From Candidatus Woesearchaeota archaeon (GTDB taxonomy: Archaea; Nanobdellota; Nanobdellia; Woesearchaeales; DSVV01): a stretch of DNA of 64,000 nucleotides. The notes under the pieces were generated by a model. The model ran no database searches and was not told the DNA's origin. It saw nothing but the letters and a program-made list of their open reading frames with translations. The first letter of the stretch is position 1, and every line of letters starts with the position of its first letter. Positions 1-64,000 of this stretch are shown here, piece by piece. Position numbers and translations under genes: made by a program. The stretch is taken from contig JACPTB010000002.1 in the NCBI GenBank assembly GCA_016192995.1, positions 98,283 through 162,282 on the forward strand, in the 5' to 3' direction.

Positions 1-20
1 CAGCTGATCCTGAATTAATT

Positions 21-710
21 ATGAATGCTAAAACAAAATGGGAGCATCAGCCAAGAGGAGCTATAAAAAGCATTGTAATTGCGCAAATTAACAAGCACTT
101 AAAGAATTGCGCTGACTCGTTTAAAGAAAGAGTTGGCAATCGAAAGATCTATTTAGAAGAGCTTGACGAGCAAGGATTAAAGGAAATGTTAATTAAAAGA
201 CTAAGCAATAAAAAAACAAAACGGAATTACATGAAGCACCTTTCTGATGAAGGATTCCAAGTCATAATAGACGCATCAGGAAAAAACCCGCGAAGAGTGC
301 TAGAATATACAGATTTAGTTTTTGACTATCATCATAAGAAGTTTAGAAAAGAAAATCCTATTGCCAAAGATCCAGAGTATAAGATTAATAACATTCTTGT
401 TGAAGAAATCTTAAAAACATATCATATTCATATACCTTCAAATAACCAAAAAATAAATAAAAACAAGAAAACAACCGATGCATTTGCTAAGAATTTCAGT
501 GATTTCGAACAGCAGATTTTAAGTTATCTAAAAGACAAGCCGCGAACAGAGAAAGAGGTAGCAAAGAAATTAGATGTTTCAGACGCCTATGCAAAACGAT
601 GTTTGAAACTGCTCCAAAAACAGCATCACCTCATGACTGTTGGGAATAAAAGCAATTGCAAACTCTGGCAAGTCACTCCTGAAGTACGAAGATTAATGGT
701 TGAAGTATAA
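21..710 (+). CDS. hypothetical protein with C-terminal winged-helix-like region
   Basis: 229-aa ORF, K/E-rich; C-terminal segment has wHTH-like pattern; no catalytic motif recognised. Confidence 0.3.
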   Translation: MNAKTKWEHQPRGAIKSIVIAQINKHLKNCADSFKERVGNRKIYLEELDEQGLKEMLIKRLSNKKTKRNYMKHLSDEGFQVIIDASGKNPRRVLEYTDLVFDYHHKKFRKENPIAKDPEYKINNILVEEILKTYHIHIPSNNQKINKNKKTTDAFAKNFSDFEQQILSYLKDKPRTEKEVAKKLDVSDAYAKRCLKLLQKQHHLMTVGNKSNCKLWQVTPEVRRLMVEV

Positions 711-792
711 GGTTTGATTATATTTTCCACATTTTCTACAGAACCACAGATAAGCAAAACACATATAAATCTCTATTCTCAGAAAACTCATT

Positions 793-3198
793 ATGGCAAA
801 GAAAACCAGTTTTATTCTATGGTTTAAACAGTTAGGTATAGAAGACGTTCCCTTAGTTGGCGGTAAAAACGCTTCATTAGGTGAGATGTATCGAAAATTG
901 ACCAAAAAGAAAGTCAATATTCCTAATGGATTTGCTATTACTGCATATGGATATCATTATTTCCTAAAAAAAGCAAAGATTAAGAACGAAATTAAAAGGA
1001 TTTTAAGAGGGTTAAATAAAAATAACAAAAATAATCTTGTTGAACTGCAAAAACGAGGCAAAGCAGTAAGAGACACTATTATCAATGCTGAACTGCCTGC
1101 TGATTTGAAAAAAGCAATCACTAAAGGATATGATAAGCTTTGCAAAGAATATGGTCCAGATACTGATGTTGCAGTGCGAAGTTCTGCAACTGCTGAAGAC
1201 TTGCCTGATGCAAGCTTTGCAGGTCAGCAGGAAACATTCTTAAACATTAAAGCTCATGATAAACTTCTTGAAGCATGCAAAAAATGCTTTGCAAGTTTGT
1301 TTACGAACAGAGCAATTTCCTACAGAATAGACAAAGGTTTTGACCATTTTTCTATTGGTTTAAGCATTGGCATTCAAAAAATGGTGCGTTCAGATAAAGC
1401 TGCTTCTGGAGTTATGTTCACCATTGATACTGATTCTGGTTTTAATAAGGTAGTCTATGTAACAGCAAGTTACGGACTGGGAGAAAATATTGTACAGGGC
1501 GCAGTAAACCCTGATGAGTGGTATGTATTCAAGCCAACGATGAAAATCATCTCGAGAAGTTTAGGTGAAAAAGCAAGAAAGATGATTTATACGAGAGAAA
1601 AAGGCAAAACTACAAAAAATATCCCGACACCTGAACAAGAAAGAAGAAAATTTTGTCTGAAAGATGAAGAAGTGATGACTTTGGCAAATTGGGGAATGAT
1701 TATTGAAGAGCATTACTCAAAAAAAGCAAAGAAATACAAGCCCATGGATATTGAGTGGGCAAAAGATGGAATAACCAATAAACTATTTATTGTGCAGGCA
1801 AGACCTGAAACCGTCCATACGAATAAAAACATGACCGTTCTTGAAGAGTATAAGCTTGAAGAAAAGAATGGAATTCTTTGTTCAGGAAGAGCTATAGGGA
1901 GCAAGATTGGAAAAGGATTAGCAAGAGTAATTCTCAACGTCAAAGATATTAATAAATTCAACAAAGGCGAAGTTTTAGTTACTGAAATGACTGATCCAGA
2001 TTGGCAGCCAATTATGAAGATTGCTTCTGCGATTGTTACAAATAAAGGCGGCGCAACATGCCACGCTGCTATTGTTGCGCGAGAATTAGGGATTCCTTGC
2101 ATTGTTGGAACAAAAGAAGCAACTAGAGTAATTAAACAAAATAAACCAATTACGATTGATTGTTCGCAGGGAGAAGAAGGTATTGTGTACAAAGGGCTTC
2201 TTAAGTTTAGCATCAAAAGAACTGATTTAAAAAAAATACCTCAGACAAAAACACATATTATGATGAATTTAGGCAATCCTGAAGAAGCATTTATGTACAG
2301 CTTTTTACCCAATAAAGGGATTGGATTAGCAAGAATGGAATTTATTATTAATGAATCCATTAAAATTCATCCAAACGCCCTTTTACAGTACAATCAATTA
2401 AAAGATAAAAAAGTAAAGGCGTTAATTTATCAATTAACGCCTGGTTATAAAAATAAAGCGCAATATTTTGTTGACAGGCTCGCAGAAGGTGTTGCCACTA
2501 TTGCTGCAGCATTTCATCCCTATCCTGTCATTGTGCGAATGAGTGATTTTAAAACTAATGAATATGCTAATTTAATTGGCGGAAAAGCCTATGAGCCAAA
2601 AGAAGAAAATCCGATGCTAGGTTGGCGTGGAGCTTCGCGTTATTATGATCCTAATTATAAAGAGGGTTTTGCTTTAGAATGCAAAGCAATTAAAAAAGCA
2701 AGAGAGGAATTTGGATTAAGCAACATCAAAGTAATGATTCCTTTTTGCAGAACTGTAGATGAAGGCAAGAAAGTGCTTGCCGAGATGCATAAAAACGATT
2801 TAGTCCAAGGCAAAAACAAACTAGAAATTTATGCAATGTGTGAAATACCTTCAAATGTCATACTTGCCGAAGAATTTCTTAAAGTATTTGACGGTTTTTC
2901 CATTGGCAGCAATGATTTAACGCAGCTTACTCTCGGAATAGATCGAGATTCAGAATTAGTCAGCCATATCTATGACGAACGCAATGATGCCGTTAAAACA
3001 TTAATTAAGAATGTCATTCAGATTGCAAGAAAGAAAAAGAAATACATTGGGATCTGCGGGCAAGCTCCTTCAAACTATCCTGAATTTGCAGAATTCTTAG
3101 TCAAAGAAGGGATTGACAGTATTTCTTTAAACCCTGATTCTGTTGTTAAGACTATTATTGATATTGCTAAATTAGAGAAGAAATTACGGAGGAAATAA
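793..3198 (+). CDS. ppsA: phosphoenolpyruvate synthase (pyruvate, water dikinase)
   Basis: 801 aa; N-terminal GGKNASLGEM; phospho-His swivel motif TNKGGATCHAAIVARELGIPCIVG; C-terminal PEP-utilising barrel GICGQAPS. Confidence 0.9.
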   Translation: MAKKTSFILWFKQLGIEDVPLVGGKNASLGEMYRKLTKKKVNIPNGFAITAYGYHYFLKKAKIKNEIKRILRGLNKNNKNNLVELQKRGKAVRDTIINAELPADLKKAITKGYDKLCKEYGPDTDVAVRSSATAEDLPDASFAGQQETFLNIKAHDKLLEACKKCFASLFTNRAISYRIDKGFDHFSIGLSIGIQKMVRSDKAASGVMFTIDTDSGFNKVVYVTASYGLGENIVQGAVNPDEWYVFKPTMKIISRSLGEKARKMIYTREKGKTTKNIPTPEQERRKFCLKDEEVMTLANWGMIIEEHYSKKAKKYKPMDIEWAKDGITNKLFIVQARPETVHTNKNMTVLEEYKLEEKNGILCSGRAIGSKIGKGLARVILNVKDINKFNKGEVLVTEMTDPDWQPIMKIASAIVTNKGGATCHAAIVARELGIPCIVGTKEATRVIKQNKPITIDCSQGEEGIVYKGLLKFSIKRTDLKKIPQTKTHIMMNLGNPEEAFMYSFLPNKGIGLARMEFIINESIKIHPNALLQYNQLKDKKVKALIYQLTPGYKNKAQYFVDRLAEGVATIAAAFHPYPVIVRMSDFKTNEYANLIGGKAYEPKEENPMLGWRGASRYYDPNYKEGFALECKAIKKAREEFGLSNIKVMIPFCRTVDEGKKVLAEMHKNDLVQGKNKLEIYAMCEIPSNVILAEEFLKVFDGFSIGSNDLTQLTLGIDRDSELVSHIYDERNDAVKTLIKNVIQIARKKKKYIGICGQAPSNYPEFAEFLVKEGIDSISLNPDSVVKTIIDIAKLEKKLRRK

Positions 3199-3200
3199 TC

Positions 3201-3353
3201 ATGGCAGCAACACCAAAAGGTATTTCAAAGTTAAAGGCAGAATTTATCGTAGAAAAAGAAGCCTATGATAATTTTGTGCGCTATTGCACTAAAAAAGGGA
3301 TGGCACCGAATATATTGGTAGAACGATATATGAAGGAAGCAGTTAATAAGTAA
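3201..3353 (+). CDS. small ribbon-helix-helix-like protein (not in ORF track)
   Basis: 50-aa ORF MAATPKGISKLKAEFIVEKEAYDNFVRYCTKKGMAPNILVERYMKEAVNK; strand-helix-helix pattern typical of CopG/RHH; starts 3 nt after the ppsA stop codon. Confidence 0.3.
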   Translation: MAATPKGISKLKAEFIVEKEAYDNFVRYCTKKGMAPNILVERYMKEAVNK

Positions 3354-3464
3354 AACAATCCAAATTCATTAATTATTTATGTTCTGCATTATACTTGTTT
3401 AAAACAGCAAAATTCTTCCGAGAAAATCGCAATTCTTCCGACTTTCATACGTCGTCATAAATAC

Positions 3465-3479
3465 TTTTATATATAAGTA
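3465..3479 (+). promoter_or_regulatory. TATA-box-like element TTTTATATATAAGTA, 16 nt upstream of ATG (leaderless transcript likely)
   Basis: same TTTATATATAAGTA box with identical spacing occurs upstream of the 21533 gene. Confidence 0.4.
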
Positions 3480-3495
3480 AACAATCCATATTTTT

Positions 3496-3768
3496 ATGGA
3501 AGAAATAAAAATAGATACTGAGAAAGCAATTGAAATTGTTAAGGAATATTTCGTAAAGCTAAAGGGAGCAAACATACAAGTCGGCTCAAGAAAACTTATC
3601 GATTGGTTAGGTTTTGATGTTATAAAGGCTAAAGAAGAAAACGACCAATTTGTGATTAATTGTGAATTATTGGAAAACTTCTACTCTTCTAAAAAAGAAA
3701 AATATAATATTATTGTTAATAAAATGGGAAAAATTATAGAAGTTGTAAAAGAAAATGGACAAACTTAA
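3496..3768 (+). CDS. hypothetical small protein, candidate antitoxin partner of downstream PIN protein
   Basis: 90 aa; overlaps next ORF by 14 nt, suggesting translational coupling. Confidence 0.3.
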   Translation: MEEIKIDTEKAIEIVKEYFVKLKGANIQVGSRKLIDWLGFDVIKAKEENDQFVINCELLENFYSSKKEKYNIIVNKMGKIIEVVKENGQT

Positions 3769-4228
3769 AAAACAAGAAGAAATTCTATTAGATACAGGTC
3801 CTTTACTTCAGATATTAGTTGGGCTATATGATCCTGAAAAATTAAGTAAAATAGAAATAAACCAGGATCAATTTGGACTCCTTATTACTTATATCCAACA
3901 ATTCAGGAAAAAACTGGTAACACCACATATTTTAGCAGAAGTTTCAAACTTAGTAAAAATCAGATTAAAAAAAAACGCTAAAGAACTAATAAAATGTTCA
4001 ATAATATTTTTGAATAAAACAGATGAAGAGATCATTCAAAAAAACGCTATACTACAGGAAAAAAATCTAAAGTTACTAATGGATTTCGGTATAACTGATA
4101 CAGCAATAGCATTAAGTTCAAATAAAAATAGGATAATTTTAACAAGTGATGGACCATTTTTTGCATATTGTTATAGTAATAAAATCCCAGCCATACATAC
4201 TGAAGCCATATTTAATATGGCAATTTGA
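3755..4228 (+). CDS. PIN-domain protein (VapC-like putative nuclease)
   Basis: 157 aa; N-terminal ILLDTGPLLQIL and C-terminal IILTSDGPFF place acidic residues where PIN catalytic Asp residues sit. Confidence 0.45.
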   Translation: MDKLKKQEEILLDTGPLLQILVGLYDPEKLSKIEINQDQFGLLITYIQQFRKKLVTPHILAEVSNLVKIRLKKNAKELIKCSIIFLNKTDEEIIQKNAILQEKNLKLLMDFGITDTAIALSSNKNRIILTSDGPFFAYCYSNKIPAIHTEAIFNMAI

Positions 4229-4271
4229 AATAATGTTCGCAATTTAGTAACATTTATTAAAACCCCTCTTT

Positions 4272-6449
4272 TTGAAATTCTCTATGCAGGATAAAGAGTT
4301 TGATTATCTCCAAGTGTTAAGGGCAGTAGATGAGATTCCGTTTGGTGTAGGAAAGAAACTATTAATCGAATTCTTGCAGGGAAAAGCAAAGACTGAATCC
4401 ATTATAAGAAACAAATTAAACAAAAAACAAACCTTCGGCTCATTAGCCTACGAGGATAATGAGCTTAGTTTAATGATTGATAAACTGCTTCTTAATAACT
4501 TACTGGAGATACAATCGCTTCAAGCAAATAAATTCTGGAAAATAATAGGATTAACTGAAAAAGGAAGAAAAGAACTGCAAAACCCTACTCTGCACAAAAA
4601 GAAGCTTTCAAATAATTTCAAAAACATAAAAACAGTGATTACAGAAAAAGAACGTGAACTATTTCTTGCGCTGGGAGATTTCATAAGTAAATATAACGAC
4701 GAACAAAAAAAAGCAATAATTTCTAACAAAGAACATATCCTCTGCCTTGCTGGAGCAGGAACAGGAAAAACATCAGTTTTAACAAAAAGAATTGAATTTC
4801 TAGTACAATATAAATCTGTTCAACCGCAGAAAATTCTCGCAATTACTTTTACGAGAAAAACGCGTGATGAAATGGTAAAAAGACTGAGCCAAAATCCGCA
4901 ATGCAACAATGTGCAGATAGAAACATTTAATTCATTTTGTGAACGAATGTTAAGAACACATAATAATTATTTGTATGACAAACCAATGGAAGTTATTATG
5001 TACAGGGATAAAATAAAAATTATCATGCAAGCGCTTAATAATTTGCATTTAGATATAAACAAAGCAATTGCAATTTATTTTACTAGCAACCAACAACGTG
5101 GAAAATCAAGCGAGCAATTGGCAAATATTTTCATGCATGACTGTTTTTTTGTGAGAGATTATTTTAAATCAAAAAACAAGCAGTTAAAACATGAAGAATT
5201 TGAAACAGATGAAGCAAAGCATGAACAAGCTGCAGCCATGATGTATGGCGTCTGCAATTATATTGACACTTACATGCAAAAATACGGATTGCGGGATTTT
5301 ACTGACCAGTTGCTTGACACATTAAAACTATTCACCCTTCACAAAGAATTAATCCCCAAATTTGATCACATCATGATTGATGAATATCAAGATATCAACA
5401 CAACACAAATTGAACTGATCAATGACCTTAATCCACCTAATCTGTTCTCTGTTGGCGATCCGCGACAATCTATTTATGGATGGCGAGGATCTGATATCAA
5501 ATTTATTCTTAATTTTGAAGATGCTTATCCAAATGCAGAGATAATTACTTTAACTAAAAACTATCGTTCATCACCAGCAATTGTTGATCTTATCAATAAA
5601 GCTATTGCGCCGATGGGATTAGCAGATCTTGAATCTGCGCAAGCTGGAAATACTAGAAATCCTGAAATAAAAATGTTAAAATGCCAGGATGAAAACGCTG
5701 AATTTTCGTTTGTAATCAATAACATAAAAAATACCACTCTTCCAAGAAATGAAATTTTTGTGTTAGCAAGAACAAACAGGCAATTAAAAGATCTCTCTGA
5801 TCTATTAAAATTACAAGATATTGCTCATGTTGTCCGCACTGATGAAACAAGAAAAAGAGTGTATACTGAACCTCATCAAATAACACTTGCCACAATCCAC
5901 GCAATAAAAGGACTTGAAGCGGAGATGGTATTGATTATAGGTTGCACAGCAGCAAATTTTCCCTGCAGAGCATCAGACCATCCAGTCATTGACATGATCA
6001 AAGTTGATGAATATGATAAAGAGGAAGAAGAAAGAAGATTATTTTATGTTGCCATGAGCAGAGCAAAACAAAACTTGTTTTTAACCTACACCGGCAAAAA
6101 CCCAACCTATTATATTACTCCTGAAATGCTCAAGATAGTACAACTTGATAAAACAATAGTTTCCAACCTAAAATTAGATAGTGAAATGCCTTCAATTTCA
6201 ATAAATACTGCTAAGAACAGGATAAGAAAAACAAATGCCAGTCAAATAGAAGAACGATTAAAACAATGGCGTTGGGAAATTGCGCAACAACACAGCATTC
6301 CTGCATACATGGTAGTCAGCAATAAAACCATTATCGAACTTGCCCAAAAAATGCCTTTAACAACGCAAGAGATGTATGATATTTATGGTCTTGGTCCAAA
6401 CAAAATTATGAGATATGGAGAAGAATTGTTAAAGGTATTGCATAGATAA
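4272..6449 (+). CDS. UvrD/PcrA-type SF1 DNA helicase with N-terminal RQC-like wing and C-terminal HRDC domain
   Basis: Walker A AGAGTGKT, motif II IMIDEYQD, motif IV NYRS, motif V TIHAIKGLE; C-terminal WRWEIAQQHSIPAYMVVSNKTIIELA...GLGPNKIMRYG is HRDC; N-terminal IPFGVGKKLLIEFLQGKAK resembles the RecQ RQC wing. Confidence 0.8.
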   Translation: MKFSMQDKEFDYLQVLRAVDEIPFGVGKKLLIEFLQGKAKTESIIRNKLNKKQTFGSLAYEDNELSLMIDKLLLNNLLEIQSLQANKFWKIIGLTEKGRKELQNPTLHKKKLSNNFKNIKTVITEKERELFLALGDFISKYNDEQKKAIISNKEHILCLAGAGTGKTSVLTKRIEFLVQYKSVQPQKILAITFTRKTRDEMVKRLSQNPQCNNVQIETFNSFCERMLRTHNNYLYDKPMEVIMYRDKIKIIMQALNNLHLDINKAIAIYFTSNQQRGKSSEQLANIFMHDCFFVRDYFKSKNKQLKHEEFETDEAKHEQAAAMMYGVCNYIDTYMQKYGLRDFTDQLLDTLKLFTLHKELIPKFDHIMIDEYQDINTTQIELINDLNPPNLFSVGDPRQSIYGWRGSDIKFILNFEDAYPNAEIITLTKNYRSSPAIVDLINKAIAPMGLADLESAQAGNTRNPEIKMLKCQDENAEFSFVINNIKNTTLPRNEIFVLARTNRQLKDLSDLLKLQDIAHVVRTDETRKRVYTEPHQITLATIHAIKGLEAEMVLIIGCTAANFPCRASDHPVIDMIKVDEYDKEEEERRLFYVAMSRAKQNLFLTYTGKNPTYYITPEMLKIVQLDKTIVSNLKLDSEMPSISINTAKNRIRKTNASQIEERLKQWRWEIAQQHSIPAYMVVSNKTIIELAQKMPLTTQEMYDIYGLGPNKIMRYGEELLKVLHR

Positions 6450-6455
6450 TATTTA

Positions 6456-6632
6456 GAGAACTTTGCAAAATTATGGTTACTGCCAATTTCGTGAGCATTT
6501 TCGAAATATTTATCGGGCAATTTTCGAGGTTCCTTGCCGACAGGCAAGTCTTATAATCCCGATCTTTAGTCGAGATTATATTTATAGAGAGAAAATTGCT
6601 TTGTTTAACAAAGATCTCAATGCGAACTGGCT
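6456..6632 (+). mobile_element. MITE-like repeat, family 1, copy A (degenerate right end, nested insertion in core loop)
   Basis: left end GAGAACTTTGCAAAATTATGGTTACTGCC shared with copies at 43079 and 48447; internal hairpin core 6517-6599 interrupted by ~53-nt insert. Confidence 0.7.
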
Positions 6633-6658
6633 TGCTTCCAGATACTAATTGTAAATGA

Positions 6659-6865
6659 GAAAGAAAAGTTTCACCAAACAAATGTTTTTCATACGCTTCA
6701 GATGCCTTCTCAACAAGAAGAGGTTCAATTAGCAGGGCAAGAGAAGTAAGAAAGTTTAAGCAAATGGGTTATGAAGAATGGGCTAAAGAAAAAGAATATG
6801 GGATGAGATGGGCTACAGAAGGAAAATTCTCTTCTGTTAAGAGAAAATTTAGAAAAAAAATCTAA
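6659..6865 (+). pseudogene. C-terminal remnant of an IS4/IS5-type DDE transposase
   Basis: open frame without start reads ...AREVRKFKQMGYEEWAKEKEYGMRWATEGKFSSVKRKFRKKI*; contains Y-(2)-R-(3)-E-(6)-K signature (Y GM R WAT E GKFSSV K) and RWxxExxFxxxKxxF tail typical of DDE_Tnp_1 C-termini. Confidence 0.5.
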
Positions 6866-7767
6866 ACATCTACTAAACAACCACCGCTTCTCATTGCAGC
6901 TGATAGCTCTTTCCCTTGTTTCACCAATTTTGCACGTTCTTGAAGAGTTGGGACTTGATATAATCTATCCTCGCTTGCCATTTCGTTAAATATTTCCATA
7001 CCCATTTTTAAACCATCATCTTTGCATCTATTAATTACCCTTTGTGGTACTTCACCATCATAGACACGTCTAACAAGTGGATCTGCTGCTGCTTTGAGTG
7101 CTGCCAATCCTTCTTGAGAAAGCAGTAAGTGATAACCTACAACACCAGCATTGCTGCGAAATTCTCCAACTTCTCCTCCACAATCACCAAGAATTTCTGG
7201 TAATCTTTCTTCTTGAAATGATTGAACTTTTCTGTGATATGCTGGTAATCGTGATACATAGTGTGGTGCATTTAATACGACAAGAACATGCTGACGATGT
7301 TTACCATATATTTGTGTGTCTCGTACGCGAGCATTCCAATCTCTATATACTTCATCCATAGGATAGCCTGCTTTTTGTATAGTTTCTTCTGGAACTTGTT
7401 CAGTTAATAGATTACCAGCAGACCCTAAAATACTTCTATTAGTAGCACTCAGCCCTCCTTGTCTTCCAACAATTGCTGCAATTGGATAATCCTGGCCATT
7501 AATAGTATATTGTTTCCTTAACTCTACTCCCTCTAGTTCTGCTATCGCTTTCGTTATCTCTGCTACCAATCCTGCTCCCAATCGAGAAACAAGTTCAGTA
7601 ACTGAAGTTGTCTCCCGCAGAATTTCTAACTCTTCCTCTGTTGCTCTTAGTTCAACCAATATCCTCTTCTTCTTTCCAGCATGATGATTGACATCTTTCA
7701 CAAATGTTCGTACAGAAAGATCTTTTTCAAATATAAGCACGCTGTTATACAGCGCAGGAACAATCAA
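6862..7767 (-). CDS. hypothetical protein, compositionally atypical (A/G/R/V-rich; locally higher GC)
   Basis: 301-aa uninterrupted ORF in an AT-rich background; amino-acid usage unlike neighbouring K/I/N-rich proteins; adjacent to transposase remnant and MITE copy. Confidence 0.4.
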   Translation of the reverse strand: MIVPALYNSVLIFEKDLSVRTFVKDVNHHAGKKKRILVELRATEEELEILRETTSVTELVSRLGAGLVAEITKAIAELEGVELRKQYTINGQDYPIAAIVGRQGGLSATNRSILGSAGNLLTEQVPEETIQKAGYPMDEVYRDWNARVRDTQIYGKHRQHVLVVLNAPHYVSRLPAYHRKVQSFQEERLPEILGDCGGEVGEFRSNAGVVGYHLLLSQEGLAALKAAADPLVRRVYDGEVPQRVINRCKDDGLKMGMEIFNEMASEDRLYQVPTLQERAKLVKQGKELSAAMRSGGCLVDV

Positions 7768-7821
7768 AAATAATCAGTTTAATCATAGATGAAGAAAACT
7801 ATTGAAATTTATAAACATAAC

Positions 7822-7833
7822 CTTTATATATTT
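7822..7833 (+). promoter_or_regulatory. TATA-like box CTTTATATATTT upstream of gap
   Basis: AT-rich box ~45 nt upstream of ATG 7880. Confidence 0.25.
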
Positions 7834-7879
7834 CTAAACACAAAAGCAATCTAAAGAGGTGTATCTTATTCATAAACCT

Positions 7880-8866
7880 ATGAGAATAGCTATTAATGGA
7901 TTTGGCAGGATTGGCAGGTTGGTTGCAAGAATTGCTCTTTCAGATAAAAAACTCGATCTTGTTGCGATCAACAATCCTGGAGCAGAAACTAAAGATCTCG
8001 CGTTATTATTAAAATATGATTCAATTCACGGTAAATTCGAATTGCCGGTAGATTACGGGAAAGATTTCATACAAGTAGGAAAAAAGAAAATAAAAGTAAT
8101 AAATGAAAACGATCCTGAAAAATTACCATGGAGTAAACTAAAGATTGATTCAGTGATTGAATGCACCGGCAAATTCCTGACCAAAGAAACTGTTGAAAAA
8201 CATATTAAAGCAGGAGCAAAAAAAGTAATTTTAAGCGCCCCGCCAAAATCTTCTGATATCAAAACCTATGTAATAGGAGTCAATGATCATCTTATCAATA
8301 AAAAAGAAAATATAATTAGCAATGCATCCTGCACAACAAATTGTTTTGCGCCGATGGTTATGCTGCTGAATAAACATTTAGGAATTAAACATGGTTATAT
8401 GGTAACGGTTCATGCTTATACCTCTGACCAGCGCATCCATGATGGAACCCATGATGACTATCGAAGAGGAAGAGCAGCAGCTTTGAATATGGTGCCGACA
8501 AGCACTGGCTCAGCTAAAGCAGTTGCTGAAGTATTGCCTGAAATGAAAGGAAAACTTCATGCTTCAGCAATAAGAGTTCCTGTTCCAGACGGTTCGTTAA
8601 CCTATTTTACCTGTGAAGTTAAAAAGAAAAAAACAGTCAACCAAATAAATGCATTGTTCAAAAAAGAAGCGAAGAGATTAAAAGGTATTTTACAGTATGC
8701 AGAAGAACCCTTGGTTTCATCTGATATTGTCCACAATCCTCATTCGTGTGTTTTTGATTCTTTGCTCACTGAAGTAGATGGTGATTTAGTCAAAGTAGTT
8801 GCATGGTATGATAATGAATGGGGATATTCAAATAGAATAATTGATTTAGCAAAAAAAGCAGCATGA
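7880..8866 (+). CDS. gap: glyceraldehyde-3-phosphate dehydrogenase, class I (bacterial/eukaryotic type)
   Basis: MRIAINGFGRIGR NAD-binding N-terminus, active-site SNASCTTNCFAP, C-terminal AWYDNEWGYSNR; start chosen at ATG 7880 rather than the upstream GTG at 7859 in the ORF track. Confidence 0.9.
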   Translation: MRIAINGFGRIGRLVARIALSDKKLDLVAINNPGAETKDLALLLKYDSIHGKFELPVDYGKDFIQVGKKKIKVINENDPEKLPWSKLKIDSVIECTGKFLTKETVEKHIKAGAKKVILSAPPKSSDIKTYVIGVNDHLINKKENIISNASCTTNCFAPMVMLLNKHLGIKHGYMVTVHAYTSDQRIHDGTHDDYRRGRAAALNMVPTSTGSAKAVAEVLPEMKGKLHASAIRVPVPDGSLTYFTCEVKKKKTVNQINALFKKEAKRLKGILQYAEEPLVSSDIVHNPHSCVFDSLLTEVDGDLVKVVAWYDNEWGYSNRIIDLAKKAA

Positions 8867-10038
8867 AACTCAAACAATTAACACCTGAAGTTGTAAAAAA
8901 TAAAACAGTTATTCTAAGAACAGGATTTGATGTGCCTTTAGAACATAAAAAAATCCTGGATGATAGCCGAATTAAAGATGCGCTCCCGACAATTAATTTT
9001 CTTCTTGAAAACAATTGTAAAATAATAATTTTAACCCATCTTCATCGCCCTGAAGGAAAAGTAGTTGAAGCATTGCGCCTTGATCCTATAGCTAAAAGGC
9101 TTGAAGAGTTGACAAAAACAAAAGTGAAAAAACTTAATTATATTGTAGGCGCTGAAACCGAGATAAGAAAATTGCAGCAAAAAGAAATACTGATGCTTGA
9201 AAACATCCGCTTTTTACCTGAAGAGGAAGACAACGATGAAGTAAAAAGGGATAGATTAGCAAAATTGCTTGGCCATTATGGGCAACTCTATATTAATGAA
9301 GCATTTTCTGATTGCCACCGCAGCCATGCTTCAATAACAAGCCTTCCTAAATTCCTTCCTGCGTATCCAGGATTTAGCCTAAAGCATGAAGTAGAAACTA
9401 TTCAAAAAATATTGAAAAAAGCACAGAAACCATTTGTTCTCATTCTTGGCGGCGCCAAACTTAAAACAAAAATACCGTTGATCGAACATCTCTTGCCAAA
9501 AGTATCAAAGATATTACTGGGAGGAGCAATGATATTTACCTTTTATGCTGCAAAAGAAATCAACACAGGAAAATCATTAGTTGAATATGATGAAATTGAG
9601 GAAGCAACAAAAATAATGAAAAAAGCAAAAGGTAAATTAGTGCTCCCAGTTGATATTATAGCTGCAACTAAGATTGACAAATATGCTAAAACTATGGAAG
9701 TACACTATAATAAAATGCCAAGTTCGATGATTGGAGTTGATATTGGCCATGTAACTATTTCTCATTACAAACAGTATATAAAACAGGCAAAAACAATTTT
9801 ATGGAACGGACCATTGGGAATATATGAAATTAAAAAATTCAGGCAAGGAACTGAAGACCTAGCAAATTATCTTGCACAACTAAAGGCAACAAAAATTATT
9901 GGAGGCGGAGACACAGGAGATATAATTCATGATCTGAAACTTGAAGATAAGATGACCTTTGTAGCAACAGGCGGCGGAGCTTCATTAGCATTATTTTCAG
10001 GAAAAATATTGCCAGGTTTGAAACCACTCAGTGACTAA
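8863..10038 (+). CDS. pgk: phosphoglycerate kinase
   Basis: 391 aa; N-terminal RTGFDVPL, C-terminal ATGGGASLALFSGKILPG hinge motif; overlaps gap stop by 4 nt (operon). Confidence 0.85.
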   Translation: MKLKQLTPEVVKNKTVILRTGFDVPLEHKKILDDSRIKDALPTINFLLENNCKIIILTHLHRPEGKVVEALRLDPIAKRLEELTKTKVKKLNYIVGAETEIRKLQQKEILMLENIRFLPEEEDNDEVKRDRLAKLLGHYGQLYINEAFSDCHRSHASITSLPKFLPAYPGFSLKHEVETIQKILKKAQKPFVLILGGAKLKTKIPLIEHLLPKVSKILLGGAMIFTFYAAKEINTGKSLVEYDEIEEATKIMKKAKGKLVLPVDIIAATKIDKYAKTMEVHYNKMPSSMIGVDIGHVTISHYKQYIKQAKTILWNGPLGIYEIKKFRQGTEDLANYLAQLKATKIIGGGDTGDIIHDLKLEDKMTFVATGGGASLALFSGKILPGLKPLSD

Positions 10039-10138
10039 TTCTCGATAGAAATTATTTAATGAATAATAAAGTATTTAAAGTAAATTACTACCCCACAATC
10101 ATAGAAAAAATAGAATGAGTTGGGGTGTTTAAAGAGTT

Positions 10139-11269
10139 ATGAAATCGCAACAAACTATTGTGCTTCTTGATGCGCAGTTGAAAAATGCATTTAAAGCAGT
10201 AAAACAGGATATTTCTCGTTTAGATAAAAAGGTAGACTCAACAAGATATGATGAAGTGAAAACTGAAATAAATAAAGTTCATACGATCGTAGATAATGAA
10301 TTAAAAAAATTAAAAGAACAATTAAAAAACTTGAAAAAAGAATTAAAGGAAAATTTCAAAGAGATCACTAACAAAGTAAAAAATGAGAGCGCTACAAAAA
10401 ATGATATTGCATCATTAGAAAATGAATTAGAAGAATATGCCATTAAAGTGAAGAAGAATTTTATTAAAGCTGCAGATAAATTCAAAGAAGTGGAGAGCAA
10501 TACAATCGAACTCGATGAAGTAAAGGCTGCATTTTTAACCAAAGAAACAGTGGAAAAACAATTAGAAAGCCTTAAAGAAAGCTTAATGCAGGATAGAGAA
10601 AAAGAAATAAATAATGTAAAAAAACAGGTTGATAAAGCCACCAGTGATTTTCACGATAAAGTGAATGGTATGCAGAAAGAACTTGATGACGTGCATGATA
10701 AAGTAACAACACTTTCAAAAAGAGCAGAAGTTCTTGTTCATAAAGAAGAGTTAGCAAAGGCAAGTGAAAACTTCATTGAAATTGACGAATTTAATAAAAT
10801 TCTTGATAATATAGAAACATTGAAGAAAGAATTCTATGAAAAACCTGAAGAAACAACAACAAAAGAAAAAGATGAATTGTTCAAACGACAAATGGAAAAA
10901 ACAGCTAATGATATTCATGATAAAGTTAATAATCTAAGAAAAGAACTTGATAGTGTGCATGAAAAAGTAACAAAAGTTCAAGAAAAGATGGAAAAAACAA
11001 TAGATCAAGAAGAGCTGTTAAAAATAAGTAGGGGCTTTGTAAATATTGAAGAACATAACAAAGTGCATGAAAAGATTGATGCAGTGAAAGAAATGCTGAA
11101 TACAGTTCAATTCTCAGATACTGAAGTAAAAAAACTCCGTTCAAATGTTGATAAAATAATTCTTGCACTTGTTCCAAAGAAAGAGCATGATAAAAGCATG
11201 GAGAATATTCATAAAAAACTTCAAAGCTTAAAAGAAGATATTGACGAAATAGATAAAAAAGTGAAATAA
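10139..11269 (+). CDS. coiled-coil protein with two ~100-aa internal repeats
   Basis: 376 aa K/E-rich heptad-like sequence; repeated block HDKVNxxxKELDxVHxKVT...FxEIDEFNKI / FVNIEEHNKVHEKI. Confidence 0.5.
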   Translation: MKSQQTIVLLDAQLKNAFKAVKQDISRLDKKVDSTRYDEVKTEINKVHTIVDNELKKLKEQLKNLKKELKENFKEITNKVKNESATKNDIASLENELEEYAIKVKKNFIKAADKFKEVESNTIELDEVKAAFLTKETVEKQLESLKESLMQDREKEINNVKKQVDKATSDFHDKVNGMQKELDDVHDKVTTLSKRAEVLVHKEELAKASENFIEIDEFNKILDNIETLKKEFYEKPEETTTKEKDELFKRQMEKTANDIHDKVNNLRKELDSVHEKVTKVQEKMEKTIDQEELLKISRGFVNIEEHNKVHEKIDAVKEMLNTVQFSDTEVKKLRSNVDKIILALVPKKEHDKSMENIHKKLQSLKEDIDEIDKKVK

Positions 11270-11280
11270 ATAATTTTTAA

Positions 11281-11820
11281 TTAAAACATGTTTTCTTTTA
11301 TTTTCAGACTATAACCAATATAATTGGTTATAAGATGCAATATTCCAAAAAAAACTATGGAAAATCCTATAAACACATAATCTATGCTTTGTACCATTAC
11401 AGAAAACACAATGCTTGCACCCAAAATCCAATCAATTTGATCAAATACCCACCATGATTTTCCAGGGGGAATATTCTGTCTTCGTTTAAAAAAACTCTTA
11501 ATAAGATCTCCTCCTAAAGCACCAGCTCCTAGCAGTGCTCCAACAAGAGCTAAGTGATCCTGATTGAAATTAACAGTAATGCCTAAGCTCTCTGGAGAAA
11601 CAAGATAATATTCAATATAAATAGCTGCAATTGCACCCAAAATACCAAAAAATATTCCGCGCCAAGTTTTGTTTTCGCCAAAAATTGGTTTCCCCTTAAT
11701 AGTTAAGCCAAAATCAATAGGTTTTCGCAAGAATCGAATATCTTTAACAAATACTGGAACCATATTAGCTACAGCAGCTGGAAAAAAAATAAACAATGAC
11801 TGAAGTACAAGTTGAAGCAT
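11281..11820 (-). CDS. carS: CDP-archaeol synthase (CarS, DUF46 family)
   Basis: motifs FGENKTWRG, GDLIKSFFKRR, GKSWWVFDQID characteristic of CarS; ORF-track start at 12084 runs antisense through a MITE, so start trimmed to Met at 11820. Confidence 0.6.
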   Translation of the reverse strand: MLQLVLQSLFIFFPAAVANMVPVFVKDIRFLRKPIDFGLTIKGKPIFGENKTWRGIFFGILGAIAAIYIEYYLVSPESLGITVNFNQDHLALVGALLGAGALGGDLIKSFFKRRQNIPPGKSWWVFDQIDWILGASIVFSVMVQSIDYVFIGFSIVFFGILHLITNYIGYSLKIKENMF

Positions 11821-11864
11821 AAATTTACTTAAGGAATAATACTTTATAAAGATTTCCACAAAAA

Positions 11865-12021
11865 GTATGTAATAAGTCTTGTATGGTTTTAGCGCCAGTT
11901 CAGCTTTTGAAGTGTGTTTCAATTGGATTTTTCTCTCTGGAACTCCGAAAAATCCCCAAAATGTATTTAAGAAGAGCTTCACAAAAGTAGGCGCTAAAAC
12001 CCCAGACGACTTATTACATAC
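11865..12021 (-). mobile_element. MITE-like element, family 2, copy B (157 bp) with TIR and 7-bp TSD
   Basis: TIR GTATGTAATAAGTC / GACTTATTACATAC; flanked by CACAAAA on both sides (11857-11863 and 12022-12028); core hairpin 11925-11955. Confidence 0.75.
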
Positions 12022-12058
12022 CACAAAATATATTAACATTATTAAAAAAAGTAGGAAT

Positions 12059-13177
12059 ATGAACATCGTTGTTGTTACTGACACATTTCTCCCTGAAATA
12101 AATGGTGCAACTATAGCCCTCTACCGGCAATACAATGAGCTTGCTGAAAAACATCATATCCTCATCATCTGCCCTTCATACCCTCACCATAACAATTCAT
12201 TAACAAAAAAAATGAAGCTCCATGAAAATATAACCGTTATGAGGTTGCCTTCATGGAGCTTGCCGTCTTACCCTGAAGTGAGAATAGTTATTCCACAACC
12301 AAGAAAAATAAAAAAAATGATGAATAAATTTAACGCTGAAGTTATACATATCCACACTCCAGGAGCTCTTGGAAGTTATATGTTTTTTAAAAAATTACCT
12401 ATTAAAAAAATAGCAACTTTTCATACCTTAGTTACAGAACAATTGCAGTATGTTTTACTCAGCAAACGATTTTTTGAATCATTGATATGGAAATTGCTCA
12501 TAAAACTCTACAATAAAGCAGATATAATCATCACACCAACAGAAACCATTAAAAAAGTTATTGTAGAAAAAGGAATCATAAAACCAATAACCGTTATTTC
12601 TAATGGAATAGTAAGGTTTAAAACAAAAAAAGAGTACACGAACAAGAACAAACTTGTCTATGTAGGAAGAGTTTCATATGAGAAAAATATTGATGTTCTT
12701 ATTAAAGCAGTAGCTTTAATAAAAAAGAAAATCCCAAATATCACATTGACGATTATTGGTGATGGACCTGATATAAAAAGATTAGAAAAAATGACTAAAG
12801 AATTAAACTTGAGAAAACATATTTTCTTTAAAAGCTGGATGGATAACGATAAACTGAATGATGAACTTATGCACTACGATATTTTTGTTACTGCTTCAAT
12901 TATGGAAACACAGGGCATTGCAATCCTTGAAGCAATGTCTGTCGGGTTGCCTATTATTGGAGCAGAAAAATATGCCATTCCTGAACTTATTAAAAATAAT
13001 GGTTATGTATTTGAACCACATAATGTTGAAGCCTGTGCAGAGACAATAATAAAATGCTTGCAAAAAGATAATCTTCAAGAACTCGGTAAAAATTCAATTA
13101 AAATCGCAAAAGAACATAGCATTGATAAAACCTTAGAAAAGCTAGAAAAACTTTACCGTGAACAATGTCTTTGCTGA
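12059..13177 (+). CDS. glycosyltransferase family 4 (GT-B)
   Basis: C-terminal ETQGIAILEAMSVGLPIIG GT4 signature; start moved to ATG 12059 (MNIVVVTDTF) because upstream 60 codons are MITE-encoded. Confidence 0.75.
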   Translation: MNIVVVTDTFLPEINGATIALYRQYNELAEKHHILIICPSYPHHNNSLTKKMKLHENITVMRLPSWSLPSYPEVRIVIPQPRKIKKMMNKFNAEVIHIHTPGALGSYMFFKKLPIKKIATFHTLVTEQLQYVLLSKRFFESLIWKLLIKLYNKADIIITPTETIKKVIVEKGIIKPITVISNGIVRFKTKKEYTNKNKLVYVGRVSYEKNIDVLIKAVALIKKKIPNITLTIIGDGPDIKRLEKMTKELNLRKHIFFKSWMDNDKLNDELMHYDIFVTASIMETQGIAILEAMSVGLPIIGAEKYAIPELIKNNGYVFEPHNVEACAETIIKCLQKDNLQELGKNSIKIAKEHSIDKTLEKLEKLYREQCLC

Positions 13178-14052
13178 TCAAACTCACATGATTCCTTAGT
13201 AATAGGAAATTTCCTTTTTTTATCATTGACAAAAACTTCAATAATCTTATTCATTTCATCGGGATAGCGTAAAGGTATTAGATGATCAGCTTCCGGTATA
13301 ACATGAACTTTGCTGTGAAGTAAATAGGTTGCTAATTCATAACTTGCTTTTTTAGTGACAACAAAATCCTTTCCGCCAACAAGCAATAAAGTTGGTTTTT
13401 TAATCTTATGCAGATGCTCCTTCATATCATAAAAAAACATACTCATAACGCTCCAAAAATAAGAATAAAGAGGGCTGACTTTAAGATCATAATACACAAT
13501 AGTAAGTGCATTGTGATGTTTGAAAAAAGAGTAATCTAAATAAGGCCATTTTCTGGAAGGAATTTTACTGGAGATATATGCAACAATATACGCAAAAAAA
13601 ACATAGAGTGGTGTTAAGAAATGAAGAAAGGGAAAGGGACTGTACCGCAAAGGATTGCGCGGAGTAGTTCCCATCAGCACTAATTTTTCTGTGCCTTTTC
13701 CAAACATTTGTTCATACGTTAAAATAACCATGCCCCCTAAAGAAATCCCAACAAGTACTACATTCTTGAGGTGTTCGTGGTCAATAATCGCTTTAAGATC
13801 ACGAGCAAAATGCTTTATTGAATAACGATGAGCCTTTCTGCATTTGTACGAATAACCATGGCCATGTAAATCAACAGCAAGAACAGTATAATTCTTTTTG
13901 CTGAAATAAGTTAAAGATCTTTTCCAAACAGTATGATTGCCGCTTAATCCATGGATAAATAATAATACTGGTTTCCCGGTTTTTCCTTGTTTTAATTTAT
14001 AATAAATGTTAGTGCTATCAAAACTTTTAATAATTTTTTCTTGCATTGTCAT
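13153..14052 (-). CDS. alpha/beta-fold hydrolase
   Basis: LLFIHGLSGNHTVW and GISLGGMV (GxSxG nucleophile elbow). Confidence 0.7.
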   Translation of the reverse strand: MTMQEKIIKSFDSTNIYYKLKQGKTGKPVLLFIHGLSGNHTVWKRSLTYFSKKNYTVLAVDLHGHGYSYKCRKAHRYSIKHFARDLKAIIDHEHLKNVVLVGISLGGMVILTYEQMFGKGTEKLVLMGTTPRNPLRYSPFPFLHFLTPLYVFFAYIVAYISSKIPSRKWPYLDYSFFKHHNALTIVYYDLKVSPLYSYFWSVMSMFFYDMKEHLHKIKKPTLLLVGGKDFVVTKKASYELATYLLHSKVHVIPEADHLIPLRYPDEMNKIIEVFVNDKKRKFPITKESCEFDQQRHCSR

Positions 14053-14064
14053 TCATCCATGAAT

Positions 14065-14487
14065 TTACCAAATAAAGTACAAAACAATTGAAACGATAAT
14101 ACCTACAAGCGCGCCTGCAAAAATCTGCAGTGGCTTATGACCTTGAATTTCATTAAACCTAACAGTATCTCTCTTCAAAACTGCTTTAGTGAGCTTATTT
14201 ATCTGTTTTCCCTGTTCACCAATTTCATACCTAATTCCTAATGAATCACGGATAATAACGACGGCAAACGCAAGAGCAATGGCAAACGCTGTCGTTACAC
14301 CTTCAGTGAGATATATAGATAAGCATAGTGAAACTGCTGGCGCTGTATGCGAACTTGGCATTCCCCCTGGCTTAAAAAAAGCTGCAAGAGAAAAATCTTT
14401 TTGCAACATCATTTTAATAAATTGGCTGAGAGAAAAACTAATCAACAACCCCCATATAATTTGATTGGTAAAAATATCTTGAACCAT
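14065..14487 (-). CDS. divergent PAP2-family membrane protein (DUF212)
   Basis: GGMPSSHTA signature, 140 aa, 3-4 TM. Confidence 0.55.
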   Translation of the reverse strand: MVQDIFTNQIIWGLLISFSLSQFIKMMLQKDFSLAAFFKPGGMPSSHTAPAVSLCLSIYLTEGVTTAFAIALAFAVVIIRDSLGIRYEIGEQGKQINKLTKAVLKRDTVRFNEIQGHKPLQIFAGALVGIIVSIVLYFIW

Positions 14488-14496
14488 AACTGCACC

Positions 14497-14991
14497 TTAT
14501 AGTTTTTTAAATCTAAATGTCGCTATCATTAAGAGTGATGAAAACAAGTAAACTAAAACCATATAATTATTGAAAGGAACTAAAAAATACAAAACACCAT
14601 ATAAAAAAGTATGCGTAATAGGCAAACCTTCAAAATCTTTTGATTCTGTTATCATAAATCTTGCTAATCGCAATGCTCCGCAGGACACAAACACCACAAG
14701 GACCACTACCGCATACCATGTTTGCAATCCTAAGCCATACCCTAACACTGCAGGCGCCAGACCAAATGAAACAAGATCAGATAGCGAATCTAAGTATTTG
14801 CCTAACAGATTCTCTGTTTTAGTAAGACGTGCAATTCTTCCATCTAGAAAATCAAATAAAGCTGAAGCTATAAGCAACAATGCTGCTAAAGTAAAATAAT
14901 GGCTCAACGTGAAAAGAATACTTAAACTTCCTGAAATAAGATTACCTAAAGTAACATAATCCGCAAGTTTTAAGGTTTTGATAATATTCAT
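14497..14991 (-). CDS. CDP-alcohol phosphatidyltransferase, short form (archaetidylserine synthase-like)
   Basis: DGx2ARx8Gx3Dx3D motif: DFLDGRIARLTKTENLLGKYLDSLSD; adjacent to psd. Confidence 0.65.
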   Translation of the reverse strand: MNIIKTLKLADYVTLGNLISGSLSILFTLSHYFTLAALLLIASALFDFLDGRIARLTKTENLLGKYLDSLSDLVSFGLAPAVLGYGLGLQTWYAVVVLVVFVSCGALRLARFMITESKDFEGLPITHTFLYGVLYFLVPFNNYMVLVYLFSSLLMIATFRFKKL

Positions 14992-15618
14992 TTAAAATCT
15001 CCCTATAATAGTTGAACCACCATAAACATAATCTCCAAGTTTTATAGCAAGCTTTATGTTTGACACAATAAGTATAACTTGGCTGCCTAATTTAATGACA
15101 CCAATCTGCTCGCCTTTAAGAACTTTTTCGTCTTTTTTAACAAAACAATGAATTCGTCTTGCCAAAAATCCTGCCACTTGAATCATTTTCACGGTTATTT
15201 TTTGTTTTGTGTTAGTAATAAGAACTTCATTTTTTTCATTTTCCAAAACATCAAGGCTTTGGGTAGAAACAGCATTCATAAACTTGCCTTTTTGATAGGA
15301 GATATTTTTTACAATTCCTTCAATAGGTGATCGCTGATAATGAACATCCAAAGGTGTCATCATGATCTGAATGATATAACCTTCTTTGCCTACTTCTTTA
15401 GTGGAAGTCTTTATGGTGCCAACACCTTTTTTGAGCTTAACCTTTTCATTATGAAATTCAAATATGTTGATAATCTTTCCATCAGTGGGACTAACAATAA
15501 CCTTCGGATCTGCAGGAATCTCTCTTACTGGATTACGTAGAAACCAGAGATAATAATAGAAGAGTAATAATAAGACAATTCCTGCTATTATCCCTAATAC
15601 AGTATAAAGCCACCACAT
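14992..15618 (-). CDS. psd: phosphatidylserine (archaetidylserine) decarboxylase proenzyme
   Basis: 208 aa; C-terminal YGGSTIIGRF with GST self-cleavage site; operon with CDP-alcohol phosphatidyltransferase. Confidence 0.7.
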   Translation of the reverse strand: MWWLYTVLGIIAGIVLLLLFYYYLWFLRNPVREIPADPKVIVSPTDGKIINIFEFHNEKVKLKKGVGTIKTSTKEVGKEGYIIQIMMTPLDVHYQRSPIEGIVKNISYQKGKFMNAVSTQSLDVLENEKNEVLITNTKQKITVKMIQVAGFLARRIHCFVKKDEKVLKGEQIGVIKLGSQVILIVSNIKLAIKLGDYVYGGSTIIGRF

Positions 15619-15651
15619 AAACAGCTTTAATATTACTTACTTTATAAAAGT

Positions 15652-16011
15652 TTAGAGAGTAATTACTATTTTATTTTTATTTTCTGGAGTGATAGTTACT
15701 TCTGCCCCTTTAGAAAGATGAGTAAATTCAATAATTTTCTTAGGCAATCGAATATCAAGGGTATTGCCAGCTTGACCTACTTTTGTTCTTGCCTGCAATC
15801 CCCATAAACCCTTTTGTTTAGTTATTTCAGTTATTTTTCTCGATGTTTCTTCACTAAAATAAGTTTCATTGCAATGATCGCAAACAAGAGCTGGAAATGT
15901 TCCAATAGCAACACCGTAGAGGATATAATCTACTTGTTTTTCAACCATCTTATTATCGCATTCCCAGCATTTATTTTTCTCATCATTTTTTTTATTATCC
16001 ATAATCAGCAC
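15652..16011 (-). CDS. zinc-ribbon plus AbrB/SpoVT-like swapped-hairpin domain protein
   Basis: CWECDN...CDHCNE zinc ribbon; C-terminal NTLDIRLPKKIIEF...GAEVTITPENKNKIVI resembles AbrB/MazE fold. Confidence 0.4.
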   Translation of the reverse strand: MLIMDNKKNDEKNKCWECDNKMVEKQVDYILYGVAIGTFPALVCDHCNETYFSEETSRKITEITKQKGLWGLQARTKVGQAGNTLDIRLPKKIIEFTHLSKGAEVTITPENKNKIVITL

Positions 16012-16012
16012 C

Positions 16013-16213
16013 TTATTTATTCAAAAATACTGTTTTAATACGATATATATCAGCTTTTTTTTTATAAGCAACACTAAAATAAGTGTATGATACTAAAAAC
16101 CCATCTGTTTGCCGTGAAACTGAACCTTGTTTGATAGCCAGTTTAATTTGTTCTTCAGTTATTCCCCCAATCTCCATTTTTTCTTGAGCATGAATACTTA
16201 TTTGAAGTTCCAT
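16013..16213 (-). CDS. small hypothetical protein, possible toxin-like partner
   Basis: 66 aa, 1-nt spacing from downstream ORF. Confidence 0.25.
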   Translation of the reverse strand: MELQISIHAQEKMEIGGITEEQIKLAIKQGSVSRQTDGFLVSYTYFSVAYKKKADIYRIKTVFLNK

Positions 16214-16325
16214 TGGTTAACCTATAATTACAAGTAATTACTAGTATATAAAAGTTATTATTTAGATGAGGAATAATAGGAAAAACTTTAAATAGTATTA
16301 CCATAGTATAACTATTGGTGAGAAC

Positions 16326-16520
16326 ATGGAAGCTATACCTACAAAAATAACGCCTCGATTATTACAAGAAATGGATGAAATTATTGATGAAGGATGGTAT
16401 GCAAATCGTTCTGAATTAATTAGAGATGCGATTAGAGAAATAGTAAAAAAGATGAAGGCACAGCGATTAGAATCAGCCATCAAGGAAGATATTAAATGGG
16501 GCTTATATGGAGAAGATTAA
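16326..16520 (+). CDS. ribbon-helix-helix (CopG-like) antitoxin
   Basis: ITPRLLQEMDEIIDEGWYANRSELIRDAIRE matches RHH strand-helix-helix; overlaps next ORF. Confidence 0.55.
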   Translation: MEAIPTKITPRLLQEMDEIIDEGWYANRSELIRDAIREIVKKMKAQRLESAIKEDIKWGLYGED

Positions 16521-17010
16521 ACAAGCAATTCTTGATGCTGGGCCATACATTCATTTACATGAGATTAGTAGATTGAATTTTACTGATTTATTTGAAGAAA
16601 TTTTTATTACATCTGAAATTAAAGAGGAATGTAAAAGAATAGAAGAAGAAATAAATAAATTAAAAAATGTTGCTGAGAAAAATCTGACGACAAACCACAA
16701 AGATTTTGCAAAATATCTTATTGAAGGGTGGGATTTAGATTTAGGAGAAGCAACAGGACTTGCGCTTTGTAAGCAGGAAAAAGTAAAGTTTTTTTTCACC
16801 GATGATTTAGAAGCAAGACATGTTGGCAATAGCTTAGGATTTCAATGCCATGGCACTATCGCAATAATCTTGAGAAGATTAAAAAATAACATGATTGATA
16901 AAAATGAAGCAAAAAAAAGCATAGAGGCACTTTATGAAAAGTCAAGCTTATTCATCACTAGTGATTTGAAAGCGTTAGCTATCAAGGAGATAGATCTATT
17001 CAAGAGATAG
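16507..17010 (+). CDS. PIN-like domain protein (putative VapC toxin)
   Basis: N-terminal ILDAGPYIHL and C-terminal FFTDDLEARH acidic residues at PIN positions; coupled to RHH. Confidence 0.4.
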   Translation: MEKIKQAILDAGPYIHLHEISRLNFTDLFEEIFITSEIKEECKRIEEEINKLKNVAEKNLTTNHKDFAKYLIEGWDLDLGEATGLALCKQEKVKFFFTDDLEARHVGNSLGFQCHGTIAIILRRLKNNMIDKNEAKKSIEALYEKSSLFITSDLKALAIKEIDLFKR

Positions 17011-17098
17011 TTATCACTACATAATAGTTAAAATAAACAAATTTATAAGTAATGGATATATTCTAATATTTTTAGTAGATTAGATAAAAGACAATACT

Positions 17099-17239
17099 AT
17101 GAAACGCCAAATATGCATTACCTTAGATGAAGTAACTCATCACAATATTCAGAAAAGACTTCTTGGAGCTAAATATAGGAGTAAATCCCATTTCATAGAA
17201 TGCGCAGTAGAACAATTTCTCAAAGAGGCAGAAAAATGA
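17099..17239 (+). CDS. small ribbon-helix-helix protein (not in ORF track)
   Basis: 46 aa MKRQICITLDEVTHHNIQKRLLGAKYRSKSHFIECAVEQFLKEAEK; stop TGA overlaps ATG of Fic gene (ATGA). Confidence 0.5.
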   Translation: MKRQICITLDEVTHHNIQKRLLGAKYRSKSHFIECAVEQFLKEAEK

Positions 17240-18393
17240 CCGAACATTCTACCTATGAATTAGTTCCTTCTGGAGATAAAGAAAAATTAGAAGGCTGGCA
17301 AAATTATCTTGCTGATAGAGATAAAGGTGTAGAACATGCACCAAATACTGAGCAGAGATTATTATATATACATAAAGTTCTTACAGGGCATTTAGATGTA
17401 GGAATGCCACCAGCTCCTATTAGAGCTGAACAATTATACGAATTGGTAGTTACTGACAGGCCTGATGGCGAAGAGATACAAGATGCAATTGAACAAGTAT
17501 ATGGTAATGATTGGTGGAATAATGAAGCAAGTTTATTAGCAGTAAGCGAAGCTATAACTAATATTTGTAAAGACAATACTCGAGTAAAATATGAAGAAGA
17601 TTTTAGAGGAAAATTAAGAAGTTTTGGAACAAGAAGTATTAATGGCTCAACAAGTGAACCAGTATATTGGAGTCATAGCTGCGTCTATGGAGAAAATGCT
17701 CGTGAAACATTTGAAAAACGAAGATTCACTACAATAAACAATCCTGCTGTTTATTGCGGACTATCAACTGGACTTGATAAAGTCTATGCTAAAATGTGCG
17801 CAACGTATGATAGATTAAAAGAAGAAGCTCATGATTTAGACCAATTATTATTTGCAGAAGCGTTTTTACAACTAGTTGGAACAAGAATAGTTCATCCAAT
17901 AGCTGACGGTAATGGAAGAGTTTTCGCAACCCATTTAGCGCATACATTATACGAAGCAGGAATTAGAATAGATGATCATGAATCATTCAAAAGATTTTTT
18001 CCAGGATTAACATGTATTACTGATACATTTATTACCGAACATTTCTTGCCTGATTTAGGTTTAGACCTTATTTCTGGTTTGGATAACATAAGAATAAAAA
18101 CAGATCACAGATTTAGGCAGAATTATATGAGAACATTAAGAACAGGAATAGAAAGTATGATTGATGAAAACATACAACCAAATGCTCAATATCTTGATTT
18201 TATGGCAAATAATAGATGGCAGATAAAAAGAGTATTATTGCAATTGGGCTTAATAAAACCAACACCTGGAGATAAAAAAAGACTGAAAATGGAAGAAGAA
18301 ATGTTTTCAGAAATGCCTGAAAAAGAAAAAGAAGGAAAGATTATATTTGTTCCTTATCAAAGTGAAATGGAAAGATTTTCCCCGAGAGACTAA
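17236..18393 (+). CDS. Fic/Doc-family protein (putative AMPylase/toxin)
   Basis: HPIADGNGRVFATH close to Fic motif HPFx[DE]GNGRxxR (second Arg replaced); start set at ATG 17236. Confidence 0.6.
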   Translation: MTEHSTYELVPSGDKEKLEGWQNYLADRDKGVEHAPNTEQRLLYIHKVLTGHLDVGMPPAPIRAEQLYELVVTDRPDGEEIQDAIEQVYGNDWWNNEASLLAVSEAITNICKDNTRVKYEEDFRGKLRSFGTRSINGSTSEPVYWSHSCVYGENARETFEKRRFTTINNPAVYCGLSTGLDKVYAKMCATYDRLKEEAHDLDQLLFAEAFLQLVGTRIVHPIADGNGRVFATHLAHTLYEAGIRIDDHESFKRFFPGLTCITDTFITEHFLPDLGLDLISGLDNIRIKTDHRFRQNYMRTLRTGIESMIDENIQPNAQYLDFMANNRWQIKRVLLQLGLIKPTPGDKKRLKMEEEMFSEMPEKEKEGKIIFVPYQSEMERFSPRD

Positions 18394-18394
18394 A

Positions 18395-19867
18395 ATGACA
18401 ACTAACACCGGCATTGTTCAAAACAGAGAAGTAAATCTAGGCATGATTGTATTTACACCCGGCAGTTCAGGCAACAGAGAGCAATTAGAATATTATGTTA
18501 ATAAGGGATATGACGGAGTACTTATTCAAACAGAAGGTTTTCTCCCTTTCAATACACGATTAGTTGATCCTGTTTATGCTTATTTTGATCAAAAAGGAAT
18601 TCTAAGATACAGGAGTAAACATTTAGAAACAGTAAAAACAGAAGATCAATTAGTTAAACCGGTTGAATACAAACTTGTTCCTCCAATTAAAAGAGCAGAT
18701 TTAGAATTAAAATACTATGAACAAAACGGAAATAGGTCACTTTTAAATGTTGAAGAATTGCAATTTGAATTATCCGGAACAGGAAAAGACAAATATCAAT
18801 TAAAGCCTAGTGAAAATATTACATTAGATGCATTAATACGAGCACAACAAAAAGGATTCCCTATTTTCCTCTTGCAAGAACCATGGAGTTCTTATGAATA
18901 CCAAGCAAGAATAAAACAACTTTCAGCCGAAGGAATAGTTGAGCTGCCTGCAAAAGCAGACAAATATTGGGGAGTGTTCAGAGGATTGCAAACTATCATT
19001 GCCAATGCAAAAGCAAAAACACAAACGCCTGAAGCAAGATATAACAGGATAAAAGCAGAAGCGCAAAGAGTATTTTCTGGAAATGATTATCATGATAAAC
19101 CTCCATTTGTAGAATTAATGATCAGACCTGAATTAAAAGAACTTGCTGATGCCTTGCCAAAAGATTGCGGATCAATCGTCGTAGACTGCGGACATATCGA
19201 TGCACCAAATTTCTTCCCGACATCCGCAGATCAATTAACCTTGGAAGAAGGAGCAATCTTAGTAAAATACCTTAAATTGCAAGGCCACAAAGACGTAAAA
19301 TTAAATATTTTGGTTAACGAAATGTATTTAGCAGAACAACTCGGCGCAAGCGAAGCAAGAAAAGCAATAAGGGGATTAAGAAAAGATGCTAAACGTACTG
19401 GAAGACACTTTTTGATAGACAGAGCATACATGCGATTGCTCGATGGTTATGGTATAACCAAAGACGAAATAGCAACGCAATTTGAAGGTATTTTAGCTTA
19501 TCAATGTCGACAGGATTTAGAAACTCATCAAAAAGGACAATCAAAATTTCAAACACCAATGGTTGAAGACGAAAACGGCGTTTGCAGCGTTGAAACATTT
19601 GATGATGGAATTCAATTTAAAAGAAAACTATATTCACCGGCAAACGCGCCCATGTGTTCAGGAATCTCTGCAAAACTAAACCAAGCTCTTACAGCAAACG
19701 GCGCAGGAACAATTATTTATCTGAGAGATATTAAACACGAGTGCGGCATTAGAAGCGGAGCAATGGCAGGAAGAAATGTGTATGGATTAGATACACCAAT
19801 GCAGGTAGTGTTTTATGCTGAAACAAAACTGAAAAGAGTAGAAGTATTTGATGCGCAGAGATTATAA
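18395..19867 (+). CDS. hypothetical 490-aa protein translationally coupled to Fic gene
   Basis: starts 2 nt after Fic stop; no recognisable motif; composition less K/I-rich than genome average. Confidence 0.4.
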   Translation: MTTNTGIVQNREVNLGMIVFTPGSSGNREQLEYYVNKGYDGVLIQTEGFLPFNTRLVDPVYAYFDQKGILRYRSKHLETVKTEDQLVKPVEYKLVPPIKRADLELKYYEQNGNRSLLNVEELQFELSGTGKDKYQLKPSENITLDALIRAQQKGFPIFLLQEPWSSYEYQARIKQLSAEGIVELPAKADKYWGVFRGLQTIIANAKAKTQTPEARYNRIKAEAQRVFSGNDYHDKPPFVELMIRPELKELADALPKDCGSIVVDCGHIDAPNFFPTSADQLTLEEGAILVKYLKLQGHKDVKLNILVNEMYLAEQLGASEARKAIRGLRKDAKRTGRHFLIDRAYMRLLDGYGITKDEIATQFEGILAYQCRQDLETHQKGQSKFQTPMVEDENGVCSVETFDDGIQFKRKLYSPANAPMCSGISAKLNQALTANGAGTIIYLRDIKHECGIRSGAMAGRNVYGLDTPMQVVFYAETKLKRVEVFDAQRL

Positions 19868-20188
19868 TTGAGTTTGAACAGAAATTTCTTGAGCTGAATG
19901 AAGCACCTTTTTCGAAAGAATAAAGTCTATTTCTAATAATTTTTTAACAAGAACATTATCTTTATTGAGCATGTACAATTCTGCACGACCAATTTTTCTT
20001 GTGTGCTTAACAATGCCTAACTTAACAAGTTCTGACCAAAAATCATGCAAAGTACTCCACGCTATTTCAGCTCCTTTTGCAATATCAGTCAAACTATAGT
20101 CAAATTCTTGATTATCAATAAGAAAATCAATAACTTTAGCAGTAGGTGAATCTCCAAAAATAAGCCTAAAAGATGTTTTTTCTTCCAT
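19862..20188 (-). CDS. winged-helix transcription regulator
   Basis: 108 aa; LTDIAKGAEIAWSTLHDFWSELVKLGIV wHTH pattern. Confidence 0.4.
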   Translation of the reverse strand: MEEKTSFRLIFGDSPTAKVIDFLIDNQEFDYSLTDIAKGAEIAWSTLHDFWSELVKLGIVKHTRKIGRAELYMLNKDNVLVKKLLEIDFILSKKVLHSAQEISVQTQL

Positions 20189-20289
20189 CGTATTATATTA
20201 TAATGGAAGCTTATATATAAAGTTTTTGTAGTTTTAAATTAATATAAAGATACAAAAGAATAAATAGAGAACATGATGTAAAAAGCAAT

Positions 20290-20532
20290 ATGGACTTAAA
20301 ATCAACAATTTTAAGAAAACTTTATCGTAGAAGAATAATAGGAGGTAAACATACTGCTTTTGAGCATGTTATGTCTGGAATTCCTAAACACTTAACTGGA
20401 CAAGCAAAACAAACAACAGAATTCTTAATTAAAGAAGGTTTAATACTTGCAAAACCAACAAATTACGGATTGCAAATAAGTTTGAATCCTGAAAAGATTG
20501 ATGAAATAGAAAAGATAATTGGAAATACTTAA
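20290..20532 (+). CDS. small hypothetical protein
   Basis: 80-aa ORF with upstream TTATATATAAAG box. Confidence 0.3.
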   Translation: MDLKSTILRKLYRRRIIGGKHTAFEHVMSGIPKHLTGQAKQTTEFLIKEGLILAKPTNYGLQISLNPEKIDEIEKIIGNT

Positions 20533-20683
20533 AATGAAAACTCTAAAAAAACATAAAACTACATTAAAAAAAAGATCTCATTTTCGCAAAGAGAACAGAA
20601 GAAGCCTGGAAAAGGTATGACAATGAAGAGTTGATTGAAACAGATTTTAAGAAATTTTTGAAAAAATTAAGAAATATGTAATA

Positions 20684-21421
20684 TCACAACGTATCCCACA
20701 TAAACTGATACAATTTCTTAAACCCTTCGCTGATATCCTTGCTTTTAATAACAAACACTGTCGGCTCTTCTTTTAGTTTTCCAAACTCTTCACCAGAATA
20801 AATAATAGTATAATCGCCAAAGAATTCCATCGTCATTTTGCTGCAATATTTCTTTGGCAGGAATTTATAGACATTCTTTTTGAATTGCAAGGGATCCTTA
20901 ATATTCTTTTTCATATCTTCATCAAATATATGGCTAAAGGTGATATTTGATTTCTGCCGTTCACGATCAAATTTCATTCTAAAATATTTCAGCCGAGGAT
21001 CAAACCACATGCCCTTTCCGCCAATGCAATAATAAGGCTTTTTCTCCTTCAAAATATCAAACATATAATTCTTATACGCTTCAACACCCCGATAGAAATA
21101 AGCCTCTTCTTGCTGCTTGTTCTGTTCAAACTTTTTGATAAAATGTGGAAGAAAATGCTGCACTTTCTCTTCTTTTTCTTTCAACAATTCCAGCAAACGA
21201 CGTGGATGAATCCCTTTGTAATACTTCTGCCCTTTGACAAATAACTCAGTTGCCAATCCTTTAGCGCAGAGTCTTTCCATAGCATCATACACATTGCTCC
21301 GATTAATTTTCGTTTTAATTGACAGTGTATTAACCGAAGCTTCACCTAAATCAATAAGCACTTCATAGATACGAGCCTCATTGAGACTCAATCCCAATTC
21401 CATCAATACATCTTCATGCAT
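20684..21421 (-). CDS. trmB: TrmB-family transcription regulator
   Basis: N-terminal LGLSLNEARIYEVLIDLGEASVNTLSIKTKINRSNVYDAMERLCAKGL HTH plus TrmB C-domain length; paralog of 42302 gene. Confidence 0.7.
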   Translation of the reverse strand: MHEDVLMELGLSLNEARIYEVLIDLGEASVNTLSIKTKINRSNVYDAMERLCAKGLATELFVKGQKYYKGIHPRRLLELLKEKEEKVQHFLPHFIKKFEQNKQQEEAYFYRGVEAYKNYMFDILKEKKPYYCIGGKGMWFDPRLKYFRMKFDRERQKSNITFSHIFDEDMKKNIKDPLQFKKNVYKFLPKKYCSKMTMEFFGDYTIIYSGEEFGKLKEEPTVFVIKSKDISEGFKKLYQFMWDTL

Positions 21422-21453
21422 ATACTGAGAATAGAAAGGTACTATTTAATAGT

Positions 21454-21473
21454 TTCGTTGTAATAGCAACGAA
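21454..21473. promoter_or_regulatory. 7-6-7 palindrome TTCGTTGTAATAGCAACGAA in divergent trmB / ATPase intergenic region
   Basis: near-identical palindrome TTCGTTGTAAACACAACGAA at 22848. Confidence 0.4.
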
Positions 21474-21502
21474 TCAAATTATCATAGGTTAAATCGCAAT
21501 AT

Positions 21503-21516
21503 TTATATATAAGTAT
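21503..21516 (+). promoter_or_regulatory. TATA box TTTATATATAAGTA, 16 nt upstream of ATG 21533
   Basis: identical box and spacing as at 3465. Confidence 0.4.
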
Positions 21517-21532
21517 AACCCTCATTATACTT

Positions 21533-22744
21533 ATGCTGATTATAGAAAGACCCCAAGAGCTTAAAAAGATAACACAAATAAAGAAATGGCTGTTAATTTA
21601 TGGGAGGAGAAAAACAGGGAAAACATATCTCATCTCTACATTTCTCAAGCCAGATGAATATTTTTTTATAAAAAGCAATAAAAATATTTTGACTAAAAAC
21701 AATGAATCCATTTCTTATGAAACATTTATTGAGATAGTAAAACGCAGCCTTGCAAATAACAAAATAGTTGCCGTTGATGAATTTCACCGGTTAGGTACTG
21801 ATTTTTTTGATTTTTTGCATTATACTGAAAAAAAAGGAAAATTAATTCTAATTTCATCTACGCTTTATCTTTCGAAAAAGCTTCTTTCTGAAAAGTCAGC
21901 ATTGCTTGGATTATTCGCAGAAGTAGTTATTGGCCTGATTAGTTTGCAGGACATATTAAAAGCATTGGGAAAATATAATCTTCCAAAAAAAGAGCTGTTT
22001 GAAATTGCAATACTTCTCCGCGAACCGATTGCAATAGATTATTTTGATGAGAGAAAAAAAGCGAGGGAAACAGCAGCAATAATCATCGAGAGTTCTTTAA
22101 GAACAATTCCTGCCTTAATGGGAGAGATTTTTATTGAAGAACAGCGGGAAATTTCAGCAGTTTATGAAGGCATTCTTAGGGGAATAGCAATAGGAAAGAT
22201 AAATTCAGGGGAATTATCAAGCTATTTATTTTCAAAAAGATTATTGATGAAAGATGATCCTAGTATAATACAGCAATATCTTAATAATTTGATGCAATTT
22301 GGGATTATAAAAAGAATAGAATTATTTACCAAGAAGAGATTCGTATATAAACTGACGTCACCGCTGGCAAGAATTTATTATTACAGTGATGAAAAATACA
22401 ATATTTCTGAGAGGAAAATGAATGAAAAGGAACTGCTCGCCATTATAGATGAATTGATGCCAAGAATAGTGGAAGATACCGTCAGGGAAGAGCTTGCTGA
22501 AAAAGAAGGGTTAAGGGAAACAATAGTGGAATCCGCAGATTTCGAAATTGATGGCTGTTTGCTAAAATTTAAAACACCGGAAATAGCATTGGAAGTTAAG
22601 TGGAAAGATAGTACTAAATTAAATATTAATGAGATTAATAATAAATTAAAAGAAATAGACGCAAAAAAAAGAGTGTTATTTGTTTCTGATAAGAAAACAG
22701 TGAAAAACAATGGATTAATAATCATGGATCCAGCAGATTTATAG
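21533..22744 (+). CDS. archaeal ATPase (Arch_ATPase, DUF234 family)
   Basis: Walker A GRRKTGKT, Walker B VAVDEF, C-terminal DUF234-like region. Confidence 0.65.
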   Translation: MLIIERPQELKKITQIKKWLLIYGRRKTGKTYLISTFLKPDEYFFIKSNKNILTKNNESISYETFIEIVKRSLANNKIVAVDEFHRLGTDFFDFLHYTEKKGKLILISSTLYLSKKLLSEKSALLGLFAEVVIGLISLQDILKALGKYNLPKKELFEIAILLREPIAIDYFDERKKARETAAIIIESSLRTIPALMGEIFIEEQREISAVYEGILRGIAIGKINSGELSSYLFSKRLLMKDDPSIIQQYLNNLMQFGIIKRIELFTKKRFVYKLTSPLARIYYYSDEKYNISERKMNEKELLAIIDELMPRIVEDTVREELAEKEGLRETIVESADFEIDGCLLKFKTPEIALEVKWKDSTKLNINEINNKLKEIDAKKRVLFVSDKKTVKNNGLIIMDPADL

Positions 22745-22847
22745 TAATGGTGAATTATTTTCTTACCTATGCTCACAATTATTAATCAGCAAATGCGCCC
22801 ATAAATAAATTAAATGACTTGTTCTTGGTGCTTAGTTTATCTCATAT

Positions 22848-22867
22848 TCGTTGTAAACACAACGAAC
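22848..22867. promoter_or_regulatory. 7-6-7 palindrome TTCGTTGTAAACACAACGAA upstream of asparaginase array
   Basis: second copy of the 21454 palindrome. Confidence 0.4.
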
Positions 22868-22930
22868 AATATTCTTATACCAATACACTTCCCTTATCCA
22901 CAGTAGTAAATAAGATTATGGGGGATACAG

Positions 22931-23476
22931 ATGACTAAAGAAACTATTGACCTATTAATTGTAACCACCGGCGGATCTATTGATGCATATATGAAATGGC
23001 CATCAGCAGAAAGACCTGGCTGGTGTATAGAGATTCTGAATAGAGAAACACAAATTCCAGAAATAGTCAAGCATTTAGGAATAGAAGGAAAAGTAGAGTA
23101 TGTTCCCATTTGCATGAAAAATTCTGACGACATAACTGATGCAGACAGAGATGCAATGTACAAAGCAATAGCAAAAAGTCCTCAAGAGTCTGTTGTTATA
23201 ACACATGGATTAAACACCCTAAAACAAACACAGATTTACTTAGAACGAAAACTTAGAGCTGATAATCCACTTACGTTGCCAAAAACAATTGTTCTTGTTG
23301 GCTCAAAAACACCTGATGTTGCTGGTCATCATGGAGAAGGAATAATTCAAGTAGGCTATGCAATTGCATCTTCTCTTACAGCTCGCCATGGTGTATATCG
23401 GGTTGACAATGGAAGATTACTTGATGTCCAAGGCAGAAAATACGATCATGATCAATTCAGAAATGCAACAGGCTAA
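22931..23476 (+). CDS. asparaginase-family protein, N-terminal domain only
   Basis: VTTGGSID (Thr nucleophile motif), VITHGLNTL, TIVLVGSKTPDV; lacks C-terminal domain. Confidence 0.5.
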   Translation: MTKETIDLLIVTTGGSIDAYMKWPSAERPGWCIEILNRETQIPEIVKHLGIEGKVEYVPICMKNSDDITDADRDAMYKAIAKSPQESVVITHGLNTLKQTQIYLERKLRADNPLTLPKTIVLVGSKTPDVAGHHGEGIIQVGYAIASSLTARHGVYRVDNGRLLDVQGRKYDHDQFRNATG

Positions 23477-23494
23477 AAAGGTTGGAGCATACAA

Positions 23495-23722
23495 ATGACC
23501 AACAATACGATCAAAATCCTCGTCACTGGCGGAACCTTCGACAAGGAATACAACGAATTAACAGGAGAGCTTCACTTTAAAGACACTCATATCGCTGAAG
23601 TCTTAAAGAAAGGAAGATCAGAAGTTGACATCATTATCAGAAACATTATGATGATTGATAGTTTGTATATGAAAGATAATGACAGAAAAAACAAAGCAAC
23701 GGGAAAATTTGAAGAGAGATAA
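23495..23722 (+). CDS. asparaginase-family fragment (75 aa)
   Basis: ILVTGGTFD N-terminal motif then divergent short tail; likely gene remnant. Confidence 0.35.
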   Translation: MTNNTIKILVTGGTFDKEYNELTGELHFKDTHIAEVLKKGRSEVDIIIRNIMMIDSLYMKDNDRKNKATGKFEER

Positions 23723-23734
23723 GAGGAAAGCAAC

Positions 23735-24892
23735 ATGTCAAAGAAACCAGATAAAGCTTATCTTATTGAATGTGATGAAATTTACCGAAGATTTATTGAA
23801 GAAGAAATTCCAGAGCCAAAAATTACTTTAGACTGGACAGGAAAACCAAAAAAGCCGCGAGTATTATTGTTATATACTGGCGGAACATTGGGAATGAAGA
23901 AAAAAGTAAATCAAAAAACTCAAAAAGAAGAATTAGTTCCTGATTTAAGCCTTGAACAATTATGCGCTGCAGCAGATTTTGTTGCAGGAATCAAAAATAG
24001 ATATAATCTTTTAGGATACCATGTTTCACATGTTGATAGCACAGAGATTAATGTAAAAGTATGGAAGACATTAGCAGGTTTAGTTCATAAGCATTATGAA
24101 GAGTTTGATGGTGTAGTAGTCTTGCATGGAACCGATACATTACAATATACCTCAGCAGCTACAGCATTTTCATTAAGAAATTTAGCCATACCTGTGGTGC
24201 ATACTGCTGCGCAAATGATTTTGCAAGCTGATGGTTCAGATGTTCTGATGAATTTAACAGGATCATTAGCTGTTGCAACATCGAAAATAGCTGAATCTTG
24301 CGCTCTTATAACGGGAGAAATATACAAAGGAACAAGACTTGAAAAAGTAGATGATTCCAGAATATTAACTTCATTTGGCTCTCCCATTTATGGAAGCATT
24401 GGCCATTTAGGCAGCCATGGTGTTGTGTTAGATCAACGAGCAGTAGTCAGAGGAACTTATATTCCAAGTGATTTAATTTATGCACCTGAATTTGAAACTA
24501 GTGTTCTTGAAGTGGTGATTACTCCAGGTTTAAGTCCAAGAGTTGTTGACGCTGCAATTGATGAATCAGAATGCAAAGCATTAGTCATGAGATCTTTTGG
24601 ACCAGGAAATATGCCACGATGGTTTATCCCGCTTATTAGAGCAAAAGCAAGTGAAGGATATCCAGTATATGTTTCATCGCAATGCGCAGGAAGCGGAATT
24701 TCTGCAGGTGGAAGCGACTATGCAGTAGGACAAGCTGTTTTAGAAGCAGGCGGAGTTCCGATTGGAGATATGTCTCCGACAGCTACAACGGTAAAGCTGA
24801 TGAAAGTAATGGGATACACAAAGGACAATGCAGCCATTAAAAGAGAAATGGTTGGAAATATATATGCGGATGAAATTACCCATTACAAATAA
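23735..24892 (+). CDS. L-asparaginase-family protein (type I / GatD-like), full length
   Basis: LLLYTGGTLGM, VVLHGTDTL, complete C-terminal domain; 385 aa with ~40-aa N-terminal extension. Confidence 0.65.
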   Translation: MSKKPDKAYLIECDEIYRRFIEEEIPEPKITLDWTGKPKKPRVLLLYTGGTLGMKKKVNQKTQKEELVPDLSLEQLCAAADFVAGIKNRYNLLGYHVSHVDSTEINVKVWKTLAGLVHKHYEEFDGVVVLHGTDTLQYTSAATAFSLRNLAIPVVHTAAQMILQADGSDVLMNLTGSLAVATSKIAESCALITGEIYKGTRLEKVDDSRILTSFGSPIYGSIGHLGSHGVVLDQRAVVRGTYIPSDLIYAPEFETSVLEVVITPGLSPRVVDAAIDESECKALVMRSFGPGNMPRWFIPLIRAKASEGYPVYVSSQCAGSGISAGGSDYAVGQAVLEAGGVPIGDMSPTATTVKLMKVMGYTKDNAAIKREMVGNIYADEITHYK

Positions 24893-24941
24893 AACGAAAA
24901 TATCAAGAAAATTTAAATAGTAATTAATCACAAGATTTTTC

Positions 24942-25969
24942 ATGAAGAAAATGGAAACTACAACAAAAAAACCAAAAATCTGCATTCTTTTCTGTGGCGG
25001 CACAATTGTGATGGCAAAAGATCCAAAAACAGGTTCTTTAGACATGTCAGGCGGCATAAATGAAATTCTCAACTTAGAGCCAAAATTAAAAGAAATTGTG
25101 GAGATGAATGTTGAATTCATCGACAACATAGATAGCACCAATACCAAAGAACACCATTGGGATACTATGGTGAAAAAGATTACAGAAAAATACAATGATT
25201 ATGATGGATTTGTTATCACCCACGGCACTAATACCATGGGTTACACTCAAGCGCTTTATCATTTGCTTTGCAAGGGATAGGAAAACCTGTTGTTTTGACA
25301 GGCGCGCAAATTCCAGCCAATCAATTAGAGAGTGATGCACGAAGAAACTTTGTCAACGCTGTAAAATTGGCAACGATGAACATTGCGCAAGTGATGGTTG
25401 TTTTCGGGAGCAAAGTTATTCTCGGCACCAGAGCAAAAAAAGTTTCAGAATCAGAACTGGAAGCATTCAAAACATTCAACGCTCCGGACTTAGGCGAAAT
25501 CAGATTAAGCATTGAACTAAAACAAGAACACAAAAAACGTCATAATCATCCATTTACACCAAAGCCTGGCTTCAACGCAAATATTATTGTCTTAACTTTA
25601 GAACCAGGCATAAGAACAGAAGATGTCATGAAAATAGTAGAATCAGATATCAAAGGTTTAGTAATCCGAGCATATGGCAGTGGTGATCTACCTTACTCGT
25701 TGCTGCCAGCATTAGAGCGCGCTCATAAAAAAAAGATTCCAATTGTTGTCACAACACAATGTCCTATTGGCGTGACGAGAATTGGATTAAATGACGTTGG
25801 ATTAAAAGCATTGCAAACTGGCATTACGCAGGCATTTGATATGTCAATGGAATCAATGACGACAAAATTAAAATGGCTTCTTGATAAAAATACACCGTAT
25901 GAACGGATTAAGGAAATAATGGAAACAAACTTGGCAGGAGAATTAGTTCCGCCGATAAAAGATAGTTAG
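24942..25969 (+). pseudogene. asparaginase-family gene split by a frameshift near 25247-25252
   Basis: ORF 24942-25280 has ILFCGGTIVM and VITHGTNTMGYTQAL; +2 frame continues SALSFALQGIGKPVVLTGAQIP (TTG-initiated ORF 25268-25969); one-nt indel restores a canonical asparaginase. Confidence 0.55.
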
Positions 25970-25978
25970 GAGCATAAA

Positions 25979-26845
25979 ATGGTTGATATTACGCAGTTTG
26001 GAAACCTGAATTATACGTTTATTGCTATTTTATCATCATTATTCGCAGCAATAGCTAACATTCTTGCAAGAACGCTATTGAAAGACATTTCAACAAAAGA
26101 TATTTTAGGTATTAATTTCTTAATTATGTCGGCAACCTTATTGCTATTTTCACCGTCATTCTATTATTTTAAAGTAACACCCTATTCATTATTTTTATTG
26201 CTGACAATTGCAGCTATTGACCTTATTGCAAACTATTTTTATTTTAAATCATTTGAAAATGCAGAAGCATCAATAGTGACACCGTTATTGTCAATAACAC
26301 CAATGTTTGCTTTTTTCTTTGGCTGGATGTTAATTGGCGATGCAGTAAGCATAAAACAATTATTATTAGGAACTGCAATCGTAGGTTTAATCATTTATTT
26401 TTCATTTGATTTTTCAAAGAAAACTAAATTAACAGGAGAAAGCAAAGGAATATTATATGCAATAATCGCATCACTATTGTTTGGATTATCCGCAATTCCG
26501 AGTAAAATATTGCTAAGCAAATTAGAAGCAATAAATCCATTGTCATTATACATGCTGCGAGGAGCAATTATTGGATTGCTTGCAATCATGATTTTCAAAG
26601 TAGATCTCAGTAAAATTACGCCATCACATTTCAGAATCATAGTTGTCAGGGGATTATTTGTCATTACACAATGGGCTTTATTGTATTTTGCTTTGTTCAA
26701 AGGAAAAGTTGGCGTAAGCATTACCTTAGCCAATATTACGCCCATTTTCGTATTCATCCTCAGCATAATATTCCTGAAAGAAAAACCAACCTGGAAAAAG
26801 GCATTGGCAGCAGCAATGGTATTGGTATTGTCGTTTATGTTATAG
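25979..26845 (+). CDS. EamA/DMT-superfamily transporter
   Basis: 288 aa, ~10 TM, two EamA-like halves. Confidence 0.6.
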   Translation: MVDITQFGNLNYTFIAILSSLFAAIANILARTLLKDISTKDILGINFLIMSATLLLFSPSFYYFKVTPYSLFLLLTIAAIDLIANYFYFKSFENAEASIVTPLLSITPMFAFFFGWMLIGDAVSIKQLLLGTAIVGLIIYFSFDFSKKTKLTGESKGILYAIIASLLFGLSAIPSKILLSKLEAINPLSLYMLRGAIIGLLAIMIFKVDLSKITPSHFRIIVVRGLFVITQWALLYFALFKGKVGVSITLANITPIFVFILSIIFLKEKPTWKKALAAAMVLVLSFML

Positions 26846-26875
26846 TAAAAATAAGAGATAGTTTCAACGCAAGGA

Positions 26876-27274
26876 TTAACAAATGTTTAAACCAGGAATT
26901 TGATTAAAATGCTTAATATTGTTTGTTTTCAAAGTACATTTATGCTCAAATGCAAGTGCACCAATAAATAGATCTTTAGTATCAATAACTGTTCCTTTCT
27001 TTTTAAGAAACGATGAGAAATCACTAACAATTTCAACTGATAAAGCTGAAAAGTTCAAGATAGTAATATTTTTTTCAAGAATTTTAATTTTTTCTAAGTT
27101 TTCTTGTTGTTTTGCAGATATTTTTGCTCCATGATAAAGCTCAAAAAGATTAACAATAGTGGTACAAAGATTATGATGCCTATTGGAGTCTATATAATCT
27201 ACTGCATAAAACTTATTTCTCAAAAAATCCACTAGCACATCAGTATCTAAGCAAATGTTTTCCATTTTTTCCAT
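26876..27274 (-). CDS. vapC: PIN-domain toxin VapC
   Basis: N-terminal CLDTDVLVDFLR classic PIN motif. Confidence 0.7.
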   Translation of the reverse strand: MEKMENICLDTDVLVDFLRNKFYAVDYIDSNRHHNLCTTIVNLFELYHGAKISAKQQENLEKIKILEKNITILNFSALSVEIVSDFSSFLKKKGTVIDTKDLFIGALAFEHKCTLKTNNIKHFNQIPGLNIC

Positions 27275-27501
27275 CCCTTTCTTAAACTATTTTTCATTTC
27301 CTTCACTTCCTTATCAGTCATTTTCCAACTTCCTGCTAAATTCATGATATTTTGAGAAGTTGGTCTTTCCTTCAATGTTTTGAGTGCTGAATCTATAGAT
27401 ACTGAATGACCTGTTTCTTTTTGTAATTTCCCTGCCATAGATACCAGCCAGGTATAATTTTCTTCACTTATTTTAATTGTCTTCATCCCCATAATTACCA
27501 C
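27247..27501 (-). CDS. vapB: VapB-type antitoxin
   Basis: TIKISEENYTWLVSMAGKL ... LAGSWKMTDKEVKEM typical archaeal VapB; overlaps vapC; 9-bp inverted repeat TTACCACCT/AGGTGGTAA spans its start. Confidence 0.55.
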   Translation of the reverse strand: MVIMGMKTIKISEENYTWLVSMAGKLQKETGHSVSIDSALKTLKERPTSQNIMNLAGSWKMTDKEVKEMKNSLRKGWKKWKTFA

Positions 27502-27782
27502 CTTAACTACTAGGTGGTAAAAGTAGTATTTATAATTTTCTAATAAGAACTAATGATACAAACACCTTAATTAAACCACCTACCAAAATTCCGCAAATTT
27601 TCCGATGAAAACATAAAGATATTCGAAAAATCAGAAAGATTTTCATTAGCAAAGTTCATTTTCGAAAATCCTTCAAAATAATCGAAAGACTTTCGTAGTA
27701 AAAATCAATAAATAAAACCTCATTGAGAAGCATTACGACGATAATATATTGCTTTGGCAAATAAACTCATGGCTCCAAACAA

Positions 27783-28994
27783 TTAAGATATAATTACATT
27801 ATTAATATCTTCAATATCTTTAAACTGTTTCACAAGAATCTTTTTAGAAAATGAGGACTTTTCAAAGAATTCTAACTCTTTTTCTTCAATCTTCTTTTTA
27901 TATTTTACTTCTATGGCAATTGTTTTCTTTTTAATTAGTATGATAAAATCAATCTCTTTATTGTTTTCAAAATAATAGTATAGAGGATACTGTTTAATCT
28001 TAAGATATACTAAATTTTCAACTAAGCTTCCTTTATCTTTAAATCCAACAAAAGCATTTCGTATACCTACATCTGCAATGTACAATTTTTTGGGAGAATG
28101 AATTTTTTCATTAAGAGATTTTGCATACCTATCAATTGAATAAAACAAAAAAGTATCTTTAAAATATTCAAGAAATCTCCGTATGGTATCAACACTTACT
28201 GAAAGCACTCTCGCAAGCTTAGACAGGGTTATTGTTTTGCCAGCTCGTTCACAAAGTAATTGAAACATTTTCTCAACAATATCTTTTTCTTTAATATTAT
28301 GATAGGCAATAATATCTTTATAGAGTATTTGTTCGATAGTATTTTTTAAACAGTTTACATCTTGAGTAAGCACATATTCTGGCATACCTCCTATTTTGAG
28401 ATATTCTTCAAAGTAGCTTTCAAGTAAATACTGTTCTGATGGTAGTATATTGATATTTTTAAATTGAAGAAATTCAGTAAAATCTAACGGAAGAACTTCA
28501 ATGATTAATGACCTGCCAACAAGATAATTATTTTTTGATTTAAGCAATGATGCTGATGATGAAGATGCAAAAAATTTAATATTTTCAAGATCATAAAAGT
28601 TTTTTAATTCCTGCTCAAAAGATGATGATTGTGTTACTTCATCTAAAAAAACATAAATGGGTGTTTCCAAACCAATACTATGCATTTTTCTATATTCTTC
28701 AACCAATTGGTGTATTGTTTTATCTTTAAAAGAAATAAAATCCATAGTCAGATAGAAAATTCTCTTAGGTTCTGTTGTCGAAAGCAAATAGTGGATAAGC
28801 TGCTTTAATAAGGTTGTTTTTCCTACTCTTCGCAGACCTGAGAGAAATACTATTTGTTTTGTTTGAAGCTCTTGTTTCATCAAACTAAGGTATTTTTCCC
28901 TTGTAAGACCTGCAGAAAACTCCTTTTTCTCCCACCAAGGATTCATTAATGAAAATATCTGTTGTAAATCATCCATAAGCATATTAAACCACAT
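27783..28994 (-). CDS. AAA ATPase, COG1373/DUF4143 family
   Basis: Walker A GLRRVGKTTLL, Walker B VFLDEV, C-terminal DUF4143-like. Confidence 0.65.
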   Translation of the reverse strand: MWFNMLMDDLQQIFSLMNPWWEKKEFSAGLTREKYLSLMKQELQTKQIVFLSGLRRVGKTTLLKQLIHYLLSTTEPKRIFYLTMDFISFKDKTIHQLVEEYRKMHSIGLETPIYVFLDEVTQSSSFEQELKNFYDLENIKFFASSSSASLLKSKNNYLVGRSLIIEVLPLDFTEFLQFKNINILPSEQYLLESYFEEYLKIGGMPEYVLTQDVNCLKNTIEQILYKDIIAYHNIKEKDIVEKMFQLLCERAGKTITLSKLARVLSVSVDTIRRFLEYFKDTFLFYSIDRYAKSLNEKIHSPKKLYIADVGIRNAFVGFKDKGSLVENLVYLKIKQYPLYYYFENNKEIDFIILIKKKTIAIEVKYKKKIEEKELEFFEKSSFSKKILVKQFKDIEDINNVIIS

Positions 28995-29199
28995 ACTTAT
29001 TTATATAGTTTACGATAGTATAGTACGATAATACTATTTATCTTACGATAATATCTCAAACTATAAATAATGCATAACAAGGAAAATGTTCTCGTTTTCA
29101 AAAGAAAATCAATCATTTTATATACTACTACATACAAAGTATGTAGTAATATACTAAAATATGTAATAGTATGTAATAAACAATAGTAGTACCCAAAAC

Positions 29200-29340
29200 A
29201 TGAAAGAACGTATAACAGTTACTATTGAAGGCGATTTATTGAATTGGATTGACAAAAGAATAGAAGACAAACTTTTTGCCAATAGAAGCCATGCATTTGA
29301 GTACTTAATAAAAAGAAAAATGATAAAGAGGTGGCCATAA
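29200..29340 (+). CDS. small ribbon-helix-helix protein (not in ORF track)
   Basis: 46 aa MKERITVTIEGDLLNWIDKRIEDKLFANRSHAFEYLIKRKMIKRWP; CopG-like pattern. Confidence 0.5.
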   Translation: MKERITVTIEGDLLNWIDKRIEDKLFANRSHAFEYLIKRKMIKRWP

Positions 29341-29457
29341 TCGAAATAAAACTTTCTCCATTGTACTATCTCTTCTCCAAAAAAGGCTATAAAAGTCTTT
29401 TTTGGAGTGAAGATGAAAGAGATATGATAATACATCCAGAAAAAGAGGTAAGCAGCT

Positions 29458-30714
29458 ATGAAAATACAGTTTCTTGGAGCAGCTAGAGAAGTAGGAAGAA
29501 GTTGCATCTTAGTAGATGACACCTACTTATTAGACTGCGGCATCAAAATTAGTTCTGAAGGACAGGAATATCCACAGCTGCCAAATGTAGCCAAAATAAA
29601 AGCAGCTTTTCTCAGCCATGGGCACCTTGATCATTGCGGCGCGTTTCCTTATTTTAATTTCAAAGGACTTAATTGCAATATTTACTGCACTTCTATGACA
29701 AAAAAAATTGCAAAAATTCTTCTCCATGATTCTATTCACATTGAAATGCTTTCAACAAGAGAGCCTGCTTATTCAGAGGATAACATCAGCAATGTATTGG
29801 GTTTGATGAATGAAGTTAAATTCCATCACCCTTTTTCCATAGAAAAAGGCACTGCTGAGTTTTTAGACGCCGGCCATATTCCTGGAAGTTCTTCAGTGCT
29901 TTTAACCATTAACGATAAAAAAATATTATACACGGGAGATATTAATACATCAACCACTAATTTGATGGAGGGATTAAGATATCAGCTTCAGGATATTGAA
30001 GTGATGATTTGTGAAACAACCTATGGAGATAGAGAACATCCTGACAGAAATGAAAGTGAAAATAATTTTCTTAATGGTATTGAAGCAACACTAAAACAAA
30101 AAGGAAAAGTGCTTATCCCCTGCTTTTCTGTTGGCAGAGCACAAGAAGTGATCTTAATGCTCGGCAAAAGAAAAATCAATGTTCCTATATATGTAGATGG
30201 TATGGCAAAAAAAGTGACAAAGATAGTATTGCAGCAGCCTGAGTATCTTAGGAATGGCCATGCATTGCGAAAAGCATCAGAGGCAATAAAAACCATAAAA
30301 AGCTCTCGACAAAGAGCAGAAGTAGTAAAAGAACAATGCATTGTAGTAACAACCTCTGGTATGTGCGTTGGCGGACCAGTATTGGATTACATTAAATTAT
30401 TATATCATGATGAGAAAACAGGCATTTTTCTTACAGGATATCAAGCTGAAGGTAGCAACGGAAGATTATTGATGGAAGAGCAAAAAGCCTTTGTTGATGG
30501 GATGATGTTAAATGTAAAATGCCATATTGAAAAATTTGATTTTTCAGCGCATTGTGGAAGAAAAGAATTAGTAGCATTGATTAATGACATACAACCAAAG
30601 CATCTCATCCTAAACCATGGTGATGAAGAAGCTATGGAAAGCATCAAAAAAGAATTCAGCAAGAAGATGAAGGTGTACACACCGGAATTAAATCAGACAA
30701 TTACCATAGTATAA
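29458..30714 (+). CDS. metallo-beta-lactamase / beta-CASP ribonuclease (aRNase J / aCPSF-like)
   Basis: HGHLDHCG (HxHxDH), beta-CASP motif A CETTYG, C-terminal LNHGDEE His motif. Confidence 0.7.
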   Translation: MKIQFLGAAREVGRSCILVDDTYLLDCGIKISSEGQEYPQLPNVAKIKAAFLSHGHLDHCGAFPYFNFKGLNCNIYCTSMTKKIAKILLHDSIHIEMLSTREPAYSEDNISNVLGLMNEVKFHHPFSIEKGTAEFLDAGHIPGSSSVLLTINDKKILYTGDINTSTTNLMEGLRYQLQDIEVMICETTYGDREHPDRNESENNFLNGIEATLKQKGKVLIPCFSVGRAQEVILMLGKRKINVPIYVDGMAKKVTKIVLQQPEYLRNGHALRKASEAIKTIKSSRQRAEVVKEQCIVVTTSGMCVGGPVLDYIKLLYHDEKTGIFLTGYQAEGSNGRLLMEEQKAFVDGMMLNVKCHIEKFDFSAHCGRKELVALINDIQPKHLILNHGDEEAMESIKKEFSKKMKVYTPELNQTITIV

Positions 30715-30743
30715 AATTAAAGATCAAAAAAGAGGTTAACGAT

Positions 30744-31049
30744 ATGAAACTAACTGCCGAAGATTTCATAGAAGTTATTGATGAAGAAGAACTTTACAAA
30801 CTAAAAACAGATTTGTATAATGGCTCTGTTGCATTAAAAAAAATGGTTGACAGCAAATTAAAGCAATTAGAAGATAAAAAGCGTGGATTTTGCAACACCT
30901 GCGGAGAAGATTTACTAGAACTTGATGGTAGTTTCACCCTGTTGTTCGGTCCTGAAGATTTTAAGAAGAAGGTATCTTTCTGCGCCCATGATTGTTTGGA
31001 ATACTTCCTCAATGAAATAAAAAAAAGGCCAGAAGAAAAAAAGTTATAA
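30744..31049 (+). CDS. hypothetical Cys-containing small protein
   Basis: 101 aa with CNTCGE...CAHDC. Confidence 0.3.
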   Translation: MKLTAEDFIEVIDEEELYKLKTDLYNGSVALKKMVDSKLKQLEDKKRGFCNTCGEDLLELDGSFTLLFGPEDFKKKVSFCAHDCLEYFLNEIKKRPEEKKL

Positions 31050-31171
31050 TCATTCAAAAAGAGGTGGTTACATGGAAGATAGCAAAAAAAAGACCAATGA
31101 CGAGATTTACGATCAATGGGTTGAATACATGAAAAAAAGAAAAGAAATGAAGCAACAATAAGGAGCTAAAA

Positions 31172-31816
31172 ATGCCTGAAATCGAGTTTGCGGTGTTGAT
31201 CTTCTGGTTTACTTCGTTGTTCTCTATAGTTAATCCTATATCTGCTGCTATTATTAGTTTAGGTTTTATGAAAAATTATACGCATCAAGAAAGAAAAGAA
31301 GTTGCAAAAAGAGCTGCAATAATAGCAAGTGTTGTTTTAATCATTTTTAGTTTAGCAGGCAATGCCGTCTTCAGATTTTTTAGTGTGAGCCTGGAAGCGC
31401 TCTATATTGGTGGAGGGATTTGTATTTGCTTGATTGGGTTTAGGATGCTCAATCCTCATGAATTTCATAAAAGATTGCATCCTGAAGTGCATGCAGAAGC
31501 ATTGAAAAAAGATGATGTTTCAGTGATGCCACTGGCAGTGCCGTTGCTTTCTGGTCCTGGCGCCATAGCTACAACCATATTGATAAGCTCAAAGATAACA
31601 ACAACTACAGAACGGGCATTATTAGGTATGGTTATTGTAGTATTAGGAATTTTAATATACCTTTGTATTGGAAACGCTGATCGGATTGATAAATTTCTAG
31701 GAAAAACTGGGGCAAAAACTGTAGAAAAAATCATGGGAATTATTATTGTCACCATAGGAATTCAGTTTATTCTCAATGGAATTACAAAATATGCATTCTT
31801 AACATTTGGAATTTAA
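31172..31816 (+). CDS. MarC-family (UPF0056) integral membrane protein
   Basis: 214 aa, 6 TM, NPI motif in TM1. Confidence 0.45.
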   Translation: MPEIEFAVLIFWFTSLFSIVNPISAAIISLGFMKNYTHQERKEVAKRAAIIASVVLIIFSLAGNAVFRFFSVSLEALYIGGGICICLIGFRMLNPHEFHKRLHPEVHAEALKKDDVSVMPLAVPLLSGPGAIATTILISSKITTTTERALLGMVIVVLGILIYLCIGNADRIDKFLGKTGAKTVEKIMGIIIVTIGIQFILNGITKYAFLTFGI

Positions 31817-31862
31817 AATTAAAGAATAAATATTTATAAACAATTAAAAAGTTCTCTATGTT

Positions 31863-33587
31863 ATGGAAACAGATTTTTATCGAGAGATAATTGAAGCAGT
31901 AAAAAATAAAAAATTAGAACCAGAAAACTTAAACAAAATAAAGCGTGAACTTTCAAAAAAATATAAATTAGGATATATTCCAACAAATATTGAAATTTTA
32001 TTAAGAGCTAAAAAAACTGAGCGCGAGAAATTAAAAGCATTGCAATTAAAACCAACACGTTCTATTTCTGGGGTTGCAAACGTAGCAATTATGTCTGCGC
32101 CATATGCCTGCCCTCCGCAAGCGCAATGCACCTTCTGCCCTGGAGGTCCAAACTCGCAGTTTGGGACAGTTCCTAAATCATATACAGGCCATGAGCCAAG
32201 CACGATGAGAGGAATCAGAAATGACTATGATCCTTATTTACAAGTGTTTAATCGTATTCAGCAATATGTTTTGCTGGGGCATAGCTTTGATAAAATTGAA
32301 TTAATTATTATGGGTGGCACATTTACCAGTTACAGCAAAGTGTATCAGGAAAAGTTTATCAAATACGCTTTAAAAGCAATGAATGATTTTTCTGATCTTT
32401 TTTTTATTGAAAAAAGATTCAATATCGAAAAATTCAAGGAATTTTTCGAGCTGCCTGGAGATATTGAAGACCATGAGCGTGCAGCAAAAATTAAAGAAAA
32501 ATTGCTTAAAATAAAAGGAGACAGCGCGTTAGATAAAGAACAGCAGCGTAATGAAAAAGCAAATATAAAATGTGTTGGATTAACTTTGGAATCACGATCC
32601 GATTATTTGAAAAAAGATTATGCAAATTACATTCTTGAGCTTGGCTGCACAAGAGTTGAAATAGGAATACAGTCAGTGTATGAAAAACCTTTGATCATGG
32701 TAAAAAGGGGTAATACAACGCAAGATAATATAGAAGCAATCCGAGATCTGAAAGATCTCGGATTTAAAATAAACCTTCATTATATGTTAGGATTGCCTGG
32801 TATTAAAGACAAAAAGGAAGATCTTGAAGGTATGAAACAGTTATTTTCTAATCCTGATTACAAACCTGATATGTTAAAGATATATCCATGTATGGTGTTC
32901 AAAGGAACACCATTGTATGAAGAGTATGTTAAAGGAAACTATAAACCATACAGTACTGAAGAAGCTGCTAAAATGATTGCAGCATTCAAGCCTTTTGTCG
33001 GCCGTTATTGCAGAATAATGAGAGTTAACCGTGACATTCCTTCTAAAATGAACGAAGCAGGAATTGATAAAACCAATTTACGTCAGTATGTAGACCAGTT
33101 TAATCATCACTGCAAATGTATAAGATGCAGAGAAGTTGGCCACGTTTATAAAAAAACAGGAAAAAAACCTGAAAAGATAGCATGTATTATTGAAGAATAT
33201 GAAGCAAGCAAAGGAAAAGAATTCTTTATTTCATATGAAGATAAAGAACAAGATATTCTGCTCGGATTTATCAGAATGCGATTCCCGAGCAGAATATTAA
33301 GAAAGGAGATTACTAAAACAAGTGCTTTAATCAGAGAGCTTCATGTGTATGGATCTGCAGTAATGATTGGAAAAAAAGAATCGTTATCCATAACAAGTAT
33401 TGCACAGCATAAAGGTTTAGGAAAAAAACTATTGAAAAATGCGGAAACTATTGCAAAGAAACAGGGAAAAGATAAAATAGTAATAATCGCAGCATTAGGA
33501 ACAAGAGAATACTATCGAAAATTAGGTTATAGAAAAGAAGGACCATATATGATAAAGAAACTTAGAGTTTCTTTATCAGTCGAGTAG
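31863..33587 (+). CDS. elp3: Elp3-family radical SAM / GNAT acetyltransferase
   Basis: CPPQAQCTFCPGGPNSQFGTVPKSYTGHEPSTMRGIRNDYDPY Elp3 signature; C-terminal GNAT QHKGLGKKLL; stop codon TAG spans junction with MITE. Confidence 0.85.
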   Translation: METDFYREIIEAVKNKKLEPENLNKIKRELSKKYKLGYIPTNIEILLRAKKTEREKLKALQLKPTRSISGVANVAIMSAPYACPPQAQCTFCPGGPNSQFGTVPKSYTGHEPSTMRGIRNDYDPYLQVFNRIQQYVLLGHSFDKIELIIMGGTFTSYSKVYQEKFIKYALKAMNDFSDLFFIEKRFNIEKFKEFFELPGDIEDHERAAKIKEKLLKIKGDSALDKEQQRNEKANIKCVGLTLESRSDYLKKDYANYILELGCTRVEIGIQSVYEKPLIMVKRGNTTQDNIEAIRDLKDLGFKINLHYMLGLPGIKDKKEDLEGMKQLFSNPDYKPDMLKIYPCMVFKGTPLYEEYVKGNYKPYSTEEAAKMIAAFKPFVGRYCRIMRVNRDIPSKMNEAGIDKTNLRQYVDQFNHHCKCIRCREVGHVYKKTGKKPEKIACIIEEYEASKGKEFFISYEDKEQDILLGFIRMRFPSRILRKEITKTSALIRELHVYGSAVMIGKKESLSITSIAQHKGLGKKLLKNAETIAKKQGKDKIVIIAALGTREYYRKLGYRKEGPYMIKKLRVSLSVE

Positions 33588-33843
33588 TACGTAATAAGTC
33601 TGGGGTTTTAGCACCTACTTTTGTGAAGCTGTTCTTATATTTGCTGTGAGGATTTTTCGGGGTTCCTTGCCGATAGGCAAGTCTTATAATCCCAGACGCA
33701 AGCCAAATTATGACTCCTTGATTTATAAGAAAAATCCAATTGAAACACACTTCAAAAGCTGAACTGGCGCTACCTGAATCCGAAGGATCTCAGGGATTAA
33801 AAATAGTAATTTTTAATAAAACCATAAAAGACTTATTACGTAC
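33587..33843 (+). mobile_element. MITE-like element, family 2, copy C (257 bp) with TIR and 8-bp TSD
   Basis: TIR GTACGTAATAAGTCT / AGACTTATTACGTAC; direct repeat GTCGAGTA at 33579-33586 and 33844-33851; core hairpin 33650-33737 carrying a nested insert. Confidence 0.85.
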
Positions 33844-33903
33844 GTCGAGTATAAACATTTATATACTAGTAGCTACATGAAATGATTAAGAGGTGGTACT
33901 AGT

Positions 33904-34551
33904 ATGGCTAAAAAGAATACGCCCAAGAACAATTCACATTTCTCAGTTTACATCTATTTAGTAGCAATTGTCGCTATTGTTGCTATTTTTTATATAGTTT
34001 TAATGCAGAAAGAATCACCAGCAATTAAAGACGCAGAAACTTCAACAAATGTTATTACCGGTAATGTAATTTCTCCATTAAGTGGCAATCGTGATACGTA
34101 TGCAGTTAAGAGATATTTTATTAATAATAATGAGGATTGGTCAACAAGAATAGAAGTTGCCATTGCATCAGCTAAAGAGCCGGTGACTGATGTAATTCAC
34201 AAAACATATGGTGTCAGCACAAAAGTTACCTCTGAAGAAAGCGCAAAAGAGGTAGGAACATTAAGTTGTACAGTTAGCAAAGAAGGATCATACGGCAGAG
34301 TTGGAAAAAAAAATGAAAAAAATTGGAACCAAGTAAGATATGACTGTAAAGCAAGTTTCCCTGAAATTTCAACGTCTGACGCAAACAAAAGACACACTAT
34401 TACCGTAATAGACAGTTACGGTAATGTAGGAAAAGAAGAAGATGTTGATGATGATCGCCCTGAATTTACTGAGTTTAAATATGGTTCTTCATCAAAGAAA
34501 AAAGTGTATTTTGGAACAGTATTAGACCGATGGGAATTAGATAAAAGTTAG
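33904..34551 (+). CDS. membrane-anchored hypothetical protein
   Basis: N-terminal TM anchor VYIYLVAIVAIVAIFYIVL; RBS AGAGGTGG upstream. Confidence 0.45.
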   Translation: MAKKNTPKNNSHFSVYIYLVAIVAIVAIFYIVLMQKESPAIKDAETSTNVITGNVISPLSGNRDTYAVKRYFINNNEDWSTRIEVAIASAKEPVTDVIHKTYGVSTKVTSEESAKEVGTLSCTVSKEGSYGRVGKKNEKNWNQVRYDCKASFPEISTSDANKRHTITVIDSYGNVGKEEDVDDDRPEFTEFKYGSSSKKKVYFGTVLDRWELDKS

Positions 34552-35037
34552 GTGAGATACATGGAACATAAATATAATTGGGTAATATTAGCTGTAGTTG
34601 CTGCGGTTGGCGTATTTACGTTATTTTTTGGAACAAATAATAATAATAATATGACTGGTTACGCATTTGTAGATGCCGGAATGAGCAAATCACAAGTTGC
34701 TCTTGATTATTACCAAGAAAGGCTCCCTAATGGAGATCGAGCATTTGTTGTTTTAACAAGTGATAAAGTAGAAGATATTTTATTGTATAAATGGCGTCTT
34801 GGAACTATCAGAGAAACAAGAAGCGCCAAAGAAGAAGGATTATTAACAGAAAAAGGCGCTACATTTATCGAACCATTATATAATTACAAAACTGATATGG
34901 GTTATGTATATACCGTGCGAGCACTGCATAGTTCAGGAAAGATGACAAGCCATTATAAGGTAAAGAATATTATTGCTTATAACCAAAAGCAATTATCTAA
35001 GCTTCGTAATGAGAAAGGCACATTTACCCATCAATAG
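34552..35037 (+). CDS. membrane-anchored hypothetical protein
   Basis: N-terminal TM WVILAVVAAVGVFTLFF; directly abuts previous ORF. Confidence 0.45.
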   Translation: MRYMEHKYNWVILAVVAAVGVFTLFFGTNNNNNMTGYAFVDAGMSKSQVALDYYQERLPNGDRAFVVLTSDKVEDILLYKWRLGTIRETRSAKEEGLLTEKGATFIEPLYNYKTDMGYVYTVRALHSSGKMTSHYKVKNIIAYNQKQLSKLRNEKGTFTHQ

Positions 35038-35574
35038 GTGAAGCCATTGCTGCATAAGATGAGTAAAAATACAGAAGTTGTGTTTATTGTTCTCATAGTA
35101 GTTGTTAGCTTTTTTGCTGTAACTAGTACAAAAAACCAAAGTAATGTAATAACAAGTAATGCATTTAGAACAAACCCTCACGTAAGCATGACAAGCGATG
35201 GAACAACATTTAAAACAGAAGAAACAACAGAATATAAAGGTCCATTGCATATTTATGCTGAAACAAATCAAATAAAAGATCCATTAAAAGATATTTTTCT
35301 AACCATAGCAATCAAAGGAAAGCAGGTTGCAGAGCATCAAGCTTCAAAAGAGGCTGATTTTTTTTATTGTAAAGAAACAAATTCAAATGAAAGAAAGTAT
35401 GACTACGGTATTAAGCCATTGTATAAGTGTTTCACACAGTTCACCTTTGATTATGAAACAAGAACATATTATTTGGCAAAAGCACCAATATTTTCTCTTT
35501 CAAGTTTAGACCAATATGATCGAAGGGGAGTGCAGAGAAGAGTGATCTTGCAAGAAGGTCACGTAAATGGTTAG
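35038..35574 (+). CDS. membrane-anchored hypothetical protein
   Basis: N-terminal TM VVFIVLIVVVSFFAV; third of a tandem trio. Confidence 0.4.
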   Translation: MKPLLHKMSKNTEVVFIVLIVVVSFFAVTSTKNQSNVITSNAFRTNPHVSMTSDGTTFKTEETTEYKGPLHIYAETNQIKDPLKDIFLTIAIKGKQVAEHQASKEADFFYCKETNSNERKYDYGIKPLYKCFTQFTFDYETRTYYLAKAPIFSLSSLDQYDRRGVQRRVILQEGHVNG

Positions 35575-35587
35575 AGTGTGAGATAGT

Positions 35588-37006
35588 ATGATAACAATTA
35601 AGCAACAACCTGATAGCAATGTATTAATTATCCCATTATTCAAAGGAAAAGTGCCTAAATTAAATACAACACTTTCAAAAATTCTTTACTACAACAAAAC
35701 TTTTGCTGAGGAAGACAAATTTAATACGACGTTTATTGAGAGAGAAACAATCATCTTCGCTGGTTTAGGAGAAGAAAATAAATTAACACAGGAAAAAGCG
35801 CGTATTTTCGGTTCAAAAGTATATGGTTTTCTTAAAAGCAAGGAAATTAAAGAAGCTTCTCTGATTGAATTTTCATCAAAAGCTGAAATACTACAGGGAT
35901 TTGCAGAAGGCTGGCATTTGGCAGGATATGCCTTTGATAAATATAAAAAAGAAAAAGAAAAAAGAGTTGAAAACTTAACCTATGTTTCAAAAGAAAAAAA
36001 ACTGCAGGAAAATCTTGATAATGCTGCAAAAATAACTGAAGGAGTTATGATTACTCGTGATCTTGTTAATGAAATTCCTTCAACAGCGCATCCAAAATAT
36101 ATTGCAGATTATACAAAAAAATTATTTGTAAAAAGTAGTAAAGTAAAGGTTAAGATTCTTGGAAAGCCAGAAATTGAAAGATTAAAAATGGGTTGTTTAC
36201 TAGGTGTAAGCAGAGGTTCTCCTGGAGAACCGCAAGTAGTTATTATTGAATATACTGGATTGAAATCTTCCAAAAAACACCATGTTCTTGTAGGAAAAGG
36301 TGTTACCTATGACAGCGGTGGCTTAAACTTAAAACCGACAGGTTTCTTAGAAACCATGAAAGATGATATGGGCGGAGCAGCAGCGATTATTGGCGCTATA
36401 AAGGCAATAGAAAACTTGAATGTACCAATAAATATTACCGGCATCTTAGGTTGTGTTGAAAACCTGATTGGAAGCAATGCTTATAAGCCAGGAGATGTCT
36501 TAATCAGTGCCGCTGGTAAAAGTGTAGAAGTCGCAAATACTGATGCTGAAGGCAGATTAGTTTTAAGTGATTGCCTGCACTATGCTACAACATTAAAACC
36601 TGAAGCAATTATAGATCTTGCAACATTAACAGGTGCTGCGCTTGTAGTGATGGGAAAGAATTTTGCTTGTGTTATGGGTAATAATCAAAAAATGATTAAT
36701 GAAGTCATCAAAGCAGGCGAAGAATGCCATGAACGTTCATGGGAGCTGCCGCTTTATGATGAATTCAAAGAGGATATTAAAGGTAGTATTGCTGATCTCA
36801 AGAATTTAGGAAAACCTAAAGGAGAAGCTGGTACTATTGCAGGAGGGATATTCTTACAAGAATTTGTAGACAAGTACCCTTGGGTTCATATTGATATAGC
36901 TGGTCCTGTATGGTCAGACAGCCAAAAAAATTATATACCTGAAGGTGCTACTGGCTTTGGAGTAAGGTTATTAGTCCAACATTTTACCAATCTTACTCAT
37001 AAGTAA
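35588..37006 (+). CDS. pepA: leucyl aminopeptidase (M17 family)
   Basis: NTDAEGRLVLSD signature and metal-binding region. Confidence 0.85.
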   Translation: MITIKQQPDSNVLIIPLFKGKVPKLNTTLSKILYYNKTFAEEDKFNTTFIERETIIFAGLGEENKLTQEKARIFGSKVYGFLKSKEIKEASLIEFSSKAEILQGFAEGWHLAGYAFDKYKKEKEKRVENLTYVSKEKKLQENLDNAAKITEGVMITRDLVNEIPSTAHPKYIADYTKKLFVKSSKVKVKILGKPEIERLKMGCLLGVSRGSPGEPQVVIIEYTGLKSSKKHHVLVGKGVTYDSGGLNLKPTGFLETMKDDMGGAAAIIGAIKAIENLNVPINITGILGCVENLIGSNAYKPGDVLISAAGKSVEVANTDAEGRLVLSDCLHYATTLKPEAIIDLATLTGAALVVMGKNFACVMGNNQKMINEVIKAGEECHERSWELPLYDEFKEDIKGSIADLKNLGKPKGEAGTIAGGIFLQEFVDKYPWVHIDIAGPVWSDSQKNYIPEGATGFGVRLLVQHFTNLTHK

Positions 37007-37017
37007 GGTGAGAATGT

Positions 37018-37407
37018 ATGCCAGACATAAGAAAACAGTTAACCTGCCAGCGTTGCGGAAAAAGTATGCCAATAGATGATGTTAAATACCTTCCTAAGCC
37101 TGGAAGTTCTGATTATATAGTTAGTTGCATTCCATGTTTAGAAAAAAACAAACATCTTGAATCACACACTCCTAAAAGTATTCCTGAAACAAGCGAAGGT
37201 AAGAAGAAAGTATACTTTTGCGGAAGATGCAGATATAAATTCACCTATGATACTACAAAAAAAGCCACAACAAGATTAAAATGCCCTATGTGCGGCAAAG
37301 ATGATTTCTTAAACAAAGATTTGAAGACAAGCAAGGATGTGTTGAAAGAAGTTTCCAAGCCTGGATTTGATGAATTAAAAGCAGGTATTATGAGAAAAAA
37401 GTTTTAG
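37018..37407 (+). CDS. double zinc-ribbon protein
   Basis: CQRCG...CIPC and CGRCR...CPMCG. Confidence 0.35.
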   Translation: MPDIRKQLTCQRCGKSMPIDDVKYLPKPGSSDYIVSCIPCLEKNKHLESHTPKSIPETSEGKKKVYFCGRCRYKFTYDTTKKATTRLKCPMCGKDDFLNKDLKTSKDVLKEVSKPGFDELKAGIMRKKF

Positions 37408-37411
37408 AAGT

Positions 37412-38671
37412 TCATACATTCCCCAATACCTTCTCAGAATCTGCTATTCGTTTAAGAGCAAGATAGTAGGCTGCATGCCGTAAACTAACATTGTTTTCAG
37501 TTGCTACTTGAGGTATATCTTTAAACGCTTTGGTTATTTTCTGCTCTAATTTTTTAATAACTTCATCTTCTTCCCAGTAATATCCTTGTAAGTTCTGCAC
37601 CCATTCAAAATAACTAACAATGACACCACCAGCATTAGCAAGAATATCAGGAATTACAATAACTCCTTTCTTAAATAAAACTGCATCAGCTTCTGCGCTT
37701 ACCGGTCCATTGGCAAGTTCAAGGATGTACTTTGCTTTGACTGAATCAACATTCTTCTTAGTAATTGCATCGCCTAAAGCAGCTGGAACAAGGATATCAA
37801 CTGGTAAAGCTAGCAATTTCTCATTAGTTATTTCTGTTGCATCTTTAAAATTTTTTAATGAACCTGATTTTTGTTTATGATCATAAACTTTTGAAATAGC
37901 CAAGCCTTTTTTATCATAAATTCCAGACTTAGAGTCACTAACAGCAACAATAGTATATCCCCATTCTGATAAAATTCTTGCCATATGATATCCTGCATTC
38001 CCAAATCCTTGTACTGCAACAGTTAGTTTTTTATGATCTAATTTTTTAAGCTTAACAAATTCACGCAGCACAAAAGCCCCGCCTTGTGAGGTTGCATAGG
38101 AACGGCCTTTGCTGCCCCCAAGAGCTAATGGCTTACCAGTTATTACTCCAGGTACTTTCTGATTGGTAATAGATTCATATTCGTCCAACATCCAAGCCAT
38201 AATTTGTTCATTAGTATTAACATCAGGAGCAGGAATATCAACATATGGCCCTATAAAAGGTGCAATCTCCCTAATATATCCTCTGCTTAGTCGTTCGAGT
38301 TCTCGTTGCGACAATGTTTTTGGATCAACAACAACACCGCCTTTTGCCCCCCCATAGGGTATATCTGCTACAGCGCATTTCAAACACATTAAAAAAGCAA
38401 GCATTTTAACTTCTTCAAGATCAACTTCTGGATGAAAACGAATCCCCCCTTTTGCTGGCCCGCGAGCATCAGAGTATTGTACACGATAACCAGAGAATAC
38501 TTTTACATTTCCATTATCCATGCGAACAGGAAAGTTAACATTGATAACACGGCGAGGAAGTTTGATAGTTTCTAACTCAGGAATTTGTAAATTTGTTTTT
38601 TTAAGTTGATCAAGTTGCAATTGACATGCTTTACAGACTGCGTCTTCATAACCCTTCATATTATCACCCAT
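37412..38671 (-). CDS. gdhA: glutamate dehydrogenase
   Basis: [14 protein letters not shown] catalytic motif and [10 protein letters not shown] Rossmann motif. Confidence 0.85.
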
Positions 38672-38753
38672 AAAAGCGAGTAAGGTGGTGTTTATATAGA
38701 TTTTGTTGAATAAACAAAATACATTTAAAATAACGTGATATTATCAAGTAATT

Positions 38754-39059
38754 ATGGGAAACAAAGAAGTTAAAGAAAAGAAAATTGATCGATTTGAAGA
38801 TATTATTAACATATTGAAAGATTATGAAAAAAATACCCCTAAAGCAGAAGGGAAAGTGAGCAGTAATCACATATATGAAAATTGTATGTGCGGTTCCAAA
38901 CATGGAGACGAACGTGATAAAGAAAAAGAGCACGCCTATCATTTGAGTGAATTAACTGATGAACCTATAACCAAAGAAGACATAGAAAAAAGATCACCCT
39001 TAATCATCAAAGATGACGAACAAGATGATGAGGATGATGAAAAAGAAGAAGAAGAGTAA
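38754..39059 (+). CDS. small acidic protein, paralog 1 (CxC...HGDE...AYHL)
   Basis: 101 aa; shares ILKDYEKNTPK...CxCG..HGDE..D.E.AYHL with next ORF. Confidence 0.4.
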   Translation: MGNKEVKEKKIDRFEDIINILKDYEKNTPKAEGKVSSNHIYENCMCGSKHGDERDKEKEHAYHLSELTDEPITKEDIEKRSPLIIKDDEQDDEDDEKEEEE

Positions 39060-39099
39060 ATCATTACATTTTAAAATAGGAAAGTTCATCACGTAGATT

Positions 39100-39366
39100 A
39101 TGCGCGAAAACAAACACAAGAAAGGAAAAAAAGATCCTCTCAAAGAGATCATCAAGATTCTAGAAGAATATGAAAAAGACACACCAAAAATGAAAGCCAA
39201 AGATACAAAAAGTACCTTTGACTCATGCAGGTGTGGCACGCCTCATGGCGATGAACAAGATACAGACCCTGATGAAGCATATCATTTAAGAAGCCATGCT
39301 GAGAATGTAGATGAAAGTGAAGTTACAGAAACAAAAGAGAAGAAAGTAAAAACAAAGAAAAAATAA
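39100..39366 (+). CDS. small acidic/basic-tailed protein, paralog 2
   Basis: 88 aa; ILEEYEKDTPK...CRCGTPHGDEQDTDPDEAYHL. Confidence 0.4.
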   Translation: MRENKHKKGKKDPLKEIIKILEEYEKDTPKMKAKDTKSTFDSCRCGTPHGDEQDTDPDEAYHLRSHAENVDESEVTETKEKKVKTKKK

Positions 39367-39376
39367 AAGATATTCT

Positions 39377-40924
39377 TTATTCTGAAGGTCTTATCCATGA
39401 TTCTTTTCTCGACATAAGCAAACAGCATAAAGTGCTTATCCCGATAGTAAACAACGATGCTCCAACAATCCAAACTGGCTTGTCAATGATATTGCCATAG
39501 ATAAAGAAAGGAACACCGATTACAAACGACGTCAACACCCCCCAAAATACTCCTCGTGCATCTAATCTATTCCAATACAAACTTAACACTGTTGGCACGA
39601 CAACACAAGCAGCAATACTATTAAAAATCCACCACAATTGTTTTAACCCAAAGTTTGGAATATAGGTAACAGCTAACGCAACTAAAAACCCAACAATTGT
39701 TATGCCAAACATCGCTAATTGTGAATTTCTGATACCCTTTTTATCAAGTTGTTTTGCAATACTTATTTCTTCAGGATTAAGCTGCCGCTGTTGATCCATT
39801 TTTTGTAAAATTTCTCGTTCTTTTGCAGTATATTTCACTACATCAGTTACATACAATGAACTTGCAGCATTTAATCCTGAATCCAACGTTGAAAGCAAAG
39901 CACTTAATAACATTACAACAAACAAAACTAATGCACTTGCAGGAAGAAATTTTGCAACTGCAACAACACCAATCATCGAGACATCAATTCCTTCAGGCAA
40001 GGTGATTCCAAGGGATGAATTAGCTGCAAGGAATCCCAAAAATGACAAGACAACAGGTACAATCCCAAACATAAAAGCACCAAACACAAATGAAGGAACT
40101 AAATTGTTCTTTTTAATGGCAAAAGCACGCTGCCAGTATTGCTGGTCTGAAATTGCTCCAGAGATAAGTCCAATTGCTGTAACAATACCAAAAGAAAATG
40201 CAACGCTTGGATCAAAAAGACTAGTGAATTTTCCACTAACTCCACCTAGTCCTAAAGTAACTGCATGAAACCCACCCACTTTTAATAATATCCATGGAAT
40301 AACAACAACAATACCAATAATAATTAAAAGAAATTGAACAAAATCAGTAACAATAGATGATTCAAGCCCTGAGATTAATGAATATGTTAAAACAATCACT
40401 GCCAATATAATCATAACAGGAATAACTGGTATGCCTGTAAGAAAAGAAACAAGATTACCTCCCGCATAAAGCTGCACGGTAACAGCCATCACTTGATAAA
40501 AAAAATAAGGAAACAAATAGATAGTATGCACTCTCTCACTTTGCAAACGATATTTAATCCACTGTGGTAAAGTGTAACCATAAGGTAATTTTTCTCGGAT
40601 TTTAGGAGCTAAAAACATAAAGATAAGCAACGCAATAATATTAGGAATAACAAACCAAAATATTCCCGGCAATCCCTGTTTATAGGACACTTGAACAGAG
40701 ATAAATAATGCTGGCGCCCAAATCCAAGATGCTGCAATACTTGCTGCGCCAAGCCACCAACTAACATTTCTTTCTGCAACAAGAAAACCTTGAATAGTTT
40801 TATATTGTTTCCATCGTGCAAAAACATACGTAATGAGAATCATAAATATGCCATAGATAACTAAAATAAGATATCCCATCCATGCCGGTAAAGTTGTTAT
40901 TGATGACATAGTTTCACACTCCAA
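39377..40924 (-). CDS. sodium:solute symporter family transporter
   Basis: ~13 TM, SSF-type N-terminal region. Confidence 0.7.
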   Translation of the reverse strand: MECETMSSITTLPAWMGYLILVIYGIFMILITYVFARWKQYKTIQGFLVAERNVSWWLGAASIAASWIWAPALFISVQVSYKQGLPGIFWFVIPNIIALLIFMFLAPKIREKLPYGYTLPQWIKYRLQSERVHTIYLFPYFFYQVMAVTVQLYAGGNLVSFLTGIPVIPVMIILAVIVLTYSLISGLESSIVTDFVQFLLIIIGIVVVIPWILLKVGGFHAVTLGLGGVSGKFTSLFDPSVAFSFGIVTAIGLISGAISDQQYWQRAFAIKKNNLVPSFVFGAFMFGIVPVVLSFLGFLAANSSLGITLPEGIDVSMIGVVAVAKFLPASALVLFVVMLLSALLSTLDSGLNAASSLYVTDVVKYTAKEREILQKMDQQRQLNPEEISIAKQLDKKGIRNSQLAMFGITIVGFLVALAVTYIPNFGLKQLWWIFNSIAACVVVPTVLSLYWNRLDARGVFWGVLTSFVIGVPFFIYGNIIDKPVWIVGASLFTIGISTLCCLLMSRKESWIRPSE

Positions 40925-41113
40925 GTAAGTTTCACTGTTAAGTGATTACAATGTGAGTTTACCCAGAAACCAACTATATTAATATTGATGGTGGCAATCA
41001 CCACCAAAAATAACAACTATTAAATAGAGGCATGTTAACTGAATATCAAATAACACTAATCTATTACATAAATATAGCAAGATTTATTAATAGATATATA
41101 CTTATAATATAAT

Positions 41114-41989
41114 ATGAATGAAAATATATGTAAAAAGATACTTGAAAACAAACAATTATTTGTACCTGCCTTATTTACTGATAAGCAGGTTGAAATCATA
41201 GAAAAACACCTGAAAAAACAGTCATTAACAAAAACAGAACAAACCTATCTTTACACGGCAATAAAGAAGAAAATGGATGCGCTTCAATGTTTGCAGGAAC
41301 AGTTTTATCTGCAAGGCAATACTTCAACGATGATCCCAGAACGAGTAGAGGAAGCAAAGCAAATATTAAAACAGCTTAACAAAGAAAAAGCATTCATTTC
41401 AGGTTCTTTTTTATTCAGCAAAAAGTATAATGATATTGACATATTTATAGTAGGAAAGCGAAGAAAGCAATATCATGAAGGGAAAAGAACATATATTGGA
41501 ATTAGAGAAAAAGACTTAAAAAAACCATTATTTTATTCTGCATTACAATACTCAATATCCAATTTTGAAATTCCACCTATAAAACCAATTATAAAAAGAC
41601 CTGAACTTAATGATATTATTTTTGCATATCAAGTTGCAATAAAAGAGATTCTTGAAAATGAAGATCAGAAGATAATCAGGGAATTATTATTAGATTATTA
41701 TTTATTTGTCGAGAATATAATCCTTAACTCATATAGCTTATCGCAGAAGATGTATAAAATAATTAACAAACAAAAAGGGAAAAAAATTGAAGAAATTAAT
41801 CATATAACAAGACAACTTATTTTAAAGTTATATTCTAAGAAGTATCTTTATGTAGTATGTACAAAGTTTGGAAAGAATATCAAAGAAACCATCCCATTAT
41901 ATCCAAAAGCCAATGATAATCTCCTCATTTATGATCAATTTATAGAGGGAATAAAACATGAATGTAGAAAATTTAAAGCAGAAACTTAA
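41114..41989 (+). CDS. nucleotidyltransferase-domain protein
   Basis: minimal NTase motif ISGSFLFSKKYNDIDIFIVG (GS...DxD). Confidence 0.45.
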   Translation: MNENICKKILENKQLFVPALFTDKQVEIIEKHLKKQSLTKTEQTYLYTAIKKKMDALQCLQEQFYLQGNTSTMIPERVEEAKQILKQLNKEKAFISGSFLFSKKYNDIDIFIVGKRRKQYHEGKRTYIGIREKDLKKPLFYSALQYSISNFEIPPIKPIIKRPELNDIIFAYQVAIKEILENEDQKIIRELLLDYYLFVENIILNSYSLSQKMYKIINKQKGKKIEEINHITRQLILKLYSKKYLYVVCTKFGKNIKETIPLYPKANDNLLIYDQFIEGIKHECRKFKAET

Positions 41990-42284
41990 AGAACTATTTG
42001 GCGAACAAGTTGTATTTAACAAAGATTTTGATAGATATGCTGAGACTATTAAGAATATCGATGAAAACCTAATGATATGGTGTCAACGATTAAAGAATGG
42101 TGAAATTAAACCTGAGTTTGGATCTATTTTTAGTGATTATGTAATTTTCATCAAAAAGATCGGATCTTCTAATAGATGTATTATAATAAAGATAAAGAAT
42201 GGGGAATTCAAAGAGGTTCATCTGGGAGATCATGCTTATTATGATAAATTAAGAAAGCAATTAGGTATTAAACAAAGTAGTTAG
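41958..42284 (+). CDS. hypothetical protein overlapping NTase gene
   Basis: 108 aa, overlaps by 32 nt. Confidence 0.3.
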   Translation: MNVENLKQKLKELFGEQVVFNKDFDRYAETIKNIDENLMIWCQRLKNGEIKPEFGSIFSDYVIFIKKIGSSNRCIIIKIKNGEFKEVHLGDHAYYDKLRKQLGIKQSS

Positions 42285-42301
42285 AATAATCAGGTGCTGA
42301 T

Positions 42302-43117
42302 ATGTACGAAGAACTATTCCGCGAAATTGGCTTAAGTCCAAACGAAGCTAGAATTTACGAAGCATTGCTCCAAACAGGCGATGCTTCAGTGCAGACTATT
42401 GCAATTAAGGCAAACATTCATCGGAGAAATGCATATGATGCTTTAAGCAGACTTTTAGAAAAAGGATTAATCTCCCAAACCATTCTCAGCAATGAGCAGC
42501 ACTTCAAAGCAACCAATCCAGAACGATTGCTTTCCATGATAAAAGAAAAAGAAGATAAAATAACAAAAGCGCTTCCGGAAATCAAGCAAAAGTTTTTTCA
42601 AAAACAAGAAAAAGAACAAGCATATATCTACAAAGGCATCCAAGGATTCAGAAATTACATGCAGGATATTCTTGATGTTGGCAAAGATGTTTATTGCATT
42701 GGCGCTAAAGGTGGATGGTTTGAACCACGATTAAAAACATTCAGATTTAGATTCTATGAAGAACTCAAAAAAAAGAACGTCAAATGCTACCATTTATTTG
42801 ATGCAGAAATGATGCAACAGCAGAACGAAGCTGAAGGACCTGTACCAGTACATCTCCATGAAGCACGATTTTTACCTGAAAAATATTCCACACACTCAGC
42901 AATTGATATTTTAGATGATCGTGTCATTACTTTCACTGGATTAAATATTAACAAGCTTGATGATGATGTCACTATATTTGTGTTAATAAGCAAAAAACTA
43001 GCTGATGATTACAAAAAATGGTTTTGGCTGATGTGGAATGCAAGTTCCCCAATTGATAAAGGAGAAGAAAAAGCTAAAGAGAACTTTGCAAAATTATGGT
43101 TACTGCCTATTTTGTGA
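42302..43117 (+). CDS. trmB: TrmB-family transcription regulator (paralog 2); last 13 codons MITE-derived
   Basis: REIGLSPNEARIYEALLQTGDASVQTIAIKANIHRRNAYDALSRLLEKGL; C-terminus ENFAKLWLLPIL encoded by MITE copy D. Confidence 0.65.
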   Translation: MYEELFREIGLSPNEARIYEALLQTGDASVQTIAIKANIHRRNAYDALSRLLEKGLISQTILSNEQHFKATNPERLLSMIKEKEDKITKALPEIKQKFFQKQEKEQAYIYKGIQGFRNYMQDILDVGKDVYCIGAKGGWFEPRLKTFRFRFYEELKKKNVKCYHLFDAEMMQQQNEAEGPVPVHLHEARFLPEKYSTHSAIDILDDRVITFTGLNINKLDDDVTIFVLISKKLADDYKKWFWLMWNASSPIDKGEEKAKENFAKLWLLPIL

Positions 43118-43222
43118 GCATTTTCGAAATACTTATCGGGCAATTTTCGGAGTTCCAGAGAGAAAATTGCTTTGTTTAACAAAGATCTCAATGCGAACTG
43201 GCAGTAACCCGAGCTTTGCATT
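43079..43222 (+). mobile_element. MITE-like repeat, family 1, copy D (right end truncated)
   Basis: GAGAACTTTGCAAAATTATGGTTACTGCC ... GGCAGTAACCCGAGCTTTGCA; core hairpin 43140-43170. Confidence 0.75.
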
Positions 43223-43282
43223 CTTATAAATATTTAATTATATTTTATATAAGGGTATTAAGAATTTCGTAGAAAATTCTTA

Positions 43283-43336
43283 CCACTAACAAGATAATAA
43301 TTTAAAAGATAATACCACTGGCAAGATAATAATTTT
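43283..43336 (+). promoter_or_regulatory. tandem direct repeats CCACT(A/G)(A/G)CAAGATAATAATTT upstream of nrdJ
   Basis: two copies spaced 31 bp, ~150 bp upstream of the nrdJ start. Confidence 0.3.
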
Positions 43337-43482
43337 GAGTGATATTGAAAATATATTTTTAAGAAACATAATATTTATATACCACGCCATGCCGTAAAAA
43401 TGAAGATATCTTGTATAATTAAACAGAAGCAACCACAAGATATTGTGTACTATCCAACGACGAACAAAAGAGGCTGAACGTC

Positions 43483-46400
43483 ATGAATGAACAAAAAATC
43501 CTGCGAATTAAAAAAAGAACTGGTGAATATGTTGGATTTGATCTGAAGAAAATTTCTAATGCTATTTTCAAAGCTGCCCAGGCAGTGGGAGGTTCTGATT
43601 ATAAAATCTCAGAACGATTAGCAGAACAAGTTTTTGACATGCTCAATGAACAGGACTTGAAAGAAGACATACCTTCAGTGGAAGATGTTCAGGATTGCGT
43701 TGAAAAAGTGCTTATTGAAACAGGACATGCAAAAACAGCAAAAGCTTTTATCTTATATAGACAAAAACGTGCAGAAGCACGATTAAAAGCTGATGCATTA
43801 GTTGGTATAAAAGGTTTGGAAGAAAAGCAAGATCCTTTTGGCGTGAATGAAGAATTATTCGGCAGTTCATTAACCAGCCATAATATCAAAGTTACGGTAA
43901 CTGAACCAATTGCAAAAATGTTTACGTATAACAGCAAATTATCCAAGTTAGTGGATAAAAATAAAATTAATGCCTATAGAAAATTATTTTATATGCTCAA
44001 GGATATGCAGAAGGAGGGTTCGTTGCCATTGCATCCTGCAAATGATTATTTAGCAGGCAATGAACTTGCCATGGATATTTACAGGAAAAAATATTATGTC
44101 CACGATCTTGATGATAACCTTATTGAGCAGCGTCCGGAAGATGTATTTGTAAGGCTTGGTTCTTATCTTGCATCTATTGAAGAAGATGAAGACAATCAAG
44201 TGTATTTTGCCCAGGAATTCTATAAAATGCTTTATGAAGGATATTTTGTGCCTGGCGGCAGAGTAATTGCTGGAGCTGGAGATTTATATAGATTAAAAAC
44301 ATTAGCAAATTGCTTTGTTTCAGTGATGGAAGATGATAACATTGAATCTATTTACAAAGCTGCTTTCGAATGTGCGCGAACATATTCATATGGGGGAGGA
44401 ATTGGCGTTGATATTTCTACCCTGCGTCCAAGAGAAGCTGTGGTACATAATGCAGCAAATTTCTCAACAGGCAGCGTTTCATTCATGGAAATCTACTCAT
44501 TAACAACAGGGTTAATTGGTCAAGCTGGAAGGCGAGGCGCATTAATGCTAACTATTGATGTTAAGCATCCTGATATTCTTAATTTTATTAGAGTCAAACA
44601 AGAATCAAATTGGGTGACAAAACAGATTAGGGAGCAATGCAGCTGGTCAGGAAAATTCAACGCTGAACAGCTGGATGCGATTGAAAAACAAGTTCGTGAA
44701 AACACCCAGGTAAGGTTTGCAAATATTAGCATGAAAGTTACTGATGAATTCATGACTGCTGTTGAAGAGCAAAATAAGTATGGAAAGGATAAAATAGTAG
44801 TGTATAAAAAATTTAGCAAATTGATTATTAATAGAGTTAACCAAAGCAAAGAAATGAATTTTGCCTTTGGCATTCCTTCAAAATATTTAGAGAATTATGA
44901 GTTATATAAAGTATTTGAAACCATTGAAGAAGCAAATGAGTTTATACATAAAGAAACAAACAAACAGATCTCCAAGCAATTGCTTGAAAATGTGCAGAAC
45001 AGGGACATTTATGGAGATGTAATTGTACCAGTAGAATCACAAAATTATGATTTAGCAGTGAGATATTCAGGTGATTATTTATTATATTTTAGTTCTGAAC
45101 CTGCAGGAGAAACAAGAAGATTAGTAAAAGCGCGGGATATTTGGGATGAATTTGTTAAAGGTAATTATCAAACAGCTGAGCCAGGATTAATATTCTGGTC
45201 AAGAATGACAAAGTATTCACCTTCTAATTATATAGGGAGACCAATTGCAAGTACAAACCCCTGTATTGCAGGAAACTCACAGGTATCAACAAGTAAAGGA
45301 TTGCAGCAAATAAAAGAGCTTGTTGGTAAAACGCCTCAGATTCTAACTGACAACCGAGTGCCTATACAAGTGAGAGATACTAACGGAAGAATTATGTTGC
45401 TCGAACAAAAACAACAAGGAGTAAGTTTTGACACTATAGAAGCAGCATGGTCATCGGGAATTAAAGAAACCTATAAACTTACCACAAAAAAGGGCTATGA
45501 AATCACTGCAACAGGTGATCATAAGATTATGACTACTGAAGGTTTTAAGCAGTTACATGAACTTACACCTAAAGATAAAATTTTAATCCAAAAAGGAGAA
45601 GGCATGGGAAACAATGATAAGCTATTATCTATTGAAAGAGATGAAATTATCAAAGGAGATAATAATCATATCTATCATTACAAATTCCCCACAACATGGT
45701 CAAAAGAACTTGGGCAATTGCTTGGTTGGACAGTAGGAGATGGATTTATCACTCCTGAACCAGATAATAGACTTGGGTTAGTATTTAGTAAAGAAGATGA
45801 AGACGTGATGAGCCAGTTAAAGAAGTTTATTGAGGAGATATATGGAAAAGAAACAAAACCAAGCATCAGAGAGTCTACAACACAATTAAGATACCATAGT
45901 AAATATTTTTGTGATTTTCTACGTAGATTAGGCATCAAAAGTGTAAAAGCTGAACTTAAGCAAGTTCCGCATAGGATATTTACTGCGCCAAAAGAAGCAG
46001 TAGTAGGATTTTTACAGGGATTGTTTACTGCTGATGGAACTATGGCAGTTGGCGAAAAAGGGAATTATATTCGATTAACTTCTAAGTCAGAAAAGCTTCT
46101 GAAAGAAATACAAATAATACTTATTAACTTAGGGATGTTATCTACAATCTATGAACGCCATCGAACTCCTCAGAAAAAATTTAATTACTATAATGCAGCT
46201 GGAGAATATAAAGAGTACATAACAGATGGGAAATTATGGGAGTTAAGTATAACTAAAGGAAGCTTGCAGCGATTTGTTGAAGAAATTGGGTTTATAGGAA
46301 GTAAACACCAAGAAAGAATAAAAGTATTTCTCACAAAGAAACAATACCAAGAACACTTTTACGATACTATAAAAAGCATAGAACCACAGGGAAAACAAGA

Positions 46401-47730
46401 AGTATTTGATCTAACAGAACCACGAACACATTCTTTTATAGCTAATGGCATTGTTATTTCAAATTGTGGTGAAGTGCCATTAGAAGACGGCGGCGCTTGT
46501 AATCTTGGATCAATTAATCTTTCTCGGTTAGTAATTGATGGTTTTACTGATACTGCAAGAATTAACTGGAACGAACTTGAACGAGTAACAAAGTTGGCTA
46601 CACGATTTTTAGATAATGTTGTTGGCTGGAATATTTCATTGAATGCTCTTGATAAACAACGGAGTGCTGCTGCAGAAACACGAAGACTTGGTTTGGGTGT
46701 TATGGGAATTGCAGATATGTTATTTCAGCTTGGTTTAGAATATGATAGTGAAGAGGGTATAGCAGTTATTGAGAAAGTTTGTCAGGTTATTGCTAATGCA
46801 GGTTATCGTGAATCCGCAGAATTAGCTGAAGAAAAGGGAGCTTCACCAGTATTTGATTATAACAAATACAGCCGCAACCCATTTTTTAAAGAAGCTCTTG
46901 ATGACAATACTAAAGAATTAGTCAAGAAAAAAGGATTGCGGAATATTGCAATACTTTCTATTGCGCCAACAGGAACTATTTCAAATATTGTATTAGGGTA
47001 TAAAGGAGAGCAAAAGAATTATATTGGTGTTAGCGGCGGTGTTGAACCGGTATTTGCAATATTTTACACGAGAAGAAGTGAAAATTTCGGCAACAAACGA
47101 TTTAACATCTTCCATTCAACAGTAAGCGCTTATTTGGATAAAAAAGGGCTCCAGGAAAAAGCGCAGTATGCAACAAGTGAAGACGAACTCCGCCAACTGT
47201 TGCCTGGATGCTTTTTTAGAACTGCCCATTATATTGAGCCTGAAAAAAGAGTTTTAATTCAGGGAGACTGCCAAAAATATACTGACCATAGTATTTCATC
47301 AACCGTCAATTTACCTGAAAGCATAAGCCCTGAAACCATTTCAGAGATTTACATTAAAGCATGGAAATTTGGCTTAAAAGGGATCACTATTTACCGTGAT
47401 GGAAGCAGGTACCCTATTTTAAGCATTCAGCAACAGCAAAGCGCATTTCAAGATTTCAAGAAAAAACAATTCAAATATGTCTCTGATGGAAAAGAAATCA
47501 TAGTAAGAGGCGACCAAGTTATAAAGCTGCCTCAGGGAAAGCTTTCAACGCCGTATCATGCGCAGAGAGAAAACATTCAAGGGATAGTGTTAACCGAGAT
47601 CACTGATCAACCAGCGATAACTGAAGAAGACAGTTCTAATAAAAATGAAGATCATAAAGATGATAACAAAGCTAAAGTCTGCACTATTAGTTTTGAAGAT
47701 GGAAAGCTTGTTAAATCATGCTCAGAGTAA
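43483..47730 (+). CDS. nrdJ: class II (adenosylcobalamin-dependent) ribonucleotide reductase with ATP-cone and intein
   Basis: N-terminal ATP-cone ILRIKKRTGEYVGFDLKKISNAIFKA; catalytic TNP-C...GEVPLEDGGACNLGSINL; C-terminal GLKGITIYRDGSR and terminal Cys pair. Confidence 0.85.
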   Translation: MNEQKILRIKKRTGEYVGFDLKKISNAIFKAAQAVGGSDYKISERLAEQVFDMLNEQDLKEDIPSVEDVQDCVEKVLIETGHAKTAKAFILYRQKRAEARLKADALVGIKGLEEKQDPFGVNEELFGSSLTSHNIKVTVTEPIAKMFTYNSKLSKLVDKNKINAYRKLFYMLKDMQKEGSLPLHPANDYLAGNELAMDIYRKKYYVHDLDDNLIEQRPEDVFVRLGSYLASIEEDEDNQVYFAQEFYKMLYEGYFVPGGRVIAGAGDLYRLKTLANCFVSVMEDDNIESIYKAAFECARTYSYGGGIGVDISTLRPREAVVHNAANFSTGSVSFMEIYSLTTGLIGQAGRRGALMLTIDVKHPDILNFIRVKQESNWVTKQIREQCSWSGKFNAEQLDAIEKQVRENTQVRFANISMKVTDEFMTAVEEQNKYGKDKIVVYKKFSKLIINRVNQSKEMNFAFGIPSKYLENYELYKVFETIEEANEFIHKETNKQISKQLLENVQNRDIYGDVIVPVESQNYDLAVRYSGDYLLYFSSEPAGETRRLVKARDIWDEFVKGNYQTAEPGLIFWSRMTKYSPSNYIGRPIASTNPCIAGNSQVSTSKGLQQIKELVGKTPQILTDNRVPIQVRDTNGRIMLLEQKQQGVSFDTIEAAWSSGIKETYKLTTKKGYEITATGDHKIMTTEGFKQLHELTPKDKILIQKGEGMGNNDKLLSIERDEIIKGDNNHIYHYKFPTTWSKELGQLLGWTVGDGFITPEPDNRLGLVFSKEDEDVMSQLKKFIEEIYGKETKPSIRESTTQLRYHSKYFCDFLRRLGIKSVKAELKQVPHRIFTAPKEAVVGFLQGLFTADGTMAVGEKGNYIRLTSKSEKLLKEIQIILINLGMLSTIYERHRTPQKKFNYYNAAGEYKEYITDGKLWELSITKGSLQRFVEEIGFIGSKHQERIKVFLTKKQYQEHFYDTIKSIEPQGKQEVFDLTEPRTHSFIANGIVISNCGEVPLEDGGACNLGSINLSRLVIDGFTDTARINWNELERVTKLATRFLDNVVGWNISLNALDKQRSAAAETRRLGLGVMGIADMLFQLGLEYDSEEGIAVIEKVCQVIANAGYRESAELAEEKGASPVFDYNKYSRNPFFKEALDDNTKELVKKKGLRNIAILSIAPTGTISNIVLGYKGEQKNYIGVSGGVEPVFAIFYTRRSENFGNKRFNIFHSTVSAYLDKKGLQEKAQYATSEDELRQLLPGCFFRTAHYIEPEKRVLIQGDCQKYTDHSISSTVNLPESISPETISEIYIKAWKFGLKGITIYRDGSRYPILSIQQQQSAFQDFKKKQFKYVSDGKEIIVRGDQVIKLPQGKLSTPYHAQRENIQGIVLTEITDQPAITEEDSSNKNEDHKDDNKAKVCTISFEDGKLVKSCSE
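45262..46464 (+). other. intein (401 aa) with LAGLIDADG homing-endonuclease domain, inserted before catalytic Cys of nrdJ
   Basis: N-terminal splice CIAGNS, block B TGDHKIMT, LAGLIDADG motifs LLGWTVGDGF and VVGFLQGLFTADG, C-terminal HSFIANGIVISN followed by extein Cys. Confidence 0.8.
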
Positions 47731-47828
47731 GAATTTCTTTTCCTTTTTTATTATCACTTGATGATTAAGGATATTTATTAATAAGTAGAGCTTATTAGAT
47801 ACAAGAACTTTACAAAATAGGTACTATT

Positions 47829-48446
47829 ATGGCTAGATATGGAAAAATCCAGGTATATACCGGAGATGGAAAAGGAAAAACAACAGCATCATTAGGATTA
47901 GCTCTGAGAACTGTTGGCCAAGGCGGTAAAGTATTTATTGTGCAATTTATGAAAGGCGGCGCATACACCGGTGAATTTATCAGCATCAAAAATTTCCTCC
48001 CAAAGATTGATATTATACAATTTGGAAGGGGCTGTGTTAAAGAAAAAAAACAAATGAAATTATTAGGGATTAATGAAGGAGCAAAATATTTTGATTTTGT
48101 GAGAGAAGATATTGAATGCGGACCTTGCAGATATTGTTTTCTTAATGACCAGGAACAAGTAAAATTCGTGAAAAGCGCTTTTGCCTTAGCGCAGAAGTTA
48201 ACTGCTTCAGAAGATTATGATTTAATTATTCTTGATGAAGTTAATGTAGCATTGAAATTAGGATTTTTGAGCATTGAAGAAGTGCTTGAATTAATGGAAA
48301 AAAAACACCCGCAATTGGAGTTAATAATGACCGGCAGAGATGCCCATGAAAAAGTAATGGAGAAAGCAGATTTAGTTACTGAAATGAAATTAGTCAAGCA
48401 TTATTTCGACAAAGGCACTTCTGCAAGAAGAGGGATTGAGTATTAA
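47829..48446 (+). CDS. cobO: ATP:corrinoid adenosyltransferase (CobO/CobA/BtuR family)
   Basis: VYTGDGKGKTTASLGLALRTVGQGGKVFIVQFMKG P-loop signature. Confidence 0.8.
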   Translation: MARYGKIQVYTGDGKGKTTASLGLALRTVGQGGKVFIVQFMKGGAYTGEFISIKNFLPKIDIIQFGRGCVKEKKQMKLLGINEGAKYFDFVREDIECGPCRYCFLNDQEQVKFVKSAFALAQKLTASEDYDLIILDEVNVALKLGFLSIEEVLELMEKKHPQLELIMTGRDAHEKVMEKADLVTEMKLVKHYFDKGTSARRGIEY

Positions 48447-48608
48447 GAGAACTTTGCAAAATCATGGTTACTGCCTATTTTGTGAGCATTTTCGAAATAC
48501 TTATCGAGCAATTTTCGGAGTTCCAGAGAGAAAATTGCTTTGTTAAAAAGATATCTCAATGCGAACCGGCAGTAACCCGAGCTTTGCGAGTATTTTGCAA
48601 AGTTCTCC
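48447..48608 (+). mobile_element. MITE-like repeat, family 1, copy E (162 bp, intact palindrome)
   Basis: 16-bp perfect TIR GAGAACTTTGCAAAAT / ATTTTGCAAAGTTCTC, inner IR GGTTACTGCC / GGCAGTAACC; core hairpin 48508-48538. Confidence 0.8.
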
Positions 48609-48631
48609 TAAGTTTATGTAGGTTTAAGAAT

Positions 48632-50200
48632 TTAAGCTCTAAAACCAATGGAACTATAAGCATCACAAAATTTTTTAATTCTCCTGTCTTCTTTTTTATT
48701 TTCAGCTGGATTGGTATGACGAGAAACTAAACTAAGTGCCTTACCAAAGTCATCTGAAGAAATTGTTACGCCTGAATAATCTGCTTCAACTAAACCTGAA
48801 AGAGCTTCAAAAGTATCCCTGCTTCCTGCTTTTCGAGCTGCTGCTCTTTGCAAAGCAAAATGTCCTGCGCGATTGCAAATTTCTGCTAATGCTGCAGGGG
48901 TGTAACCTTCAGTAGCTTGCGCTAATGCATGAATAGTAACCTCTGAAGCTAATGGCTTAGCCCGAGTGTGTATTGCTAAAATTGCATCGCGTATTTTAAG
49001 ATCAGGTAATGGAACATGTAAGACATAACCAATTCTTCCAGGGCGCAAAAATCTATGATCAATTAAATAAGGATCATTAGTAGATCCTGATAATAAAATC
49101 CCTGAACGCTGTATCCCTGATAAATTATTCAACCAATTTGAAGTCGCAGCATGTTGTCCATCACTTGAACCATTAGCATCAAAAAGAAGTGCCTCAATAT
49201 CGTCACAATGGATAATAACTTCAGCTCCGGATTTTTCCCTTAAATCCTCAATAGCTGCTAATATTGAACCTTCATCTTCTACACGATTAGGCCGTGAAAG
49301 TTGAGTGCGTTTATCTAAAACTAATTGCATTGCGCTTAAAGGAATAAATAATGTTTTATAATCACCTGTAGCAAGAGCTTCTGCAATAAGGGTTTTGCCT
49401 GTTCCTTTGACACCTGCTAAAACAACTGATTCAGGTTTGCAGCCAAAATAACGTGCAGCATCTTTATTATTTCCTGAAGCAAATAACGTCCATTTCATAA
49501 ATTCTATAATTTCTTCAAGTCCTGCAATATCTTCTGAAGTTACTGCCCTTAATCCGATGCGTGATAAATCCCGGTATAAGGCGTAGATAAGATTTGCATA
49601 AGGATATGGTTTACCATGATTAAGAATGTAAGCTGTTTGAACAACACGCTGGGCAAAATCAAGTTCTCGTATATCATGCTGTTCCCTGATTTCTACTAAT
49701 GCTCTACCATCATAAAGCCAGTTTCCATCTTTTGAGCGTTGAGAAGCTTGTTCTTTGGTAAGAAATTTTCTGCAAACCCATATTCCTGTTGAGCCTGCTT
49801 CTTGAAAACCCCAATCCTTAAGAAGATAACCAATAGTAGTTTCACTTACTCCTGCATTCCAAGTAACATACTTACTCGCTGGTCGTTTGCCACCAAGAGG
49901 GTGAGAACGACATTGAATTTTATTTGGAGCATGAATATATCTTGCTAAATCTTCTAAAGCATCCATCTGCTCCTCAGTTATTCTTGGAAGATCCCAGTGT
50001 GCAATATGCCTGTATTGAAGATATCTATCTTGACCTTCTGATCGAGATTTGCTTACTAAAGGACAACTCAAAGCATCAGGTCTTAATCCACCAATGCTAT
50101 CAATAGCAGAATAAATAATACGATATATAGTTTGCAATACCTCTAGTTTATGAGGATCTAAAACAGTTAAAAGTGGATTGCTTTCATATCCCATACCCAA
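48632..50200 (-). CDS. classic-clade AAA ATPase with ~270-aa N-terminal domain of unknown function; compositionally atypical
   Basis: Walker A GVKGTGKT, Walker B IIHCDDIE, second region of homology FLRPGRIGYVLHVPLPD; A/G/R/L-rich unlike neighbours. Confidence 0.6.
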   Translation of the reverse strand: MGMGYESNPLLTVLDPHKLEVLQTIYRIIYSAIDSIGGLRPDALSCPLVSKSRSEGQDRYLQYRHIAHWDLPRITEEQMDALEDLARYIHAPNKIQCRSHPLGGKRPASKYVTWNAGVSETTIGYLLKDWGFQEAGSTGIWVCRKFLTKEQASQRSKDGNWLYDGRALVEIREQHDIRELDFAQRVVQTAYILNHGKPYPYANLIYALYRDLSRIGLRAVTSEDIAGLEEIIEFMKWTLFASGNNKDAARYFGCKPESVVLAGVKGTGKTLIAEALATGDYKTLFIPLSAMQLVLDKRTQLSRPNRVEDEGSILAAIEDLREKSGAEVIIHCDDIEALLFDANGSSDGQHAATSNWLNNLSGIQRSGILLSGSTNDPYLIDHRFLRPGRIGYVLHVPLPDLKIRDAILAIHTRAKPLASEVTIHALAQATEGYTPAALAEICNRAGHFALQRAAARKAGSRDTFEALSGLVEADYSGVTISSDDFGKALSLVSRHTNPAENKKEDRRIKKFCDAYSSIGFRA

Positions 50201-50330
50201 AGGGAGATTAACTATTATTTAAAAAATAGCATTAATTATGTAACTACTAAATTAAGACAATTATAATAACTTACATTTTATAAACGAAATAATCATCCCA
50301 AAATTAAAAAGTAGCTGAAAAGGCAATGCT

Positions 50331-52361
50331 ATGCCCCTTGAAAAAGTCATTAAACGGAATGGTGAAACTGTAGTTTTTGATCCAAAAAAGATCACAGATG
50401 CATTGTACAAAGCAGCGCAAGCTATTGGAGGAACTGATGAAGAGCTCTCTAAAGCATTAACAAAAAAGATTGTAGCAAAGATAGAAGAATTATTTCCTGA
50501 CAAAATCCCCCATGTTGAAGATGTTCAGGATGTTGTTGAGCGTGTTTTAATAGAAGACAATCATGTAAAAACAGCAAAAGCATATATTTTGTATAGGGAA
50601 CGCCAAAAAAATATCCGGGAGGTAAAACAGTCATTAGTAGGAGGATATGTTGATAAGCGCTTTACTATTAATGCATTAAAAATTCTCAAAGAACGATTAT
50701 TAATGAAAAAAGAAGATGGCGCTGTTGAAACGCCTGAAGATATGTTTAGAAGAGTAGCAAAAGAAATAGCAAAAGCAGATAAACAATATGATAATGAGCC
50801 AAACCTGAAAGAAACTGAAGATAAGTTTTTCGAGTGTTTAAACAAGCTTGATTTTTTGCCAAACTCGCCCTGCTTAATGAACGCAGGAACCAAAAATCAG
50901 CAGTTAATTTCATGCTATGTCCTACCAATTGAAGACAGCACTGAAAGTATTTATACAACATTAAAAAATGCTGCAATGGTGCATCGTACAGGTTCAGGAA
51001 CAGGCTTTTCTTTTTCCAATTTAAGACCAAAAGAAGATACGATCGATGATTCTCGTGGATTTTCAGCAGGGCCAATTCCATTTATGCATGTCTATGATAA
51101 ATCAACAGAAATAATCAAGAAAACTGGTTTAAGGCGTGGCGCAAACATGGCAGTGTTGCGTGTTGATCACCCCAATATCCTCGATTTTATTACCGCAAAA
51201 GAAAATCCCCATCACTTGAGAAACTTCAACATCTCTGTTGGCATTACAAAAGAATTTATGGATGCATTAGACAACAGAAAACGATATCCATTAATTAATC
51301 CGCGAACAAAGCAGGAAGTTCGTTTATTGCCTGCTAAAGAGGTCTTTGATTTAATTGCAACAATGTCGTGGAAAAATGGTGAGCCAGGAGTTATTTTCCT
51401 TGATACTATTAATGAGAAGAACCCTGTTCCTGAACTTGGTGAAATAAAAACAACCTCTGCCTGCGGAGAAGTGCCTTTGCTTGAATATGAAGCATGCCCG
51501 CTTGGCTCAATAAACTTATCTAATATGGTGCAAGGAGGCAGGGTCAATTTAGCTGCATTGCGGGACACTGCGTGGATTGCAGTGCATTTTCTTGATAATG
51601 TTATTGATGTAAATAAATACACCTTAAAAGACAGTGAAAAAATAACTAATGATAATAGAAAAATAGGAGTTGGAGTTATGGGTTTTGCAGATATGCTGTA
51701 TCAGTTAGGGGTTCCTTATAATAGTGAAGAAGCAATAAAAGTAGCAGAAAGAATCATGAAATTTATTCGTGATGAAGCAAGATTAGCTTCAGAAGCTCTA
51801 GCAAAAAAAAGAGGAGTATTTGCAAATTATGAAAAAAGCATATATGCAAAAAAAGGAATAAAGCAAAGAAATGCGACAACAACTGCTATTGCGCCAACAG
51901 GAACAATCTCATTAATTGCTGATTGTTCTTCAGGCATTGAACCGAATTTCGCTTTAAGTTACATGAAAAAAATCACCGGTGGGGATGAGTTATTATATGT
52001 TAATAAGCATTTAAAAAGCGAATTATTGAAAAGAGAGATTTATTCTGAAGATTTAATGAAAGAAATTGCATCAAAAGGATCACTCCAATCATTTTTGGAT
52101 TTAGCATCAGAAATCAGAAAAGTGTTTGTTATTAGCCATGAAATACCTGCAGAATATCATGTATTAATCCAAGCAGCATTTCAAAAATATTGCGATAATG
52201 CAGTTTCAAAGAGCGTTAATTTAGAGTACACTTCAAGCAAAGAAGATGTCGTTAAAACCTTCAAGCTTGCTTACAAACTAGGGTGTAAAGGAATAACCAT
52301 TTATCGAGATAGAAGCAGAGAAGATCAGATTTTAACACTATTAGGGGGAGAAGCAATATGA
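50331..52361 (+). CDS. nrdJ: class II ribonucleotide reductase (short paralog, no intein)
   Basis: ATP-cone VIKRNGETVVFDPKKITDALYKA; TSACGEVPLLEYEACPLGSINL; GCKGITIYRDRSR. Confidence 0.8.
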   Translation: MPLEKVIKRNGETVVFDPKKITDALYKAAQAIGGTDEELSKALTKKIVAKIEELFPDKIPHVEDVQDVVERVLIEDNHVKTAKAYILYRERQKNIREVKQSLVGGYVDKRFTINALKILKERLLMKKEDGAVETPEDMFRRVAKEIAKADKQYDNEPNLKETEDKFFECLNKLDFLPNSPCLMNAGTKNQQLISCYVLPIEDSTESIYTTLKNAAMVHRTGSGTGFSFSNLRPKEDTIDDSRGFSAGPIPFMHVYDKSTEIIKKTGLRRGANMAVLRVDHPNILDFITAKENPHHLRNFNISVGITKEFMDALDNRKRYPLINPRTKQEVRLLPAKEVFDLIATMSWKNGEPGVIFLDTINEKNPVPELGEIKTTSACGEVPLLEYEACPLGSINLSNMVQGGRVNLAALRDTAWIAVHFLDNVIDVNKYTLKDSEKITNDNRKIGVGVMGFADMLYQLGVPYNSEEAIKVAERIMKFIRDEARLASEALAKKRGVFANYEKSIYAKKGIKQRNATTTAIAPTGTISLIADCSSGIEPNFALSYMKKITGGDELLYVNKHLKSELLKREIYSEDLMKEIASKGSLQSFLDLASEIRKVFVISHEIPAEYHVLIQAAFQKYCDNAVSKSVNLEYTSSKEDVVKTFKLAYKLGCKGITIYRDRSREDQILTLLGGEAI

Positions 52362-52915
52362 TATTGAGCGATATTGATATTAAAAAGGAATTGGAAAAAG
52401 GAGACTTGCTTATTGAAAAAATGACCTTCAACCAAATTGGCCCTTGTTCAGTTGATTTAACCCTTGGCAATACCTTTATGGTTTTCAAACATGCTGATAT
52501 TACCCATGTTGATCCAAAAAAGATTGATCGGGAATCATTAATGTCAGAAACAATTAAAGAAGAGGATAAGCCATTTATCATTCACCCAGGAGAGTTCGTG
52601 CTTGGTGCAACAAAAGAACGAGTAAGAGTTCCGAGTTATTTGGTAGGAAGATTAGATGGAAGAAGTTCTTGGGGAAGATTAGGTATTATTGTGCATTCAA
52701 CTGCTGGTTCTGTGCATCCTGGCTGGGATGGCCAGCTTACCTTGGAGATTGCAAATATCTCAAAACTCCCTGTTGCATTATATCCAGGAATGAAAATATG
52801 CCAGATTAGCTTCCAGCAACTAACATCACCAGCAGAAGAGCCTTATCATAAAAAGCAGAATGCCAAATACATTAATCAAGTAGGCCCAGGAGCAACCAGA
52901 GTAGGAGAAGATTAA
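52358..52915 (+). CDS. dcd: dCTP deaminase
   Basis: VDLTLGNTF, GRLDGRSSWGRLGIIVH, GQLTLEIAN; overlaps nrdJ stop by 4 nt. Confidence 0.85.
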   Translation: MILSDIDIKKELEKGDLLIEKMTFNQIGPCSVDLTLGNTFMVFKHADITHVDPKKIDRESLMSETIKEEDKPFIIHPGEFVLGATKERVRVPSYLVGRLDGRSSWGRLGIIVHSTAGSVHPGWDGQLTLEIANISKLPVALYPGMKICQISFQQLTSPAEEPYHKKQNAKYINQVGPGATRVGED

Positions 52916-52941
52916 AAAAGAATAGTTAGTTTCTTTAAAAG

Positions 52942-53463
52942 ATGGCATGGCATGAACATCTCCGTAGAGACCTTAGGGAGCATCAAGAATTAAGACTTGC
53001 CTTAATAGATAACCTTGAAGCAGTTATTGAAGAAGATGCAAAGGCAATCGAAGTATTTACTGAAGATAATGTAGATCTAAGGATAACTCAAAAAAGAGTA
53101 CGACAAGACTTACCAGATGATTTTTCTTCTGATCAAACAAGGTATTCTCTTGCAGCGGTTTATTTTGCCAATGCTAGATATTTTGGAATAGCACCAGATC
53201 ATAGAAACGATAGACTCCAACTAGTTATTCATCGAAAAACTCCAGTAAATAACATAGCAACCTATGACTATGAAAGTAATGATCCTTATCCCCATGTAAT
53301 AAAAATTCCGCATACTGATTTCAAGAAGGTGAAAGATTTTTTAGAATCATTAGATGCAGAAACAAGACATGCTGTCCACTACAATATGATAGGAAGAAAT
53401 CGAAAAACAACTGGAAATCTAGCAACAAGAGCAGAGCTAGTAATTACAGAAACTATAGACTAG
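52942..53463 (+). CDS. hypothetical protein (possibly N-terminal part of a longer interrupted gene)
   Basis: 173 aa; frame stays open through the TAG at 53461-53463 for 46 more codons into the 53602 ORF. Confidence 0.35.
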   Translation: MAWHEHLRRDLREHQELRLALIDNLEAVIEEDAKAIEVFTEDNVDLRITQKRVRQDLPDDFSSDQTRYSLAAVYFANARYFGIAPDHRNDRLQLVIHRKTPVNNIATYDYESNDPYPHVIKIPHTDFKKVKDFLESLDAETRHAVHYNMIGRNRKTTGNLATRAELVITETID

Positions 53464-53601
53464 GGAAAATATGAATATAAGCCTTCTAGAAAATTATTTG
53501 ATCCTTTCATTAATGATTTTGACCTTGTTCGAGAGGCTAATGGACATGCTGGAGCTGATTATGTATGTGGATTATTAAGTATTGACGCAGATAAATTAAA
53601 A

Positions 53602-54027
53602 ATGCAGCTATATTGGTTGATACGATTGCCAATAAGAGAAAAACCACAAAACACTGAGGTATTTAAAGAATTAAGAACAATGCTAAAACAGGTAACAGGC
53701 ATTGCTGAAGATATAAATACATATTTGAAAAGAACAAGAATATTGTATCTTGTAAACCAAGCAAGAAGAAGAGTAAAAGAATTTTATTCAGGAAAGAAAC
53801 CTTATTCATTACCATTGGAAAAAAGAGCTTTTGAAACAAGACAATATGCTTTAGAAAAGTTACCTTATGAAGTTCCTGAAAGATATGGTGTCATATTGGA
53901 TGGAGCAACCATCACAAGATTCGCTTCACAACTCGATTATGTAGCTTTAAAATTAATAACACAAACACCAGAATTATTATATGCTGAAGCGCAACAGAGA
54001 GAAGCTGAACTAAGAAAAGTTGCATAA
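53602..54027 (+). CDS. hypothetical protein (possibly C-terminal part of interrupted gene)
   Basis: 141 aa in the same frame as the upstream ORF. Confidence 0.35.
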   Translation: MQLYWLIRLPIREKPQNTEVFKELRTMLKQVTGIAEDINTYLKRTRILYLVNQARRRVKEFYSGKKPYSLPLEKRAFETRQYALEKLPYEVPERYGVILDGATITRFASQLDYVALKLITQTPELLYAEAQQREAELRKVA

Positions 54028-54046
54028 CATAAAAATCCTGAGTAAA

Positions 54047-54832
54047 TTAATCTCCTCTCGCTAACAACCCAGTTTTCTTAGCATGTTGAAATGAATAATA
54101 CAATACAACAGCCATAACAAGAAGCAATGCTACTGATCCTAACAAAGCAAAGAATAATTGCATGTAATTAACGGTCTGTTGATTAAGAAAAGAACGAAGA
54201 TTCTCAAAAACATAGGTTGAAGGTAATATAATTGCTATGTTCTGCGCCCAACCTGGTAAAACAGTTAAGGGATAGAATACACAGCTAAAAGGCTGGACAA
54301 TCCAAACACTGCTCCATGCTATTACTTGAATACGCTGACCATACCTAAATATAAGAGCGACAATTAATAATCCAAGAGCCATGCCAAAAAGTGATAAGAT
54401 GAGGATTGATAATGCTAAAAAGAATAAGGGAAATTGAAATATGTTAAATGCATAAAAAGTGTACGCTAAAATAAACTGAAACAAAAAGCTAACTAATCCT
54501 CGAAAAAAAGCAAATAAAATAATAGAAACTATATGCTCTGATAATTTGATAGGGGATGAGAATAGATTATATAAATTTCTCGCCCAAAAATCCTCTAAGA
54601 CAAAGGTGCCTAAATCCTGTGAAGCTTTCCAGACAAATATCCAGAGAATAATTCCCCCAAACATCATGCTTAAAAGATTAAAATTAGATAATTGTTCAAT
54701 ATAAAGATACGCAAATCCCCAGATAAATAAGTCAATCACTGGCCAGAAGAAGATATCAAATAATCTGTCAATACGATTAATGGAGATATAATAATATTTC
54801 AATAATAACGCTGAAATTCTATACCATTTCAT
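54047..54832 (-). CDS. ABC-2 type exporter permease
   Basis: 261 aa, 6 TM, downstream of ABC ATPase. Confidence 0.5.
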   Translation of the reverse strand: MKWYRISALLLKYYYISINRIDRLFDIFFWPVIDLFIWGFAYLYIEQLSNFNLLSMMFGGIILWIFVWKASQDLGTFVLEDFWARNLYNLFSSPIKLSEHIVSIILFAFFRGLVSFLFQFILAYTFYAFNIFQFPLFFLALSILILSLFGMALGLLIVALIFRYGQRIQVIAWSSVWIVQPFSCVFYPLTVLPGWAQNIAIILPSTYVFENLRSFLNQQTVNYMQLFFALLGSVALLLVMAVVLYYSFQHAKKTGLLARGD

Positions 54833-54862
54833 AGTATTTTCTCCAAATAGGTTACATTACTT

Positions 54863-55795
54863 TCATTTCTTACTTCGCGCGATCTGAATAAAAATATCAT
54901 CCAGGGTTGGCTTATTCAAATGCATATTGCTTAATTTAACACCTTGTTGAAAAGTAAGATTCATTAATTTATACAATTTATCACCTACTGCATCAATTTC
55001 AAACACAACCGTATTGGTACCAGTAGTAATTATGGTAATATTTTTTTCCTTGAGCAGCTTCAATAAACCTTTAAAATTCTCTTTCACAACTAAGGCAACC
55101 GTTTGCTTCCTAATCATCCGTTTAAAGTTATCTGCAGTGTCTATTTTAAGGATTTTGCCTTTATCCATAAACGCAATTCTATCGCACAATTCCTCAACCT
55201 CAAACATATAATGAGAAGTAAATATAATGGTAGTGCCATGTTTCTCTTGATACTCTTTAATAATCGTCCTTGTCTTTTCAGCAATATCCGGATCTAAACC
55301 AACAGTGCATTCATCAAGAAACAACACTTCAGGATCATTGATAAAACCTTTGCAAAGCGAAACACGAGTACGCTCTCCTGAACTTAACAACGTTACTTTT
55401 TTATCAGCCAATTCTTTTAATTCAAATATATCCAGCAGATGATTTATTTTTTCTTCTACATTTCTGATGCCATATAATTTAGCGTAAACACGTAAATTCT
55501 GTCGAATAGTCAGTACTTCGGATAAAGAATAGTACGCAGTTGCAACATTAACTTTATTTTTAACCTCTTCCCAAGCTTTTTCTGGATCTTTGCCTAAAAT
55601 CTTAATGCTCCCTGAATTCATGCTCAGTAATCCATTAAGAATATTAAGAGTCGTTGTCTTGCCAGCGCCATTTGGCCCAAGCAACCCAAAGATTTCTCCT
55701 TTTTTCACAGAAAAGGATATTTTATTGACTGCTTTAACAACAGCTTGCTTACTCTGAAATGTTTTTACTAAGTTTTTTACTTCAATTGCGTACAT
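54863..55795 (-). CDS. ABC transporter ATP-binding protein
   Basis: Walker A GLLGPNGAGKTT, signature LSSGERTRVSL, Walker B VLFLDECTVGLD. Confidence 0.8.
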   Translation of the reverse strand: MYAIEVKNLVKTFQSKQAVVKAVNKISFSVKKGEIFGLLGPNGAGKTTTLNILNGLLSMNSGSIKILGKDPEKAWEEVKNKVNVATAYYSLSEVLTIRQNLRVYAKLYGIRNVEEKINHLLDIFELKELADKKVTLLSSGERTRVSLCKGFINDPEVLFLDECTVGLDPDIAEKTRTIIKEYQEKHGTTIIFTSHYMFEVEELCDRIAFMDKGKILKIDTADNFKRMIRKQTVALVVKENFKGLLKLLKEKNITIITTGTNTVVFEIDAVGDKLYKLMNLTFQQGVKLSNMHLNKPTLDDIFIQIARSKK

Positions 55796-55801
55796 AGCCT
55801 C

Positions 55802-56077
55802 TTAAAACAAACTGAAGCTTAAATAGTTAATGATAGTACCAGTAGGAAGAATAACATCTTGAGCAGCACTTTCTGTTTTCAAGACATAGCCACTCAAGAT
55901 GATATCTTCAGGGGTAGGATTATATAAGACAACAGCTTCCCCACCACTCTCTGTTGCAACAGGATCATAATATACTTCACTTATAACAACTGAATTAGCT
56001 AAAACACCAGAACCTAAACCAAAAAATAACACTAAATTAGTTAAAAATACTCTCAAATATTTTTCCATAATAATCAC
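55802..56077 (-). CDS. small secreted lamin-tail-domain (LTD)-like protein
   Basis: signal peptide then VVISEVYYDPVATESGGEAVVLYNPTPEDIILSGYVL matches LTD consensus V.I.Ev...p.g...gEwvElyN.t...vdLsGw.L. Confidence 0.5.
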   Translation of the reverse strand: MIIMEKYLRVFLTNLVLFFGLGSGVLANSVVISEVYYDPVATESGGEAVVLYNPTPEDIILSGYVLKTESAAQDVILPTGTIINYLSFSLF

Positions 56078-56289
56078 CTCAGAAATGTGATAGTTGAAGT
56101 GCTTAATATAACCACCGTCGAGAAAACCGAAAATAGTTATAACAAAATCGGAAGAAACAACAAGAATAATGAAAGATTTTCGAAAAAGAGTATGCCTAAT
56201 GAAAATCTTTCGGAAAAAACAAAAAGATTACGTATGAAAATAAGAAATTGAAAGAGAAATAAGAGTAAAACAAGAAGAAATCTGAGAAA

Positions 56290-56613
56290 TCAGCGATATG
56301 CTGGACTTTCATCAATCATACGTTCTTCAGCTATTCTATCTGAATTCCAACCTTCCAAAGTTTGCCTTAATCCATCATAAGCCTTGATATCATCCTGAGG
56401 AATAATTCCTCTATAAACTGCTGTGTTTGGCGAAGCTTGAGCAACAGTGTCAACAAAGGTATCGGGATGATATCCCTTAGGTAAAAAAACTCGTTGTGCT
56501 GTATAAAATGGTGTAACTACAGGAACACTGAATTCAACTTCTCGAGGCACTAACGCATCAACTAATTTACCAAGATCCTCTCGGGGAGCAATCATCATTA
56601 CTTCTTGAGCCAT
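56290..56613 (-). CDS. hypothetical protein, atypical composition
   Basis: 107 aa A/P/R/V-rich; RBS GAGGTGG 7 nt upstream. Confidence 0.35.
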   Translation of the reverse strand: MAQEVMMIAPREDLGKLVDALVPREVEFSVPVVTPFYTAQRVFLPKGYHPDTFVDTVAQASPNTAVYRGIIPQDDIKAYDGLRQTLEGWNSDRIAEERMIDESPAYR

Positions 56614-56718
56614 ATAACCACCTCATGTAGTTAATTATAATTTAATGACATGAAACATAAGAACTGAGATTTAAATATAACCATTAAATATTTAAACTAG
56701 TTTAAACTTTACAAAGAT

Positions 56719-57600
56719 GTGGAACAAAAAAGACGTCTGCAAGAACTGGGTGGATCATTATATTTATCACTGCCTGCTTCATGGCTGCAAAAGTTTAACG
56801 TGAAAAAAGGAAGTCATATCTATATTACGCTTGAAGATTCCGGAGCTTTAACCATATTTCCTGAAAAGGTTGCAAAAGATGAAACAACAAAAGAAAAAAC
56901 AAGCACTATTCTTTATAATAAATATATTTTTAGGAATATAATGGGAGCATATTTGATAGGGAATGATTATATTGTTATAAAAAAAGAGCTTCCCTTTACC
57001 AGAAAAGAACGAAACGAGATTCTTGCTATTGTTCATAACCTTTTAAATGTGGAAGTTATTGAGGAGCAGCCACGCAAGATTGTTATTCAAAATCTCAAAT
57101 CTGAGCTTGATATTAAAAAACTCGTTACAAGAATGTATCAACTAACAAAAACAATGTTAGAAGATATAATACCAAACCAAGATGATAAAGAAATTCTTCA
57201 AAGTGTGATTGACCGCGACAAATTAGTAGGAAAATGCTATCTTGCGATTATCATGCAGATTCGAGCATCATTAACAAGAAGCTGGAGCAAAGATATTAGT
57301 TTTGTTGAAATATTTGATATTCGCCTGCTCATTGAGAGAATGGAAAAGATTGGCGACGAAATTAAACATCTTGCAAAAGAAATGCTTGAGAAAAACAAAC
57401 CAAAACATGATGATCTTGACGATCTAAAAGAATTATTAGCGTTATACGAACAAGCATACGGAGCTTATCTTAAAAAAGACATTTCAACTGCAGAAAAATT
57501 CTGGGATAATGAAGAAAAATACAAGAAACAATTTAACCACAATGCACACCTACAAACAATGTATGAGTTAATCAAAGATATCACTGATTTGGTAGTTTAG
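56719..57600 (+). CDS. AbrB/SpoVT-like N-domain fused to PhoU-like helical domain regulator
   Basis: LQELGGSLYLSLPASWLQKFNVKKGSHIYITLEDSGALTI swapped-hairpin pattern; C-terminal helical repeats of PhoU length. Confidence 0.45.
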   Translation: MEQKRRLQELGGSLYLSLPASWLQKFNVKKGSHIYITLEDSGALTIFPEKVAKDETTKEKTSTILYNKYIFRNIMGAYLIGNDYIVIKKELPFTRKERNEILAIVHNLLNVEVIEEQPRKIVIQNLKSELDIKKLVTRMYQLTKTMLEDIIPNQDDKEILQSVIDRDKLVGKCYLAIIMQIRASLTRSWSKDISFVEIFDIRLLIERMEKIGDEIKHLAKEMLEKNKPKHDDLDDLKELLALYEQAYGAYLKKDISTAEKFWDNEEKYKKQFNHNAHLQTMYELIKDITDLVV

Positions 57601-57608
57601 ATAATAGA

Positions 57609-57766
57609 CTCAGGTGAAAATGTAGTTTTTGGCATCTTTTGGTGAAGCTCTTCTTAATTTTACCTTGAGGATTTTTCGGAGTGCCAGAGAGAAAAATCCA
57701 ATCGAAATACTCTTCAAGAGCTGAACTGATGCCAAAACCGAGGCTATGCCGAGATTTTCACCTGAG
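57609..57766 (+). mobile_element. MITE-like element, family 2 variant, copy F (158 bp)
   Basis: 13-bp TIR CTCAGGTGAAAAT / ATTTTCACCTGAG; core hairpin 57669-57699 GGATTTTTCGGAGTGCCAGAGAGAAAAATCC. Confidence 0.75.
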
Positions 57767-57813
57767 CCTAAACAATAAAAACTTTTATTAACCAGTAAAC
57801 GAGGTAATATTAT

Positions 57814-58275
57814 ATGAACAACTTACGCCCTCCAAACATGCCTCCTCTTGGTAGTATGGATCCTGGGATGATGGATATCAAAGCAAGCAAGCAACGAGAA
57901 CTCCAGAGAGATTTGCCAGCCCAACCTCCTTTAGAATTAACGCGTGATATTTCAAGGAGAATGAGAGTTCTTGAAGAACAATATACTAATGTAAGAAAGA
58001 GTATGCAGCTTTCTGAACAGAATGTAATTCAAGTAGGAAAAGACGTGAAAAGTGAATTAGCTATGCTGAATTCAGAAATTTCTGAATTAAAAGCAGAACT
58101 CAATGAACTTAAAGATGAGCTTAAGTTGATAGTAACAGAATTAAAAGAAACTGCTAAGAAAGATGATGTTCAAGTGCTTGAAAAATACATTAATCTCTGG
58201 GAACCAGTTAAATTCTGCACACAAAAAGATGTTGAACAAATTCTAAGAAGAGTATTGCAACAGAATCAGAAATAG
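57814..58275 (+). CDS. coiled-coil protein
   Basis: 153 aa; P/M-rich N-terminus then heptad-rich segment. Confidence 0.4.
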   Translation: MNNLRPPNMPPLGSMDPGMMDIKASKQRELQRDLPAQPPLELTRDISRRMRVLEEQYTNVRKSMQLSEQNVIQVGKDVKSELAMLNSEISELKAELNELKDELKLIVTELKETAKKDDVQVLEKYINLWEPVKFCTQKDVEQILRRVLQQNQK

Positions 58276-58312
58276 GATGTGATTATTCAAAGTATTTTAT
58301 ATTGATTAAAGG

Positions 58313-58353
58313 AAGAAGAGCTTCACAAAATAGGCGCTAAAAACTACATTTTC
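58313..58353 (-). repeat. solo fragment of family-2 MITE arm (copy G)
   Basis: reverse complement GAAAATGTAGTTTTTAGCGCCTATTTTGTGAAGCTCTTCTTCC matches left arm of copy F. Confidence 0.6.
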
Positions 58354-58361
58354 TAAAGAAC

Positions 58362-59078
58362 CTAAGGTCGTTGTTGTTGCTTCATATCCGCAGTAATTCT
58401 GCTCAATTCATTAACATTTTCTGTCATAATAGGCAATACTTTCTGAAATACTTTTTCAAGCGCTTGGATATCAGACCCAATAGTAGTTAAATTTCTATCA
58501 TAATCTCCTATTCTACCAAGAACACCTTTATGAAGGGTATCAAATTGTTTTTGAAGATCAACAAATTGCTGTTCAATTTTCAAAATCCTTCCTTCAGTCC
58601 TATCTTTCCAGTCAATAATTTTATTGATGCTTTTAACAATTTCATTCCATTTCTCATCAATTATTGCTTCTGCTATCTCTTCAATGCGCTCTAAGCCTGG
58701 AATCTGGGGAGAACCTGACTGACTGCCTATGTTCCCCATGCTTTGAGCATCATTATAATCCTGATTCTGCCCATAATCTTGAGCAATTGATTGAATGTTA
58801 TTTCCTGGAAATTGCTTATTTTCTTCAGGAAGCATTTCATTTGCCATCATACCTGGATTTGGTCCCATACCAACACCTGTCTTAATTTCAGCTTGATTCA
58901 TCGCGTCAAAAATATCAGTCATATCAACACCTTCACGCTGTAAGGTGTCAATGATTTGACTATTCCCTAATCCTTTTCGTTTTAAATCCAATACTCTATC
59001 AGTAGGAGGTCCCTTTACACGAGGAGGTCCTAATTGAGGATTTGCTTCCTCTTTTTTACCAAAACTAAAGAGAGGCAT
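58362..59078 (-). CDS. hypothetical protein with low-complexity middle and C-terminal coiled coil
   Basis: 238 aa; last gene of a four-gene minus-strand cluster. Confidence 0.4.
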   Translation of the reverse strand: MPLFSFGKKEEANPQLGPPRVKGPPTDRVLDLKRKGLGNSQIIDTLQREGVDMTDIFDAMNQAEIKTGVGMGPNPGMMANEMLPEENKQFPGNNIQSIAQDYGQNQDYNDAQSMGNIGSQSGSPQIPGLERIEEIAEAIIDEKWNEIVKSINKIIDWKDRTEGRILKIEQQFVDLQKQFDTLHKGVLGRIGDYDRNLTTIGSDIQALEKVFQKVLPIMTENVNELSRITADMKQQQRP

Positions 59079-59095
59079 GATACATCACAAGCAAG

Positions 59096-59698
59096 TTAAT
59101 GGCCACCGCGATCAGGCCAGTCAGGAGTCATTTTACCTGACATTAAGCGCACGGTGAGCGCTGCAACGATTAACACAAATAAAAGCCCGAGGACTTTTGG
59201 ATGATAAATGGTTCTTTGAAGATTAGTCTGATAATTTCCAGTTGCTGTGCTTCCTCCAGGATCTTGCTTGGTAAGAACAAGTTGTTCTCCAGCTTGACCA
59301 AGTTCAAGCTGCTTTTGACCAAAGGAAGTAGATAATGCGCCAAGGATGATAATAACTATAACAATAATAAATGTCCATTGAAGCCCTGCATGATTTTTCA
59401 TCATGGATGAAATGCTGTCATCTGAAACGCCAAACAGTTTTACGCCAATGAGAGCAAAGATTACAAGGATGAACAAAATAGTAAACCAGGGAGCTGCAAA
59501 CATGACTATGGAAGTTATATTTGGAGAGAGAACAACAACAAAGGAAACAACAATAGCTAAAATCGCATGTATGATTTTATTTGCGCCAAGAGCTTTGGTG
59601 TATTGCAATGCTGCGTAGATAAGTACTAAAACTAAAATAAAAGAAAGAACGGGTGTAAAGTGCTGCAATAATTCAATATTAATAACTGGAACAGCCAT
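59096..59698 (-). CDS. polytopic membrane protein, paralog 3 of tandem trio
   Basis: 200 aa, 4-5 TM; C-terminal DRGGH tail shared with paralog 2. Confidence 0.5.
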   Translation of the reverse strand: MAVPVINIELLQHFTPVLSFILVLVLIYAALQYTKALGANKIIHAILAIVVSFVVVLSPNITSIVMFAAPWFTILFILVIFALIGVKLFGVSDDSISSMMKNHAGLQWTFIIVIVIIILGALSTSFGQKQLELGQAGEQLVLTKQDPGGSTATGNYQTNLQRTIYHPKVLGLLFVLIVAALTVRLMSGKMTPDWPDRGGH

Positions 59699-60301
59699 TT
59701 AATGGTCACCTCGACCACCGCCCAAGAGTTTATTGAACGATTCAAGACCTTTACCCACTTTAGACAATGCTTCTCCCTGCCCTGGTTCACGAAGTATAAA
59801 CCATAACACTATAGCAAATACTAAGATAACAATAACTAATGAAGTTGTATCAGGACCCCACCAATTGGTATAAAATGATGGCCACCAGTCTGCTGCTGAA
59901 CCGAAAAAGTAGACTACAGCAGCAAATGAAATAAATGCAATAATTCCGCCAAGATTATGAACAAAATTTGGCGCTACTATGCCGGTTAATAATAATACCA
60001 TCATAATAGCAATTGCTACGACAGAGATATTTGGCAGCGCTGAATTCATAATAACGACAAGATCTGCGCCCTCAGGATATTTTCCCAAGACATGAGGCAT
60101 CACAACCATAAGAGATAAAATTAAAGCAAACATAGCATTGAAATTCTTGTGATGCTGACCAAGAATATTAGTTTTTTGGAGAATCGCAAATACGATTAAA
60201 AACACAAGAAAAAAAGGTAAAATTACCTCAGTTAAATTATAAGATTCTAAAAATGTTAAAAAACTACCTGCACCATATGTTGAACTATAAGGGTATGCCA
60301 T
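59699..60301 (-). CDS. polytopic membrane protein, paralog 2
   Basis: 200 aa; VILPFFLVFLIVFAILQKTNILG and KNFNAMFALILSLMV conserved with paralog 1; abuts paralog 3. Confidence 0.5.
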   Translation of the reverse strand: MAYPYSSTYGAGSFLTFLESYNLTEVILPFFLVFLIVFAILQKTNILGQHHKNFNAMFALILSLMVVMPHVLGKYPEGADLVVIMNSALPNISVVAIAIMMVLLLTGIVAPNFVHNLGGIIAFISFAAVVYFFGSAADWWPSFYTNWWGPDTTSLVIVILVFAIVLWFILREPGQGEALSKVGKGLESFNKLLGGGRGDH

Positions 60302-60372
60302 ACTGTCAGCCTCCTTTTTATGAATTTTTATTATATTATCATTATAAGCTTAGCTTATAATAGTTACTCTTT

Positions 60373-61014
60373 TTAATGCTTTTTATCATCATCCCCATGT
60401 TTTTTCTCTTTAGGACTTTTAACTATATACCCAAAACCCAGTAAGATAAGGATAAAAAAGAGTATTGCTCCAACAGCTGTTGAGTCTAGGTTATAATAAA
60501 CATAATTAATAAGCCACCCTAAAAATGATTCTCCTGAGTCCATAGGAATAGCATTAAGGAAAATAAGGAGTATGCCTATAAGAAGGACAACCATAAACGT
60601 TGTCCGCCATGCACCTTTAAGAACAACATCTTCGCCTTCGCCATGAAATGCCCCAATTAAAAGCAAAAACATAACTATGATAAGTAATAATAAGACAATA
60701 TTTGCTAATGACTCGTTGATAATAGCTACTAATCTTGCTGAAGCTATAACAAGGAATGCTATAACAAAAGCAGCCATAGCATTAAGATTCTTTTTAGGAT
60801 GCATTTTTCCTGCTACTTCTTCAGTGCCTAAGACCTTTGTTTTTTCAAAAATAGCAAAAACAATAGTGAAAACAAGGAGAAAAGGCAATACTATATCATA
60901 GACACCCAGTCTATCTAAAAACCCAATAACATCGCCAAAGACTGTCTGCTTTGAAGCTTCATAATAAACCATACTCTTTCCCTGCTTACCGAGATATTTA
61001 AAGCTTTCGTTCAT
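60373..61014 (-). CDS. polytopic membrane protein, paralog 1
   Basis: 213 aa; IVLPFLLVFTIVFAIFEKTKVLG, KNLNAMAAFVIAFLV. Confidence 0.5.
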   Translation of the reverse strand: MNESFKYLGKQGKSMVYYEASKQTVFGDVIGFLDRLGVYDIVLPFLLVFTIVFAIFEKTKVLGTEEVAGKMHPKKNLNAMAAFVIAFLVIASARLVAIINESLANIVLLLLIIVMFLLLIGAFHGEGEDVVLKGAWRTTFMVVLLIGILLIFLNAIPMDSGESFLGWLINYVYYNLDSTAVGAILFFILILLGFGYIVKSPKEKKHGDDDKKH

Positions 61015-61047
61015 AGGTACGTAAAAACATAGTTATTTAAAGTTAAA

Positions 61048-61359
61048 ATGGTTAATAACAACAATATGGTTAATAAAAAAATTGCAACTATCAAAAAGCA
61101 AGTAATTCCTATTTTGAAAAAAAATGATGTAGTTAAGGCAGGTATTTTTGGTTCTGTAGCTAGGGGAGAGGATAAAAAGAAGAGTGATGTTGATATTTTA
61201 ATTAAATTTAAAGGTGAAAACAAAAGCCTTATTGATTTAGTGCGGTTAAAGTATGAACTTGAAGAAAAATTGAAGCGAAAAGTAGATATTTTAACATACA
61301 GATCAATCAACCATCTGATTAAGGATCAAATTTTAAAAGAAGAAGTGAGGATTTTATGA
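61048..61359 (+). CDS. minimal nucleotidyltransferase (MntA-type antitoxin)
   Basis: GIFGSVARGEDKKKSDVDILIKF. Confidence 0.7.
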   Translation: MVNNNNMVNKKIATIKKQVIPILKKNDVVKAGIFGSVARGEDKKKSDVDILIKFKGENKSLIDLVRLKYELEEKLKRKVDILTYRSINHLIKDQILKEEVRIL

Positions 61360-61697
61360 AGAATAATGCTACTTATTTAAAACATATTCTTGAAGCAGTT
61401 AATCATATAGAAGACTTTACCAATGATATATCCCCAAATGAATTTCTCAATAATGTAGAAAAGCAGTTTGCAGTAATCAAAGGAATTGAAATAATTGGAG
61501 AAGCTATTAAAAATATTCCTTTAGAAATAAGAGAAAAACATCCTCAAGTGCCATGGAAAGAAATCACTGGAACAAGAGATATTATGATTCATGCTTATTT
61601 CACTGTTGATCTCAATTTGGTGTGGAAAATTGTTGAAATACATCTCCCTGTATTAAAACAAGCAATACAAAACATATTAAAAGACCAAGATAAATAA
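61356..61697 (+). CDS. HEPN-domain protein (HepT/DUF86-type toxin)
   Basis: Rx4HxY motif TRDIMIHAY; overlaps MNT gene by 4 nt. Confidence 0.65.
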   Translation: MKNNATYLKHILEAVNHIEDFTNDISPNEFLNNVEKQFAVIKGIEIIGEAIKNIPLEIREKHPQVPWKEITGTRDIMIHAYFTVDLNLVWKIVEIHLPVLKQAIQNILKDQDK

Positions 61698-61705
61698 CTA
61701 AAGCC

Positions 61706-62275
61706 ATGACAACCTTCCTTGACAATAAAAAAACTGAACAATTAAAAAAAGAGATTGATAAGTTTGAGCATGAACGAGAAACTATTATTAGACAATCACG
61801 TGATATTCTCAAAGCTTCAAAACATGCTATTTACAGCATCCAGAGAGATGATATGAAAACAGCTGAGCAGTTGTTAAAGGAAGCTGAAAAACATATTGGT
61901 AGTTTACGAAAAGGTTCTGATTATACTGATGCTATTGGAGCATTTAACGCAGCCTTGGAAGAATATGTTGAAGCGCAATGTTTTATGGCATTTGTCAAAA
62001 GCAAAAATATTCCAACCTATAAAGAATTGAAAGTTGGATTTGAACAATATTTATTAGGATTATGTGATTTTACCGGCGAATTAGGACGAAGAGCTGTGCT
62101 GCAGGCAACAGTTAAAAACAAAAAAGAAGTCCAACGGATACGAGATATTATTGATGAAGTATATGGTTTTTTTAGCCAATTAAATCTGGGCAATTCTGAA
62201 TTAAGAAAGAAGTCTGATTCGATCAAATGGAATTTGAAGAAGGTTGAAGATTTATTGTATGATGTGAATAAATAG
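61706..62275 (+). CDS. translin-family protein
   Basis: YLLGLCDFTGELGRRAV resembles translin DLTGELMR signature; ~190 aa helical. Confidence 0.55.
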   Translation: MTTFLDNKKTEQLKKEIDKFEHERETIIRQSRDILKASKHAIYSIQRDDMKTAEQLLKEAEKHIGSLRKGSDYTDAIGAFNAALEEYVEAQCFMAFVKSKNIPTYKELKVGFEQYLLGLCDFTGELGRRAVLQATVKNKKEVQRIRDIIDEVYGFFSQLNLGNSELRKKSDSIKWNLKKVEDLLYDVNK

Positions 62276-62290
62276 AAAAGAAAATAAAGA

Positions 62291-62959
62291 TTATTTTGAA
62301 CAAAACACTCCTGTTATAATTCTATCACTACGAACGTCACCTTTTTGAGGTTCAACTGTATACGAGTTAGTATCACTTCCGCAGCTTCCTTTTACACCAC
62401 CATAACTACAGGGAACAATACCCTCTGAATGGATATCAAGTTGAATACCACTACAACTCTGATCTGTGCTTTGAAAACGATAATCTGTTTCAAAAGTATG
62501 ACCTGCTATACATGTTGTAAAACCCATCTCTTTACAAATAACTCCACCCGTAGAACCATCAGATTGAAAATCACCATTCCCATAGAATGCTTTGATTTCA
62601 TTAAAACCTATATATTTAGTACCTGTTTTAGACATAAATGCATTTTGTAAACTTTCAAAATCATCTTCAAACTCATCAACATCATCTTTAAGATCGTCAA
62701 TAACATCTTTTAATTGATTCAAATCAGATTTAGCAGTATATCCACAGTCTTTCGTTGCTCTACATATATTATCTAAATTAACATCGCCCAATACAGGTTT
62801 CATACCTTTCACAGCTTGCCCAGTAACAACATTAGATGAGATGCCATTAGCATCCATCACCACATACCCAACAGCAAGAACAGCTAAAACAAGAAATACT
62901 ATTGCCTCTTTTGATAATCCATTACTCATAATAACACCTCTTTTAGATGATACTCTCAA
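62291..62959 (-). CDS. secreted Cys-rich hypothetical protein
   Basis: N-terminal signal/anchor AIVFLVLAVLAVGYVV; 8 Cys in mature part. Confidence 0.45.
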   Translation of the reverse strand: MRVSSKRGVIMSNGLSKEAIVFLVLAVLAVGYVVMDANGISSNVVTGQAVKGMKPVLGDVNLDNICRATKDCGYTAKSDLNQLKDVIDDLKDDVDEFEDDFESLQNAFMSKTGTKYIGFNEIKAFYGNGDFQSDGSTGGVICKEMGFTTCIAGHTFETDYRFQSTDQSCSGIQLDIHSEGIVPCSYGGVKGSCGSDTNSYTVEPQKGDVRSDRIITGVFCSK

Positions 62960-62966
62960 TTTAGTT

Positions 62967-62996
62967 ATTTTGTAATATATATATATATTACAAAAT
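62967..62996. promoter_or_regulatory. perfect 30-bp palindrome ATTTTGTAATATATATATATATTACAAAAT in divergent promoter region
   Basis: exact reverse-complement identity; lies between divergent starts at 62959 and 63097. Confidence 0.4.
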
Positions 62997-63096
62997 ATAG
63001 TTTGAAAACAATATTACTTTTCCTGCTTGAAAGAGAAAACTTTATAAATCTATGTTAGTTACAATTAACATAAAATAGAATTTAGGTTAGTTACAA

Positions 63097-64000
63097 ATGC
63101 CACAAATTAAAGAAATCCTGATTGAAGCAAACAAATGGTGGAAAGAACCATTACAAACAGAGTATAAAGAAAGAGAAATCTATGAAAAGATTAAGAAGTA
63201 TGTTCCATTAAAGCAGATAATTGCTTTTACTGGTTTACGAAGAGTAGGAAAAACAACATTGATGCTTAAAATAGTGGAAGATGCAATAAAGGAAGGAATC
63301 AACCCTTATAACATAGTTTATTTTTCATGCGATGAATATCATGACATCGAACTAAGAACTGTTTTAAAAGAATATGAAGGTTTAAAAAATAAGTTGTTAG
63401 GAAATGAAAAATATATTTTTCTATTTGATGAAATACAGAAAGTAAAGAGTTGGGAAGAGCAGATAAAAAGAATCTACGATCTTCACAGCAAGAACATTAA
63501 AATTATTGTCTCGGGTTCAGAATCACTGTTTATTAGGAGAAAATCAAAAGAGTCTCTTGCTGGCAGGATATTTGAATTTAAAATCGAGTCATTAACTTTT
63601 AAAGAATTTTTATATTTTAAGGAAATTAAAATTGATAATGATAAACTACATGAAAAAGAGCTTGAGATGTTATTTAATGAATTTATAATAACACAGGGAT
63701 TTCCAGAAATGATTGGCATACAGGACAAAGAAGTAATTAACAAATATCTGAGAGAAAACATTATTGATAAAACGATATATAATGATATTCCATTATTGTT
63801 TAGCATTAAAGATATTACCTTAGTGAAATCAATAGTTAATATCATTATGGAAAATCCTGGTCAAATAATTGAACTTAATGATTTAGCAAAGGAATTAAGC
63901 ATTGCTAGACAGACCATTTCCCTTTATTTATCATATTTAGAGGACTCATTTCTCATAAGAAAACTCTATAATTACTCAAGAAACAGAAGAAAAATAGAAA
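63097..64000 (+). CDS. AAA ATPase, COG1373/DUF4143 family (3' partial at window edge)
   Basis: Walker A GLRRVGKTTLML, Walker B FLFDEIQ; paralog of 27783 gene. Confidence 0.6.
   Translation, partial: MPQIKEILIEANKWWKEPLQTEYKEREIYEKIKKYVPLKQIIAFTGLRRVGKTTLMLKIVEDAIKEGINPYNIVYFSCDEYHDIELRTVLKEYEGLKNKLLGNEKYIFLFDEIQKVKSWEEQIKRIYDLHSKNIKIIVSGSESLFIRRKSKESLAGRIFEFKIESLTFKEFLYFKEIKIDNDKLHEKELEMLFNEFIITQGFPEMIGIQDKEVINKYLRENIIDKTIYNDIPLLFSIKDITLVKSIVNIIMENPGQIIELNDLAKELSIARQTISLYLSYLEDSFLIRKLYNYSRNRRKIE

Follow-up and report, generated by a model that had tools for sequence, protein, structure and literature searches.

Five open reading frames on the plus strand between positions 22931 and 25969 of the window (the whole stretch of 64,000 nucleotides that was analysed) come from a tiny groundwater archaeon, a member of the Woesearchaeota (DPANN) with a reduced genome, and match the Pfam domain PF00710 (Asparaginase). 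The question is whether these genes are duplicates at successive stages of decay, as the original prediction suggested, or members of the family with separate histories. The PF00710 E-values are 9e-9 for O1 (22931..23476), 0.046 for O2 (23495..23722), 2e-40 for O3 (23735..24892), and 1e-26 and 3e-22 for the two parts of O4, O4a (24942..25280) and O4b (25268..25969); at the cut-off of 22.5 bits, O1 (35.5), O3 (138.6), O4a (93.7), and O4b (79.6) score above and O2 (13.7) below. O2 is recognised by the HMM of its own subfamily (E=1e-33), and O3 and O4b also match PF17763. The array is thus real, and the motif strings quoted for it, TTGGSID, TGGTFD, TGGTLGM, and CGGTIVM, are all found.

Pairwise protein identity of O1–O4 is 27–31% or undetectable, nucleotide similarity is nil, and each gene belongs to a separate subfamily with its own orthologs; recent tandem duplication is therefore rejected, and with it the idea of duplication and degradation in progress. 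Nor do the genes form a graded series of decay, since the lesions of O2 and O4 both appear fresh, and O1 and O3 are under purifying selection. The GC3 values are 0.21 for O1 and O3, 0.43 for O2, and 0.40 for O4a. We consider it probable that four members of the class 1 asparaginase superfamily, of ancient divergence, make up the locus as a cluster restricted to its lineage, and that two of them have been lost by single recent deletions. Two units would have been brought together, TrmB–O1–O2–O3 as the older module and O4–EamA; O2 would have been inactivated by one in-frame internal deletion of ~88 codons and O4 by the loss of one nucleotide, with O1 and O3 still held by purifying selection in this population. 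The cluster is unusual, but the gene loss in it is ordinary, and neither recoding nor a series of duplications is involved.

Short asparaginase ORFs beside long ones need not be truncations, because the short-chain asparaginases, reportedly recognised as a family in 2024, are a separate full-length class. Their prototype is RrA of Rhodospirillum rubrum (172 aa, PDB 8UOO series), with catalytic residues Thr16, Lys19, Tyr21, Thr87, Asp88, and Lys158; the members described are homotetrameric, stand-alone, and bacterial (Protein Sci 2024, PMC10949315). Generally, these proteins have 160–185 aa and a C-terminal RKN..G.FE motif with the catalytic Lys158, and their scattered distribution has been shaped by horizontal transfer. 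O1 (181 aa), earlier taken for an N-domain left by truncation, is a divergent full-length protein of this kind: its residues 8–166 align with residues 21–166 of the 185-aa RrA construct (phmmer, 8UP6/8UOO, E=3e-14), and thus over the full 172-aa enzyme, it covers positions 5–150 of the short-chain HMM (163 positions), and four homologs of 166–181 aa complete a family of five members. The dN/dS of O1 against these homologs is 0.18–0.33, by which measure it is intact and under purifying selection. Unlike RrA, O1 has Ser16, Ala19, Leu94, and Asn95 in place of Thr16, Lys19, Thr87, and Asp88; all four substitutions are fixed in the family, where TTGGSIDA and THGLN are invariant. Tyr20/Met21 lie near the position of RrA Tyr21, and the equivalent of the catalytic Lys is ambiguous, either K170 (K or R across the family) or R177. 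O1 therefore shares the length of RrA and homology along the whole chain, and lacks its catalytic residues; it is an RrA-type homolog in which canonical asparaginase function is probably absent. Since the Thr–Asp of the second catalytic triad is missing, the residues and the synteny together point to a non-catalytic or re-purposed partner as the probable role. An AlphaFold2 model from the five-sequence alignment is too poor for use (mean pLDDT 55), and a scan of JGI metagenomes with the O1 alignment gave no relative.

We take the nucleophile to be the Thr after GG, corresponding to Thr12 of EcAII, not the first Thr of TGGT. The Thr16 numbering of RrA places it likewise (PMC10949315). Hence CGGT in O4 is no loss of the nucleophile, and the GGS of O1 has Ser in place of this Thr, a correction to the claim of a Thr-nucleophile motif in all four genes. 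The companion claim of HGT(D/N)T throughout holds for O3 (HGTDT) and O4 (HGTNT), and does not for O1 (HGLNT) or for O2, which has lost the region. Decay as the source of CGGT and HGTNT in O4 was ruled out, both being conserved across the O4 clade.

O3 (385 aa) is, as had been stated, full length and intact, with complete motifs. Similar to type I asparaginases (TIGR00519; TkA 5OT0, P. horikoshii 1WLS, E. coli AnsA 2P2D), whose two-domain architecture is common to O3 and O4, it keeps the catalytic Thr, Ser, Thr–Asp, and Lys (in GGT, DS, HGTDT, and the catalytic Lys). Unlike them, it has a conserved 40-aa N-terminal extension, reads VVHTAAQ where type I asparaginases have VVLTGSQ, lacks the flexible-loop Tyr, and scores 179.3 bits with TIGR00519, under the curated cut-off of 260.5 (its relative P0246, 167.5 bits). 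The 40 N-terminal codons have dN/dS of 0.08–0.10 against the homologs in the related loci L006 and L007, which indicates that O3 is under purifying selection. Its close relatives in a set of 1.84 billion representatives number just two, P0246 (55%) and P0247 (35%). By these scores O3 falls outside both GatD and curated type I and belongs to a long subfamily that is very rare. Its residues and synteny suggest that it is probably the working amidohydrolase, which would convert Asn, possibly Gln, to the acid and ammonia.

In relatives of the cluster, sampled as about six lineages on short contigs, a module recurs in which a TrmB gene accompanies an O3-type gene and a pair of short-chain paralogs, the broken member differing by lineage. 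In L006 and in L007, the closest relative by O1 (80% identical), the O1 homolog is directly followed by the O3 homolog (TAA, 2–3 nt, ATG); judged by this spacing, O1 is probably translationally coupled to O3 in these relatives. L008 and L009 have an O1 homolog and then an O2 homolog. A marine lineage (L094, L097, L098; 99.9–100% identical over the three assemblies) has TrmB, an O3 homolog (55%), an intact 161-aa O2-type gene, and an O1-like short gene frameshifted within TGGT. Which short-chain paralog has been lost differs by lineage, so that the two may be redundant in part. Such clustering is unusual: an O2-type gene has another asparaginase-family ORF within about 4 kb at only 1 of 80 other loci. 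RrA stands alone, whereas here short-chain proteins of two types share an operon with long paralogs in an archaeon.

The arrangement could also be read as a hitherto undescribed hetero-oligomeric asparaginase-like system of DPANN archaea of this clade, in which a rare O3-type amidohydrolase would work with short-chain subunits and the O1 type would be a conserved pseudoenzyme without the Thr–Asp of the second triad; we think this rather unlikely. The short-chain hairpin, which in RrA gives Tyr in trans, could here complete the active site of O3 or regulate it, and the short-chain paralogs would be partly redundant, so that the groundwater lineage could lose the O2 type and the marine lineage acquire a frameshift in the O1 type.

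Under the preferred reading, an old cluster with two recent losses, O2 (75 aa) is what remains of a canonical short-chain asparaginase. Its first 64 residues run in frame straight into the last 11 of the native C-terminus, and ~88 codons (residues ~65–152), including the HGTDT and TGAMIP region, are missing. The HMM match spans positions 2–63 of 163 plus the last ~10 residues, with positions ~64–152 absent, and the MAFFT alignment has one gap of ~91 columns. Full-length relatives have 161–167 aa and the C-terminus ...WDNVRKNxxTGxFEE; of 531 ORF C-termini compared, the O2 tail comes first with 21.8 bits, the runner-up scoring 4.8, and the six-frame translation contains the motif only once. The first 64 residues are 60–75% identical to the widespread TGGTFDKEYNELTGE subgroup, and the protein collection holds no closer full-length homolog. 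The junction Arg64–Lys65 (23684..23689, plus strand) lies within D-N-D-R-K-N, which fits either the N-part D-x-D-R or the C-part D-N-V-R-K-N and is consistent with a putative microhomology-mediated deletion. The stub is thus, as had been supposed, a genuine remnant of a family member, lacking the complete chain of ~163 aa with the HGTDT and TGAMIP segment.

Within its coverage O2 retains 32 of 33 highly conserved family columns, and over the 42 codons that can be compared with L008 (15 with L009; both contigs stop there) it shows 0 nonsynonymous and 10 synonymous differences, with dS about 0.5. This contrast suggests that the lesion is young. The same figures also favour a reading by which all four genes are functional specialised paralogs and the 75-aa O2 is a selected mini-protein, a modulator of other family members, as do the reading frame and native stop, both kept, and the retained oligomerisation hairpin (TGGTFDKEYNELTGEL) and RKN tail; in RrA this hairpin forms the tetramer interface and gives Tyr21 in trans (PMC10949315). 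However, most of the Rossmann-like core is gone, including Thr87 and Asp88, the databases hold no second example of the 75-aa form, staying in frame is a one-in-three chance, and L006 and L007 have no O2 at all, which makes the gene dispensable. We therefore regard a selected mini-protein as unlikely.

In O4, the second gene held to be lost by a single deletion, the break lies where it had been placed. Four orthologs (L096, L010, L012, L013) read TAC ACT TCA AGC (within GYTSSALSFAL) and the window reads TAC ACT CA AGC, one T having been lost at the boundary 25247..25248 (plus strand; ACT TCA to ACT CA); the allele in the window is ACTCAAGC. The 5' part, O4a (112 aa), ends at a premature TAG (25278–25280), and the 3' part, O4b (233 aa), continues in the -1 frame, open from 25232. 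As had been foreseen, one inserted nucleotide restores the gene: the repaired protein can be aligned over its whole length with more than 100 homologs that are intact, and it reaches 280.2 bits with TIGR00519, above the cut-off of 260.5, the encoded pieces scoring 88.7 and 164.4 bits. Once repaired, O4 is hence a type I asparaginase that in the window lacks an uninterrupted reading frame. Its clade, found in CPR bacteria and DPANN archaea, differs from other type I enzymes in having HGTNT, not HGTDT, and FCGGT, and in lacking the flexible-loop Tyr. Of the ortholog columns, repaired O4 retains 68 of the 70 that are invariant and 124 of the 129 that are nearly so, a measure used in place of dN/dS, for which synonymous sites would be saturated at identities of at most 71%. 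O4 may have its own promoter, as suggested by a TATA-like box that lies 23 nt before its start.

Both halves of O4 are as well conserved as in intact orthologs, the -1 frame gives a 49-nt overlap, and translation of the second half might begin with the TTG at 25268. These features would fit an O4 that functions despite the frameshift, by programmed -1 frameshifting, which the original prediction had also considered, by transcriptional slippage, or by non-covalent assembly of two fragments. Against this, the overlap 25232–25280 contains no X XXY YYZ heptamer or homopolymer, and no Rfam element was found; all full-length relatives among the matches listed (about 320–370 aa) are unsplit; the break falls in the helix directly after HGTNT, within the N-domain core; and inspection of the sequence upstream of 25268 gave no Shine-Dalgarno-like sequence. 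A functional split O4 is therefore very unlikely. As an observation on both genes, the missing nonsynonymous change in O2 and O4 is equally compatible with fragments that are still functional.

The O4 split, and perhaps the short O2 as well, might instead be an artefact of sequencing or assembly, the genes of the organism being intact. MAGs contain indel errors, the O4 lesion removes one base of a TT dinucleotide, and the gene shows no secondary decay. However, the site has no homopolymer run longer than two and no slippery sequence, 5.8 billion clusters contain no intact O4 allele above 71% identity, and the frameshift site is spanned and identical in the NCBI MAG and in Logan assemblies of three different runs (SRR12113418, SRR12113426, SRR12113422). 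L001 and L002, the two further assemblies that reach across the O2 deletion of ~264 nt, likewise show it unchanged, and Logan assemblies of five different runs match the 3.2 kb block, or the portion present on each contig, at 100% identity. The run accessions are consecutive, apparently from one sampling project, so that the assemblies with the frameshift sample one population, not independent lineages. An artefact is, all in all, highly improbable.

GatD (TIGR02153, NF003217; 1ZQ1, 2D6F) shares the fold and catalytic motifs of O3, and O3 scores nearly the same against P. abyssi GatD (1ZQ1, 135.0 bits) as against the T. kodakarensis asparaginase (5OT0, 135.9 bits). The resemblance to GatD extends slightly past the asparaginase core at both ends, and the alignment enters the extension (GKPKKPRV with GKPGLPEV; YADEITHY with YAGEITPY). 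The idea that O3, alone or together with O1, serves the tRNA-dependent Glu-tRNA(Gln) amidotransferase as a divergent subunit similar to GatD nevertheless deserves almost no credence, as O3 reaches only 150 bits with TIGR02153 and 156 with NF003217 (equivalog cut-offs 324 and 310; repaired O4, 225 and 227), matches these models from position 50–70 on, lacks the GatD N-terminal domain of ~70–80 aa, belongs to an extremely rare subfamily, unlike GatD, which to our knowledge is expected to be universal in archaea without GlnRS, and is adjoined by other asparaginases and a transporter, with no gatE in the 64-kb window. Among the eight ORFs of at least 500 aa in the window none has a GatB/GatE domain, the 574-aa ORF being ELP3/radical SAM.

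The locus is a cleanly resolved case of early gene loss in a reduced DPANN genome, with two lesions and no secondary decay, and current understanding is not overturned by the cluster. Modestly new is a small conserved family of short-chain homologs, the O1 type, whose catalytic triad is dismantled, which is under purifying selection, and which is coupled to a rare long paralog and a TrmB regulator. We know of no established physiological role of short-chain asparaginases, and the operon context could therefore guide experiments. The CPR/DPANN clade of type I enzymes with HGTNT is large and uncharacterised. A search for literature on asparaginase, DPANN, and Woesearchaeota jointly found nothing matching by title or abstract.

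As for the neighbours, Rfam and tRNA scans of the window gave no elements, and the window has no homolog of the conserved 264-aa membrane protein found beside O4 orthologs or of the 501-aa neighbour of P0247. A TrmB-family gene (PF01978; 20684..21421, minus strand) is the probable regulator of the asparaginase cluster; such genes recur beside asparaginase genes in relatives, its product being 65% identical to that of the TrmB gene immediately upstream of the O3 homolog in L094, and L006 also has a TrmB gene upstream. On the other side, an EamA-family transporter gene (PF00892; 25979..26845, plus strand) begins 9 nt downstream of O4, and the pair is kept in L096, where an EamA gene (63% identical) comes directly after an O4 ortholog that is intact (71% identical).

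The four asparaginase-family genes O1–O4 form an unusual, lineage-restricted set of old paralogs in which two members were recently inactivated by simple events: O2 lost an internal in-frame segment and O4 a single nucleotide. O1 and O3 are intact and under selection. The window (G+C 33.5%; protein locus tags HYY69_* at NCBI) belongs to a 189,440-bp contig of a Candidatus Woesearchaeota MAG (a DPANN archaeon). On its plus strand lie O1 (22931–23476, 181 aa), O2 (23495–23722, 75 aa), O3 (23735–24892, 385 aa), the two halves of O4, namely O4a (24942–25280, 112 aa) and O4b (25268–25969, 233 aa, −1 frame), and an EamA transporter gene (25979–26845, 288 aa); the intergenic gaps along O1-O2-O3-O4-EamA are 18, 12, 49, and 9 nt. 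All five asparaginase ORFs match PF00710 (Pfam Asparaginase), with an additional Asparaginase_C match in both O3 and O4b. Upstream of the cluster are a TrmB-family regulator on the minus strand (20684–21421) and an AAA_14 ATPase (21533–22744).

The tandem duplication series suggested by the original prediction is contradicted by protein identities of at most 31% (blastp: O3/O4, 27%; O1/O4, 31%; O2/O4, a marginal match of 31% over 52 aa, E = 0.04; O1/O2, O1/O3, and O2/O3, short, non-significant matches only) and by pairwise nucleotide comparison, which found no similarity among O1–O4. The contrast in GC3 (0.21 in both O1 and O3; 0.43 in O2 and 0.40 in O4a) hints at a different history of O2 and O4, possibly later acquisition. 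Nor is the HGT(D/N)T motif common to all four genes, as had been stated: O3 and O4 carry it, O1 has HGLNT, and O2 lacks the region.

The predicted split of O4 by a single-nucleotide frameshift is confirmed. Codon alignment with four orthologs shows one T missing at the 25247/25248 boundary (TAC ACT CA AGC in the window, TAC ACT TCA AGC, encoding GYTSSALSFAL, in the orthologs). The cluster block is 100% identical in Logan assemblies from five different sequencing runs, three of which span the frameshift and have it in identical form. With the base restored, O4 has more than 100 intact homologs (50–71% identity) from DPANN archaea and CPR bacteria, the latter including Magasanikbacteria, Kerfeldbacteria, and Liptonbacteria; the same search found no intact allele above 71% identity. 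Repaired O4 passes the 260.5-bit cut-off of the curated type I asparaginase model (280.2 bits). Comparison with 15 orthologs shows that it retains 68 of their 70 invariant columns and 124 of the 129 near-invariant ones, which in leave-one-out tests falls inside the range of intact orthologs; therefore, the missing base is the only detectable damage. The motifs CGGT and HGTNT, which might suggest decay, are kept across the clade, where FCGGT and HGTNT are conserved throughout, and the nucleophile is retained, because it is the Thr following GG. Programmed frameshifting is not favored either: the O4a/O4b frame overlap (25232–25280) contains no slippery heptamer or homopolymer, and all full-length relatives (about 320–370 aa) among the matches listed are unsplit.

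The large O4 clade (P0126–P0245), comprising type I asparaginases of CPR bacteria and DPANN archaea, has the triad Asp replaced by Asn (HGTNT) and lacks the flexible-loop Tyr; a literature search on DPANN asparaginases, judged by titles and abstracts, pointed to no characterized member. Locus L096 pairs an intact ortholog (71% identical) with a downstream EamA gene, in the same order as in the window; other orthologs stand alone beside a membrane protein of about 264 aa. Hence, O4 and EamA seem to form a separate unit. A TTTAAATA box, read from the sequence 23 nt upstream of the O4 start, could be an archaeal TATA box. The polytopic membrane protein repeatedly adjoining intact orthologs (L010, 5144–5941; L012, 5149–5940; L013, 1624–2418) has no Pfam match at these three loci, with 58–69% mutual identity; the window has the EamA transporter in its place.

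The proposed lesion in O2 is also real, and its nature is simple. Residues 1–64 share 60–75% identity with a widespread family that occurs in Verrucomicrobiota, Bacteroidota, Acidobacteriota, and some Thermoplasmatales and Thermococci, whose full-length members at 26 genome loci have 157–173 aa (mostly 161–167 aa) and end in ...NGRxFxWDNVRKN(K/R)xTGxFEE. O2 covers positions 2–63 of the 163-position family HMM (E = 1e-33), and it ends in KDNDRKNKATGKFEER, which corresponds to the family C-terminus and scores 21.8 bits on the position matrix against 4.8 for the runner-up among 531 ORF C-termini of the window; the motif [RK]KN[KRH]xxGxF[EV] occurs once in the 128,000 six-frame residues. In the MAFFT alignment, DRK and NKATG are separated by a single gap of about 91 columns. 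Together, HMM coverage, the native-type tail, and the single gap indicate that an internal deletion removed about 88 codons in frame, among them those for Thr87, Asp88, and most of the core, and left the native stop in place. The junction, D-N-D-R-K-N, can be read either as the N-part D-x-D-R or as the C-part D-N-V-R-K-N, suggesting a microhomology-mediated deletion. In the part of O2 that remains, 32 of 33 highly conserved columns of the family are preserved, and a comparison with the L008 homolog over 42 codons shows 10 synonymous and no nonsynonymous differences; hence, either the deletion is young, or the fragment is still under constraint.

O1, originally regarded as a decayed N-domain, does not derive from a two-domain enzyme by truncation. 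The closest structures are those of RrA, the short-chain asparaginase of Rhodospirillum rubrum (E = 3e-14; 8UP6, 8UOO, and others), aligned over O1 residues 8–166, and O1 also matches positions 5–150 of the 163-position short-chain HMM. Four homologs (56–80% identity, 166–181 aa) are known; all five sequences have TTGGSIDA, THGLN, and the C-terminal GVYRVDNGRLLD.Q.R.YDH.QFRN unchanged, and dN/dS is 0.18–0.33 in 10 of 10 pairwise comparisons, which indicates a gene under selection. RrA is the prototype of the 160–185-aa asparaginase family, with catalytic residues Thr16, Tyr21, Thr87, Asp88, and Lys158, plus the family-specific Lys19 (PMC10949315). In O1, Thr16, Lys19, Thr87, and Asp88 are replaced by Ser16, Ala19, Leu94, and Asn95, respectively, and the equivalent of Lys158 is ambiguous (K170 or R177). 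Mutagenesis of E. coli EcAII has shown the second-triad Thr to be essential. O1 is probably unable to perform canonical asparaginase chemistry.

O3 carries GGT, DS, HGTDT, and the conserved Lys, and is equally similar to the T. kodakarensis asparaginase (5OT0) and P. abyssi GatD (1ZQ1). It scores 179 bits on the type I model, below the 260.5-bit cut-off. When 1.84 billion representatives were searched exhaustively with HMMER, only two close relatives emerged, P0246 (55%) and P0247 (35%), the remaining matches being of generic identity (27–37%). The 40-aa N-terminal extension is conserved in P0246 and has dN/dS of 0.08–0.10 versus L006 and L007. A GatD-like role, also raised earlier, is not supported, as O3 (156 bits) and repaired O4 (227 bits) both fall below the 310-bit cut-off of the GatD model, and GatE is absent from the eight window ORFs of at least 500 aa (PEP synthase/PPDK, UvrD-family helicase, an unknown 506-aa protein, ELP3, SSF symporter, two ribonucleotide reductases, and AAA ATPase). 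We infer the roles of both intact genes: O3 is likely the working amidohydrolase, and O1 would be a catalytically degenerate partner or a re-purposed enzyme.

In relatives' loci L006 and L007, an O1 homolog is followed after 2–3 nt by an O3 homolog, without O2, and L006 has a TrmB gene upstream; in L008 and L009, an O1 homolog precedes an O2 homolog that is cut short by the contig end. In a marine lineage (L094, L097, L098; three assemblies from three different records, with the three-gene block 99.9–100% identical), a TrmB ortholog (65% identical to that of the window, as shown for L094) is followed, in order, by the O3 homolog P0246, an intact 161-aa O2-type gene with HGTGT, and an O1-like short-chain gene. 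The latter (L094, 2554–3058; L097, 1728–2232; L098, 1861–2365) is broken inside the TGGT motif at the identical site in all three, with MKIHFIITG|DN* in one frame and VTIDSYY... in the next. These arrangements point to a recurring module in which TrmB and a long O3-type gene are combined with two short-chain types; which member is disabled differs between lineages. By contrast, a second asparaginase-family ORF lies within about 4 kb at only one of the 80 other genomic loci that carry an O2-type gene.

Likely mobile or defence-type genes lie on both sides of the cluster (21533–22744, 26876–27501, 27783–28994): two AAA_14/DUF4143 ATPases and a PIN-domain toxin with a small upstream partner. The TrmB-to-cluster interval, occupied by the ATPase in the window, holds a ParE toxin gene and a small upstream ORF in L006 (1886–2339) and is empty in L094. 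Two ribonucleotide reductase large-subunit genes lie 2.6 kb apart, the first (43483–47730, 1415 aa) with a LAGLIDADG intein and the second (50331–52361, 676 aa) without. A second TrmB-family regulator (42302–43117) is 43% identical to the L094 TrmB and is, therefore, a paralog of the cluster-side regulator. Genes for an M17 leucyl aminopeptidase, glutamate dehydrogenase, and a sodium:solute symporter, 10–15 kb downstream (35588–40924), are consistent with a neighborhood of amino-acid scavenging and catabolism.

Follow-up and report, generated by a model that had tools for sequence, protein, structure and literature searches.

A MITE at the end of elp3 in a woesearchaeal genome and the conserved internal fold of its family

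Introduction

MITEs, i.e., non-autonomous DNA transposons, of the Sulfolobus SM1-SM4 type are internal-deletion derivatives that carry the ends of a known IS. Bacteria, for their part, harbour small intergenic inverted-repeat elements, such as ERIC/IRU and Correia (CREE), which are transcribed within neighbouring mRNAs, and compensatory changes that preserve the RNA hairpin have been reported for ERIC. Among insertion sequences, the IS6 family is characterized by 8-bp repeats, GG tips, the cTGTt/caaa motifs and the consensus GGTTCTGTTGCAAA (PMC7986276, PMC6807381). In archaea, a MITE census found about 105 MITEs per Mb in a Woesearchaea genome (PMC11602168).

The cellular genomes of DPANN archaea are among the smallest known, and repeats would be expected to be purged from them, yet one family of short elements fills about 1.5-2% of the window analysed here (the whole stretch of 64,000 nucleotides, from contig JACPTB010000002.1 of a Candidatus Woesearchaeota archaeon). 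Six copies were found in these 64 kb, which corresponds to about 94 per Mb. The copy that follows elp3 (copy A) is very probably a MITE, this being the best explanation overall, and it belongs to a family whose interior is more conserved than its ends.

The insertion at the end of elp3

The elp3 gene (31863-33587, forward strand) encodes a radical SAM plus GNAT protein with all domains intact, and only its non-conserved tail enters copy A, located at positions 33587-33843 of the same strand (257 nt; the long form of subfamily 2, with a covariance-model match of 60 bits). A preliminary description had assigned to this element perfect terminal inverted repeats and an 8-bp target-site duplication, and both were recovered: the left repeat, GTACGTAATAAGTCT (33587-33601), has its exact reverse complement, AGACTTATTACGTAC, at 33829-33843 of the forward strand, with 15 of 15 nucleotides paired, and the duplication, GTCGAGTA, is identical at 33579-33586 and 33844-33851, the latter being directly followed by the BRE/TATA-like box of the next gene (TAAACATTTATATA). 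As the elp3 reading frame ends at 33587, its present TAG stop is indeed composed of the TA that closes the left duplication and the first G of the element. Rejoining the flanks does extend Elp3, although by 11 codons after ...LSVE (YKHLYTSSYMK) instead of the roughly 15 initially proposed. Related Elp3 proteins stop 7 codons earlier, at ...GPYMVKKL, and therefore the insert sits in what is intergenic spacer in the relatives, and not in conserved coding sequence. The elements (157-257 nt) have no coding capacity, the only overlap with copy A being one spurious 62-aa antisense ORF.

According to the MITE reading, a transposase provided in trans would have recognised the inverted ends of copy A, made a staggered cut of 8 bp in the target and inserted the element there, and repair of the stagger would have generated the duplication of GTCGAGTA. 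Since the landing site was the short stretch that separates elp3 from the promoter of the following gene, only the dispensable tail of Elp3 was altered. Promoter targeting was also considered, given that nearly all copies adjoin an outward BRE/TATA-like box; it is not claimed here, since in genomes as compact as these selection against other insertions explains this adjacency equally well.

Further copies in the window

Copy B (11865-12021, reverse strand) is the short form of subfamily 2, with 157 nt, and its close relationship to copy A, already noticed previously, amounts to 90.9% identity over 154 shared positions; copy A is longer because three hairpin modules have been inserted into it. 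The left end of copy B, GTATGTAATAAGTC (11865-11878), is complementary at 14 of 14 positions to the right one (12008-12021). Its flanks are duplicated, as had been described, but the 7-mer CACAAAA given for them involves an offset, and they are better read as 8-mers matching at 7 of 8 positions (CACAAAAA at 11857-11864 and CACAAAAT at 12022-12029). Across the window, the end motif occurs 4 times with up to 2 mismatches against 0.7 expected, a count that 0 of 100 shuffles reached.

The other four copies are all on the forward strand and have quite different ends. Three of them form subfamily 1: C1 (6456-6640), with the left end GAGAACTTTGCAAAAT, a degenerate 3' end and the same P4-loop module as copy A; C4 (43079-43215), which lacks the right arm; and C5 (48447-48607), which is intact, with GAGAACTTTGCAAAAT as a 16-nt inverted repeat and no recognisable duplication. 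The remaining one, C6 (57605-57770), represents a third subfamily, with the inverted repeat CTCAGGTGAAAAT and a P5 hairpin that reads CC-GA-GGC-TAT-GCC-GA.

The orthologous site and the age of the insertion

The empty site that the preliminary description had called for exists in the relative L031, whose Elp3 is 83% identical and which has the same spacer between elp3 and the next gene with a single copy of the target and no element: it reads ACAAAGTA followed by TAAACATTTATATACTAG, where the window reads GTCGAGTA, the element and GTCGAGTA again before TAAACATTTATATACTAG. This uninterrupted spacer supports the MITE reading, in which a short non-coding element is found with terminal inverted repeats, with duplications of fixed length at independent sites and with an empty orthologous site.

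Other relatives are occupied at this same place. In L029, whose Elp3 is 82-83% identical, exactly the position of copy A is taken by another copy of subfamily 2, and in L028 only a right-end remnant of about 20 nt is left at the elp3 site. Together with the 9% that separates copies A and B, these occupied sites leave without support the recency that had been attributed to A and B in the preliminary description, in which two insertions with their own repeats and duplications were taken as a sign of recent or ongoing mobility; the insertion itself, with its inverted repeats and duplication, stands. The same observations, along with the truncation of two of the three subfamily-1 copies, would suit the possibility that the window copies are old, immobile fossils, none of them moving now, and that the elp3 insertion predates the split from the related species. 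We consider this rather unlikely, since copy A shares 91.9% identity with its counterpart in L029, whereas the third-codon positions of elp3 are only 57% identical, and an element so much less diverged than those positions argues against a neutral fossil of that age. The perfect ends and duplication of copy A, the clean empty site in L031, which is sister to L029, and the variant of the inverted repeat in L028, which agrees with the window copy and not with that of L029, also speak against it. Altogether, the 91.9% identity, the perfect ends, the empty site and the L028 variant would fit a preferred site into which insertion occurred more than once, or else an element that is itself under selection.

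Distribution of the superfamily

The search for further copies gave 72 loci beyond the window (26 from genomes and 46 from metagenomes), and the model matches total 81, from 75 sources. Among these matches the superfamily is restricted to Woesearchaeota/Nanoarchaeota assemblies, the genome records being labelled either as such or as small MAGs under 'Methanosarcinales', and the viral sequences searched contained no matches. Of the 52 unique copies, 15 have flanking 8-mers in agreement at 7 or 8 positions (perfectly in 9), against 0 of 260 in offset controls. The combination of inverted ends and an 8-bp duplication of constant length is found again and again, at independent sites and in numerous genomes. 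Near-identical copies at differing sites within one metagenome (L062, L075 and L052) represent recent activity elsewhere in the family.

These numbers also bear on the idea that the repeats arise from chance similarity or from assembly artefacts, for which nothing speaks beyond the general risk of metagenome assemblies. The left junction of copy A is reproduced in the independent Logan assembly L027, and independent short-read contigs break off in copies A, C1 and C6 after about 30 nt of the element, which is what a true genomic repeat would produce. The Logan contigs obtained for extending the window were all short and stopped within the repeats. With the junction recovered in independent assemblies, as many sources of matches and duplications far above the controls, the probability of such an origin is practically negligible.

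Ends of the elements and their candidate driver

The end types of the superfamily include GGCGGCATTGAAAAG, GGCTCTGT... and GTAYGTAATAAGTC. Several sister subfamilies have IS6/IS26-like ends (GGCTCTGT...AAAA), with GG tips, cTGT and aaaa, and the ends seen include GGCTCTGTAGAAAA, GGCTCTGTCC... and GGTTGTTGCAAAA. These features (GG tips, G at position 7, cTGTt...caaa) are present in the sister subfamilies and not in subfamily 2, whose ends, GTAYGTAATAAGTC, are unlike the IS6 consensus. The 8-bp direct repeats agree with what is known of the IS6/IS26 family (PMC7986276). Based on the ends of the sister subfamilies and on the 8-bp duplication, an archaeal IS6-like DDE transposase would be the most likely driver, although IS6-type elements move via cointegrates, which makes simple MITE insertions less straightforward.

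An autonomous IS with the same inverted repeat, the counterpart envisaged in the preliminary description, was found neither among the window ORFs nor in about 633 kb of related DNA nor in viral contigs. In particular, none of the 40 window ORFs contains a Pfam transposase, no recurrent ORF families adjoin the copies, and the scan of those 633 kb for inverted-repeat pairs 0.5-3.5 kb apart with a duplication gave no convincing case. A phmmer search of all locus ORFs with an approximate IS26 Tnp26 sequence gave no match, and scans of viral contigs with two end motifs gave matches at chance level only. One candidate autonomous element of 1988 bp, on a viral contig, was rejected because it has no transposase.

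A conserved fold inside the elements

The reading of the ends of copy A as terminal inverted repeats is correct, but it overlooked that they are at the same time the closing helix (P1) of a multi-helix fold, GTACGTAATAAGTCT providing its 5' arm and AGACTTATTACGTAC its 3' arm, and that this fold is shared with the other four window copies in spite of their different ends. Inside P1, the fold comprises the helix P2, a tandem G-A motif with the helix P3, and the hairpin P4, whose loop of 13 nt is conserved. Most subfamilies have in addition the hairpin P5, closed by a second tandem G-A. In copy A (all on the forward strand), the 5' arm of P2, GGTTTTAGCACC (33604-33615), pairs with 33766-33772 plus 33817-33823; the tandem G-A motif and P3 consist of GTGA and AGCT (33623-33630) on the 5' side and of their partner AGCT-GAAC (33757-33764); and P4 (GGATTTTTC / GAAAAATCC; 33650-33737) has a loop that starts with CGGGGTTCC. 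Copy A carries within P4 an inserted module of about 60 nt (33667-33728), also present in C1, and two extra hairpins (33773-33816), exclusive to it, inserted into the 3' arm of P2. Subfamily 2 (copies A and B) is devoid of P5.

In the alignment of 69 distinct copies, 95.9% of the cells of the fold are paired, while sliding the partners gave 24-48% over two alignments, and 20 of the 26 pairs show compensatory changes with both sides altered. The tandem G-A motif is nearly invariant (GA/GA in 68 of 69 and 62 of 65 copies). As to P5, its GA-stem-loop-stem-GA motif appears in 32 of 45 tails, with 12 different stems, against 5.5% of shuffles. The outer inverted repeats differ among subfamilies and the asymmetric internal fold is common to them, the ends having been swapped several times around it. 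The interior is thus more than filler between two ends: a strand-specific fold that is kept while the ends are replaced suggests that it acts as an RNA, a role as single-stranded DNA being less likely, although the compensatory changes in P1-P3 could partly mirror the co-evolution of two ends with one protein.

Is the element, then, primarily the gene of a small structured RNA (e.g., an RNP RNA of the L7Ae/k-turn type), its inverted repeats being above all the closing helix of that RNA and the gene spreading by hitch-hiking on transposition? We regard this as possible, if on the doubtful side. Besides the fold being kept under changing ends, the invariant tandem G-A motifs, the GNRA-like or GAA loops, the excess of G-U plus U-G (37) over A-C plus C-A (11) on one strand only, and the peripheral hairpins inserted at loops, as in expandable RNAs, would be coherent with it, and there is the precedent of the MITE-like C/D-box sRNA element of Pyrobaculum calidifontis (PMC6009581). 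On the other side, the whole window gave 0 Rfam matches at the gathering threshold, and a lax search with two copies (E up to 10) gave only chance-level matches resembling miRNA hairpins or CRISPR repeats. Orientation relative to the upstream gene is unbiased (19 co-directional and 13 anti overall; 13 versus 12 outside the window), and a role at the transcript level would thus need an internal promoter, of which none was recognised in the elements. The P3 motif lacks the 3-nt bulge that a canonical k-turn has beside the G-A pairs, and subfamily 2 is devoid of P5, which is the putative L7Ae binding site and the part that fits a three-way-junction version of a k-turn (P2, CC(C), GA, stem/loop, GA, P1) in those same 32 of 45 tails.

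Other RNA assignments were discarded. For a C/D box sRNA, the D-box sequence CUGA does occur in AGCUGAGC, yet its partner on the 5' side reads UGYGA instead of RUGAUGA, and there is no guide layout; a hammerhead core, a bulge-helix-bulge and an H/ACA pocket showed no fit by eye; and a pseudoknot of the P4 loop with the P5/P1 junction leaves the U-to-G change in the C6 loop uncompensated.

The single-stranded DNA role has its counterpart in mobilisation by an IS200/IS605-like or PATE-like pathway, or else through an RNA intermediate as in SINEs, with the fold as recognition structure. The strand-specific fold and its stable GCGAAGC-type hairpins would agree with this. However, none of these pathways is known to leave terminal inverted repeats together with a duplication of constant 8-bp length, as these elements have; there is neither poly-A nor a duplication of variable length, orientation shows no bias with strand composition (i.e., with the replication strand), and no TnpA/TnpB or reverse transcriptase was found nearby. 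The IS200/IS605 or PATE class, defined by subterminal hairpins without inverted repeats or duplication and by nearby TnpA/TnpB, was accordingly rejected, and the whole alternative is very improbable.

Significance of the family

Copy A is a genuine MITE. In its family, compensatory changes preserve the interior and it is the ends that are exchanged, which is the reverse of the usual MITE pattern and suggests that the cargo, and not the ends alone, is under selection. Tentatively, the conserved core could represent a structured RNA of a class not described so far and specific to Woesearchaeales-type DPANN, possibly an L7Ae-bound k-junction RNA, that propagates as a DNA transposon with its closing helix as the recognition ends of the transposase, selection acting on the RNA and different transposase lineages capturing it repeatedly. 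If the cargo were RNA, an archaeal group about which little is understood would have a new RNA class, present in abundance, and Pyrobaculum would no longer be the only example of RNA genes that spread in the manner of DNA transposons. In practice, the repeats interrupt short-read assemblies of these genomes, and the copies can make or shift the stop codons of neighbouring genes, as in elp3 here and also in L028.

Comparison with known systems

The MITEs of the IS6/IS26 family (MITEBth2 and MITEHarch3 in ISfinder) resemble these elements in their 8-bp duplication, short inverted ends and absence of an ORF, and the sister subfamilies that start with GGCTCTGT or GGTTGTTGCAAAA are close to the consensus GGTTCTGTTGCAAA; the ends of subfamily 2 (GTAYGTAATAAGTC), in contrast, are off consensus, and the interior is a conserved fold instead of leftover IS. 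Sulfolobus SM1-SM4 and other archaeal MITEs are equally non-autonomous, with terminal inverted repeats and target-site duplications, and need a full-length IS; the woesearchaeal elements differ from them in combining variable ends with a conserved interior. ERIC/IRU and CREE consist of one long imperfect palindrome with TA duplications, whereas the present fold is asymmetric and branched and is flanked by 8-bp duplications. Finally, the element of P. calidifontis (Lui et al. 2018, PMC6009581) is also archaeal, has many copies per genome and presents inverted repeats flanking an RNA-like interior with G-A motifs of the k-turn type. It differs in having a C box (RUGAUGA) and a guide architecture, both absent here, and in occurring in one genome only, while the woesearchaeal elements are larger (150-260 nt), fold into four or five helices and are spread over many species.

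Copies of the element in the window

Copy A, a non-coding stretch of 257 nt on the forward strand (33587-33843), has termini, GTACGTAATAAGTCT and AGACTTATTACGTAC, that are perfect reverse complements, and GTCGAGTA lies directly outside it to the left and to the right. The inverted ends and 8-bp target duplication claimed in the preliminary description are thus confirmed, and the interpretation of this copy as a MITE is supported. The proposed origin of the elp3 stop codon holds as well: the open reading frame (radical SAM plus GNAT) terminates at 33587 in a TAG composed of the final two bases of the left duplication, TA, and the first base of copy A. Copy B, a 157-nt relative in the opposite orientation (11865-12021, reverse strand), ends in GTATGTAATAAGTC, which departs from copy A in a single C-to-T change that recurs, mirrored, at its opposite end. 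Its duplication also stands, in another form: the 7-mer with offset was rejected, and the flanks, CACAAAAA and CACAAAAT, read as an 8-mer with one mismatch. The end motif of A and B occurs at only four sites in the window (0.7 expected by chance). Both copies are 90.9% identical over shared positions, copy A owing its greater length to additional hairpins within the loop of P4 and the 3' arm of P2 (P1 denoting the closing helix formed by the inverted ends, and P2-P5 the interior helices and hairpins).

Repeat finding, together with a covariance model trained on 17 copies, gave exactly six copies in the window: A and B (subfamily 2), C1, C4 and C5 (subfamily 1; starts at 6456, 43079 and 48447, all forward) and C6 (a third subfamily; start at 57605, forward). 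C1, C4 and C5 start with GAGAACTTTGCAAAAT, and C6 with (TAGA)CTCAGGTGAAAAT. Despite these unlike ends, the interior is common to all six, comprising helix P2, GYGA with 4 bp of P3, later the P3 partner with GARC, and the P4 hairpin of 9 bp, whose loop reads GGAGUUCCAGAGA. Compared with shuffled sequence, each of them folds much better (z = -4.9 to -6.8). C1 and A, though their ends differ, also have in common a module of ~60 nt; it starts with TTGCCGAYAGGCAAGTCTTATAATCCC in the P4 loop (6539-6580 in C1, 33667-33727 in A), the outer repeats being unrelated, which implies that modules were exchanged between subfamilies or else that the long form is ancestral.

The window also encodes two paralogous large subunits of ribonucleotide reductase, one with a LAGLIDADG intein (43483-47730) and one without (50331-52361), with stretches 72-79% identical (repeats D5 and D10). 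Three asparaginase-like ORFs in tandem, the first an N-terminal fragment, the second full-length and the third split (22931-23476, 23735-24892 and 24942-25969), suggest tandem duplication followed by decay. Two genes encode AAA_14-type ATPases (21533-22744 and 27783-28994, DUF4143 being present in the latter), and another homolog is located just upstream of the window (3030-4082 of contig L138); a coiled-coil-like ORF of no clear family (10139-11269) contains a 264-nt internal tandem repeat of 71% identity (10619-10985).

A conserved, strand-specific fold

When 69 distinct copies are aligned to the model, the predicted interior fold is strongly supported: standard pairs fill 95.9% of cells, and both sides have changed in 20 of 26 pairs. 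None of 500 shuffles reaches these values, and sliding the partners by 1-3 columns leaves 24-48% pairing across two alignments. Because helices P1-P3 join inverted repeats over a long distance, some of their signal could come from the two ends co-evolving with one protein. Such co-evolution fails to explain P4 and P5, local hairpins on one side only, and two further features lie beyond it. The arms between P2 and P3 are never complementary and carry GA in both (68/69 and 62/65), which is the mark of tandem sheared G-A pairs on a single strand and would read U-C/U-C on the opposite one; and G-U plus U-G outnumber A-C plus C-A by 37 to 11, in counts that ignore relatedness. P5, located between P2 and P1 in the form CC-GA-stem-loop-stem-GA-G, is present in 32 of 45 distinct tails (5.5% of shuffles) with 12 different stems and loops GAA, GAAA or GUAA, and is absent from subfamily 2; by its position it resembles a k-turn extended to a three-way junction. 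Individual copies add hairpins at P4, after P4 or in P5, and the divergent copies L032, L010b and L026b retain the G-A motif along with P2 and P3 but differ in their P4 hairpins. The Rfam search matched no family.

Mobility and the elp3 site

Besides copy A, perfect 8-bp duplications flank eight copies at other loci (L008, L013, L014, L018, L020, L021, L023 and L077), and L002, L003, L012, L024 and L062 match at 7 of 8 positions, as copy B does. Flanking 8-mers matching at 7 or 8 positions were found for 15 of 52 unique copies and for none of 260 offset controls; the targets are AT-rich, without consensus. Near-identical copies at different sites of one metagenome (L062, L075 and L052) show recent activity outside the window. 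An artefact of a single assembly is excluded, because independent short-read assemblies reproduce the left junction of copy A, and Logan contigs of the same population stop ~30 nt inside A, C1 and C6 (window 33616 in L027, 6481 in L138/L139 and 57741 in L140). Repeats of this family break up the assemblies of such genomes.

Contigs were identified for the closest Elp3 relatives. An empty site, as sought earlier, is found in L031 (Elp3 83% identical to that of the window), where gene order and spacer are kept, ...ACAAAGTA/TAAACATTTATATACTAG, without the element. In L029 (82-83%), a short copy of subfamily 2 occupies exactly the position of copy A, after ...CTAAAAGTA, and the contig ends inside it. 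L028 (86%) lacks the element, and ~20 nt matching its right end (TAAAAGAATTATTACGTA) adjoin GTGGGAGTA/TAAACATTT. Given the Elp3 tree, (window,(L028,(L029,L031))), the site was either occupied ancestrally and then cleared, or hit more than once. Sequence divergence favours repeated hits: identity is 91.9% between copy A and its counterpart in L029 but just 57% at third-codon positions of elp3. Purifying selection on the element is the alternative, and the "recent or ongoing" mobility once proposed for A and B is therefore not established.

The placement of the insertion at the very end of elp3 needs qualification. The window ORF does end at the element junction; related Elp3 proteins, however, terminate earlier, at ...GPYMVKKL, where the window has AGA in place of their stop, so copy A lies in ancestral spacer, immediately upstream of the BRE/TATA-like box of the next gene. 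The stop has moved in three related genomes, by read-through of AGA to the junction TAG in the window (33560-33587), by use of a TAA within the right-end remnant in L028 (3003-3030) and by extension of the frame by 11 codons in L029 (4195-4237). In L032, a more distant relative (2293-2455; also L033 and L034; Elp3 77% identical), a divergent copy with ends AGGCTCCATCCTAAAT and a different P4 hairpin lies between marC and elp3; the scaffold thus extends beyond what the P4 motif of the scans captures.

Host range, role and driver

The P4 motif occurs in 26 stretches from species-representative genomes, labelled Woesearchaeota, Nanoarchaeota or, for small MAGs, Methanosarcinales, and in 46 metagenome contigs, mostly from groundwater; 2.9 million viral contigs gave no match. 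The window comes from a host of this kind, as shown by its archaeal Elp3 (MBI3032293.1 at NCBI, on a 189-kb contig), its TrmB, its intein-bearing ribonucleotide reductase and a GC content of 33%.

Copies are oriented at random relative to both upstream genes and strand composition, a result that speaks against a role linked to the transcript from upstream or to the replication strand. An outward-facing BRE/TATA-like box lies within ~10-25 nt of nearly every copy; most of them sit immediately upstream of boxes of the AAACATTTATATA type (e.g., window 33852-33865 and 11840-11856; L008, L013, L021 and L023), and a strict motif is found in 14/51 right and 6/51 left flanks, against a background of 1.3%. 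This proximity may reflect an insertion preference or just tolerated space, compact genomes tolerating insertions there. A more novel and testable reading is that of a mobile structured-RNA gene.

No transposase was found among the window ORFs, in the DNA beside the copies, among inverted-repeat-bounded units of 0.5-3.5 kb across 633 kb, or by comparison with IS26 Tnp26; the autonomous IS with the same ends, suggested as a check, was thus not found in these searches. The best lead on the driver is offered by the ends of sister subfamilies: GGCTCTGTAGAAAA, GGCTCTGTCC(T/C)AA, GGCTTTGTCCGAAAAG, G(G)GGTTGTTGC(A/G)AAA and GGCGGCATTGAAAAG. The IS6/IS26 family has 8-bp repeats, GG tips, G7 and cTGTt...caaa (consensus GGTTCTGTTGCAAA), with longer and looser ends in archaeal members (PMC7986276, PMC6807381). 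The driver of the superfamily is most likely of the IS6-like DDE type; copy A itself is not classed as an IS6 derivative, because the subfamily-2 ends depart from that consensus.

The density of the window, six copies in 64 kb or ~94 per Mb, stands beside the ~105 MITEs per Mb of a published census in a Woesearchaea genome (PMC11602168). What is new is the superfamily with its host range, the fixed 8-bp rule with an empty site, an elp3 site whose occupancy is either shared or repeated, and a conserved strand-specific fold whose invariant tandem G-A motifs outlive its ends. As a precedent, the MITE-like element of Pyrobaculum calidifontis comes closest, its interiors being C/D-box sRNA-like (PMC6009581); the present element has neither a C box nor the guide layout.

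Follow-up and report, generated by a model that had tools for sequence, protein, structure and literature searches.

The long nrdJ gene in the window (the whole 64,000-nucleotide stretch of DNA analysed) is interrupted by a 401-aa class 1 intein in which a LAGLIDADG homing endonuclease is nested (45262..46464, + strand), as delimited by HMM matches, fold, and junctions. Based on the sequence and a structural model, we estimate a probability of about 0.9 that a true class 1 intein occupies the canonical ribonucleotide reductase (RNR) site of a class II NrdJ here and that it splices to yield active enzyme. The initial annotation had proposed a 401-aa insert here, and its coordinates proved exact to the base, with the junction strings as quoted. 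It had also presented the insertion site as noteworthy, which did not hold, as the position before the thiyl-radical Cys is canonical for RNR inteins and the one they occupy most often (Dassa 2009, PMC2677866). The element is not unusual. Because it occupies the commonest known insertion site in the RNR family, it is a routine example.

Host gene and intein boundaries

Long nrdJ is one ORF (43483..47730, + strand) of 1415 aa with the intein in frame and without stops. By its sequence, the protein is a class II (NrdJ-type, predicted adenosylcobalamin-dependent) ribonucleotide reductase. It scored 487.7 bits against TIGR02504 (NrdJ_Z, cutoff 400), whereas its score of 225.9 against the class I model TIGR02506 (NrdE/NrdA) fell below the cutoff of 341. 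Pfam detected Ribonuc_red_lgN (2e-10) and Ribonuc_red_lgC (1.4e-96, over aa 276-1304). The best solved relative found by phmmer was the B12-dependent RNR of Thermotoga maritima (1xje, E 6e-75).

The N-extein (aa 1-593; 43483..45261, + strand), assigned with Pfam, NCBIfam, and phmmer, comprises an ATP-cone (aa 8-97; 43504-43773, + strand; Pfam 7e-19), an all-alpha domain, and the first barrel half, and ends in STN (Asn, 45256-45258) and P (45259-45261). The C-extein (421 aa plus stop; 46465..47730, + strand), placed by alignment, contains the second redox Cys within GGACNLGSINL. The redox Cys pair (LANCFV and GGACNLGS) is thus present together with Asn-x-Cys-x-Glu, which after splicing reads N592-P-C-G-E. 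A C-terminal tail of the form VC-x12-C-S-E (47674-47727, + strand) is kept in 7 orthologs, intein-free or intein-bearing. An ATP:corrinoid adenosyltransferase gene (47829..48446, + strand; Pfam CobA_CobO_BtuR, E 1.4e-56) starts 99 bp downstream of long nrdJ. The product of this enzyme, adenosylcobalamin, is the cofactor of class II RNRs. A non-systematic scan of window ORFs turned up no nrdB. With an intact ORF, the catalytic Cys, Asn, and Glu, a conserved redox tail, and the neighbouring adenosyltransferase, long nrdJ looks maintained.

The insert is bounded by the string ...IASTNP/CIAGNS...GIVISN/CGEVPLEDGGAC (slashes mark the junctions). The junction codons are CCC (Pro, 45259-45261), TGT (Cys1, 45262-45264), AAT (Asn401, 46462-46464), and TGT (Cys+1, 46465-46467). 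Taking out the 401 aa gives ...STNPCGEVPLEDGGACNLGSINL, the uninterrupted string of 91 close orthologs. The motif restored in this way, STNPCGEVPLEDGGAC, is also uninterrupted in T. maritima NrdJ.

Profile searches of the intein returned Pfam Intein_splicing (PF14890, E 3.9e-19) and LAGLIDADG_3 (PF14528, E 6.6e-21, aa 246-343), and NCBIfam TIGR01445 for the N-terminal region (E 4e-11) and TIGR01443 for the C-terminal region (above cutoff). Matches of this strength lie well outside what chance would give. Solved inteins matched by sequence were DnaB, VMA, and PI-PkoII. The AlphaFold2 model (pLDDT 93.3, pTM 0.92) has the approximate layout of a HINT N-lobe (aa 1-112), a linker with a beta-hairpin (113-145), the endonuclease (146-358), and a HINT C-lobe (359-401). 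Foldseek matched this model to the TliVMA intein (7qsu, E 3e-23) and also to PhoVMA, PI-PfuI (1dq3), PI-PkoII, and PI-SceI, while the splicing lobes matched the mini-inteins 4o1r and 6fre, as expected of a HINT fold. The LAGLIDADG intein identity given by the initial annotation was therefore supported by Pfam, NCBIfam, and fold. The window intein is a new sequence, with its best match a partial Nanoarchaeota protein at 71% identity and its best complete match (L001) at 55%. Three Logan contigs from separate sequencing runs encode the identical 1415-aa protein, which excludes an assembly artefact.

Splicing residues and predicted pathway

We compared 75 inteins at this site, consisting of 74 fetched loci and the window intein. 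Cys1 (block A; 45262..45264, + strand), the predicted nucleophile of the N-S acyl shift, is Cys in 75/75 alleles. Block B, TGDHKIMT (intein aa 84-91; 45511..45534, + strand), holds Thr84 (B:7) and His87 (B:10), both invariant in the 75 alleles, with roles assigned after Mills et al. 2014 (PMC4031507). Blocks F and G (46402..46464, + strand; TIGR01443 above cutoff) read VFDLTEPRTHSF, with Asp383 and His390, and ANGIVISN, with Ser400 and Asn401. D383 is found in 74/75 alleles and H390 in 44/75. The terminal Asn401 is followed by Cys+1 (46465..46467, + strand), the predicted splicing nucleophile and later Cys of N-P-C-G-E. Its counterpart in the alignment with T. maritima NrdJ is C322 (N320-P-C322-G-E324), which agrees with the previously claimed insertion immediately before the Cys of that motif, and by homology Cys+1 would be the thiyl-radical site after ligation. 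Cys+1 is present in 73/74 loci and Pro at -1 in 74/74.

All splicing residues are present in the window intein except the penultimate His (G:6), which is replaced by Ser400. This substitution, common in the NrdJ-site family, went unremarked in the initial annotation. In several engineered intein systems, the first splicing step is disfavoured by a Pro at -1. Of the 75 alleles, 49 lack the penultimate His. Across all 75, this position is mainly H (26), L (26), or S (18), and the terminal residue is N in 37, D in 28, and Q in 9. Endings in the family are HN, SN, LD, VD, or HQ. The Ser-Asn ending of the window intein is shared by 17 of the 74 fetched loci, bringing SN termini to 18/75. As functional inteins without this His are documented (PMC4031507), its absence is no bar to class 1 membership; the residue is frequent, not obligatory. 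The missing His and the -1 Pro count against splicing, but both are family-wide, which suggests adaptation rather than defect. Asn, Asp, or Gln termini also covary with blocks F and G across the 75 alleles at this one site. Together with the -1 Pro of all 74 fetched loci, these covarying termini mean that the chemistry of C-terminal cleavage has been varied by nature across the 75 same-site inteins. Intein engineers could also draw on the family for Pro-tolerant inteins.

In the proposed pathway, the 1415-aa precursor would be translated whole. With help from Thr84 and His87, Cys1 would attack the Pro593-Cys1 bond (N-S acyl shift), and trans-thioesterification would move the N-extein onto Cys+1. 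Cyclisation of Asn401, helped by Asp383 and His390 and with Ser400 in place of the usual penultimate His, would free the intein. A final S-N shift would form the native Pro-Cys bond and restore STNPCGE. The spliced 1014-aa NrdJ would be active. The precursor should be catalytically dead, as the initial annotation soundly reasoned, because the Asn-x-Cys-x-Glu finger loop would form in the barrel only after splicing. We suggest that the gene be annotated as nrdJ with an intein, its mature product being 1014 aa long. It should be called neither a 1415-aa fusion nor a "LAGLIDADG endonuclease", a label that some public homologs carry. Beyond annotation, the intein matters little and is nothing new in kind.

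Endonuclease, mobility, and alternative explanations

LAGLIDADG motif 1 (block C, LLGWTVGDGF, aa 153-162; 45718..45747, + strand) carries the putative catalytic Asp160, at a position that is acidic in 75/75 alleles, with Asp in 74 and Glu in the remaining one. Motif 2 (block E, FLQGLFTADGT, aa 250-260; 46009..46041, + strand) carries the putative catalytic Asp258, Asp in 73/75. Block B and both motifs are intact, as the initial annotation had it, and the motifs keep their acidic residues. In the AlphaFold2 model, Asp160 ends predicted helix 148-160 and Asp258 lies in predicted helix 244-258, placing the two acidic residues on two helices. The order of secondary structures fits a pseudo-dimeric alpha-beta-beta-alpha-beta-beta-alpha core, and Foldseek aligned this core to I-DmoI and I-Tsp061I (TM-scores 0.63-0.74, normalised to the target). 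Judging from these features, the excised 401-aa intein is probably still a site-specific endonuclease that homes into intein-less nrdJ alleles. It would cut such alleles at the NP/CGE codons and be copied in by repair. An old resident intein may nonetheless have a decayed endonuclease despite intact motifs, which counts against active homing. The GC content of the intein (34.1%) equals that of the window (33.5%), so the insertion is not recent.

Relatives of the intein were found in at least 591 candidate stretches of a one-genome-per-species collection, and 74 of the 80 best loci among these have the identical insertion site. The same site is filled in archaea and bacteria of many phyla, and of those NrdJ cluster representatives that lie closest to the short paralog, about 40% have an insert there. 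Among close extein orthologs, 91 are intein-free (approximately 51-69% identity in the C-extein) versus 2-4 occupied, with exact NP/CGE junctions. The allelic inteins are similar in size, at 355-437 aa (median 409). Over 72 loci, intein identity to the window copy was 43-55%, and intein and extein identity were uncorrelated (Spearman -0.14). The spread of the intein thus looks mobile, being sporadic and host-independent.

The window also encodes a short NrdJ paralog of 676 aa (50331..52361, + strand; TIGR02504, 648 bits). The earlier statement that it lacks an intein was borne out by a Pfam search and by comparison with the long extein. That this gene is still intein-free in the same genome counts against the intein explanation, and fits an inactive endonuclease or a non-cleavable site. 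We rejected short nrdJ as a recent intein-less copy, as its core is only about 34% identical to the long extein core, making it a distant paralog. Its site homologous to the insertion point (51432-51491, Cys codon 51462-51464, + strand; motif TTS-A-C-G-E) is identical to the reconstructed homing site at 28/60 positions, with 6/15 on the N side and 12/15 on the C side by hand count. Over the central 24 nt, short nrdJ matched at 15/24. Orthologous empty sites in other genomes reached only 16/24, so sequence identity by itself does not decide whether homing would target the paralog. In short NrdJ, Ser replaces the conserved active-site Asn and the C-terminal Cys tail is missing. It looks less canonical than long NrdJ and is the more curious item here.

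The main competitor to an active homing endonuclease is a splicing-competent but immobile intein, whose endonuclease no longer cuts and which persists only since imprecise loss destroys the active site. We regard this as a serious though lesser possibility. The fully ameliorated GC content and the uninvaded short paralog in the same genome would fit it. Inactive endonucleases are also common among large inteins (PMC8966425). In the window intein, however, neither catalytic Asp has been lost, the change that inactivated PhoVMA (PMC8966425), and the double alpha-beta-beta-alpha-beta-beta-alpha architecture is complete. The sporadic, host-independent distribution of its allele family also argues for mobility. 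A conditional regulatory intein is improbable. Here, redox- or temperature-gated splicing, for example through a Cys1-Cys+1 disulfide, would act as a post-translational switch that withholds the radical Cys of the main RNR until conditions suit, and the second NrdJ would serve as the other isozyme. In its favour, both junction residues (Cys1 and Cys+1) are cysteines, the intein has one other Cys only, and two nrdJ genes lie in the window. Redox-controlled splicing of other inteins is documented in references given in PMC4031507, the DnaB intein acts as an oxidative stress sensor (PMC6195587), and an RNR R2 intein is reported to help its host via better iron loading (PMC8772380). Yet no regulation-specific sequence feature was found in the window intein. 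Cys1 (75/75) and Cys+1 (73/74) are the family default. The 91 empty sites, leaving close orthologs mostly without the intein, suggest that the element is selfish and not a conserved regulator. It is slightly less credible again that the intein is more than selfish and has been retained to gate the radical Cys after translation, for example by a reversible Cys1-Cys+1 disulfide or by temperature-dependent splicing, so that the organism would switch between long NrdJ and the Asn-to-Ser, tail-less short NrdJ according to conditions.

A dead-end intein is very unlikely. In this reading, splicing would be crippled by Ser400 and Pro-1, long nrdJ would amount to a pseudogene, and dNTPs would come from short NrdJ. 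The lack of a penultimate His and the presence of a second nrdJ would fit it, but the 4.2-kb ORF is intact with all extein and intein catalytic residues kept, SN termini and Pro-1 recur throughout the alleles (18/75 and 74/74, respectively), and the short paralog is the less canonical enzyme. We ruled out a non-intein, lineage-specific domain of this NrdJ subfamily, to which we assign a negligible probability. Long NrdJ does contain further lineage-specific inserts (extein aa 377-533 and the N-terminal linker), but intein-free orthologs keep these. The 401-aa segment, by contrast, is missing from 91 such orthologs with exact junctions, and its HMM matches, fold, and junction residues are those of an intein. 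The preferred reading is thus a class 1 intein that would splice and probably still home.

Comparison with known systems

The allelic NrdJ inteins at xTNP/CGE, including that of the cultivated Thermoanaerobacterium thermosulfurigenes DSM 2229 (L017), share the host enzyme, site, and HINT plus LAGLIDADG architecture with the window intein. The Carboxydothermus "Chy RIR1" intein, with an Asp terminus, is presumably a studied member of this family; Amitai et al. reportedly described that terminus in 2004. The NCBIfam model of Thermococcales-type RNR, NF006207, embeds an intein that also belongs to this family, and the model is co-linear through the window intein (protein 541-1332 to profile 806-1579). 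The RIR1 intein of Bacillus phage SPbeta / phi3T bnrdE occupies the homologous position immediately before the Cys of N-x-C-x-E (...FSNL/CVTGE...IVTGN/CSEVL). This LAGLIDADG intein, a distant homolog, is similar in length and 25% identical to the window intein (E 6e-16), but it differs in its class Ib NrdE host in a phage, a -1 Leu where the window has Pro, a penultimate Gly, and a very divergent sequence. Dassa et al. 2009 (PMC2677866) placed this point of insertion in RNR just N-terminal to the thiyl-radical site. The "fractured genes" NrdA inteins (PMC2677866) are split, with free-standing GIY-YIG or Vsr-like endonuclease genes, whereas the window intein is unsplit and has its LAGLIDADG endonuclease nested within it.

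Among solved structures, TliVMA (7qsu/7qss), PI-PfuI (1dq3), PI-PkoII (2cw7), and PI-SceI have the same overall fold, in which a two-motif LAGLIDADG endonuclease is inserted into a HINT domain. PI-PfuI, which we take to be from P. furiosus RNR, was absent from the sequence-level matches of the window intein to solved inteins. These solved endonuclease-associated inteins matched with Foldseek E values of 3e-23 to 1e-10 at only 11-21% identity, and their hosts, V-ATPase and DNA polymerase, differ from NrdJ. In place of a large accessory or DNA-recognition domain, the window intein is predicted by its model to have a small linker hairpin only.

Interrupted Class II Ribonucleotide Reductase

The long nrdJ gene (43483..47730, + strand) is one uninterrupted open reading frame of 1415 aa. 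Its translation across the insert reads ...RPIASTNP|CIAGNSQVST...HSFIANGIVISN|CGEVPLEDGGACNLGSINLS. On the + strand, the DNA reads CCC for the Pro at −1 (45259-45261), TGT for Cys1 (45262-45264), AAT for Asn401 (46462-46464), and TGT for Cys+1 (46465-46467). The codons at both junctions therefore make the initial annotation of a 401-aa insert at 45262-46464 exact. Without the intein, the junction is rebuilt as ...ACAAACCCCTGTGGTGAAGTG..., and the reconstructed empty homing site is ATAGGGAGACCAATTGCAAGTACAAACCCC|TGTGGTGAAGTGCCATTAGAAGACGGCGGC.

Pfam assigned long NrdJ an ATP-cone, the RNR all-alpha domain, and an RNR barrel match that stretches across aa 276-1304. With the intein still in place, the protein scored 487.7 bits against the NCBIfam model of adenosylcobalamin-dependent NrdJ (TIGR02504, NrdJ_Z; cutoff 400), and the class I model TIGR02506 stayed under its cutoff. 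The nearest solved structure to the spliced 1014-aa extein was the B12-dependent RNR of Thermotoga maritima, 1xje (E 6e-75). Restored STNPCGE aligned over INSTNPCGE of 1xje, which by chain count is N320-P321-C322-G323-E324. The thiyl-radical cysteine of E. coli, C439, corresponds to C322 in the class II enzyme of T. maritima. This alignment bears out the earlier placement of the insert directly before the radical Cys. An Asn (T. maritima N320, E. coli N437) and a Glu are conserved in class I/II RNRs (PMC4493059). A corrinoid adenosyltransferase gene lies 99 bp downstream of long nrdJ, and the C-terminal tail VC-x12-C-[SA]-E is conserved across the long NrdJ family. The Rfam scan found no cobalamin (B12) riboswitch upstream of either nrdJ.

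The long NrdJ subfamily also carries a long linker after the ATP-cone (43780-44127, aa 100-215) and a barrel insert of ~157 aa (44611-45081, extein aa 377-533), where T. maritima NrdJ has ~30 residues. The barrel insert had no Pfam match. A second intein or remnant in this segment was rejected, as the segment is ~50% identical in intein-free orthologs and matches no intein HMM.

Intein Fold and Splicing

The 401-aa segment alone matched Intein_splicing (E 3.9e-19) and LAGLIDADG_3 (E 6.6e-21) in Pfam. In NCBIfam, it matched the models of the intein N-terminal region (TIGR01445) and C-terminal region (TIGR01443), as well as the intein-bearing portions of many further models. The solved DnaB, VMA, PI-PkoII, and RecA inteins were matched at the sequence level. 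The AlphaFold2 model, built with a 48-sequence alignment, reached a pLDDT of 93.3 and a pTM of 0.92. Its predicted fold has β-rich N- and C-terminal lobes enclosing a two-fold helix-sheet core. When this model was compared with the PDB using Foldseek, the top matches were the endonuclease-associated inteins TliVMA (E 3e-23), PhoVMA, PI-PfuI, PI-PkoII, and PI-SceI, followed by mini-inteins (splicing lobes) and by I-DmoI and I-Tsp061I (endonuclease core). Together with the splicing residues, these domain and fold matches confirm a LAGLIDADG intein, and HMM, fold, and junction residues exclude a non-intein domain.

The window intein was aligned with 74 allelic inteins for a residue survey (n=75). 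Cys1 and block B Thr84 and His87 occurred in all 75. At LAGLIDADG positions 160 and 258, Asp was found in 74/75 and 73/75, respectively, while block F Asp383 and His390 were found in 74/75 and 44/75, respectively. Thr84, His87, Asp160, and Asp258 are all present in the window copy, so the reported retention of block B and both LAGLIDADG motifs holds. At all surveyed positions but one, the window intein is canonical; the exception is the penultimate residue, which is Ser400 and not His. Across the family (n=75), the penultimate residue is His in 26, Leu in 26, and Ser in 18, and alleles ending in Asn, Asp, and Gln number 37, 28, and 9, respectively. Functional inteins lacking the penultimate His, and others ending in Asp or Gln, are documented (PMC4031507).

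The three C-terminal positions covary strictly among the allelic loci (L001-L080; positions of window aa 390, 400, and 401). All 28 Asp-terminal alleles have Leu, Lys, or Tyr at block F:13 and Leu or Val at the penultimate position, never His. The F:13 His is kept in 44/46 Asn- and Gln-terminal alleles. This covariation suggests an Asp-terminal subgroup with distinct C-terminal cleavage chemistry. The −1 extein residue (45259-45261) is Pro in the window and in all 74 readable alleles. In several engineered intein systems, Pro at −1 slows or blocks the first step of splicing, so this allelic family may be naturally Pro-tolerant.

If the conserved residues act as in the standard class 1 pathway (PMC4031507), splicing would start with an N-S acyl shift at Pro593-Cys1. 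The N-extein would then pass to Cys+1 by trans-thioesterification, Asn401 would cyclise, and an S-N shift would be the last step. Since the 401 residues split the finger-loop motif Asn-Pro | Cys-Gly-Glu, the precursor is expected to be inactive, and splicing would yield a normal NrdJ.

Two other readings of the insert were weighed. An intein whose splicing is gated by redox or temperature would serve as a regulator of the enzyme. We consider this very improbable, as most close orthologs have no intein and nothing specific speaks for such gating. A splicing-dead intein, with the enzyme's work done by short NrdJ, is unlikely: the long open reading frame is intact, every catalytic residue is retained, and of the two NrdJ proteins the paralog departs further from the canonical enzyme. 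A splicing-competent intein in long NrdJ is the preferred reading.

Short NrdJ Paralog and Neighboring Genes

The short nrdJ (50331-52361, 676 aa) is free of an intein, as initially annotated. Its identity to long NrdJ, ~34% for the core and 50% for the ATP-cone, marks it as a distant paralog. The site homologous to the insertion point (51432-51491) reads GAACTTGGTGAAATAAAAACAACCTCTGCC|TGCGGAGAAGTGCCTTTGCTTGAATATGAA (active-site codons at about 51453-51470). The suggested comparison with the reconstructed empty site gave 28/60 identical nt and 15/24 in the central 24 nt; the half-sites, counted by hand, matched at 12/15 (C side) and 6/15 (N side). True orthologous empty sites in other genomes (L081 and L082) matched at just 16/24 central positions. 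The count is therefore undiagnostic, and nucleotide identity was dropped as a test of paralog cleavability.

The paralog motif is TTS-A-C-G-E; ahead of the radical Cys it has Ser-Ala in place of the Asn-Pro of class I/II RNRs. Of the 150 cluster representatives nearest to the paralog, the motif was readable in 131. It was uninterrupted in 78/131, almost always with Asn (as NP, NL, or NA), and Ser occupied the Asn position in just one of the 131 (public protein P0255, VSG|CAE). An insert lay directly before the Cys in ~53/131 (roughly 40%), and these inserts appear to represent at least two intein lineages. The paralog ends in ...ILTLLGGEAI (52330-52358) and lacks the C-terminal Cys pair and tail that the long NrdJ family has. 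Since 6 public contigs encode the identical paralog protein, sequencing error does not account for these features. The paralog may be an RNR with altered catalysis or a different mode of reduction.

Between the adenosyltransferase gene and short nrdJ, a divergent AAA+ ATPase is encoded on the opposite strand (48632-50200, − strand, TTG start). AAA and AAA_lid_3 domains occupy its C-terminal half, and its N-terminal 250 aa had no Pfam match. This arrangement is repeated on independent contigs. Elsewhere in the window, a UvrD/Rep-type helicase (4272-6449, + strand) carries RecQ-type accessory domains on its UvrD core, with RQC at the N-terminus and HRDC at the C-terminus. Other genes encode a TrmB regulator, an ELP3-like radical SAM protein, a β-CASP RNase, and a PEP synthase. 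This gene content, like the top matches of the intein and extein, indicates a DPANN archaeon (Woese-/Nanoarchaeota-like) with 33.5% GC. The whole 64-kb window contained no Rfam family at the gathering score and no tRNA gene (ARAGORN).

Distribution, Mobility, and Known Relatives

The intein matched 52 of 5.8 billion proteins, and 47/52 were embedded in RNR fragments. The sources were Nanoarchaeota, Aenigmarchaeota, Nitrosopumilus, Omnitrophica, CPR bacteria, Chloroflexi, and Fervidobacterium, and the visible junctions read xTNP|C...N|CGE. Several public homologs of the intein-bearing RNR (P0001, P0004, and P0012) carry no source name beyond "LAGLIDADG family homing endonuclease", so the intein has left the host enzyme mis- or under-annotated. 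When one genome per species was scanned with a 7-sequence alignment (A1), at least 591 stretches were confirmed as encoding relatives. The 80 best came from archaea (DPANN, Methanoperedens, Heimdallarchaeota, and Thermoplasmatales) and bacteria (Omnitrophota, Planctomycetes, Firmicutes, Spirochaetia, and Saccharibacteria), including the cultivated Firmicutes species Thermoanaerobacterium thermosulfurigenes. The xxNP|C...|CGE junction was readable in 74/80 of these loci when Asn-, Asp-, and Gln-terminal alleles were allowed; with Asn and THSF as fixed requirements, over half of the loci were lost.

Among the listed best C-extein matches (roughly 51-69% identity), NP|CGE was uninterrupted in 91, and an intein clearly ended at this point in 2; two further fragments (P0054 and P0001) were also intein-derived. 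Over 72 loci, intein identity and adjoining extein identity to the window were uncorrelated (Spearman −0.14, p 0.24). The locus with the closest extein (L049, 69%) has an intein only 43% identical, while exteins just 35-37% identical house inteins 50-51% identical. Empty sites, this decoupling, and the near-universal pair of endonuclease Asp residues are consistent with an intein family in which homing cycles continue. In PhoVMA, it is the loss of the LAGLIDADG aspartates that inactivated the endonuclease (PMC8966425). For the window copy, we lean toward an active endonuclease. Judged by its GC content (34.1% vs 33.5% for the window), this copy is not a fresh arrival.

A distant homolog of the window intein (25% identity, E 6e-16) lies in nrdE of phage phi3T/SPbeta, where the junctions ...FSNL|C...GN|CSEV place it at the same insertion position in a class Ib enzyme; the SPbeta link is based on the translation of phi3T. 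The intein-containing RNR model NF006207 (1684 positions) is co-linear with the window N-extein, intein, and C-extein. We take this model to be built on Thermococcales, and the link to the Pyrococcus RNR inteins is based on its co-linear alignment. The RNR insertion point directly N-terminal to the thiyl-radical site has already been described (Dassa et al. 2009, PMC2677866). By number of inteins, RNR ranks second among bacterial proteins (211) and fourth among archaeal proteins (43) (Novikova et al. 2016, PMC4760082). The insertion site is a notable exception in general, yet it has long been known, and the window intein is a new sequence within a very well-populated, long-known intein allele class.
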